DNA of 64,000 bases from Styela clava (Eukaryota): positions 13,888,001 through 13,952,000 of the forward strand of contig NC_135260.1 in assembly GCF_964204865.1 (NCBI RefSeq), read 5' to 3'. Positions within the stretch are counted from its first letter, which is position 1. Each line of letters starts with the position of its first letter. Position numbers and translations under genes: made by a program. The notes under the pieces were generated by a model. The model ran no database searches. It was not told where the DNA came from and saw only the letters and a list, made by a program, of their open reading frames with translations. Of the stretch, positions 1 to 64,000 are shown one piece after another.

Positions 1-192
1 ATGTATTGAATAGATATTCAATTATACTTATAGAATTGAATTTTTGGGAAATTTATATCATAACTTATCTTCAGCTGAAGATTCAATAAATATTTTTAAT
101 GTTCCCTAATTTACTCAGAACAGAATCGTATGGCCATTATTCACTTAAATAAGATTAAAATGTTAAATCAAAATCTTTTTTCCTATTAACAG

Positions 193-11044
<10,852 letters not shown>

Positions 11045-11854
11045 CAAGTTGTCTTATTTCAAAATTTATTTCTACAAACTTGGGCTATTTGGAATTCTCT
11101 ACCTCATAGCGTTTTTTTCACATTGTTGCAAACTGTTTCAAGTCCTGTGCCAATCTGAGTTTTCTGGCCTTTAATGCACCATAGTAACTTATTGTAATTT
11201 TTGTGGGCGTTGACAATCTAGTGGTTGACCCAGAGTCAATTCAACTTCTGAGTAAGTGGGAATGACCTAGTAAATTATCATGCAAAATAATCTTGTGGGT
11301 TGGGTACTCAGTCAATGTTTGATTTAGTGTCAATAATACAAGAATATAGGTTATGGATTTATTTTGCAATTTTTTTATGGTAGAGAAGGTGGACAATATT
11401 GCTTAATCATACAACGAAGTCTGATTTAGATGTAAAAACAAATTATCATTTGTTTGTAAACACTTGGATGAAGTTGGATATAGAAACGCCTTAACTGAAT
11501 AGCGATATATCACTGTTCTATTTCTGAGTCCAGTATGGAAATCATGAGAGTTTATTATCATTTCTTGCTTAAATTCTTTTGCCATAAACTGTTGTCGGTT
11601 GTACTCACAAAGCTTTTGTGGAATATATCCTATTTCCTTATCAGTGTTGGCCTAAATTGTGTGAAGAATCATAATTTGAGATAAACTTGATAAGAATATT
11701 TGTGTTTCAATTTCTTTAGTCTCCATGATAAAATTGTACTTTGAAGTTTTTTTCTTTTGTTCCACAACACTTTGTTACATCAAGTGCTTTATTATTAAAA
11801 CTTAAAATCTTGCCAAACCTCGTTGATATATGTTAGAATATGGCTCAGCAGTTT

Positions 11855-11945
11855 GGCGCAGGGTGGTTATGGTTCGCGTAAGCGCTGGTCAGTCACGGCC
11901 TCCTGTACCAAAAAGTCCATGCATCAGAAACAAATGACTAGCCAG
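11855..11945 (+). mobile_element. Internal fragment of the same SINE family
   Basis: cgtaagcgctggtcagtcacgg..aagtccatgcatcagaaacaaatgact matches cgtaaccgctggtcggttacgg..aagtccatgcttgagaaaacaaataact near 25148-25213. Confidence 0.65.
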
Positions 11946-12648
11946 CGGTGGTGCTGGTATTTCAGGTCCTCTCTTGCCATGTTTTTATGGCGCTGCTTTT
12001 CAGACATTCTGTCTTCTTTTTGTTAACTATAGCTTATAATTGATATGCTGTCTTATGTATTTGCCAATCTTCAAAATTCAAGCGATATATAATTTGGCGG
12101 AGCTGTAGAAACTATCCAAACCGGACAAATACAGTAGATAACGGATGAACAGGCCTTCCCTTTTTAATTTGACGTTTTTTCCAACGCTTGAGTTGATGAA
12201 TTGTTCAGGACTCTGGTACCTTTAATAACGTAAATTTTCGAGGATTGCGTATGCTCACACCGTAACTAGCATGATCTGATTCTAACCTATGAGAGAGAGA
12301 GAGAATTTTTCTATGTCGATGCATAATATGCGCCTACTTATTAATTGATTTTATGTATCGCTTTTTTTCACTCCCGACCCTATCATGTCTCGATGTTTGT
12401 GTGCGCGGGTGCCTTGTTAGTTTTACTACTTTTGGGTGAGCGAACACGTACAATTTTTTTCATCAATACCGTACCTTCCCACCTAAAATATGTACACTTT
12501 AAACCTTTCTTGAGGCTTCGTTTGCTTTCCCGATTCTATAATCAGTTTTATTTATTTTATTTGTTATTTTATCGTCTATTGCTGATTATGGAGTCGAAAT
12601 AAACTCATACTTATTATGAAGACCAAACTCGAACATGAGCAATATATA

Positions 12649-15648
12649 GGGGAGATGCGGGTGACTTGAGCCACGAGGAGACTTGTTTCACCCCCAAAAT
12701 TAGCAACATGCATTAGTAATAGAATGCTCGCGCGCCCTCTGTTGGTAGGTTGTGTCATTCCTTTATATTTGGCTGTGAGAAGCAGACGTTCTGTAGCTCT
12801 GGTGGAAAACAGTCAATAAAAAAGCCGGAATCGCAGCAAAAAGTGAATTTCATGGTCTCAGGTAATATGTTTACTATTAATAATATTACAGGTCGTGATT
12901 TAGTCACATTAAGTCATTGTGTAGTCTATGTTGTGATGCTCTGATGGAGTCTATTGCAGCGCACGTCGAGTAGTCATTCGGCAGGAGCGGAGCTCAAATG
13001 GGAAGATGGCCGATCATGGGAGGGTTGATCCAGAGATCACCAGGAGGGTTGCTCCGTGGCTCAACGCTCCTGCATTGGATATATTTTTCATCACATTTTT
13101 TCTTTATCAGACGATGCCGCAAACATACAAAAGAAAATCAACCCGTGGAAGTGATCCGGCATTAGTCGGAAGGGCGGCAGAAGCGTTAACAGAGGGATGC
13201 AGTATTAGATCGGCAGCGAGAACATTTGGTGTTGACCGAATGACGCCTAAGCGATACGTGGATAAACAAAAACATGACCTGCTTGGTACAAGCGGATACA
13301 AAAATTGCAAGCTCAAGAATATGATATTCAGTCCTGAAATGGAAGCTGAACTAGCTAGTCACACCAAAACACTTGCAGCAAACTACCATGGCCTATCCAA
13401 AGATAAATGCCGATGTTTGGCGTATGAGTTTGCGGAAAGAAACGGTGTTAATGTGCCAGAAAATTGGAAAATCAACAAAAAAAGCTGGTCAAGGATTTTG
13501 GCTTGGATTGAAAGCACGCAATAACCTTGCAATTCGAAGTCCAGAAGCTACTTCATTAGCCAGAGCAACGGCGTTTAATCGCCATACAGTGGGACAGTTC
13601 TACAAAAACCTTGCCAAAGTAATGGACCAACACAAATTCGAGGCACAAGACGTATATATATATAACATCGACGAAACAGGGTGCCATACGGTGCAAAAGC
13701 CTGAGAGTATTGTTAAGGAAAAAGGGGTTAAGCAGATTGGTTCTGTCACATCAGGGGAAAGAGGTGAGCTGGTAACCGTAGTCAATGCGATCAAGGCTGC
13801 TGGTGGATTTATTCCGCCCTACATGATATTTCCTCGTGGTATTATCGTAATTACTTCATACGAGGTGCGCCACTGGGATCTGACGGTGCGGCCACCAGAT
13901 CAGGTTGGATTAACGAGGAAACGTTTGTCAACATCTCGATCACTTCATTAAGCATACACGCTGTATACCCGACAGAAAGGTATTGCTCATCTTAGACAAT
14001 CACGAGGCCCACGTTTCACTGACAGCTGTTGACAAGGTAAATGCGAACGGAGTTGTGGTGTTGACCATCCCTCCACACACGTCCCACAAACTCCAGCCTT
14101 TAGACAAGACTGTTTATGGACCATACGAAAGAGCCTACGCGCGCGCGATGGATAATTGGATGAGGTCCAATCCGGGTAAGACTGTGGGTATATACGATAT
14201 AGCTCATTTGGTGAACGAAGCTCACATCTGCGCATTTGTACTGCGTAATATCCTAGCTGGCTTCCACAGCACTGGTATTATGCCTTTCAACAGCGACGTA
14301 TTCTCAGATGAAGACTATGCGCCATCTTCAGTTACAGATCGCGAAAATCCAGTTTGCTCGGCAGTAGACAATGTTGAAAGCGTGTCAGGTTTACAGAGAA
14401 ATCCCGATACTCCCACGAACCAAAAAGATAACACAATTCAATCAGCTACTGGCGTTGAGAGCAATACTGGTTTGACTAGAGCAGTGCAGACTACCAACGC
14501 GGAGACTCCTTATGTGTCTCCAAGTGATATACTACCTTTACCGAAAGCAGGGCCAGGGAAGGTGAAAGCTTCCAATAGGAAAAAAGGAAGCACGAAAATT
14601 TTGACAGACACGCCAGTTAGAGATGAAATAGCAGCGAAATCAGAAATGACTAGGATAGAAAAAAATAGAGCAAAGAACTTCGGTCGGGCTAAATAAATGC
14701 TCTTTGCAAACAAGAAAACAGTTAGAGTGAGGGTAGCACCATCCGGATGTAGCACTTCTTCGAGCGGAAGTTAATCTAACGAAAATGTATTGTGCGACGA
14801 TACTGATGACTCAGAGGAGGAAGATCAAAATATTATCGAGGGCGATTTTGTCATAGTCAAGATTAGTGGAAAATCTCGAACTGTTCACCACGTCGCAAGA
14901 GTTGATGCTTTCGATGGAGAAGAGTTCGAAGGAGTGTTTCTCCGCCGGGTTTTAAGCGTAAATGACCCAACTACTTTTATTCTAGATGTCGAAGATGAAG
15001 CACTTTGGTCGAAGAAAGAAATTGCAAGAAAGTTACCAATCCCTAGCATTATTGGAACTTCGCACCCAGTTCACGTTCTCTTGTGACCTCGATGAATGGA
15101 ATCTTTGATTTTTACATACTCTGTCACACGCTATTTCAACTTATGAATAAACGTTTCTTTTCGATTTCTAGGTGCTACCAAGGTGTAATAAGAAGGCTTC
15201 GGTGGTATAATTTGTTTCCATTCTGTATTGACTGACAAAAATAAATAAGATTATAGATGTATTGACTCCTATTTAAGATTAGCTAAGTTAAATTTGCCCA
15301 GTTGCCTCACTGTTCCGATACAGAAGTATTTGCTTCTCACATTTGTGAAAGATACTCTCCCGATTGCAACTTAAACGCTACTTCCCGTGCTATTCTGCAT
15401 GTAGCGGCTCAACTCTCATCAATGGTATGCACAACTCTCCTCAACATGCAGGAAATTTGTGACATCTGACATCCCTTTTTAAAACTGGTATAACTCATAA
15501 ACAGGGTCAGTTGGATTAAAAGAGACATAACTGTAATATAGCAGAGGTAATGACCTTCGGATGATATGAGCGTCTTCAAGTTGCTATGAACGATTGAGGA
15601 GATATAACTAAATATATAAAAAATGGCTCATCTCTCCCGCATCTCCGT
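12649..15648 (+). mobile_element. Full-length but decayed pogo-superfamily DNA transposon (DD35D; Passer/Fot-like spacing)
   Basis: 25-bp imperfect TIRs (ggggagatgcgggtgacttgagcca vs the reverse complement of 15624-15648, 20/25) flanked by TA on both sides; encloses a transposase pseudogene. Confidence 0.88.
13114..15108 (+). pseudogene. pogo/Tigger-type DDE_1 transposase, disrupted
   Basis: MPQTYKRKS start, psq-like HTH (SIRSAARTFGVDRMT), CENP-B-like HTH, YNIDETG, GERGELVTV, LILDNH-x-LQPLD with 35 residues between the 2nd and 3rd Asp. Frameshifts near 13480, 13840 and 13932; stops at about 14694 and 14772. End coordinate approximate. Confidence 0.9.
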
Positions 15649-15923
15649 TACGAGGAAATGCGGTGTTCCCAAACCCGACATGGACTGTTAGTCAGAGGGC
15701 AGGTGTGGTTTGCTATTTGATTGAGCTTATCGGATTTCTATCCCAGACTGAAAGGGCTCCGATTTGTTGATGAAGGTACTGGTGTTATTGCCACGCTGTT
15801 GGAAAGCGACGTCGAAATACCATTATTCTGCCACGTAACCTTGGCATGTATAATACGCCACCTTTCTGAGATTCAGATCCAGCCATTCGGCGGCTGATAG
15901 TACGATAACGTGTTACGTGCGCC

Positions 15924-17112
15924 CAGTATGTTCCCCAGCTTTTAATTTTTTTTTTTGGGGGGGGGGGGGGTGTTTCGAAATTTAGGGGGTGGCAAATAAT
16001 TTGCTATTAGCGATGAAACGATGCACACGAGGGGTCCCCCAAGTTGATTGACGGGGAGGCAAAATACACAGCAGAATAAAAATGTAGGGCCAGAAAAGGG
16101 GATCGAGGAAAAGTGCGCGACGACACGGCTGGGGTTCAGGGCGCGCTTAAGCGCCCTGAGGAAATTTTGAGAAATAAGCACCAAAATAGGCTCTAAGCAT
16201 GATTTTAGATACACCTAGCATCGCAGTTCGTTATGTAATGAAAATAATAATTATAATATTTAGCTGATAGAATTCCCGAGGAATAAATAACAAGCACGGC
16301 TTTCAGCAAGTAATTTACAACTTATAGTGACTAATGAAGTTACTTGCTCATCTAGCATATGGCATCGTATGAATGGCTACTCGTACGAATGGCTACTTCG
16401 TTACACATTTCACATTTTTTTGAACATGTTTGTTTGACTTTTGTACGAATCAAGCAATGAATTAAATTTTGAAATACGCGCGTCAACTGATCATAATGGC
16501 GCATAATGTTGTATTCCTTCAGAACTGAAATATTTTGTTGGCAAGGAAGAAAAATCGCTGAAGTTTTATTTTTTCCAATAAAGAAGTGAAAACCTTGCCA
16601 TTATTCTAAAAAATGTCTGTTTTCAGTGCCTAGTTTTCGTTTTGTGACATCTTTAAGCTTTCTTAATATATGGTTAATACGGTATCTAAAATACTGCGGT
16701 GTGTAATCCTAATACCCATACGTATACATAAGATACCGGTATAATTCAATTGTTACGAAATGGACGTGCTTAAACTGTGATAATGATGTAACGATAGACG
16801 GAATCTAAAACTCAAAAATACCACATGAAGTGTTAAACTATTTCACTCAAGTTCGGCGGGCCATTTTAAATCATTAAGCGGGCCGTAATTGGCCCGCGGT
16901 TTGGAACCCCTCATCTACACTGATAAATATTCCATAGTCGTTATATTTGAATACGATTATAATTAAGTCAGGAATTACAGTGTGGACTGTGGAATCGCCC
17001 ATGGGAATAACAGTGTCGAATCGCACCTCAAAATTAGGGGAGGTGTTGGAAATTTTAGGGGGGGGGGGGGGACACCCCCTATAGGGGGGAGGGGGGTGTA
17101 GGGAAATCACTG
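15924..17112. mobile_element. Non-autonomous hAT element with G-run subterminal regions
   Basis: Perfect 8-bp TSD cgtgcgcc (15916-15923 and 17113-17120); termini cagtatgttcccc / agggaaatcactg; no transposase ORF. Confidence 0.8.
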
Positions 17113-17794
17113 CGTGCGCCCGAAGATAGATAGATACTATGTTGAAAGGTTCCAGTGATTCCAAATCGAGACCTTATTGGCCGAATTCCAAGTAACTCGT
17201 GTGGGGCAGCACTTAAATACGTTACTGTTGGAAGATGGTAGTCTAAAGGTTGTTAATATTCATGAAAGAAGGCTTAAATTTGACAACAGAGAAATGCTTA
17301 AATATGTGGGTGCTCAAGTCGCGCGTTTGCTGAAACTATATACAAGCGTGATTAAATAATGTGTCCTCGTGAACTATCTCGTGAAGTTTTGGACCATTAG
17401 TTCCGGACAAGAAGCGATTTTTTACAGTAACATTAACAGCCTCGACGGCAACTAGTTAGTCAAAGGACTTGCATGGCTACTTTGCGTCCAGTACCCTCAG
17501 TTCAAAAAAAATAGGATGAAATACACTGGAAATTCTAATGGCTGAATGGGGTAAGACGTTGGTTGTTTCACAGTTTTCGTTGCAACAGTCGTCACTGAGT
17601 GGCGCTCTTGTTCCGAAATTTCAGGGATTTCCCCCTTTACGTGCCGTACTGCCAGGTCTGCAACAGCTTTGCTTTGTGGGGTTGGGATAATATTGACATA
17701 TTTATTCCGGGGGAGGCGAAAGACGTTATTGTCATACAGTACCGTACAATAGACTACTTTCGTTTATGCACGAGAGTTTTATAAAGCTATAGAA

Positions 17795-20700
17795 ATGACG
17801 ATTTATGTCGTTATCTGTGCCGTTTTGATTTCGTTGCTGAAATTGCTGTTTTTGTCTTCATAGTGAGTATTTCTGTTACAATGCCAATATTTTCTGATCT
17901 ACAATACTGGTACCGTATCTGTTTCTATATTTTAATGATTTTTTTGAGTCAACTCATCACAGTATCTTTGAGAATTTGAATAGAATAGAAAATTAGTGGA
18001 GTAAGATGGTTACCAGTTCCGGGTTATTGCTTTTCTTCATTGGAAACATTTATCGACGCTAAGCATAATTTATTTACATATATCAGTATATTGTATACAT
18101 ATTATATAATTTATATACGAATAGTTTCATGAGAAATAGCTGATATATTTTTTGTAATTTTAGCAGGTCAACAGATTTTGAAGTTCACCGCAACTGGCTT
18201 GCAATCACAAATAATCTTTCACATCATAAATGGTATTATGAAAATACATCAGAATGGACATTGGATTACCCACCGTTTTTTGCATGGTTTGAATGGAGTT
18301 TATCACAGGTCAGCTTTATTTAGGTTTTTTTAATAATTCTAAATTTAGGCAATAATTGCTATCATATAAAACACTAATTTAATAATTGGAAATTGTTTTC
18401 ACCTGTATAAATCTCCATAACATATTTTTCAATTTCTGATTTGAATATTTTTTTTAGGCTGCGAAATATTTTGATGAACAAATGTTAGTTGTTACTAATC
18501 TCAAATATGATTCTGATGCAACAATATTGTTTCAAAAATTATCGGTAATATTTGCTGACTTTCTGTTAATCTATGCAACATACAGGTAAGATAAACTTTA
18601 TTTTTGTAAGTGGACCTGTTTTCACTTGATACCAAAGAACTAACCAAAAGATGAGGGTTCAACTTACCCTGCGAAAACAGGCACAACATTTGTTTCAGAT
18701 ATTATTCCTATATCGAGTAGACTCATCTTACCAAATGGGTGTAAATTAATCTAATTATTTTTGATAGTATTTTTAACTAATAGATTTTTTGGTTTGAAAG
18801 ATTATAAATTAGTTATGAAATTAAAAATTACTTTATGTGAATACGAGGAATTCCATTTGAATGAGAATATGTAATTTAATTATATATAACATAAAGTTAC
18901 ATAAAGTTCAGTTACTGCTATCAAGCCTGGATTGAAGCAGCCAGATAACTAAGTAGTAAAAAGTTAAACATTTTACTCTCTGTTCATGAACAGTGTATCC
19001 ACAATTTTGATAGTAATTGCAGACAAAATTTCCAGCAGGTTTTGTTCTCAAATATATTTGATTTTTTCTAGGTGCTCAACCGTCCTTCCAACGTCTAAAG
19101 AACATTCAGGGAAAACACTTCAAGCAAAATATGAACCTAAAATACTTTCTATTCTAATTATTTTCAATGCAGGATTGTTGCTGGTTGATCGTATCCTTTA
19201 TTTTATCAAGATTATACTGTATATAGACACTTCGTAATACAATGTAATACCAAAGACTATTGAACTCAAAATATCTTAAAAAACCGTTGAAATGTAAATC
19301 TAGCAATATCCAATCATCAAATTTTGTAAAATGGAGCAGATTAAATTTTATTGCATGTTGCTTTTAGTTTGGAATAATGGTATATGCCAAAGCAGAATGT
19401 AATACCAATTTTGTTACCTCAATATACAGTAATTGATGAATAAGGAAAAGGGTAAAAATAGATAGCCATTGCGAAATAAAAAACAAGATTACTGGAGCTC
19501 AGAAACTTGATGCTTAGATCACTAACTGACTTGCCTTGTTTTTCACTGCACTCCCAAACCTAAACAACATGAAAATGATTGGGTGTCAAGGGAATGAAAC
19601 ATTGCTATTTTAAAAGAAACTGTACCGATGTAGTCCTTTCCGTCCAGTTAATTCTTCCCATGAGCCCTGGCAATTTCCCGTGGTTATCAGGATGTTTATA
19701 AAATGTATATTACATAGGTTCTCTTCATATATTTGTATGTCTGAAAGATATCTGAATAATTACAATTTACAAATATTACTTAATTCTAGAATAATGTACA
19801 TTTCATTATATTATCTACTCACAATATTTGATTCCTCAACAATTCGTTTTTGAAATTAAATTAAAGATATTCATTTTCAATATAATGGGTTTTTGACCGG
19901 GATGTTATTTCTATCAATGTACAATATTTTGGATGGCAATATCCTATGGGGATCTTTCTGGTTTGCAACTTTACTCAATTTTAAACATATTTATTTGTAT
20001 ATGGCTCCTGCATATGGAATATACTTATTCAGAATATATTGCATGGATCCCAAGAAAAGTAAGATATTTTCATTGTAGTAAATTCACCAACCATGTAATA
20101 TTTTAAAATTGATGTAACATTATTATTTCACTTCTGTCCTAATCCATTGTTTTTAAGTATTAACATTACATAAAATAGATCATTCACCCAGTGTATTAGT
20201 TCAGACATGGCAATAGCAAAAATAGTGTTGAAATATTTAACTAGTTTAAATTTTGTGTAGTATAAACATGAAAGGTGTGGTCTGATCAGTCAGTGGTTAC
20301 CATGACCACGTCATGCCACTGAATATTTTTTGTATAGTCTTTTAGTACATATTCCTTTGCAACCATTGCTGGTAATCTGTGGTGGAGTAGTATTCATATA
20401 CTTCATGGTTGGCATAACAACCAATGGTCCCAAAGCGAGGTATGGCATGCTCCTATTTTTTGTATCAGAATAAAATCATTGTATAATGAAGTCAGAATTT
20501 GAAGACAAAACATGCAATTAAACTAGGTATACACTAATATGATTGAACTGTAGATACCATTAAATATTACTTATTTGGCAACTTGAAACAATATAGTATT
20601 TTGATTCCAGTTGTTGCACTATAAATAAAACAGTATGTTTTTTTTCCTGAAATTATAGTATATACGAACTAGACTTAAATTTATTTCAATAATATATGCG

Positions 20701-23064
20701 AACAAATTTTACAGGAGGAATTTCTTCTATTTTATCATTTCATCCGTTAAGGTTATTGCAACTCGCAGCAATTGTTATTCTAGTTTTTTCTGCATCGTTT
20801 GTACCTTTTAAGGTAGGTGATCTAAAATTATTTTACAAGGTTTTTAAGAATAGCTGTTTCCATGTGCAAATGCATCAGTGATTTATGAATACTTTCAGAA
20901 AAATTATTTTTTCACGCTTTTTTTATAATTTAAATTTGAAGATTTGAAGTCGAGTTTGAAGATTTAATTATTTGTTGAGAAATAAATAACATTAGTGAGA
21001 CAGTAAGTACTGTTTTAAGAAGATTTATTCAGAATTCTGTATGAAAACTCATTGAAAAATTTATATCCAACGACATAGTTTTGTGCATTTCCTAATAGTC
21101 AAACTGGATTTTGTCAGGATCATCTCCCACAAGTGATATCAAGGCTATTTCCATTCAAGAGAGGATTGACTCATGCATACTGGGCGCCTAACTTCTGGGC
21201 ATTATATAACTTTCTTGACAAAATACTGAGTATCGCAGGTAAGGTCATATTGTCGGTATGTGAAATTATGTTTCCCTTTTTTTGAATTATCCCCTTCTTC
21301 ATTCCCTACTTTATTTATACAGGAGTTAAATTCAAGTTTATACATCCTAGTCAGCTGAAAGCAACATCATTTTCAAAAGGCCTTGTAGAAGAAGCAGAGC
21401 ATGCAATTCTTCCATCACCAACTCCTCTCATCACAGTTATAATTACTCTAGTTTTTATTATGGTAAGTACTTTAGATAGATATTCACGCTCCATCGAATA
21501 ATTGATTGAAAATGCATCCGGTTGAAATTTTCAAGATGATTAGTGAACGCCTTATGTACAAGTGTACCCTCATTTACTACACTATTATTTATGTGTAAAC
21601 TTCTATGCGGTAAAGTGTGATATATTATGTTATATAGAGTTAATTAGTAGTCATACTAAAATTCTTTGATATAGATAGATAAACAATCCAAAATATCACA
21701 ATCTACCTTTTCCAGCCTTGTTTGATTGATTTATGGTTCTGGCCGAAGGCATTAACGAGCAAGCATCTCGGGAATCAGTTTATCCGTAGTGTTGTTTTTA
21801 CTTCATTGACGTCATTCATGTTTGGTTGGCATGTTCATGAGAAAGCAATACTAATGGTGATATTGCCATTAACTCTTCTATCAGTTTGTGGAACCAAGTA
21901 TGTATGGACACATATCGTGAGTTGTATACTTGTATATATAATCTATTTTGTAATCCAAATTTTGTAAATAAATTTATGTCCAGAGGATGTTTCCATTATT
22001 ATTATACGTAATTTTCGATGATGTATTTTTTTAGGAAAGATGCAGAAATTTTTGTCTTCCTACAAGCAGTTGGGCATTATTCATTGTTCCCATTATTGTT
22101 TATGCCGTTTGGTATGTATCACTGTTGTGTATCTTGAAATATCCTTATTTTCATCTCTATTGATGGTATTTTTGTTTTTCAGAAACTGTGACGAAAATTA
22201 GTATAGTTGTTATATATACAATGTTGTCATTTGAACTCTTACATAAATTGAAGCAAAGGTACATGTCTCTTACTAATACCATCATTAGTAGTTAGCATCA
22301 TTTCTTAGTACTAGGAGTTCATAGATTTAGATTCAAAGAGCATAAATTTGAACTCTTCATGTATAATTTAGTTACTTTGCATAATAACATTCTGTTTATT
22401 TTTTAGTAACTTGAAAGATAAAAGTAAATGGTGCCTCCCTTTATTGGGCAGATTTGAAACCCTGTACTTATTTGGACTTGTTATCAATGAAGTGTATTGT
22501 AGCGCTTTGCACAGGTATATTATTTTTGTGGTGCTCTAATTTACTTTACGCCAAACTACCTATTTATGGCAGATGCTCATTTATTTTGCTAATTGAGCAA
22601 ATTTGGATACATATGTGTCTGAATGGCCATCCTATAAGATTTGTTTCAACAGTGGATATTTCAAAGAAATCAAAACATCCTGATTGGGTCACTAGCTTTG
22701 ATGTATACCAAGTATGGAGTGTCATCATTTATAATCTAGTTATGTTCGTTTAATAGTTTCAATTTTAGGAATAAGATCATTCCACTTGTCACAAATAATC
22801 TTCTCAGCTGTTTTCATTATCAAAGCTACTGTGCTATAACTTAAATATTTTGTAATCACCTATTCAATGTATCTCAGATTCATGCCCTTCTCGGAAAAGT
22901 TTGAGTTTGTCCCACTCATGATGACATCGACGTTTTGTGCTGTTGGTGTAACCTGGTCATGGATTAAACTTGGCTACTCTATATTTGTTGATCGATCTGG
23001 ATATCCAATTGAATGGATGGAAAAACCCAAAAGCCCTCAAAAAAGGTTTTTGAAACCTGATTAA
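17795..23064 (+). CDS. ALG8: Dolichyl pyrophosphate Glc1Man9GlcNAc2 alpha-1,3-glucosyltransferase
   Basis: 13 exons (17795-17862, 18164-18308, 18458-18585, 19072-19190, 19867-20058, 20715-20812, 21118-21238, 21323-21462, 21716-21897, 22035-22111, 22183-22258, 22407-22514, 22878-23064) sum to 1641 bp in frame. Motifs [74 protein letters not shown]. Confidence 0.96.
19191..19866 (+). other. U12-type (minor spliceosome) GT-AG intron in ALG8
   Basis: 5' splice site GTATCCTTT; branch-site-like TTCCTCAAC at 19832-19840; purine-rich 3' end without a polypyrimidine tract (ttaaattaaag); splicing restores VDH-IHFQYNG. Confidence 0.88.
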
Positions 23065-23789
23065 TAACAGCACATGTACGTCATGCTGTAGATGCCTATT
23101 TCAGTTTTGGTGGTCTCATGCAAGGTCTATCTATATCCATATGGGATGATAACAACACCGACGACCCGCTCTTATTTTTAAGAAATACAATATAGTAGCA
23201 ATTCCATCCAACGCCAATTTCAAACTAAATCTTTACATCGGACCTTTTTTATACTTCAAAAATACAAGTGAATAATAATGATGTGTTTTCAATGCCACAT
23301 TGCTCATTCAGCGTAGACAGATGTTTCTGATATATATATATACCTTTCTAACCTGGTCCGGAATGCTTTAGGAAAATGAACAAGAATACAGATGGTAAAA
23401 TTATTTTTTGCGTACGGGGATCATGTTCGCGGTATTTGCCTTACTAACTGTGAGCCATGCTCGTCCCTACCCCCGTAAGAACAGTACCGGTACAAACGAG
23501 AACAGAATTCTGACCGGTTTCAGCTACTTTTCAGACATACCAGCTCAACTAATTTGGCTACTTTCGTTGAAAACTTTAGCTAAGTTTTTACATTGACATT
23601 TTAATATTTCATAGTAATCATATAGAAATATATCAATATTTTCCATGTGAAAATACAAAAGGACGACATTATATTTGCGCAAAGTTACGCGCACACAACT
23701 CTGAGTATAATGGGTCGGGTGCAAACGTGGCTGGATTGGTTTACAGTTTTATAGTTAAACCACAAGCTGACATGGGAACATTCCACAAA

Positions 23790-24400
23790 ATCAAGAATTC
23801 CGCCATAAAGTAGGAAGTGTGACAAAGCTAAGACGAAGTTTTATTTAATGGAGAATGAGACGCATTTGCGTTAAGTTGTACCGTTGGCCCAACAAAAGCA
23901 AGTTATTGGGTTGATCTCTGGTAGTACGGGGGAATTTCAATCATAAAAACTTTCAGGATGGTTTCACATGGGCTTTTTCAGCTCTTGCCACATATAAAGC
24001 AATGAATGGCTTGAGATGCATGCACAGCAGTATCGTTAGTCTGCCAAAAGATGCCGGATTTGTCCAGCTCCTGAGGTTTTAGGCAGGACAATCTTGACTT
24101 GAAAAAGGACCAAACCCAAAATCTAAATAATCGTCTTGATACTTTCTCATTTTTATGACATCCAACAAATTCTAGTGTACCAAACTGATTTAATGGTTAA
24201 ATTAACAAAGAACTCGACTTATTTACGTACTGGTTTATAATTTTGGTTGAATTATAGGCCTACTGATAATATTAGGCTGATACTGATTTCTCGCAACAAA
24301 ACATGCAAATAGATGCGGTTATTGTTTGTTCGAAATCTTTTTTTCACAACGAAATTTACCCCCAAGAAAAAAGAAATTTACCCCAGGTTACGAAATGCTG
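23790..24400 (-). mobile_element. Highly degraded hAT (Charlie/Buster-like) transposon remnant
   Basis: Minus strand 24150-24112 reads MRKYQDDYLDFGF, like the N-terminal motif of Charlie/Buster transposases; hAT-like end ccccaggttacgaaatgctg near 24400. Boundaries approximate. Confidence 0.45.
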
Positions 24401-25000
24401 GTATAAAGTATTGCCATGGTCTTCTTTTGATCAGTGTCTCACATCCTAAATCGATTTGAAAGGTATTCCCCGATTTTGTATCTGTCTTAATTTATTGTGT
24501 TCTTTTGACTGTTTTTGGTGGACGGGCACGTAGTTGTACGTTTTTAACTTTTTTCATTAAGTTATGCCCGTCCTTCAGGTCCTCTGCATTTCGTTTGTCC
24601 GTATGTTGTTGTTTTGTTTCTTTCAGAGTGACCAAAATAAGATTGATTGATGAGTATCAGATTGATAGGATTAATAAACATTTATTTCATCATTCATAGT
24701 AGCCACCCCCTACGAGTTTTATATTGAATACCGAGTTTAAGAGTGTGCGCAATGCATTTGAATCAACAAATGCATCTGGATCACAAACTAATTTTTTATT
24801 ATCATGTAGGCTACTACGAGTGGTACCGGATTTTTTTACCTCTACCATCTGAGTAGATGTAAAAAAATCCTTTCTTCATGACTTGATTTAAACAGAAAAG
24901 TAGGCGACGTGACAGGTTCAATGTCGCACCATAGGTCCGAGCAAAATGGCCTCGCCTTCATTTCAAAACAATATTTTGAGCCTCTGGGAAATCAATCAAG

Positions 25001-25325
25001 CGCGGTGGTGTGTCTCATCGTGCTAAGCGTTAGGAAAACGCTTGCCACCTTTGATTACTCTGCGCGGGTTCGCAAGGTTCGAACCCCATGCGGGGATAGT
25101 TATGTGCGAGAGAATTTCTGGACTTCTCGTCGCCGTGGGGTGGTCCACGTAACCGCTGGTCGGTTACGGTTTCTTTAACACCATCAAGTCCATGCTTGAG
25201 AAAACAAATAACTGATTAATCCCATACCCGACATGGAATGGTAACCGGGCGAGAGGTCGTGATTCGCCATAGGGTTAAGCCGTATTATCGGTTCTCCTCC
25301 CCCCCGGAATAAATATGTATATCCA
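25001..25325 (+). mobile_element. tRNA-derived SINE (most complete copy in the window)
   Basis: B-box GGTTCGAACCC at 25076-25086 with an A-box-like segment upstream; the body recurs at about 7070-7285 (-) and 11855-11945 (+); ends near aataaatatgtatat. Confidence 0.7.
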
Positions 25326-27490
25326 ATACAATATACAGATATAGGTACCTCAATATGATCAACATGGACTGGTACCGGTAACCGGAGTGAAACTGTGATT
25401 GTCATATGAATAATCCGTTCTATCGGCTCTCATTTAATTAAATATCAAATTTCATCTTGTATCTTACCAGATCTTTATCGGACTGGGTGGACTTAGTGAC
25501 CTTTCGACCTACAGAGATATATAAATATATTTCCAGTTCAGTTTTCCACCAAAGATATATATACCGTATTTCCAGGCTAATAAGTCTACCCGGCAAATAA
25601 GACGATGTCTATTTTTAGCACTCAAAAAGAGGGTTTTTCCAATAGCCGTCCAATAACACGGGGTAGAAAACTTGCTTCTCTGTTGGTCAGCTAAAGACTA
25701 CATGCGCTAATAATTTTATATTGTTAGAATTAATCATGTTTATTTGGTAGAATCAAACTCACAGAGTTAACTATTCTCAAAAATAAAGCGGTAATTTTAA
25801 GTTAAAAAGTGGCAATCATTTTGGATAACATATAATTTTATAGGGTAATAACCAGATCATGTTTGTTTGGTAGAATCATACTCACAGAATTAATATTTCT
25901 TCAACAAACGGAACGGCTAAACGGAAGGGTCCTAAATCACTTTATCTCCGTAGCCGTGTTTCTCCTTAAAGTACGAATAAGGGAGGGCGTGAATAGGGAG
26001 GGGGTGCTTCATGACACCAGTCAGTTATCACTACAAGGGAGTTTTTAAAGAATATGACAGATAACAGCTGCCAGTACAAAGTTAATTATGCATCATGATT
26101 GGAGACTCTTTTAATCGAGTACATGATAAAAAACATCAAACCAAATATAAGATTCACACAAATCCTGTTCTAAACTTACCTGCCCAATAAGACGCCCCCC
26201 CCCCCCCCAAATAAAAGGTGGTTTCGATCCCACCACTAGAAGGGGGCATTAAGGCATAACTGGTCATGAGAATAAACGCAACGCATTCCAGCATTCCGAG
26301 TCAGACGTTAGGATTAGATGACTAGATCCCAGGGAGCAGGAAAGCTGATGCCCCAGCTATTCCCTCTATTTTTGTGTGTTGTCTATTTTTGCATACGTTT
26401 CGAAACTTGAGGGCAACCCAGTTCCCCGCCACAGACAAGGGTAGGGTAGCAGCCTATAAGTCGTGAATCCAGAGAGGTACCGTAATGCCCTAGAGCCTGT
26501 AGAGCTGGGAGGCGGACAACTCGACTACACGGACAACTCACCAGAGACAACTCGACTACCTGGAGACCTGGTGAGTTGTCCGTCTTTTCGCATTTTCTAC
26601 GATGGTGTTTTAGGTCTATAGAAAAGCGTTTTTGATGTTTTTAGTGCTCAAATGTCGAGAAAAATACATAAATATTCTCTAGAAAGCATTTTTATTTGTA
26701 TAAGTGGCTTATTTTAATCATGTTGTATGAATACAAATACAGTCTACAGACGAAATTGGAGTAACGTTAGCGAAGTTAGACTGTTGACTTATAGGACTGT
26801 GTTCGTTTAATTTTATGAACTTTATTGGTATTAAATGTTTTGAATGAGCACATTTGAATATATTAAAACCTTTATACTTCACAGTAACACTTAAATATTT
26901 ATGAATGTGAGCTTAGTAGTCTGTGATTGCAGTAGTCTAAACTCGCCAACGGCAGTCGCCCGTCAACTCACCAGCAAACGCTCTGCGACGTGACGTCATC
27001 GATGCTCGAGGTAAAGACAACTCGACTACCGAGCAACGAGAGGCAGACAACTCACTAGTCGAGCAATCGCTCTGCGATATAGATGCTCGAGGTAAAGACA
27101 ACTCGACTACCGAGCAACCTCACTAGTCGAGCAATCGCTGTGCGATATCGATGCTCGGGGAGAAGACATTGCTTTGCAAAACGCAGACTCAATAGTTGCA
27201 TAGCATTTACTTAGTGCCGACTGATATTAGTTGTAAGCCAACTCACCACGGCAAGGTTTCAGTCATAGAGTTGGAATTTCTTTTTGCAGAAGAAAACCAG
27301 GAACAGATAGGCACTGTCGCTGCGCCTGGCAAAGAAACTGGGCCGAAGAATGGATAAATTTAATATGATATTTGAATACTAAACGTTATGGGGAAATTTA
27401 ATGGATGGAAGGTTTTGTTTTCTTTTTCGTTACGAATATTGAATTTTATTTGAATACTAAACGTTATGGGAAATTTGCTGCTTTACATAC

Positions 27491-27983
27491 TTACTCTTTG
27501 CAATACTGCGGCCCGTAGATCCTTGAACACCTCCGAAGAAGAGAGTCCACAGATAACTCTCCTTCCTTAAACTGTTCCCAAACATGTTGCACCCTCTCGT
27601 TGGCTTCCGCATACCTGCCGTTGACACGCCCCACAACATTCTCTTCCAAAATATCCACAACGTCCACCTCTATCCCTATACTTACCTCGTACATTGTTGA
27701 GATTAAACTGTAAAAAGGCATATTTTTCCGAGTTATACTGTTGAAATGGCGGTGCCAACCTTCCAGATGATTGTTGGTTCTTATTTCTACGTCGAATACT
27801 GACCAATCCTTGGGAGTCCAGACACTGTTGTATAACCATGTGTTTTGAAAATATTCGGCGAAGTTCTTGAGATCTTGAGTATGCATCTTTTCTTTCAGTG
27901 ATTTGAACCTGGACGTGATAAACATAGCAGGTATATAGCACAGCGCCATGACATGCTTTATCAGGTCTCTTGTCCCAGCGTCC
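27491..27983 (-). pseudogene. Inverted duplicate of the last MULE transposase exon
   Basis: 152-aa ORF identical to 28549-29007 except one V/A change; includes the splice acceptor but no upstream exon. Confidence 0.92.
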
Positions 27984-28002
27984 CTAAAACAAAATAAAAC
28001 AC

Positions 28003-29007
28003 GACGCTATAGTAAACGGTGCACGTCACATAATCTTCTCAACAAGAAAACAACTTTCACTCCTGTCGAAGTCAAAAAGCTGGTATATGGATGGGACGTT
28101 CGACGTGGTTAAAGACCCATTTTATCAACTTTTTTCTATCCATGCATTCATCAGGAGCGGCGAATGCTCGAAACAAATTCCGTTTGTTTTTGTCCTTATG
28201 TCCCGGCGCAGGAAAATTGACTACGTCCACATCTTCAATGTAATTAACAACCTACTCACCCTTTCGTTTTCCGGTGCACGTGTGAAGAGATTCGTACTGG
28301 ACTTCGAAGCCGCAACGTGGCAAGCACTTTCTTCAGTATGGCCGGACGTCGAAAAGCAGGGATGCTCTTTTCACTTCACTCAGGCCATCATGAAGAATGT
28401 GCGCCACAATAATTTGGCTCGCCTATACAACAAGTGAGTGGTTAACCATATTTATATATATGTCTTTGTACTTCTTCCACTTCTTTTGTTTTAACATGTT
28501 TTATTTTGTTTTAGGGACGCTGGGACAAGAGACCTGATAAAGCATGTCATGGCGCTGTGCTATATACCTGCTATGTTTATCACGTCCAGGTTCAAATCAC
28601 TGAAAGAAAAGATGCATACTCAAGATCTCAAGAACTTCGCCGAATATTTTCAAAACACATGGTTATACAACAGTGTCTGGACTCCCAAGGATTGGTCAGT
28701 ATTCGACGTAGAAATAAGAACCAACAATCATCTGGAAGGTTGGCACCGCCATTTCAACAGTATAACTCGGAAAAATATGCCTTTTTACAGTTTAATCTCA
28801 ACAATGTACGAGGTAAGTATAGGGATAGAGGCGGACGTTGTGGATATTTTGGAAGAGAATGTTGTGGGGCGTGTCAACGGCAGGTATGCGGAAGCCAACG
28901 AGAGGGTGCAACATGTTTGGGAACAGTTTAAGGAAGGAGAGTTATCTGTGGACTCTCTTCTTCGGAGGTGTTCAAGGATCTACGGGCCGCAGTATTGCAA
29001 AGAGTAA
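28003..29007 (+). pseudogene. 5'-truncated MULE transposase (catalytic domain; exons 28003-28433 and 28515-29007)
   Basis: RHIIFST..QL.LL..SWYMDGTF, VLDFE, GCSFH (CxxH), YFQNTW, RTNNHLEGWH; GT-AG intron 28434-28514 joins the frames; the N-terminal DNA-binding region is absent. Confidence 0.92.
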
Positions 29008-31131
29008 GTATGTAAAGCAGCAAATTTCCCATAACGTTTAGTATTCAAATAAAATTCAATATTCGTAACGAAAAAGAAAACAAAACCTTCCATCCATTAA
29101 ATTTCCCCATAACGTTTAGTATTCAAATATCATATTAAATTTATCCATTCTTCGGCCCAGTTTCTTTGCCAGGCGCAGCGACAGTGCCTATCTGTTCCTG
29201 GTTTTCTTCTGCAAAAAGAAATTCCAACTCTATGACTGAAACCTTGCCGTGGTGAGTTGGCTTACAACTAATATCAGTCGGCACTAAGTAAATGCTATGC
29301 AACTATTGAGTCTGCGTTTTGCAAAGCAATGTCTTCTCCCCGAGCATCGATATCGCACAGCGATTGCTCGACTAGTGAGGTTGCTCGGTAGTCGAGTTGT
29401 CTTCACCTCGAGCATCTATATCGCAGAGCGATTGCTCGACTAGTGAGTTGTCTGCCTCTCGTTGCTCGGTAGTCGAGTTGTCTTTACCTCGAGCATCGAT
29501 GACGTCACGTCGCAGAGCGTTTGCTGGTGAGTTGACGGGCGACTGCCGTAGGCGAGTTTAGACTACTGCAATCACAGACTACTAAGCTCACATTCATAAA
29601 TATTTAAGTGTTACTGTGAAGTATAAAGGTTTTAATATATTCAAATGTGCTCATTCAAAACATTTAATACCAATAAAGTTCATAAAATTAAACGAAAACA
29701 GTCCTATAAGTCAACAGTCTAACTTCGCTAACGTTACTCCAATTTCGTCTGTAGACTGTATTTGTATTCATACAACATGATTAAAATAAGCCACTTATAC
29801 AAATAAAAATGCTTTCTAGAGAATATTTATGTATTTTTCCCGACATTTGAGCACTAAAAACATCAAAAACGCTTTTCTATAGACCTAAAACACCATCGTA
29901 GAAAATGCGAAAAGACGGACAACTCACCAGGTCTCCAGGTAGTCGAGTTGTCTCTGGTGAGTTGTCCGTGTAGTCGAGTTGTCCGTCAGCCGTAGAGCTG
30001 AAAGATAGTACGGTAGCGCGATAGAGGTAATATATGTAACTCGCTAGTTGTAGGGCAATTGGGGTTAAGTTAAATTTTATAATCAATTAAGCTAGCTTCA
30101 GGGGAATCCGCCTCGATCCCGACCGCATATTTCGGAATCGATAGATTTTGGAAAATACCACAAGCGTTAGAATACAACAATTCCGCTAGTATATCTGTAT
30201 ATAAGCGGAAAACCTATAAACAATCCTCGAGAAGACCCCCAGGTTGATTTATGGACGAGACGTTTAACCTCTTTCACACCGGGACCCTTCAAGCCTCACT
30301 TCTGTAAAACTCCGTCTTTAAAGCCCCCTAGTCTTATTTCAAAACTATGAAAGACGTTAAATACGAACGGCGATCGTGTACCGGTATATTAGGAAATCCT
30401 ACTCCCTATATGATTCTGCCAATGTTAAATACTTATAGAGAGTCTTGCACCTAGTATGATAAAACCGTTGGCCGACTATACCCACCGATGCCCAACGTGC
30501 GAATACAAAACCCCGTATGTCTGTATGTGTCAAACTCTAATGTAGAGTGGATTGTACATAAACCTGTTTTTAATGCTTAAATATTTTTTGTATGTACATT
30601 TTTTCTGGTCAAATAAATTAAATATTAGGAAAGCTGATGCCCAGCTATAAGTATAGGGCAGCCACGATTAAACCCCATGTATTCGTATTTATTTACGGTT
30701 GAACCATAACCTCTCGTTCGGTTGCCAAATCAATGTAGAGTACCGTATAGCTGTATAGGGTTATTAAGCCAGTTATTACTGTATTAATGTAGGGAATTGA
30801 TGGTTGAACCGGTAGACTACCGATGATGGGTTACGGTAGTGACGGGTCAGCGGGTACCGGTACCGTACCGGTACGTGGGCGCTACCGGTACCCTACGGCC
30901 TGCGGTAGGTACCGGTACGGCGCGAGAGCCGATAAGTCCAGCAATCTACTCGCACACAATTACATCAGTGTTAGCAATTTCTTTCTGTCTTTTGTTTGGA
31001 TGTAACTTAACGTTAGTTACATTTGATAAAGAAATGCATTTATTACTGTATCAACTTTTCTCTGGAAATTGTTAATATTTTTATTGTTAATATTTTAATT
31101 TTTAATATTTTAATATGTTCATTGTTAATAA

Positions 31132-31158
31132 ACTCTCTCTCTCTCTCTCTCTCTCTCT
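31132..31158. repeat. (CT)n microsatellite
   Basis: Uninterrupted ct run read directly. Confidence 0.9.
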
Positions 31159-31322
31159 TTTGTTTAAAGTTCTAGTCTAATATTTCAGTAATTCCAAATT
31201 GCCTCAATCAAAGCCTACCAGTACAGAATGTGTTTTAGATCTGTAGATGAATAGGATCCTACAGTCCCGAAGCTGACAGTTGACAGAATCTTCAGGGGTC
31301 AGGGCAGTGTTCTCAAACCTAG

Positions 31323-32230
31323 AGGCCAGACTGGATTCCATGGCAGGTGCACGCCCAAAGGCGCTAGCCCTCCGCAAAAATGCACGCGAGCGAATTCAAT
31401 TTTGCATGCCGAAAATTTGCGATTGCTCACCAATGTAAATCAGTTTAAATGGTTTTAAAATCAATCATTCCAGCAATATAAAGATGCCAAAATATTATAA
31501 CTCCACCATTGTCGACTAATACTAGCTTGCAAGATTTGGTCTGATCGAAAAATTGCGAAGCAAAAAAGACCATATCGTGTTGAATAATAGGAATCCTGTG
31601 AGAATAGTTATGGACGAAAAGATCGCCTCAGCACCAACGCTGGCCAGGTACGGCTCTGATTCATCGTATTTTTCATACAATAATTTTACACGAATGTACT
31701 GAACAGTACTGGTATCTAAAGTCGCACAAACACTTTCAAAATTAGTGACGAAGTATAAAAATGATGTTTGAGGTCAAAGGTCAAGCGTCCATTTTGCTCT
31801 AATTTGACGTATTTTTTATCCATTAATTCTACGTAAAAACACTCCCAAAATTAATGACAAAGTAAGTCAATTTTGCTCTGGTTCAATGTATTTTTTTATC
31901 CAATAATTTTACGCGGATGTACTGAACAGTACCGGTATCCAAAGTCGCACAAACACTCTCAAATTTAGCGACAAACTGTAGAAATAATGTTTGGGGTCAA
32001 AGGTCAAACGTTCATTTTTGCTCTGATTCAACGTATTTTTTATCCGATACCAGTAATTTTACGCGGATGTATTGAGAGGTATCTAATGTCAAAGTCAGTT
32101 GCACGCGGGCGCAGTTGTTTTGCACGCTGTGAGCTATAATTGCATGCCAGGAATTCTTATTTGCACGCAGGCATTTCTGATTGCACGCCCGATTTCTCGT
32201 TCAAAAAGGCCATGACATCCAGACTGGCCT
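31323..32230. mobile_element. Non-autonomous TIR element (hAT-like) with an internal degenerate tandem duplication
   Basis: 22-bp TIRs aggccagactggattccatggc vs the reverse complement of 32209-32230 (19/22); subterminal tgcacgc repeats; internal direct repeats about 31682-31835 and 31905-32050; no clear TSD. Confidence 0.65.
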
Positions 32231-32253
32231 ACAGGCAGACAGGGCTACAGACG

Positions 32254-32504
32254 GGAGGCGGACAACTCGACTACACAGACAACTCACCAGAGACAATAAA
32301 AATGCACTTATACAAATAAAAATGCTTTCTAGAGCATATTTATCTATTTTTCTCAACATTTGAGCACTAAAAATATCAAGAACGCATTTCTATAGACCTA
32401 AAACACCACCGTAGAAAATGCCAAAAGACTGACAACTCACCAGGCCTCTAGGTAGTCGAGTTGTCTCTGGTGAGTTGTCCGTGTAGTCGAGTTGTCCGTC
32501 AGAC
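32254..32504. mobile_element. MITE derived from the same MULE family as 26508-29991
   Basis: Begins ggaggcggacaactcgactacac like 26508; the last 200 bp closely match 29790-29990; TSD not recognisable. Confidence 0.88.
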
Positions 32505-33405
32505 CTATGATTGTTCTTTTAACAACAATTTGAAAGTTATTGATTTTATTTTCTAGTAGATTTTATTGTTTATTTTATATTCAAATTGAACCCACTTGAG
32601 TAATGTCAATTTCAAAGACTTGCCCATGCAGCCATGACAAACAAGCGTTCTCATTTAGTGCAGCAATCTGACCTTACTGACTTAAAAAGATTTCCTGTTG
32701 AATAAATGTGAAGTAAAAATTACTGTTTTTTGTTATTGATAATTCAAGTATGCCACTATAAATAAACCTTAAAAATATTTTTGGGTCATGAGATTTTACA
32801 AAAAGTATTCCCAAAAAAGCTTGGGTCACTTGAAAAAAATGTTGGAATGTAACCACTGGCAGACTGGGTTAAGCTACTGTATTGATAGACACAATCATTT
32901 ACTGGGCTACATATTATTCTTATTTACGGTAGTCATTGCTCTATACTTAACTAGCTGGATTTCCACCTCGTTTAGAACAAACTTCCAGATTGTGCTCTGC
33001 GATCGGCTGTTGTCGCTGCATCATGAAAACTTTGAATTTTTTGATATTCTTCTTTTTATAATTTTATTATTCAACTGCTTCCAAGGCAACTGAACATCAA
33101 ATTTTGAATTCGAACCATTATATGTCACTTTGTGGTCTAAAATATTCTGTGAATGATGTTATTACAGTATTAAGTACTTCACTTGTTGAATTAAACAACC
33201 AAACAGTACAATGCTGGAATGTAGGCATTTTGTTATCCATCAATAATACATAAATAAAATGATTTAAACTCACCCTTATTCTGTTATTATATCCCTATAT
33301 ACAGCATGCAATTATAGTGGTATAGAAAGTTTAAATAAAAACATTCTTGATATAGATAGAATATTTGCGAAATATTCATAGTACATACTGACATAAGAGG
33401 CCATC

Positions 33406-34713
33406 ATGTCCTCAGAAGGCAAAGATCGCAAAGTTGCATACTTCTATGATATGGACGTATCACATTTTCACTACGGACCTGGTCATCCCATGAAGCCTCA
33501 CAGGCTTGCCCTTACACATAGTCTTGTTCTGCATTATGGACTGCAAAATAAAATGCAAATGTATAAACCATATCGTGCAACTCAACATGATATGTGCCGA
33601 TTCCATTCAGAGGAGTATATCAATTTTCTGCAGAGAGTAACACCGATGAACTTACAAGGCTTCACCAAAAACTTACAAATGTTCAATGTTGGCGATGATT
33701 GTCCAGTTTTTCCTGGACTATATGATTTTTGCTCAATGTATACTGGTGCATCTTTACAGGCAGCAACTATGCTGAACAATAACAAATGTGACATAGCGAT
33801 AAATTGGTCTGGTGGGCTTCATCATGCGAAAAAATATGAAGCATCAGGTTTCTGCTATGTCAATGATATAGTAATCGCAATTCTTGAACTTTTAAAGTAT
33901 CATCCCCGTGTCTTATATCTTGATATTGATGTTCATCATGGTGATGGTGTTCAGGAGGCATTTTATCTAACTGATCGAGTCATGACTGTTTCATTCCACA
34001 AATATGGAAATTATTTCTTTCCTGGAACGGGTGATATGTATGAATGTGGTGCAGAAAGTGGGCGGTATTATTCTCTGAATGTTCCTTTGAAAGATGGCAT
34101 CAATGACCAAACATACCATCAATTGTTTAAGCCAATTATGCGTGCTGTGATGGAGTCATATCGCCCAACTTGTATTGTGATGCAATGCGGAGCAGACTCT
34201 CTTGGATGTGATAGATTAGGATGTTTCAATTTAACCATAGACGGACATGGAGAAAGTGTGAAATTTATGAAAGAGTTTGGAGTTCCACTTATGTTCCTTG
34301 GTGGGGGAGGATATACTGTAAGAAATGTTGCGAGATGCTGGACATATGAAACCTCAATCATAACAGGTCAAGAAATAAGTGATGAATTACCATACAATGA
34401 ATATTTTGAATTTTTTGGGCCTGATTATGTCCTGCGCCCAGATACAAGTCAAAGGGTTGAGAATCAAAATACCAAACAATATCTCGACATTCTCAAACAG
34501 ACTGTTATGGAAAACTTGAGAACGATTGCTCATGCTCCCAGTGTTCAAATGCATGAAGTCCCTCCTGATCTTTTAACATTTGAAAACTATGAAGAAAACA
34601 ATGATTTCGATGTTCGAGACCCTATTTCTCAACAAGAGCAAAGGATCGAAGCCGATAATGAATTTTTTGATGGGGATCAGGATAATGATAAGGAAAGTGA
34701 TGTTAGTATATGA
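33406..34713 (+). CDS. HDAC3: Histone deacetylase 3 (single coding exon, 435 aa)
   Basis: [73 protein letters not shown], and the HDAC3-specific tail [13 protein letters not shown]. Confidence 0.98.
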
Positions 34714-35501
34714 TTCAAATTCTGTCTGTCCTGTTATGTCAGATTCTTGATGTTATACCTTTGACCATTTGCTGTGACTGCCATTGGATTGGAATGTCCA
34801 ATAGAAATATTCATATTTTAAGTCGGGACCAAAAAGATTATGCCATTTTCAATTGAAATGAATTAAGCAATAATCGACACAGACTGTTTGCCAGGATACA
34901 GCAACAAATACTTTTGTCAATTTGCTCAATGGTCTGCATCTCTAAATGGTGATGAACAATGAATACTCAAATTTCGAATGACTGCAATTTTATTGAAACA
35001 GTATTTATCTTTTTTGTTGCAGCCCTATTGGTATTTCAATATAGATTTTGATTTCCATGCTACTTTGCCACCGATATAGCGCTTTCTACTTTGTATATTC
35101 TAGTCACTTGTATGTTTTTGGAATGACAGAATCATTGCTATTGAAGTGATTGTGATTTGACTGAATTTTTTTTTTTTCATATCGAACCCTTTGATTGATT
35201 TATTTGAAAATAACTAAATTCAAATGTTCAAATGTTTTGTTTGTTGCTACTAGCTAGTTGTATTAGCATGTAGTATTGATCTTCATTTTAATTTTTATGA
35301 TATGTTGTGGTTGTATGTGAGGTTGCTATTAGTACAATGTGCAACATACGCAGGTTTTTGTTCTGCTGAAGGTCACATATTTTGCTAATCATTTTTTACG
35401 TTTTTAATATTGTAACTCTGGAATACTAATGAATTCTATTGCCTATTGGTGAATAATATTGTTTTAATATCTATATTTAAGATAACAGATATCTTGGAAT
35501 A

Positions 35502-37293
35502 ATGATAACGCCATTGTTTGAAATCACACAAGATGATATATTCCTGTATATCATGATTAAAGCTCCTTATTCCAAAGTATCAGAAGCAGATATTTACATA
35601 GAGGATGGAAGCTTTAGATTCCATGCAAAGCCATACTTTTTACGGCTCAGTTTTTCTGCTTCACTCACTGAAGATGACAGAGCAAGCTGTGTTTATGATG
35701 TTGAAAATGGAGAGTATAAACTAAAAATAGCTAAAACTGATCCTGGAACACATTTTGAAGATCTTGATATGTTGACCAAATTATTGACACCAGCAGGAGA
35801 GAGACAGGTAAAATATTTGTGCACGATCGACTTTTGAGAAAAAATGGATTCAAAGTGCGCGCTATGGTTCATAAAATACAATAAATATTTACAGTATCTA
35901 CTTCCAAATATGTCCAGGATTTCTAGCTCGGCAAGAGATGAGGTTTTACATTTGATGAAGATTTATCATTCTTGTCTGGAATAAGCAATTATTATATTTT
36001 AAGTTATCATATATCAGAATTTTAGTAAATTTCAGATAAATACATTGGCGGTTAAAATTCACAAAAATACAACTAAAACAAATCATTTCACATTGATATT
36101 TTGCACAGCACTTGTTTCAAATTTAATTGAATCTTCAACTAAATGTCTGTCTTTTTCTGAAAGTAATTATTGCTTTATTTATCTTCTCACTAGTAAAAAG
36201 CTGTCTATACTTTGTGCTATTATGTTCCTACTGTTTAATTAAATTAAAACTTTAAAATTCTCAGGTGAAGAAACCATTGATTGAAGTTATTGAGAATGAC
36301 GATAATGACGGAATCGGTGAAGATGATGAGCAGTTTGATTGGAGTTATCCTCAATTTCTTCCCAACAATGAACCAACAGAATCTTTGATCGGATGTGGAT
36401 ATGGATTTGCCAATTCGAAGTCTGGTGTATTTTCAAAACTTCAAGAAGACATTCACGATGTGATACAAATCCGAAATATAGAACAATCGTCTATAGAAAA
36501 CAGGAGTTCTGAAAGAGTTGAATATGAAAATGATAAATTCAATCCGGAACATTATTTAGCTGATTTATTCGAAGAAACAAATATTGAAGAATTAATCAAT
36601 TTGACTCCACCTTGGAAAACTGCTAAAGCTGATGGAATCAATTTTAGTGAGAAAGATAAATTTATTTTGAAGAATTTTCCGAATATAGAATATCTTCTTG
36701 ATAAAGTCCAAACGCAATCTGTTTATATGGGTCTTGTAGACATTTTATTCAGTTATGCTTACAATTGGAGATGTACGGAAGGTGATTACAGTGTGGAGTC
36801 ACCTTGGAATATAAGGACTGTAAGCACCACTTTATCATGGTGTGCTACTGATTCGCTTATTCACAAAACTTTAATAAACTCGTACAGACGATGCTTGATA
36901 TTTCCTCTGTATAGAAATTGGAAATTGACAAAGGCATGTCATAAGGATGTTGCAAAAATTTTGTCGAACGGCAAGAAGTTTATTTTAAAATGCTTATTGC
37001 AAATTCATGACTTATTTGCAAATAGCGATCCATATTATGTGCTCAATGATATCTATATAAGAGATTATTGCATTTGGATACAAAAGTCTGGACCTGATGT
37101 TATACAATCTTTATCCAAAGCTGTTAAAGAAGTGAAAATCAAGAAAAAAGAAGTTGAACTTGATCTCGTGGAGTTGGAAAAAGCCGCACATTTAATGTTG
37201 GAGGAACAAGAATCTGAGCAATCAGAACAGTCATTATCGGTAAAAGATTCTACAGATGAAATATCATGTAAAATTGAAGAATTAAAAATATGA
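35502..37293 (+). CDS. SHQ1: H/ACA RNP assembly factor SHQ1 (exons 35502-35807 and 36265-37293; 444 aa)
   Basis: N-terminal CS domain MITP.F...QD..F....PYFLRL, F.DLDMLTKLL; SHQ1 domain YGF, F.PEHYLAD, LVDILF.Y, ESPW.I...S.TLSW, RR.L.FPLYR.W; CAG|gtaa..tctcag|GTG phase-0 intron. Confidence 0.95.
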
Positions 37294-37935
37294 TTGGATA
37301 AAAGAAAGTCATGTCTGTGCTAAAGTGTCTGTGAATAGTGTGAACACTATGGAAACAAATTTGCTTCAGAACAGGCAGAGTCTCGAAGTTGGAATCACAA
37401 TTTATTGATGATTGTGGACCCCAGTGGCCACCTCCTCTTTTGGAAATTCGATGGCCCTTCAAAACCCTACTGAACACAGTTCAATGTCCGCGTGGTATAC
37501 CTTCATAATTATTCTAACGCTACTGATTTTTTTTCTCGGATTATGATATTTCTAACTGTGATAGAGCGGGCAATATATCACAACTCGGTGGACGCGTGCC
37601 GTGTGCTAGCCACCGCACCCCTGATTACCCCGCGTAAGAAAATATAAATCCTATCAAGGTCATAGCTGGCTCCAAATTTGGGATGGGGTGGGGAGACTGT
37701 TCTCTGCGACATACTTGCCAATAGATTCTACTGTTTGTGAAGTCTATCGCCCTCGTGGTAAGCACTTGCAATAGTGCATGAGAAATCCTCCTGCGTTCTC
37801 AAAGTGTCATAAATTGTGATATGTTTGAATTTAGTATAAACCTTTGGCAATTAATATTTGTGCTGCATGCCGGATTTCTAGATTGTGTGATTAATACATG
37901 TTCTCCCTGAAATGCGAAGTGCTCATGATATATAT

Positions 37936-38710
37936 CAGCGGTGGCCAACCTGCTTTCGACCGCGATTCACTAAATATTCAAAATTGTTCACGATCGACTG
38001 ACCGGTAATAGATCATACACAAAAACGAATGAGTACTGAATACATGCAGATAACTGCACACACGCATACAAAAAATTCAACCGCGGCTCTGTGTGCGCAT
38101 TCTTAACGAAATCGCCAAAAAAATTGCAATTTTATGTTCCATTCAATTTGATTATGTAATTGTACCCGGGGTAAATGTTTCATCGTTATTTAAGATTTAT
38201 TCAAATCAAACAATTCAGATCTGAGGCCTGCCTAATTTTTAATCATAAGTGTTAATATTTGCTCAAAAAACCTTGCCAAGTATGGATACTTTTATATCTT
38301 AACAGCGAAAAATAAATATACTCAAACCATAAATGTTACATTTACATGTCTACTTTAAACTTCAGCAACCTATCGAATTTACAATTTTCTCCAAATTCGA
38401 TTCTTCGCTCGTTTGGAATTAGAAATAGTTGGTCTTTCGGATCGACAGCGACAAAACTCGCATTTGTTACTTAATAATATGCTATATGGGGCTCCCTAAG
38501 ATTCGTATACTAGATGTGTATACCATGTGATGTGTATACCATGTTGTGCACATGTAGGCTACAGTACTGTATTTCTCCCGTTCTAAAACACACAACAGGC
38601 GCTGCATGAAACTGGTTCAAGGCAATTTTTGGGGCATGTTAATAAATTCATTCAACATCAGACGCGCTTGACTACTCGAGACGTAGCGACCGACATGTTG
38701 GCCACCCCTG
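37936..38710. mobile_element. Non-autonomous hAT element
   Basis: TIRs cagcggtggccaacctg / catgttggccacccctg (15/17); 8-bp flanks atatatat and atatttat (7/8). Confidence 0.78.
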
Positions 38711-39049
38711 ATATTTATTATAAAGTAATGATAATAATGAAAAATCACACTATTTCCAACTAATAATACAGGCAGGGGCGAATCGATGGCTTCAATAACG
38801 ATCTATTCCACAACCCCATTGCTCGCTAGCCAGGGAATTTCAATTTGTATCTTTGGTATTGCATATTTGGCGTTGCCTGCCATTCAAGGAAATTGTTTCA
38901 TTGGTACCTCATTCCCCGCGGCAAAACAGTAATGATGAAGCTTTTAAAAATTCCTTTCTTTCCGGAAGATTCCCGGCCTTACGTTTAGCGACGAAGAAGC
39001 ATGTGAATAAATATGGTTGAGCAATATTTGTAAGTAGGAATTTCTGCGA

Positions 39050-39655
39050 CAGCATAAGCTGTCGATAAAAAATTGAAGCAAACAAGCAATTAATGCTGGC
39101 ATATGGGTAAAGTATAAGTTCGTTATTACCGCTGGAGAAGCAGTCTCCTAAATGTTGTTCAAATCATTGCTACATCGATAGGCACTTGACGTTAAAACTA
39201 TGCCAGAAAGGAGGTCGAAAAAGTGATTTGGATATTGTTCTCAGCGATATCATAAAAAGTGTTAGTTTTGTTTAACCTTTTAAGAAACTGAATGTTTTCA
39301 AAACAATCAGATGAATTGGGGCTATTATGTCATGCTGAAGTAGGCTGGTTATCAAGAAAAAATGTTTTGAAACGAGTGTTCCATGTATGAAAAGAGCCGC
39401 CTTGCAAAATTGTCTTGTCCAACTGCAGTATTCAAAATTACAAATCAGGTAAAACAATCGATGCAAGGTAAAAATGTTATATTATTGGAGCTAGTAGCAA
39501 GATGTAAGATTACAAATTGGAAGTGGTGGCAGAATAATGTAGCAAAATGTGATTTTGCAGATTTCGAATGTATGGGCCATTCCATTAAGACTTGTGTCTC
39601 GAATAGTATCCTTGAAAATTGTGATGTAGGGTCACAAATGAGTGTTTTATTTTAG
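39050..39655 (+). pseudogene. hAT (Charlie/Buster-like) transposase remnant
   Basis: LLCHAEVGWLSRKNVLKRVF at about 39322-39381 resembles the LL.HTEVRWLSRG.VL.R motif; HC.LHR.AL..K.MP trace upstream and QG.N...KI....W downstream; many stops and frameshifts. Confidence 0.65.
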
Positions 39656-40755
39656 TTTTATCAATTTAGACTTCAGTATTATACAAAAAAATTTATTGGA
39701 ATATCAAATTTACCGTTCACCTTTTTTATGTGTCGTGCAACCTAATTATATTTGCTCATTAGTAATTATTAACTGACATTGCAAATCAGCCCGCAGAGTC
39801 GCACTTTTAAAAATACCCACATGTTCCCTAGGAGTCGCCAAAATCCAGGTACTGTGATTTTCAGTTCTGGATGCCTTCCCTATACTGTTGTGCGGAATGT
39901 ATGATGAGAAAGCATACTGTAGTGTTTAGAACTTTAGAACAGCCATTATGGAATGCTTGTACCAATGTAACAACATTTTTGGAGAGCCATAGTCTGTCTA
40001 TAGGTTCCTCCGGTGGTGTCATATCTTGTACAGGTGTATAGCGGGTTAGCTATATTAATTGATTTTATACTTTTACAGTTTCTAGTTTAAAATATGAGTA
40101 GCAACAGATTGGTGGTTCTGTAGTAATTCACATGACTCCAAGTTATGGCCTTGACTGCTGCAGAAAGAAAACGCAGATCAAGATCGAAGCGAAAACTAGA
40201 AAACCCAGCAAGGGAACAAGAGCAGAAAAGAATACATATGCAGCGTTATCGCCAAAATAAAAAAAGGAAATTTAATTTGCTGTCTCCATTAGAACAAGCT
40301 AAACAAAGAAACATAGAAAGGAAAAGGGAGCGTGACATTAAACGTAAACAGAGAAGAGCGAAAAGTGCTGAAAAACAACTAAAAATATCTTTTGAATCCC
40401 GTTGTGGCAGCAGAAGTGCTAAGTCCAAGGCCATATAAAGGGCCAAAAAAGCGTTGTCATCCAGTCAAGCGGAACTATATGATTTAATTAAGACCCGTAC
40501 GGTTGAAGTTACTGATGGCCAATCATTCAAAAGTGCATTTGACATACTCCAGTCACGAATATCAATAATTTACAAATCAAAAATTGAAAAACACCTGGCA
40601 TTACACAACAGTAAAGCAAAATTTGATTCTGCTAGGCCTCTTGTTAGGATTTCACATCACATTCAAATGGAAAATCACCAACCTTGGGTGTTTTTTTTAA
40701 CAGATCAGATGTTGGCGTTGGCTTAAAATTATTAACGAGTTAAATTGAGTATTGT

Positions 40756-41504
40756 TGATCGGTATGGTGAATATCTGTGGCACACACTCCCTGACTTCAA
40801 TCAGCCAGTAGCCTATTTGTTGTGCCAGGAATCCTTCTGATAAGTCAACGATGGGAGCTTGCCTTCTGGGTTTGGATACGCTTAACCTGACTGCCGCTGA
40901 AATTCCAATGCACTAAACCAGACACAGTTCCGAATCGAACTTGTTTTATTTTACCACTCAACATAAAGTGCTATTGTGGCCACTCGTGTAAGGTCAGGTG
41001 ATTTAAAAATAGTTTGGACTGCAACGCAACCAAATCCTACTTAATCAGATATACATATGTAACTAAATGCAAAAATAAATACAGTTTTAAGTACAATCCT
41101 AATAACTTTATCCCTATTTCAACACATGTCTACATAAAACACAACCCTAAGTTCCCTAAAATACAACCCTAAGTTATTATTGAATCTACAACAAAAACGT
41201 GCGGCCCTTTTACCAGTGCTGATAAACCAAGAGACTGTTGCAACAACAGGTTGCCACAATATGCACCATATACCAATTACGAATGGGCACTAGATTGCAA
41301 TCAGAAAGTATTATGTCAATTGAATGCGAGTCATCAAAAATGGATACTAAGTCTATACCTAAAACAGTTCTAAATAAATGAAATAATATACAAATACCAA
41401 TGTGCAGTGACTAAATACATCAGAATATTTGCATAAGAAAAGCAATATGTGGCAACACTATATGCACTGCCTTATTAGGAATGAAACGGCAATCATCCTC
41501 AACA
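40756..41504 (-). repeat. 3' LTR
   Basis: Direct repeat of 47450-48198. Confidence 0.97.
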
Positions 41505-41681
41505 CACCGGCCCCAATCATTTTGTTCACAAAATTATTTTAAACAATGAGGATGATTTATCCAACAATCGAACACAATGAAAACATGCAATAAAATAACA
41601 TACTGAGAACATGAAATGAAACAACATATACAAAAAAATGACCTGGACCACTGAACATGTTTGGCAATAAAGGACAGAAGC

Positions 41682-44600
41682 TTAAGCAGCTTCAAGTAGG
41701 CAGAGTTTCCTAACATCACGAACTAGATCCGAATTCCTAGTATGAACCTTAACCCTCCTAACCATCCCATCCTTATCGGGAAATACCTCAATCACTCTAC
41801 CCTTGGGCCAAACGCCGCGCGGAGTATCGTCGCCATACAGAAGCACAATGTCACCCACTTTCAAATTTCTCTCAGGAAAGAGCCATTTCTGTCTCTTTTG
41901 CAATAGCGGTAAATACTCCTTTGTCCAGCGATTCCAGAATCGATCAAGACTGAGCTGGACATGTCTCCAATTTTCGCGAAACTCGTCACCGCGCGTAAAC
42001 TTATCGGGAGCAATAGAGGGATCAAGATTTCCAGTCAAAATGGAATTTGGTGTCAGAACCTCCAAATCCCTTGCATCATCACTAATAGGTGTCAATGGGC
42101 GATCATTCAGAATTCTTTCTACCCCAGTCAGCATGGAGATGAGCGAAAAATCAGTAAATGTTCATGATTTAGCACAAATCGCATAAAGAACTCTTTTTGC
42201 CTCCCGGACCATTATCTCAACCAAGCCATTCTGGTGAGGTGCTAAAGGCGGTTGAAAATCCCACTGAATTCCATGTTGTGACAGAGAATTTGAAATTTGA
42301 CTCTGATTCCACTTACAAATCCCCTCAGCAAGAAGTCTCTCACCAGCCACAAAGTTTGTGCCATTATCTGAAATTACATGGGATGGTTTTGAACGCCTAT
42401 CACAAAATCGAAAAAAGGCCTGCAAAAATGCAGATGCATCAAGTGATTCCGAGACCTCAATATGAACAGCCCTAGTGACTGAACAGGTGAATATGCATCC
42501 ATACCGCTTGTATTCCTTACGTCCCAATTTGACTTTCAATGGGCCAAAGTAATCTACAGCAGTGTGATAGAAAGGAGTGCGACCACCCAGAACACGCGAC
42601 TCTGGCAGAGGAGCCATCCACTGTGAACCAGGTCTACTCGCCCTCAACTTGCACAATTTACAAGCATTTAGCACCTTACGAACTTCCGCCTGTCCACAAA
42701 GAATCCAAAATTTTTCCCGCACAGAGGAAAGAGTGTGCAATGTACCAGAATGACCATTTTGCCGATGATAATACTCTATTATCAATTTTGTTACATGATG
42801 ATGAGGTGGTAATATTATTGGATGCTTCTGCTCCGGTGATAAATGTGAGTGTCGAAGACGGCCACCCACCCGCAAAATATCATTGTCTAAAAATGGGCTA
42901 AGTTTAATGAGAGCCTTAGAATGTGGTGATGTAGGCAACTTAGAACCACTGCTCAAGTAGTCTGGTCCGTCATGTACACGCTCACTAAAATATTCGAGCT
43001 CTGGAGAAAACGATTCAATTTGGGCCAACTTGCAGATCTGAATAGTTGCTACACTAAGTTCCGTAACAGTTAAATCTCCAGTCATTGGAGAGTCATTTGA
43101 TCGACAGGTTTTCCACAAAATAAAAAACTTAAAACGCAACATCCATGCAATTGTTCTCGACAATTTTTCCCACGTTGAATAGCGATTAATTAACTCAGGA
43201 AAATACTGGGATCTCTTTTGAACTTCAACAAGATTCACCTTAATTTCACAATGTAAATCGGAATTAGTTGGTATGGTATCTGACACTGATGAAGTGCCAG
43301 GCCATGAAACACTTTGTTGCCACAAAAAACTCGGACCTTGAAACCATAATTTTGCCTTATCCAGCTTATCTGGCATAAGGCCACGAGAAGCGATGTCTGC
43401 TGGATTTTCATTTGTTGGAACATGAGACCACTGCGACACATCAGAGATTGATTGAATAATATTAACCCGATTGGCTACAAAAGTCTTAAAGCGCTGTGAT
43501 CTACTATTCAACATCTGCAACACAGTCATCGAGTCTGTCCAATAACAAGTTTCGTGTATCTCATAGTCTAGTGCATTTGTAACAGAATGCGCAAGTTCTG
43601 TGGCAACGACTGCCGCCGTCAATTCTAGTCGTGGAATTGTCACTAGCTTCTTGGGGGTAACACGCGCAGTACCCTTTACAAATGCACAGTGAACCTCGCC
43701 GGATTCGTTCTCCAACCTAAGGTACGCTACTGCACCGTAGCCCACTCTACTTGCGTCGCAAAAACAGTGAAGCTGCACATTCGCCGCCTCAAATCCTTCC
43801 GGTTTGTAGCAACGTTGTATAGTCAACTCCCTCAAACTAGGCAAGGTGCTGATCCATTTCTCCCAACCATCATACAAGTCTCCCTCGACAGGATCATCCC
43901 ACGAGTAACCCAAAAAACACAAATCCTGCAAAATGCGCTTTGCGGGAATCAAAAACGGTTGAATAAACCCCAATGGATCATATACCTGGCCAAGCATGCT
44001 GAGCATGCCACGGCGCGTTGAGGGTCGAAACTCAATTTCCACCCGAACCTTGAAGACATCGTGCACCATGTTCCAATAAATTCCCAGCGTACGTTCCGTC
44101 AACTCTGTACTAAAGTCAAGCGCTTTCGTTGCGGTTGAGCGATCCGCCTCGGGAATCGCTTCCATTACTTCAATTTTATTACAAGCAAACTTTGTAAGAC
44201 AGAACCCACCCGATGCGAGTAATTCGATCAGCTGATTTATCAATTGAAGTGTTTCATCGACGGTACGTTTCGACTTCACACCATCATCAACGAAAAAACT
44301 GCGTTGCACTGTCTGTATCGTTTCCAGATCAGCATTCGTTAGATTGTCATCAGCGACACGTTTCAACACAAATGACGCAATCGAAGGACTCGACGTCGCG
44401 CCAAAAACATGCGAACACATTCGCAGATCAATAGGTTTCTTTCCCAAGTCGTCATTCGGATACCACAGAAAACGCATCGCATCACGATCTCGACTGTCCA
44501 GAATAACACGTAAATACATTTCGCGCACATCACAAATAAAGGCAACCGCTTCCTCGCGAAACCGCAGTAGAATACTCACCAAATTCGTATTTAGGTCTGG

Positions 44601-47408
44601 ACCTGAAAGTAAATTCTTGTTAAGTGAAGTGCCGCCGCACTCCGCACTGCAATCGAAAACAACCCGGAACTTGGCCCCAGTAGAGTGGTGTGGCATATAC
44701 CAAGTCCTACCCAGAGACCCAGGATCACCCTCAGGCACTATTTCCGCATACCCCTTGTCTAAGTAATCATTAATTTTGGACTTGTATTTAAAAAATAAAT
44801 CAGGGTCCCTAATGAATTTTCGTTTTTGGGACTCTAATCTTTTCACTGCCATTTGACGATTGTTTGGAAGTTTAATATTTTTATCTTTCCATGGAAGAGC
44901 AACTTGGTACCTCCCATTTACTTTTACTGCAGTGTCATTCATCACTACAAGAGCTTTCTTATCATCTAGGGAATGTTCAGTGGTGAAGGGATCACAATCT
45001 AAATCTATAAAATCATGACCACAAATTTTGCACAAAAATTGATCAGTATCACATGCACACACAGTATTTAGACGAGGACATGAAACATCACTTACACTTT
45101 CACAACTGCTATGAGACATAGTTCTGTCAGGACCGAAAAGAGCCCAACCAAATACTGTCCTGTGAGCAGCGGGAAACTTTGCCTTTTGATCACAAAGCCT
45201 AATTTCAGAAATGGGATGATTGGCTAACACTTCAGCACCAATCAATAAATCAACCTCACTAGATCCTAGCACAGGAAATTCCAAATCACCCAAATGAGGA
45301 TATTTCTGCAACACATTAGCAGTCGGGATAGAACTCTCTAAATTGGGTAAATTAATTGCCAAAACATTGGGAATGTCAACAACCCTTTCCGAATCACAAC
45401 CTTTTACTTTCAGTGAAACTGTTTTACCACTGTGTAATTTACTACCATTCGCTGTTGCGAGCATACAATCTTCAGGTTTACCCTCAATACCCAATTTTGC
45501 AAGTAAATTGTGGGAGCACAAGGATCTGGTAGACCCTTCATCTAAAAAGGCATAAGTACACACAGCATCAGAAGCACCATTGCTGGTAACCTCTACAGGT
45601 ACAACCTTAAGTCTAACAAAATTTTGAATATTTTCCGAACAATTAACATTTGCGAAATAAGCACCGGCCCCATTTTCTTTCTTGGGGGCAGACACATTAT
45701 TTTGAGAATTAGCATTGCTAGAAAAATGAGCACCAGTGGTTGGTGGCTTCTTTTGATCAACATGTAATAAACTGTGATGTAATTTACCACAGCCATTTAC
45801 TTGACACACATATTTAGAAGGACAATTATTTGCACGATGAGAACGATACAAGCAATTAAAGCAAAGATTATTTCGTCTCACCATTTCGGCGCGATCATTA
45901 ACACTTCTCCCTTTAAACTCGACACAGTTGTGTAAAGCATGATTTCCTTGACAGTCCACACACTTGTACTGCAAATCAGCTACCTTGGGTCCTGGAGTCT
46001 TCTCTTGGGTATTGGTGACTGCATACGATGTGGTTCTTGTCATCCTAGGTTTGGTGACTCGAATAGTTGATTTCTGTTTGGCAGAATTCTTGGTCACAAT
46101 CCGACCATAAAATGTAGTAGTTAGCTGCGCTTTCTTCACCACAAATGCAACCAAGTGTGAAAATGTAGGAAGTTTACTGTCATCAAATTGGTCCGCATAC
46201 TTTCGTTGCAAGTACATGGGCAGACGTGAGAATACACGCTCAAGATTTTCATAGCCATCCATGAATGAATTTGCATTCCATTCACTAAGCACAATCTCAC
46301 AATTACGCAGTTGAGTGGCCAACTTGCAAAGTCCTTGAGTGTCATCGTCCATAATCTTGGGACCATTTGTTACCTCTTTACTTGTAGCTTCAATTACCAC
46401 AGTTCGGTTACCAAACTGTTCATGTAAGGTTTGCCACGCCATCTGATAGCCCTTGCTTGGTGGCGACACTAGTACTAAATTCTTGATGGCATCCTTTGCG
46501 ATGCCAGAACACAATTGAATCAGCTGTGCAAGCTTTGTCTCAGGCGCATGTTGGTGACAATGAATGTTAGTCTCAAATGACTTCATGAAGGCATGGAAAC
46601 GCAGGGGATTTCCATCAAACTCCATCAGTTCCACTTTGGGCAATCCCATGCCAACTTGACGATTGCCACTTTCGTATGAATTTACTACTGGCTGATGCGC
46701 ACCAGTAGCAAGTGTTGACACAGATGGTGCAAAACCGCCCTGAACGACACCTCCACTGCCATATGAATTTACTACTGGCTGATGCGCACCAGTAGCATGT
46801 GTTAACACAGGTGGTACAGAACCGCAGCTCTGCAGCACTCCTTCCCTTGCATATGAATTTACTACTGGCTGATGCGCACCAGTAGCATGTGTTAACACAG
46901 GTGGTACAGAACCGCAGCTCTGCAGCACTCCTTCCCTTGCATATGAATTTACTACTGGCTGATGCGCACCAGTAGCATGTGTTAACACAGGTGGTACAGA
47001 ACCGCAGCTCTGCAGCACTCCTTCACTTGTAATAGGGGAAGATTCCCAAACAACAGTAGATTTTGAAGGCTCACGAACCATATGTGCGTGACCTACATCT
47101 GAAGCATATTGTCTCATTGGTAGTTGGTGAACTGTTTCATCAGAAGAAAAATGCAATCTCGTGAGATCCACTGAGTCGCCATGTCTGGACGAAGTCCCTG
47201 ATGAACTAGCCTTTAGAAGTAGCTCAGCCTTCTTCTTCTTCGCTTCTGTCATTGCTGTTTCTATTTTTTCTCTTAACAATTCTTCTTGAGCTTCAAGAAG
47301 CATTAGTTCTGCCTGGAGGCACTTTGATGATGTTGATGAAAGTCTTGTTTTCGCTGAGCTAGATGAATGCGTGGAAGCAACTTCAGAGTATTGTATATTT
47401 TTCGCCAT
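41682..47408 (-). CDS. BEL/Pao Gag-Pol polyprotein (Gag, protease, RT, RNase H, integrase) with one in-frame TGA at 42162-42164
   Basis: Triple Cys/His knuckles (CVDC..H....C, CFNC....H....C, C....C...HH.LLH), FLDEGS protease, RVVFDCS/FGATSSP/FVDD RT, FCDAS..PRLEL..WTDS RNase H, H..H..CKLC and VDYFGP/SDNGTNF/GLVE integrase. The 1748-aa and 150-aa ORFs are in the same frame. Confidence 0.95.
46675..47024 (-). repeat. 90-bp coding tandem repeat in gag (3 near-identical units plus 1 diverged)
   Basis: EGVLQSCGSVPPVLTHATGAHQPVVNSY(AR) repeated; the DNA unit recurs at 46801, 46891 and 46981. Confidence 0.95.
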
Positions 47409-47449
47409 AATCCACCCGTAGTCGGGTACCGTGTACTATTTTTAAATGA

Positions 47450-48198
47450 TGATCGGTATGGTGAATATCTGTGGCACACACTCCCTGACTTCAATCAGCC
47501 AGTAGCCTATTTGTTGTGCCAGGAATCCTTCTGATAAGTCAACGATGGGAGCTTGCCTTCTGGGTTTGGATACGCTTAACCTGACTGCCGCTGAAATTCC
47601 AATGCACTAAACCAGACACAGTTCCGAATCGAACTTGTTTTATTTTACCACTCAACATAAAGTGCTATTGTGGCCACTCGTGTAAGGTCAGGTGATTTAA
47701 AAATAGTTTGGACTGCAACGCAACCAAATCCTACTTAATCAGATATACATATGTAACTAAATGCAAAAATAAATACAGTTTTAAGTACAATCCTAATAAC
47801 TTTATCCCTATTTCAACACATGTCTACATAAAACACAACCCTAAGTTCCCTAAAATACAACCCTAAGTTATTATTGAATCTACAACAAAAACGTGCGGCC
47901 CTTTTACCAGTGCTGATAAACCAAGAGACTGTTGCAACAACAGGTTGCCACAATATGCACCATATACCAATTACGAATGGGCACTAGATTGCAATCAGAA
48001 AGTATTATGTCAATTGAATGCGAGTCATCAAAAATGGATACTAAGTCTATACCTAAAACAGTTCTAAATAAATGAAATAATATACAAATACCAATGTGCA
48101 GTGACTAAATACATCAGAATATTTGCATAAGAAAAGCAATATGTGGCAACACTATATGCACTGCCTTATTAGGAATGAAACGGCAATCATCCTCAACA
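47450..48198 (-). repeat. 5' LTR
   Basis: Direct repeat of 40756-41504 (offset 6694); minus-strand AATAAA at 47644-47639. Confidence 0.97.
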
Positions 48199-49209
48199 AT
48201 TGTAATTGTTTGAAATCTTTAGATGTGTTGATGAGAGTACTGTACAAGTCGATGTGTGAGTGCGTTGAAAAATTTTTTCAGGTTCACTGTTATTAATTCT
48301 GCTTTTTTGTTATTTGAATATAGAATGAGTAAGGTTCAAGTTATTGCAGCTGTCAGTGGGCTTATAAAAAAAAGTATACACTGTGGACGAAGAAGTCGTA
48401 CAATGAGCAGCCGGTTGGAGAATGATGTACGTATATTGTTATATGTTGCGGGCCTAAATATAGGACATGTCTTCACCTTTTTAACGACGCATTAGCAGTT
48501 TTTCAAGAGATGGTAGACGTCGCTGTTCAAGAGTGGAAAATGTCCGGTAGTATACTATATATTTTATATTTGCTAATTGAGGCTTGTGTGCAACTTTTAT
48601 GCAGTTTTGTTCAACCCACATAAAGCAAATCATTGGACAATGATACAAAACATATTGCTGGCAATGTAAAAATATATTGCATCTCACAACCTGCAAAATT
48701 TCTGGAATTGTCCTGTGGAGTCACTTGGAATAGCCCATCTTGGTTTTCCTATTTTGGATTATTCGGTCAATCACAAGTAAAAGACAAGTTAAGACAGAAA
48801 AGAACAGTATATATATAAATCTATAAGATACTGTAGAATTGTGATGATCAAGTTGGCAATAATATATCAAAGTGTGTATTCGTTGTTGGAAGAGAGGATC
48901 AGGCAATCGCAGAAATTCGCTGTGATAGAGATCAATATAAGGTCCTATTTGCCTTCATAGAACACAACGCCAAATTGGCTATATAAAATAGGATGTACAT
49001 TGATTAATGACACCTCTAAATTCCAATAATAAACAATGGGAATGAAACTATTATATATATATATTACAACGTGAAGTAAAAGAAGGCGTTTTCAAGCAGA
49101 AATAGATAACAAAAAAAATTTGGCTGATACAGTGGGTTTGAGCAATAAAATACATTGACGCAAGAGAAATTTGTGGAAATTTTGCGGATGGCACTTTTTC
49201 TTCCTTGGT

Positions 49210-52200
49210 TTACCAGAGTATCTTGGTGGTGTCCGCCAATTCCGCAACCGTATTTACAGTTGTATAATTAAGTTTTTCCAGAACTTTCTCGCATATTTTC
49301 TGAATTCCTGAGACGGTACTAAATGACATCGAATTCCTCCACTTCTGTACGGTAGTCGAAGGATCTCTAATCGTTCCATAAGGATTTCGTAGTTGTTTCT
49401 CAAGTGTTATGAAACTCTTCAGCACAGCGTTCCTGTTCTAAAATTAAATAATGATTTCAAGCATAGTCAGGAAAGGATTTTGGAGTTATTTTAGTTCGCC
49501 ATTATAAAATGATACATAAACTCAATGACATATTTTATCGGGAAATGAATAATTTTGTTTTCTATCCAAGATATCAACAGAGGCAGGAAGAATCAAGTTG
49601 GGTACTTGTCGGTGACGATTTAGCAAAGTGAACAATTAGGATAATTTACCGATTCTCCCTCTTTTAACTTCTTTTCTATTTCGACTAGTTTCTTGTGCGG
49701 TTGAATTGTTGACATTTTTAGCCAACCTTCAACTTCTGCTGGTAATTCTAGTCCAAGGAATCTAAAAATATACCTATTTTATAATCTATCTGTGATTTAC
49801 GCCGGTTATAGGTGTGAATCCACAAATATGGAAGAAAATTTTAAGTCAAAACAAGACGCTGCCAATAAAATACTTTAAGGATTTAAAATATAAATAAATC
49901 AGATAGTTTTTCGCTCTAATGTAAATATTTATAATTATATATGTAAAAATTTCCCGAGACAAGCAGGCTTGCATAAAGGGGATTGGCATAAAAGGCAACG
50001 TACATTCATAAATACCACTGGGTTATATGTACCTTTCGTGATTGGAACGACGAAGCCAAGAGTTCATTTAGAATGTACTTCAAAGATCTACACATGTTCA
50101 TGAATATTGATCGGCGTTTCTAAGGCACCGTTTCAATTCTGAGATCAAGGTTACACTAGTAGTTCGTTGTATATATACATTTAACAACGCAGCAAAATAG
50201 TGAAGGGAGAAACCCAAGGGAACAAGTTAATTAGGTTTTGAAGTAACGTTGGCGTTGAATAATCTAATAATATACGTATGTTGGCAATTTTTTAGCAAAG
50301 ATTGACATTTAGTTATACTAATTTCATCAACATTCTCTCCTCGTGTTGAGTGTAACTACATGATTATCGACGTTGCCTTAATGAGAAATACTTGTCAACA
50401 CGCAGACACCCAAAACGTTGTTGTTGGGATATAAGCAGTAGTGGGATTCAGCCGGTTCTATAGACCCGTCTCACGGAATTTTATGAGATCAGCGAACCGG
50501 TTAGCATTACATGACTTTTTGTAACAGAACCGCCTGAAAATATATATGACATTTGTGTGATGGAACCGGCTGACAAAAATTTTGAATCCCACCACTGGAT
50601 ATAAGGGATGGAAAGTCGCCATTATTTTAGTCATTGAGTTCGGATTCAATTATCCAGTTTATCAAAAACGAATAACAACGAGCGGAACCGAATAAGATAG
50701 GCACGGCGACATTAAATTGATGCAATATATGTAAAGAACCCATATGATCGCGTCATTGCTTAATGGATTCGACCGTCCTTGGTAAACGAAGGCTGAATTA
50801 TGCACAAAAAACTATCACTGGTATATGATTGAAATTGTTTTTTTTTATACGAATTATCGTACGTTGGCACTCATACAATGTTCTTGAATGATTAATCACA
50901 GGCGTTTGTCTGTTCTGCGCCAGGGCCTGAACTGACTCACAATTTGTTGGGTGCAAAAGTTCTTAGCTTGGTGTTTGAAATTTTTATCTTTTCATACCAT
51001 TTCCAACGATATATATACTATAAACAAATGTGTGAATTCAACATCCACGCATCAAGTTGAGTTTCAGTAAAATTGAGTGTCTTGTTTCAAAAATTCCTAT
51101 CTAATTTGAAAAGTTCATGTCATAAAATACTGTGTTCATGTTATGTAACAAATGCATTCTCAAATCACTTCTAATTGTGGCCAACTTCAAAATTCTGAAC
51201 GACATAAATATATATACACTTACGAACACTGCGCCGCATAAAATATTTTCCATTTAAAATTTGAACACTTTTAAGATTTCTATACTTACCCATAAATTTT
51301 ACTCGCGGTAGATATCGGTTCCATTGAAGCATCTTCGTATCGAATTCTGAGATATTTCTCGTCTCTAATCAACAATGGTGGATCTGAATAGTTTTAAACT
51401 TGTTTATTTCAATTTTTAGTTCCAAGTATTCAAATTCGAAAAATCCATTTTATCAATCAACTTCTGGTATCTATCAAATGAAAACAAAAATGTCAGAAGT
51501 TGGGTTTTTTAGAAATTACCATCAACGTTTTATATAATAGATAAAGAAGACGAAGACGTCATATTTTTCTAGTTATATACATTGACATTATGAAAGTTTG
51601 ACAAACACACATATTACGTTATTGTAATATATCGTTATTTTGCTTATTGGTCACGAGAATTAGCATCATGATCTTGTCATTAAGATTATCACATCGAATT
51701 TGATTATTGGATCAAATAATCACGACCGTGTATTCAGCTATATTGAGACATTGAATATTTTCGGTACAAAAAAGCATTATTATATAAATAGTCCATTTTG
51801 TAATAAGTTGTAACAAAATAATGACTATTTTGCATGGGAACTGGAACGTTCTATTCACAACACGGATTCGAAACCACACATTGACATAAACTTTACTTAT
51901 GCGAATTCAAATGAGTGCCACAGACGTTTGTATCTCAATATAGTTTTAAGTCCGAGGCACTTTTGTTCGTAATCGTCAGAATATCATTAGGTATTTTCGA
52001 AAAACAACTTTTGCATAACTTAAAATAGTAATCTACGTTCCTAAAGTATCCTTACATTTTATGAATACAAATTCACCAGCGCAAAAACATTGAGTGGAAA
52101 ATTAGGTAGTTGGCCCCGCTGCCCCAATCGATAGCAGTATAAGTACTTTCTTGAATATGAATTCTTGATTTAAGTGTATTATATAATATTACCCGTAGTG

Positions 52201-52997
52201 CCGTTGATGTATTCCAAGTTTCTATGAATTCTGGAACACAGTTCACCCGCTTTTTGCAAAGCATTCGACTCTTTCAATTCTAGTTTTAGTTTCGAGGAAA
52301 TAATAGCTCGCGGGTCACGCAGAAGATGAATGACGTATACATCTTTTCCTCGCTTTTTGAAGTCTTTGTAGATTTCTTCGATATCTTTCAGAGAACATAT
52401 CCTGAGCACCTTGAAGGCAACAACTTCAGTCTGAGAACAAATCGTTGAAATTACGTCTGCTCGCAATGGAAATTCGCATTTTTGTGCAATCGATAAAAAG
52501 GTGGAACTTTTACAGAATTGCTTGTATCGAATACTCAAAGCGTCTGATCGGGAGGCAAAACATGCATTGTTTATGACACACCCGGACACTGTATCGCTTG
52601 CTTTTGTGAAGTTTCTGGCCAATTTGAATGCACTTGCACTGTCTGAAAATTGACAGTTCATCATTTTCTTCAAAGTTTCGAGTCTTTCCTCGTTGAAAAA
52701 GTGACAGTGTGGTGTGTATGGGAACAAAGGCTCATAGAGGTAGAAAGCGTTTGTATTCTTATTGAACATTTCTCCCATGAAGGTAGAACCTGACCTTTGG
52801 TTGCCGTATAATATCACAATTTTCTGAGGTTTTTGAGCATTTGAAACAGACATTAGTTTTCTTATTTGGGACGTGACAGGGAAATATTGTTTCACGTCAA
52901 TCTTCGTATACCCCATACCGTGGAATGCATAAAATACTATTGGTGTCATTAAACCCATTAGGAATATTCTCCGCCTCGCAAATCTGTTTACAGACAT
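49210..52997 (-). CDS. Carbohydrate 6-O-sulfotransferase, CHST1/3/4/5/6 family (copy A, about 412 aa)
   Basis: Exons 52997-52193, 51383-51290, 49761-49650, 49437-49210 join in frame; N-terminal TM anchor, 5'-PSB QRSGSTFMGEMF, YLYEPL, 3'-PB HLLRDPRAIISS, YLRIRYED, TIRDP....KWR. Confidence 0.9.
50436..50597. mobile_element. hAT MITE in a sulfotransferase intron
   Basis: TIRs cagtagtgggattca / tgaatcccaccactg (14/15); perfect 8-bp TSD gatataag; internal gaaccgg repeats. Confidence 0.9.
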
Positions 52998-55900
52998 TTT
53001 ATCGTTCTACAGTTCTAAAAATCGGTATGTACTTTAATTAGAATTTCGATAACCAAATGAAAATAAATTAAAACTAAGATTTAATATTAAATGCAGAACC
53101 ACGCGTTATATGCCCACTTATACTTATTGGATATTCTTAGTAGTAGTAGTTCATTAATTTGTTGTTTTCAGAGCAGTGTGCAAATGAGGTAAACATTTAA
53201 CTAAAGTGTAAAGCTGAAAGTATTTGCGGTTGCCGTATTTGGCGATACCAACCTACCATCATCAAAGATAAAAAGTTTAAATGAACGTTCTGTTCGCGTT
53301 ATTCACAATAAAAAGCATCACATCATGCATGTGGTATCGTGAGCTGTCTATTGCTTGTCGTGCTCTTTACTCAGCGCATCCTGTGAATTTTGAAATACAA
53401 CAGAATTTTTTATTAACTACCGTATATCCGATATCTAAAAAAAATTTCTATTATATATAGCTGACTGTCAATTTCAAGAAAAATATATGGATGGTCTATA
53501 TATATATATACCAAAGACGTCTGTTTTTTTTTAATTTTGTTTAGTCCAAATGCGACATGACTGAGGCAATATAATTTTGCCTTTCTTTCCAAGAATAAGA
53601 TAAATAGAATGCTGTGATAGAAGCTCACTCATATAACTAACGTAAATGTAAAAGCAAAATATCAAATTCAGATACGAGACAGACGGGTACTCGTATGATA
53701 GTTTGCCACGATATTCACGGTAATGTTTTTGCTGCAATTGATCTACATAATCTCACAACCTGATTAATTAGTTCGAATTTTGCTCTAGACTTGTTAAGTG
53801 TTGCTGCATTCTGGCGACTGGGCAATTATTCTATATCGATGTCGTATGACAAAACTTTTCCTTGAACGTTATACTGTGTAATCCGTATTCTAACTCCCAG
53901 GTATTTCAACCAAAATCTATCTAATATATCCGATGACCTCGCTATGCTGAACTTGAATAAAAATATTGGCAATGTTCAACTTCTATTCCAACATCGAGAC
54001 AACCTTCACCTCTTATAATAGTTTTTATAGCCACCGTCCTCCTTTTCTCGACTGTTTTGGAATGATAATATTTGATTTGGTTTAGTGCAACTCGAAAACA
54101 AATTCATTGGTTTGACACGAAGTGAACCTATACAACATTTCGCCAGTTTGTTGTTGTTTTTGTATAGATCTTTAAGAAATCACATTCCTTCGCCACCAAT
54201 GAGCCAAGCAATTTCAAATTTTCAGTATCTAAAGATGAAAGAAATCGCCAGATATCTAATGCTAAAATTGTTAATGTTTTTTATAATTTCAATGCACGCG
54301 TTAACATGACCTTCAGTGCAATTCTGTTACCATTTCATTAACATTCTGTACAATCTTTTTAACATTTGGCGGGATTATTGATGGCATTAGGGCGACAATA
54401 TTAGTCATTTGACCTTCATATATTTGAGAATTACAACTTTTTTGTATTCTTGCGCGGATTTCGGAACGGCAATTTGGTGAAAATGTGAAAGCATTAAACA
54501 TTTTATGTTGAAAATGAGAACTAATATGAAAATTTTGTTTTTATATCCACTACGAAACAGCACAAAGTTTTTTTGTGTACCATATCAACTTATATAAACG
54601 ACCTTAATCTCATACAAACAAAGTATTTTGACCTCGCTTACGTTATAAGAAGACGGGAGTTTGATTTTCACTAAGAAAACAAAGTGGACTAAAATTTATT
54701 GTAATAACCCTTGACAAAAACCACAAAATCTTCTTAATTTGTATTAGTCACTTTCTTTGAACTATAAAACACAATAGTGAAAAACCGTATACTTGCGTAC
54801 TTGAGTAAACAGAATTCAACTTAAGGCAAAAATGGGCACATTGTTTAAATTCATCTCTTGAACCCTCGTTAGCCTTTGATATCGACTGAAAAACTAGACC
54901 CCACATATGATATAAGGAATCAAGGGCCCTCTCAAGTACTGAACTTACCTGGTAAACGATTATAGAAGCCTGGGATGTACACAGACTTCATCTTCCATTG
55001 AACAATATAAAATTGCTCAATCGATTAAATCTTGCGGAAAGCTGTTTTTACAGTCAAGGGTTCTGTTGTGCTATATTTATGGAATCGAATAAATTTTCGA
55101 GACGGCATCGCACACTATTCACAAATTTGTATATTTACCGCGTTGTGCGTATCATAGACCAATCTCTAGATGACTAACTTAAACTGTCTTATATTATAGC
55201 GTAGATACGCAGATTTAAAGTACCAATTTATTACGATGTTCATTAAGTTTCAATACTATGAAATTCATTTAATTTCACTGCTGTTTGTGAAGTAAATGAA
55301 TACGGTATCACCTGGTAAAAAGGTCATACGATGCCACGTTAAAACAGACAATTTCCATTAATCAAGGTAATAATATATTTTCATGACGCGCACGACTTGG
55401 CTATGCAAAACTATAAAATTTGTTCATACGGGAAGTTAAGATTCTGATTGGTACTCGTCTGTATACTTTTATTGACGGCTTTGATTGATCTACGAGTCTT
55501 TTACCGCTGTTTTACACCACGTTTCCATAATGGCTGATGGGACATTTTTGTAAATTCAAAAATATATTTTGTTCTGGAGATATGGACGCACAATGTCGGT
55601 CGTAACCTCACTATCAATTTAGAACCTGATTCCTATTTAAGCTCTTAATTCAACATATAGAGATAATACTTGCTTAACTGTATATGGCTTTGATGTTGTC
55701 AGTGGATTATAACGTAAATACCAACTGATAAAAAATCAAAAGTCGGTATTTGATACCGCAATAAAATATTGATACATAATCGAAGATGATGGTTCTGACA
55801 TTTAAATTAGTAACAAAATTGTCTAGTAAGATCACCACGTGAAATCTCAGTTGTGCACAATGAATGCCAAAAATTCCACCATTACATTTTAATTTAAGTT

Positions 55901-57685
55901 TAATTAATAGTTTATATTACTCCAAACTTACTGCACTGGTACGAATAATGGAATAAGGCGTAAGAACCATGCTGCTTTCCGTCAGCTTTGCAATGTAAAA
56001 AAAACTGTACATTGCATGCGCTACCAAACGAGTATAAATGATTTATATTATTAGACTTCCGATCTCATGTGCAAAACATCTCGTAATTTAATTTTCGCTC
56101 CTCTTTCTGTAAAATCTATCTCACAGGACAGAACCGACCGAAAGTGAAATCTATTACCGTGTGTTATGATCTACTCGTCAATAACGTTCTGGCAAGTAAT
56201 CAAAGAAAACGTTCGTGAAAGCTCTTCCTGTCATTAATGGGCGCGAGGATTATATTGCTCAGCGCTCTATTCAATATACTGCCTCATCCTCGCATTGCGA
56301 TGCTCTACGGCGACTTGCCAATTCACTGTCGCAAATAATGAAACTTGCCATACATTGGCCAGAAATGGAGTGTCTGAGAGTGATCGCTTTATTGTCGATG
56401 CAAGCTTGATTCAACTGTGATTGGAACTAGGGTAAAAGAGCAGCTAAAAGGAACTTCCGTTTGGCAGGCTGCTGTCACGTCTCTGGTTTTCACTATCTCT
56501 TAAGGGAATAGAATATTATCACTTTATTTTTGCTTACAATTAAAAGCGTTAAATGTTCTGTCATATTGTTTGACTAAGCATGATCGAAGATACGTGGTTA
56601 TGAATTTATAAAACGTGTTATACGATACATCCCATACGCGCGGAAAATACCCATTGTATTCGAAAAATAAACTTTACGTCCGGAATTCAAACCAATGGAC
56701 ATAAAATAGATGGCAGCGGGTAAATTGCAAAAGGTTAAAGCAAAAAATATCTCATATTATGTGTTATTACTCCAGGCTGAATTCTTATACAAAAGCTCCT
56801 TTTGATTTTATCTAATCATCTTCCAAAAACTCATTTTTAGTTTATTGAATTCTTCTTCTCTCACAACCTTTCATCATGATTTTACAGATTTATTGTACTG
56901 AGATAACTTATAAATTATGAAAATATTCCAAAGTGATTGTTGGAAAACGAACTGTGTTTATTTAGCAGTAAATACTGAAATGATGCCATGCGCGTTGGTC
57001 ACTCAGAGAGAGCGACAGCAACTTTCGCAATTTCCATTGAAGAGTCGGTAATGGACAAGTACACAAGATGCAATGATAAATCGGTAAACTTTCTGTAAAA
57101 TGTCGAGCGTTACAGGAAAATCATTTTAATGAAGTATATTACTTTTTTTATACAGAAGAACATAGACTGTCAAACTGGACCGTACTCATGCGAAAGTAGA
57201 GCATTTCGAGATTGAATGATTGCGAGAGTGTAGTTTTGCGAGAATGAGCTGTCGCAAGAAATAAATTAGTGATATAGCGATTGCTATTCGGTTATGACCT
57301 CCCCGCTATAGTCAAGCCGATGCAGAGGATTGGTGATCCAACTATTTCCATATCCTATAGCTGAACTGGTTGGTTATATGATATCAAATCGGATTTCATG
57401 TCTCCCGAGATAGTTATAAATATCCCAAGTCTCAATCATAAAAATCTTGATGGTCTTCTAAATACAAAACTCAAGCACACAGGAATTTTCGTTTTTAGCA
57501 GAGACAATGGGACATGCACAATGCTGACATCATTGTTATTCGTATTCAAAGATAGAGAGAGATCCCAGTCACAGGAACCTTGGCACAAAGGCGCCATCCA
57601 AGTATGCCGAGATCTATATAGTTTCATAATATTATTATTATCTATATTCTATACCATCATCATTTGTTCATTTTTGACGATTCTG

Positions 57686-59910
57686 TTAAAAATATGTCTT
57701 TGTTAAATTAACCATATCAAGTTTTGAATTGAACATCTTATATCTAAGCATTTCAAAAACATTTGCGCATTTTTCTTGAACAAGCTGAGCAACAGAATAC
57801 GGCAGAGTTATTCTCCATTTTGTCAACACTTCTTTTGCGTCTCTTGTTGTTCCGAACGGGTTGTTCATTTGATGTAAAATCTCTTTGCTTCTAGTGTAGT
57901 TTCTTATTTCTTTCTGTGAGGTTATTCATAAAATTAATAAGAACAAATTTATACAAAATCTAAAAACAAATGATTCAGTTATATTTGATATATGTTTGAT
58001 GTATGCGTGTATGAACGTAACGATATGATACAATTGGGAAATCGCGAGTCTTAGAAATCACAGAGAGTGAATTTGGACAAAGCCTATACAATTGATTTCC
58101 TCAACGTTGTTTTAATGTGATTCCAACATTCTCTTATTGAAAACATTTCAAAGTTTTTCAAAACTAAATCTTTGGTCTTGAACCGGATCAAAAATGATCA
58201 ATCATTATTTATGAATTTCCCCGTCCAACTATGTAATATTGATTGCATTTTGTTTGGTACCTTCACCACCTGAACAAACACTAGGACCTAAATGAAAGCC
58301 GGTTTCAGCATCATACTAGACACCAATTCTATTACCTTTTCTAGAAGCGCCTTTTCGTCTTCTCTCCTAATCCTGTCCAAAATGCGATTCATACTTTGGT
58401 GGGATTTTGAAATGAATCTTTCAACTTCCTCGCTCATCGGCTTCCCAATAAATCTGAGTATAAAAAGATAAATATGAAAACATATGATTAATAATATGAA
58501 CATTATATGAAATATTTTTTTCAATTCTTTTCGTCAACGACATTGTGCTTGTTTTTATTATGCGCGGGAAACTCCTCTCCACACATACGTTTTAGATTCC
58601 AAACTCAAACCAGGGTATAGTAACATGATTGACTGTACTTCTCAATCTAACATTGGGGCTGTGATAAGTTGGACATACAATGCTGAATGAACTACATCAG
58701 AAGCCTCATTAAGTCCTTTTTATATTTCAGCGTACATCATTTGCAACTTTCTACGACATAATAATGAAAACATATCTGAACCTGTATATTTTTTCAGCAG
58801 TTTCGAATGGATTCACAGTGAAGTCTTCGTGCCTAATTCTCAGGTATCTTCCATCCGAAATTATATTTGAACCGGTATCTGTAAAATATATCAAGTTAAC
58901 AACGTCCGAAATAATATTATGATATGACAGTAAATGATTTTTTCATCTGAAATTTTAAGACAGAGTCAATGGAATAGGTATGACAATGATGACCTTTCAT
59001 TTTTCATCTTACCTGCTTCTAGTCGACTGACATATTTCATATTTCTGTTGTATCTGTCACACAAAATATTTGTCTCCGCCGAAGCGTTATGAAGTCGGAT
59101 TCCATCCACTTTCAAATTTACTCTTGATGCAACCACTGCTCTTGGATCTCGAACGAGATGAACAACAAAAAGTTTAACACCTTTATCTTGCAAAGTCTTA
59201 TAAATTAATTCGATATTCTCGATGGTGCATAGGCGAATGATTTTATATGCTACTATGTCGCTTGTTTTACATATTTGCCCAAGTATTGTCGTATTTAGAG
59301 GATAACCACATGCTGGAGATTCTGGGTCAAACTTCAAGTTTCCATCTTGCGTCAGTTTATCCACGTTCTCGTCTTTCTCATACTCGCATATTTTTGCATA
59401 GTTTTTCAGCAACGGTTGATGGCTAGTTTCAAAACAAATGTTGTTTTTCATACATTCTGCATCCTTATCAGTAAATTTAGTTCTATCAAATGCGTTCACA
59501 TACGCTTGTTTCAAGTTATCAAAATTGCATTGTAGAAAATCGTTCAACAAATCCACTCTTTCTATTTCCAAATATTTACATTGCTTGGTGAATGGAAATA
59601 ATGGTTCGAAGAGATAAAACGCTTTAGGATTTTGGTTGAAGATTTCACCAACAAACGTTGATCCAGATCTCTGATTTGCAATTAAAAGAACAACAGTTTT
59701 TTCCTGCATCGGAGGACCGGTGTTATTTATCCATGATATTTCCTCTCTCAATTCCTGCCGGATTATCAATTGTTGAGTCGGATTCACCGAGGAAGTTTTC
59801 ATCATATTTCTCCACGTTAGACATATTGTAATAGCGGCGACAAGGACATATATCACTCGGTTAGTTCTCCATATTTCCCAGTGGATGATTCTTTTTGCAG
59901 TACATTTCAT
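57686..59910 (-). CDS. Carbohydrate 6-O-sulfotransferase, CHST1 family (copy B, about 446 aa)
   Basis: Exons 59910-59013, 58878-58782, 58453-58336, 57913-57686; TM anchor, NQRSGSTFVGEIF, YLFEPL, HLVRDPRAVVASR, YLRIRHED; same intron phases (1,2,0) as copy A. Confidence 0.9.
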
Positions 59911-60233
59911 ACCCGTATAAAAATTTAAATATATACAACTTCTAATCTATAGCTATGATAACCTACTATTTGCTAAGCTTACATTAGTTCGCTTGAAGCG
60001 CGTCTTTCTAGTCAGTTATAACCATCAGTTGTGCTTCTTGATTTGCCTCGGGCATAAAAGTTCACCAATATTTCGATTGGCAACGTTTAGATAGACGCAT
60101 TTATTTATATGATTTTTGGATGTGTTTTAACAGCGTTTCAATCATGTTTACTGTGTAATCATTTCCAAGACGTACACTGATTGTATAGCAATATTGAATA
60201 AATAACACAGGCCTGGTATGTATGTATTATTGG

Positions 60234-60550
60234 TAGGGATGTGCATTTTCTAATATCTGATGATTTCAGATTCGAATATTGTTGTCGAATCCAATCTCAT
60301 CTCGAATATTTGGAATATATTCAAATATATGTGACATTTTCATTGTGATGGGTCACATAAATTAGTGAAAACATTTAATCCATCACTCAGACAGTTTGCC
60401 GAGCATTCACACACAACAAGAAACAAGTTTCATCAATACCTCACAAGAACTAAAAGAGTCGTAGGTCAAAAATCTATATGTCGGCAATTCGAAATTTCTG
60501 TCTGAACCGATTCGAATAATATACTATTCGATTCGAAATGCCCAGTCCTA
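60234..60550. mobile_element. hAT-like MITE upstream of sulfotransferase B
   Basis: Ends tagggatgtgcattt / aaatgcccagtccta; flanks attattgg and attattga (7/8); internal ttcgaat repeats. Confidence 0.7.
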
Positions 60551-61629
60551 ATTATTGATCAACTGAACTATTCTATTCCATCATAACTATAGTTTAAAAG
60601 AAAATTCTTCGAAGAAATTATTTTGTCGCAATTTCTAATATAGCATAACTACAAATGATAAAACACATATTTTTTACTGGCTTACAAAAAATATGATGTG
60701 ATGCATGTTTAACAAACGGCTCTAGGTACAAATTAAAACACCAATTTAAGATACGCACAAACATGCGATCTGTAGAAATGGCAATTAAGTTATTAAATTC
60801 GCGCTTATTATGGCTGTGGCGTCTTTCAATTTAATACTCTAAATTTCATATTATATATTTGCTTGGACAACGCGATAAGGGTGTCTCATAAATGTCCTGT
60901 CCCACTTATTCTGCACTTATTCCACTTGACTCACACTTGATCGACAATTGACTCACAGTTACCACACTCGTCCCAACAAGTAGCATAAGTGTAATTAAAG
61001 TGTAAGTATATGACATTCTACAAAAGGGACAAATATGGCAAAGTGGGACATAAACAAGTAGGGCACAATAATGTTCTTCCAAACCAGTAGACTCCTATTT
61101 CAAAGTGACTGCTAGTAATAAATCTTGATTACAACGGTGCCAACAAAACATCAAGAATATATAATGCATTTTTTAAATAAAAAGAATACCGTCATAAAAA
61201 TTTGGCATCGTGTGCAAGAATGAGGAGGGGTGGCAACGCAACTACCGTGTTCCCCCGAAAATAAGACTTAGCCTGAATTTTAAAAATGATTTTAATATAA
61301 GCCTTCTCCTTAAAATAAGACCTAGTCAATAACGCGAATTATTTCAATTTTTTGACATAGTCGATAGCAAGAAATCTCTCCCACATGTTTAAAATGATTG
61401 ATAATATGTTATTTTGAATAAAAACGTGTTATTTATAAGTAATCTGATATCGGTTATCATATTTTGTATATTTGAAAATTTCGTTATTCTCTACTTTGTA
61501 GTTTTGTTTTTAATAAATGAAAATATAAGACATCCCCCGAAAGAATGGATTTCCTGAGATGTTTTCATATATCTGATAATGAGTCACTTCTAATGAGTTC
61601 TTCCACGATATAAATACAATATTTTTAAT

Positions 61630-63670
61630 TCAGTAATATTTAATATCAAAGTTAAGCATATCAGTGCGTGATTGTAACATTTTATAATTAAATTTTTCCA
61701 TTGGTTCTTTGCAATATTCTTGAATGGTTTGAACTAGTTCATATGTTAATAATTTTCGCCATTTCCTTGCAACTTTGCCAGGATCGCGTACAGTCTGAAA
61801 CGCGTCTCTTTCTCAGCTGAATATAATATTGTATTTCTCAAATCCGCCTTCGATCTGCAAAAGACAGACATTAAGTAGATTTGAAACTTTCAATTCTATC
61901 CAGCATTAACCATTACGAAAAATAAGCGCGTGCTTACGGCACCGGGAGAAAGCGGCACCACACAATATATCCGTGGACTAATTCCCAATGGTGCGTCAGT
62001 GTTTTTTAATGAAACCAATCGAATTTGTCAGACGACACAGACCTCAATATTAGCCTATTTGAAACAAATTTCTCAAGTTTCATCTACCTCTCCATCAATA
62101 TTTGTAAGTATTAGCGTTGTTTTCAAAATTATCCTGCAAATTAATAGGAACTTGGCCATCAATTAGTAATGAATACTGAAACTTACTTATTCAATTTCAG
62201 ATATCATAGAACACTAGTTTCATTATTATCAATTATACATAGGGCACCAAAATCTTAAGAGCCTGCGGCCTCCAAAAGGCGTGATCATGCCCTATGATTT
62301 AAATTATTTTGATAAATTCGTTAATTCCTAAAGCTTCTTTAGGTCTTGCAGATACTTTCGATGTGGCCTATAATTATAGTATAGTATTATAGTTAGTATA
62401 TTTGTAATATGTTATTTTATTTATAATGCATTCGTCCAAAGGTAAGTATTCAGGCCAAATTTATACACCCCGAAAGGAGAGATGCACTGATGCATTTTGG
62501 CCTGTACCATTGCAGAAAAATGGACAATACTGACCCGATATCAATATTCTCACCAAGTGGCATGACAAATACATATCAACGATTCTAGACTTATTTGCCT
62601 TCTTAAAGTTTTTGTCTATACAGTGGCAGAGGAAGTTGCTGCAAATTTGACATATAGTTTATCGTGTCATGACAATAAAAAATACAGACATATACATAAA
62701 TAAATACGTTGTATATACATTGTATTCATATCGTACCCTATTATTTTCCACCATTCTGAATACTTTTTCCGTTACATCTTCGATTAGTTCATCCATATTC
62801 ACAGATGATTCTGCCAAGTTCTTCTTTACTTCAGAAGGTAAATTCTTTCCAATAAATCTGAATTAACATGTTTACACTGATAATTATTACAGCACTCTTA
62901 ACAACGTGTTATTTTTATGTACATTTCTTATACGAGACATAAACACATTTTTGGATGTGGAATATTCATTTTCAGATTCTGAAAATTTGGTTTTAAAGTG
63001 ATATTCGATAACGTTTGCTCCAGCAGATTGAAGTAATCGTCTGTGTCTTGTCATTTTCATGGGAAGTAAATGTAACTGCCTCAAACATTTTATCGCAATA
63101 CGTTAACTATACTACTATACTGATTTAACAACATTGAGTATCATAATGCTATCTACTCAGGTATGCAAATTAGATTGTTTTACCTATAAATATTTTCAGC
63201 CTTCTGAATAGAATTTAATGCAAGAAATTCATATATATATATCTTATTCTTAAATATCGGTTGTCTCCCACAGCGCTTGCGCCATACAAATTTGAATGAT
63301 GCTCTGAAACTTAAGATTACAATTAATTGCCCAATAGTATGTTAGGTAGACGCGATAGTAAGGTACGTTTATCATACCCGCCATCATCTTGCTGACATAT
63401 TCGATATTCAGTTCGTTGACCCAAATCGGTGTCTGAAATGTTGTCCAAACGTGCTGCAAGTCTCGACGACATCGGATCTCTAATCAAGTGTATTACAAAT
63501 ACATTGTAGCCCATAGTTTTTAGGGTATGAATAAACTTCGTCCAGCACCTTCAAGGAACATATTCTTAATATCTTGAAAGCTCTGATATCGGATTCTCTA
63601 CAAATTTGGCTGAGGTATTTTTCTTGTAACGGAAACCCGCAAAGTTTCGAATTTGCTTCAAAATTTTGCC
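61630..63670 (-). pseudogene. Carbohydrate sulfotransferase pseudogene (copy C)
   Basis: Exon remnants homologous to copies A and B: CGFPL...ICRESDIRAFKILRICSL, IHLIRDP (exon 1, frameshifted, RAV missing); 63304-63184 RYLRIRY with an (AT)n expansion; 62857-62737; 61854-61630 with an in-frame TGA. The 5' part is displaced by a transposase fragment. Confidence 0.82.
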
Positions 63671-63674
63671 CCCT

Positions 63675-64000
63675 CGTCATACCTCAGATATTATGAGCCA
63701 ATCTAAAAAAAACATCGAGCGTGTAAAGGAAGCCTTTAAACATTTCTCCTACGCACAAAGCCAAGAGGAATTTGTGAACACGCTGCAACGAATTTCCGAC
63801 GATAAAGCTTTTCGCAAGCGAGCCTGTTTCAGTGATGAGACAACTTTTCATTTCTCAGGAAAGTTAAACAAACAACGTAAGACCGGAAAACCCCCATGCG
63901 AATAGAAAACATCAGCGAAATAGTCAAAAAGTGAATGTTTGGTGTGGAATCGTGTGCAATCGAATAATTGGGCCAGTTTTCTTCAACAAGGCATCAGTCA
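63675..64000 (+). mobile_element. Tc1/mariner-superfamily transposase fragment, internally deleted, running off the window
   Basis: NIERVKEAF, CFSDETTFHFSGKLNKQ, and in another frame SQKVNVWCGI..NRIIGPVFF. Confidence 0.8.

Follow-up and report, generated by a model that had tools for sequence, protein, structure and literature searches.

The DNA analysed here, a window of 64,000 nucleotides from contig NC_135260.1 of Styela clava, contains a Mutator element folded into a long palindrome with transposase sequence in both arms, and the question that it raises is whether this locus is a dedicated silencer of its family, comparable to maize Mu killer as the original prediction had it, or one mobile member of a foldback-type family. 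We favour the second answer, with a probability of roughly 80%: a non-autonomous foldback-type Mutator whose terminal inverted repeats (TIRs) of about 740 bp grew to 1.49 kb, likely by inter-arm repair copying into the transposase gene, and which is likely a passenger mobilised in trans.

Boundaries and architecture of the element

The two arms (26513-28001 and 28497-29985) measure 1489 bp each, differ at five sites (26658, 26801, 26948, 27094 and 27666) and by no gaps, pair at coordinates that sum to 56498 and enclose a spacer of 495 bp, which reproduces the geometry first reported for the palindrome. External to the inverted repeat lie two unlike hexamers, GGGAGG at the L end (26507-26512, forward strand) and GGCTGA, reading inward, at the R end (29986-29991, reverse strand), each followed by CGGACAAC, and other copies are built likewise. 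The target site duplication (TSD) is GTAGAGCT (26499-26506 and 29992-29999, both on the forward strand), and its 8 bp match the TSD length of the family, which among the complete copies (n = 28) is exact in 26, has one mismatch in one and does not match in register in another. A perfect 9-bp TSD had been proposed, and the corresponding direct repeat GTAGAGCTG is indeed present, but this length was rejected, since it fits only three of the 28 complete copies and in all 28 the ninth base, G, already belongs to the element, of which it is the first base. In the 8-bp register the element spans 26507-29991, so that the right end stands as predicted and the left end moves from 26508 to 26507. Across the genome the L end gave 75 exact 22-mer matches, against none for a reversed control.

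The right arm (28497-29985, forward strand) comprises the last exon, the 3' UTR and the native TIR (about 29249-29991), and the left arm (26513-28001, reverse strand) holds the same succession inverted: native TIR, 3' UTR and last exon, together with 18 nt of intron that include the splice acceptor. The native TIR, of approximately 740 bp (26507-27249), carries repeated GACAACTCGACTAC and CAACTCAC(C/T)AG motifs and inner repeats of 68-81 bp, probable transposase-binding sites; raw reads of other copies depart from the element at 27249 and 29249, the approximate limits of the native TIR. The last transposase exon is found at 28515-29007 on the forward strand, where it carries TNNHLEGWH, which in this family would represent the third catalytic residue of the transposase, and again at 27491-27983 on the reverse strand, with one amino-acid change (A to V). 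The unique spacer (28002-28496, forward strand) consists of a 5'-truncated MULE (DDE) exon, which runs to 28433, includes the motifs MDGT, VLDFE and CSFH and matches PF10551 (E 9e-11, 42.5 bits against a cut-off of 27.6), and of the 5' part of the last intron (28434-28514, forward strand, GT..AG, 81 nt), whose 3' 18 nt fall inside the arm and whose YNK/DAG junction is consistent with database model P0004. Microhomology at the 28001/28002 junction amounts to 1 bp. The PHD/FLYWCH-type 5' exons are missing from the palindromic copy. Hence the description of an internally deleted Mutator element in which transposase sequence is duplicated in inverted orientation, the arms contain the entire last exon and 3' region and the promoter-proximal part of the gene is lost, was upheld.

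Long inverted repeats are difficult to assemble, and the palindrome might be a fold-back chimera or a mis-joined repeat; contigs of runs X1 and X5 cross 28001 into native upstream sequence, and no listed piece spans 28001/28002. Nevertheless, such an artefact is barely credible, given that the arms differ at five sites, the L and R termini are distinct and correct, the TSD is exact, the spacer is unique and a like layout with common junctions occurs at independent loci, and the other runs probably come from different individuals, which were not obliged to carry the palindromic copy.

The element is inserted in a 5'-truncated copy, of about 0.75 kb, of an L1/Tx1-like non-LTR 3' tail (26340-30648, forward strand) bounded by a direct repeat of about 20 bp, likely its own TSD, and the C8 paralog of this host copy has a zf-RVT domain upstream (E 3e-07). 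Joints between 26479 and about 30000 occur in contigs and one read, drawn from one DNA-like run, one Hi-C run and four RNA-like runs. They were not retained as evidence of an empty allele or of read-through transcription at the insertion site, since their break points, and the 5/8/6/8-bp indels of the RNA-like contigs, are those of the C8 paralog. A MITE-sized member of the same family, of about 250 bp and 93-94% identical to the TIR ends, lies at 32253-32504 (forward strand).

Palindromic copies elsewhere in the genome

The copies examined were the top-scoring 40 of 479 candidates, and the counts exclude the loci without both ends (L036, L042, L044, L045, L047, L057, L059, L060, L063 and, of L067-L086, everything except L085 and L086). 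The last exon occupies both arms over at least 100 bp in seven of the 29 complete elements and over at least 300 bp in six, proportions that do not represent a genome-wide frequency because the copies examined were top-scoring ones; the automated listing gives 8/30 and 7/30 instead, because L033out contains L033in. The end points of the arm extension vary among copies, and TIRs that are natively about 600-740 bp measure 1.0-1.6 kb after extension in several of them. A compound junction of near-identical sequence recurs at five loci whose exact 8-bp TSDs all differ, and it lies L to R in L032, L033in and L038/39 and R to L in L034 and L037. In this junction-defined subfamily the interior thus runs either way with respect to the asymmetric ends, and palindromic copies continued to transpose after forming. 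A one-off killer locus, as originally envisaged, does not fit a layout found in 7/29 complete copies, which had moved since. Across 30 elements a marker of the 5' region runs L to R in 19 and R to L in four (L031, L034, L037 and L054), is reduced to a 39-bp match in one and is lacking in six, the palindromic copy included.

An intact autonomous member was found in the assembly neither by a protein search (143/143 candidates scored) nor at the DNA level with the L054 5' region as query (40 of 429 candidates scored). These searches gave only two decayed collinear copies, L054 and L070, about 85% identical, the former of which retains a homologue of the FLYWCH-type exon. In a better-preserved sister family, proteins P0001/P0002 match PF04500, a domain carried by several homologues, with an E of 3e-4 and 21.3 bits, under the cut-off of 23.6, and both families have an N-terminal PHD-like finger.

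Probable exchange between the arms

Private alleles at arm positions 131, 634 and 652 occur in both arms of the palindromic copy and are absent from the arms of nine other copies; likewise, in 9/10 copies tested, one to five private alleles per copy are common to both arms, a pattern suggestive of copying from one arm to the other. The arms of the present copy differ at 4/591 sites, the nearest other copy lying at 0.85%. In five older short-TIR copies (L048-L051 and L056) and in L086, tested alongside them, the inter-arm difference of 3.4-4.9% is above the distance to other copies, and in four of nine young long-armed copies (L032, L033in, L034 and L035) the arms are not closer to each other than to those of other copies, so that homogenisation appears to be patchy. 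In an allele-phase test for crossover within the arms, only one of 13 shared variable sites (253, in L034) tracks end type as predicted, and the inner and outer parts of the arms (one versus four mismatches) do not differ significantly in divergence (Fisher p = 0.08). Intermediates of TIR extension were not seen among the copies examined, and the proposed mechanism is deduced from the finished structures.

An aberrant transposition, by alternative or hybrid ends, might instead have fused portions of two copies in head-to-head orientation, with no repair copying between arms. In maize, alternative transposition of Ac/Ds reportedly yields silencing inverted duplications and would offer a precedent by analogy, and the family does include nested and tandem-end copies (L032, L033, L038/39 and L042). 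Yet the palindromic copy terminates in L on one side and R on the other and is flanked by a clean TSD of 8 bp, as in ordinary members, its internal junction lies away from any transposon end, and the alleles private to it are carried by both arms, and consequently this origin is disfavoured and seems very unlikely.

Returning to extension by inter-arm repair, we hypothesize that an ancestor with its L end at the 5' side and its R end at the 3' side would have acquired the inverted 3' half of the gene in its left TIR by template switching, after which the FLYWCH and PHD exons may have been lost by deletions of varying extent. Crossovers between the long arms could then have inverted the interior in some copies, the lineage of the palindromic copy putatively among them, further inter-arm conversion would preserve the likeness of the arms, and the intact ends would permit ongoing transposition.

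Predicted hairpin RNA and related systems

The arms pair in perfect stretches of 142-571 bp, and the central 1499 nt have a predicted folding energy of -1113 kcal/mol; a read-through RNA would thus be expected to pair as a long duplex, as the original prediction stated. A Mu-killer-like silencer, in which transcription of both arms yields a duplex of about 1.5 kb together with small RNAs that shut down the family in trans, would be served by such duplex runs and by a stable fold, and the arms have 1165-1237 of 1460 21-mers in common with young copies and 540/1460 with one older copy, so that small RNAs would have targets. In addition, contigs of four runs contain family sequence with spliced GT..AG joints, and a review describes, for Tc1, RNAi supplied by the fold-back of read-through TIR transcripts (PMC3878927), which may serve as an analogous precedent. 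The RNA-like contigs that match the family differ from the palindromic copy. A comparison aimed at A-to-I editing, of A>G and T>C places with C>T and G>A places, gave 38/37, 37/25, 28/24 and 52/44 in the four runs, counts that in contigs of mixed copies are uninformative. On the other hand, the same layout exists at no fewer than six other loci and TIRs of 740 bp would by themselves allow any copy to fold back, which makes the locus not special; moreover, palindromic copies kept transposing once formed, an intact target was not found in the assembly, the sister family has 0/1460 arm 21-mers in common, and the region preceding the PHD exon on the 5' side is missing from the palindromic copy. 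Even for maize Mu killer the model of long-hairpin read-through is contested, according to the accessible text of one paper (PMC3440606). We therefore regard a silencer at this locus as unlikely, and hairpin RNA, if any, would be a by-product common to several loci and not the selected function of one. A dispersed, family-wide counterpart of Mu killer, in which TIR extension produced hairpins, spreading and flipping passengers silenced their own transposase and the near-identical-armed copy ranked among the strongest dsRNA sources, is speculative and equally improbable.

As far as the available text describes it (PMC3440606), Mu killer is similarly an internally deleted Mutator derivative with an inverted duplication of about 1.3-1.5 kb containing transposase sequence. 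The likeness does not extend to a killer locus, since Mu killer duplicates two promoter-side TIRA ends and 5' mudrA, whereas here L and R ends flank a duplicated 3' exon; Mu killer, moreover, occupies one dominant locus, lies between two genes and has demonstrated silencing activity, whereas the present layout is multi-locus and mobile and any activity of its hairpin would be hypothetical.

A closer parallel to the arms is found in Galileo, a foldback-like element of the P superfamily. In the portions of the Galileo reports at hand, its long, internally repetitive TIRs absorb neighbouring internal sequence, some of it from the 3' part of the transposase ORF, copies so enlarged are non-autonomous and retain intact TSDs, and recruitment by repair from the other TIR is proposed in Drosophila mojavensis (PMC3573991); copy 147 of D. 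willistoni has TIRs of 1575/1608 bp, in which transposase sequence takes up at least 545 bp, on either side of an 872-bp central gap (PMC4168063). Inverted non-TIR internal sequence within both TIRs, with ends and TSD intact, is thus common to both systems, and they differ in that a MULE domain is present here, that the layout typifies most transposase-bearing copies examined as well as a mobile subfamily, and that the asymmetric ends reveal flips of the interior, which the available Galileo text does not appear to report. A literature search of limited coverage returned nothing on point for interior flips between TIRs (among the papers listed, from titles and abstract starts) or for Ciona endo-siRNA, and no paper on foldback elements in ascidians or on Galileo gene conversion, and the Bari paper (PMC4877112) had no bearing on the question.

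With its MULE (DDE) domain, long TIRs and 8-bp TSD, the element has the features of the Mutator/MULE superfamily, for which TSDs of 8-11 bp, and of 8-10 bp in the Phantom group, are given in the part of the source available (PMC6446971). Tm1 of root-knot nematodes, a Mutator/Foldback element of the Phantom subclass (PMC3169594), resembles the present family, in what could be consulted of its description, in that a short motif recurs within its composite TIRs and that asymmetric, non-inverted terminal motifs (7 bp, against 6 bp here) lie external to the repeat. Its transposase combines FLYWCH and MULE; here the FLYWCH part is represented by the below-cut-off match in the sister family and by the homologous exon of L054, and its exon is missing from the palindromic copy. 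Tm1 differs in its 9-bp TSD, and the PHD-like finger is an addition of the S. clava family and its sister relative to Tm1/Phantom; recruitment of a transposase exon into the arms was not seen in the consulted Tm1 text. The best reading of these features is a putative Phantom/Tm1-like element.

The uptake of a transposase gene end by long TIRs is already known from Galileo, and the present family is a clear chordate Mutator example of it. Should small RNAs from the arms silence the family, this would be a case, in an animal, of a transposon turned off by mobile palindromes derived from it. The asymmetric 6-bp ends act as an inbuilt orientation marker, exposing inversion of the interior in one subfamily and making inter-arm conversion countable, which makes this family a convenient test set for recombination between long inverted repeats.

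Structure and ends of the palindromic copy

Upon comparison of the window with itself, the segments 26513-28001 and 28497-29985 were found to constitute its sole large inverted repeat, with arms of 1489 bp each displaying 99.66% identity (5 mismatches and 0 gaps) around a spacer of 495 bp. The spacer harbors a 5'-truncated exon encoding a MULE domain on the plus strand (PF10551, E 9e-11), which according to the sequence is followed on the same strand by an 81-nt intron and by the last exon, with its TAA stop at 29005-29007. This last exon, together with the final 18 nt of the intron, is also present in inverted orientation in the left arm. At 28001/28002 intron sequence is fused to the DDE exon partway along its length, with a microhomology of 1 bp when scored relative to the native upstream sequence of L031, another copy of the family. 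The palindrome described in the original prediction is therefore correct, and we estimate at about four in five the probability that this copy is a genuine foldback Mutator, young and non-autonomous, whose arms have come to include part of its own transposase.

In runs X1 and X5 the contigs display native sequence at 28001 instead of the junction, as would be the case if the palindrome were a chimera of assembly; against such a chimera argue the five places at which the arms differ, the two distinct ends of correct type, the exact target-site duplication (TSD) and the junctions common to independent loci. Raw reads of other copies diverge from the sequence of the foldback element at 27249 and 29249.

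The comparison set comprised 35 more loci (36 stretches) retrieved by DNA search and 20 by protein search. With the element start placed at the G of GGGAGG (26507), an 8-bp TSD is exact in 26 of 28 complete copies, has one mismatch in another and is not matched in register in the last, and 8-bp repeats likewise border two copies added later (L085 and L086). The TSD of this family is thus 8 bp, and the 9 bp initially proposed fit just 3 of the 28. Complete copies pair a single L end (GGGAGG-CGGACAAC) with a single R end (GGCTGA-CGGACAAC); the exact L-end 22-mer occurs 75 times in the genome and its reversed control 0 times.

Insertion site and surrounding sequence

The element is inserted in a 5'-truncated L1/Tx1-like 3' tail (26340-26506 and 29992-30648), flanked by a direct repeat of ~20 bp. 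A copy of this retroelement on C8 (L088) has a zf-RVT domain upstream and ends immediately ahead of a frame which, from reading its translation, we take to be histone H2B-like; the other copies are clustered on C8 at 7.5-8.0 Mb. A histone-targeting retroelement, comparable to Tx1, is suggested. The joints at the insertion site are not taken as an empty allele, because the contigs spanning it carry the indels of the C8 paralog. Relative to this paralog, the ~0.75-kb flank (26480-26506, 30008-30530) displays several 5-9-bp insertions resembling short duplications, one directly adjoining the TSD, which are possibly excision footprints of 8-bp-TSD transposons.

At 2.3 kb from the palindrome, a MITE-sized family member without a clear TSD (32253-32504) forms with the left arm a second inverted pair of 194 bp. 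The window also contains uninterrupted frames for a histone deacetylase (33397-34710) and SHQ1 (36256-37290), both covered by RNA-like contigs, a spliced gene with 12 introns (~17700-23330), and two related uninterrupted minus-strand frames (52182-53006, 58969-59946), presumably carbohydrate sulfotransferase-like. An LTR retrotransposon on the minus strand (40753-48198), which we take to be Bel/Pao-like, has 752-bp LTRs with one differing site and frames of 1757 aa and, separately, 159 aa, and a fragmented Tigger/pogo-type transposase lies in three frames at 12937-14693 (DDE_1, E 4.5e-13).

Comparison with Mu killer and the sister family

According to PMC3440606, Mu killer carries two promoter-side TIRA ends with ~1.3 kb of 5' mudrA per side and silences MuDR dominantly, its read-through hairpin model being disputed. 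In contrast, the Styela copy duplicates the 3' exon and retains both end types, and consequently the likeness originally drawn holds for the inverted transposase duplication but neither for promoter-side ends nor for a 5' duplication. A transcript of the element would fold and 1165-1237 of the 1460 arm 21-mers match young copies, but 0 of 1460 match the sister family and no intact family member was found by protein search or among the best 40 of 429 DNA-search candidates in the assembly; a Mu-killer-like silencer is unlikely. Family sequence occurs in contigs of four runs with spliced joints of a neighboring gene, and differs from the foldback copy.

The sister family (L067-L069), with ~70% protein identity, is a possible transposase source; in its proteins a MULE domain is accompanied by a PHD-like and a FLYWCH-like domain, both of which score slightly below the Pfam cut-offs. 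Database proteins 98-99% identical to it are from Styela clava, the closest named relatives thereafter being lancelet and bivalve proteins. The TIRs of the sister family are made of 67-bp tandem repeats, and it is better preserved than the family of the foldback copy. By description (PMC3169594, PMC6446971), the Styela elements resemble Tm1/Phantom in having TIRs of composite structure that end in short, asymmetric termini, and in the MULE domain with a putative FLYWCH domain.

Palindromic layout as a family trait

The palindrome is a trait of the family, as in 7 of 29 complete elements both arms hold 100 bp or more of the last exon, and in 6 of 29 both hold 300 bp or more. These elements, 30 in the script count since L033out around the nested L033in was included, were top-scoring copies (the DNA search scored 40 of 479 candidates), so that 7/29 is no genome-wide rate. 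The nesting of one family copy in another lies at L033:1749-8020; the L038-L039 copy holds an LTR retrotransposon that has long open frames, and a tRNA-like SINE, left arm alone, was labeled by eye at L031:4008-4359.

One near-identical compound junction is shared by L032, L033in, L038/39, L034 and L037, with a separate exact TSD at each of the five loci, and therefore palindromic copies transposed after formation. The interior runs from L to R in the first three and from R to L in L034 and L037; over 30 elements, the 5' marker has the L-to-R orientation in 19 and the opposite one in 4, gives a short match only in 1 and is missing from 6. The window copy lacks this marker and is oriented as its nearest relative, L031. 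We infer that flips arise by crossover between arms, for which allele-phase mapping offered 1 informative site among 13, while orientation misassembly is a possible alternative. A single literature search of limited coverage returned no report on point for interior flips between TIRs.

Regarding copying between arms, which differ at 5 sites, the foldback element has three alleles in both arms (131, 634 and 652 from the end) absent from the arms of 9 other copies, and 9 of 10 copies tested have 1-5 such alleles. Over the outer 600 bp its arms diverge by 0.68%, versus 0.85% from the nearest other copy; own arms diverge by 3.4-4.9% in six older short-TIR copies, and in the young L032, L033in, L034 and L035 they are no closer than between copies. 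Judging from shared private alleles and arm divergences, conversion appears real in the young clade, yet patchy.

As described in PMC3573991, Galileo TIRs lengthen by taking in adjacent internal sequence, the proposed cause being repair templated by the other TIR. The layout of the Styela element is nearly that of D. willistoni Galileo copy 147, whose TIRs measure 1575 and 1608 bp and include 545 bp or more of transposase (PMC4168063). Older copies of the Styela family have TIRs of ~600-740 bp, and in the main older subfamily, mapped onto the collinear, decayed copy L054, the last exon faces outward, upstream of an oppositely reading 5' region and PHD exon. In the simplest reading, the 3' half of the gene would have been copied, inverted, into the left TIR of an ancestor, and internal deletions differing between copies would have followed.
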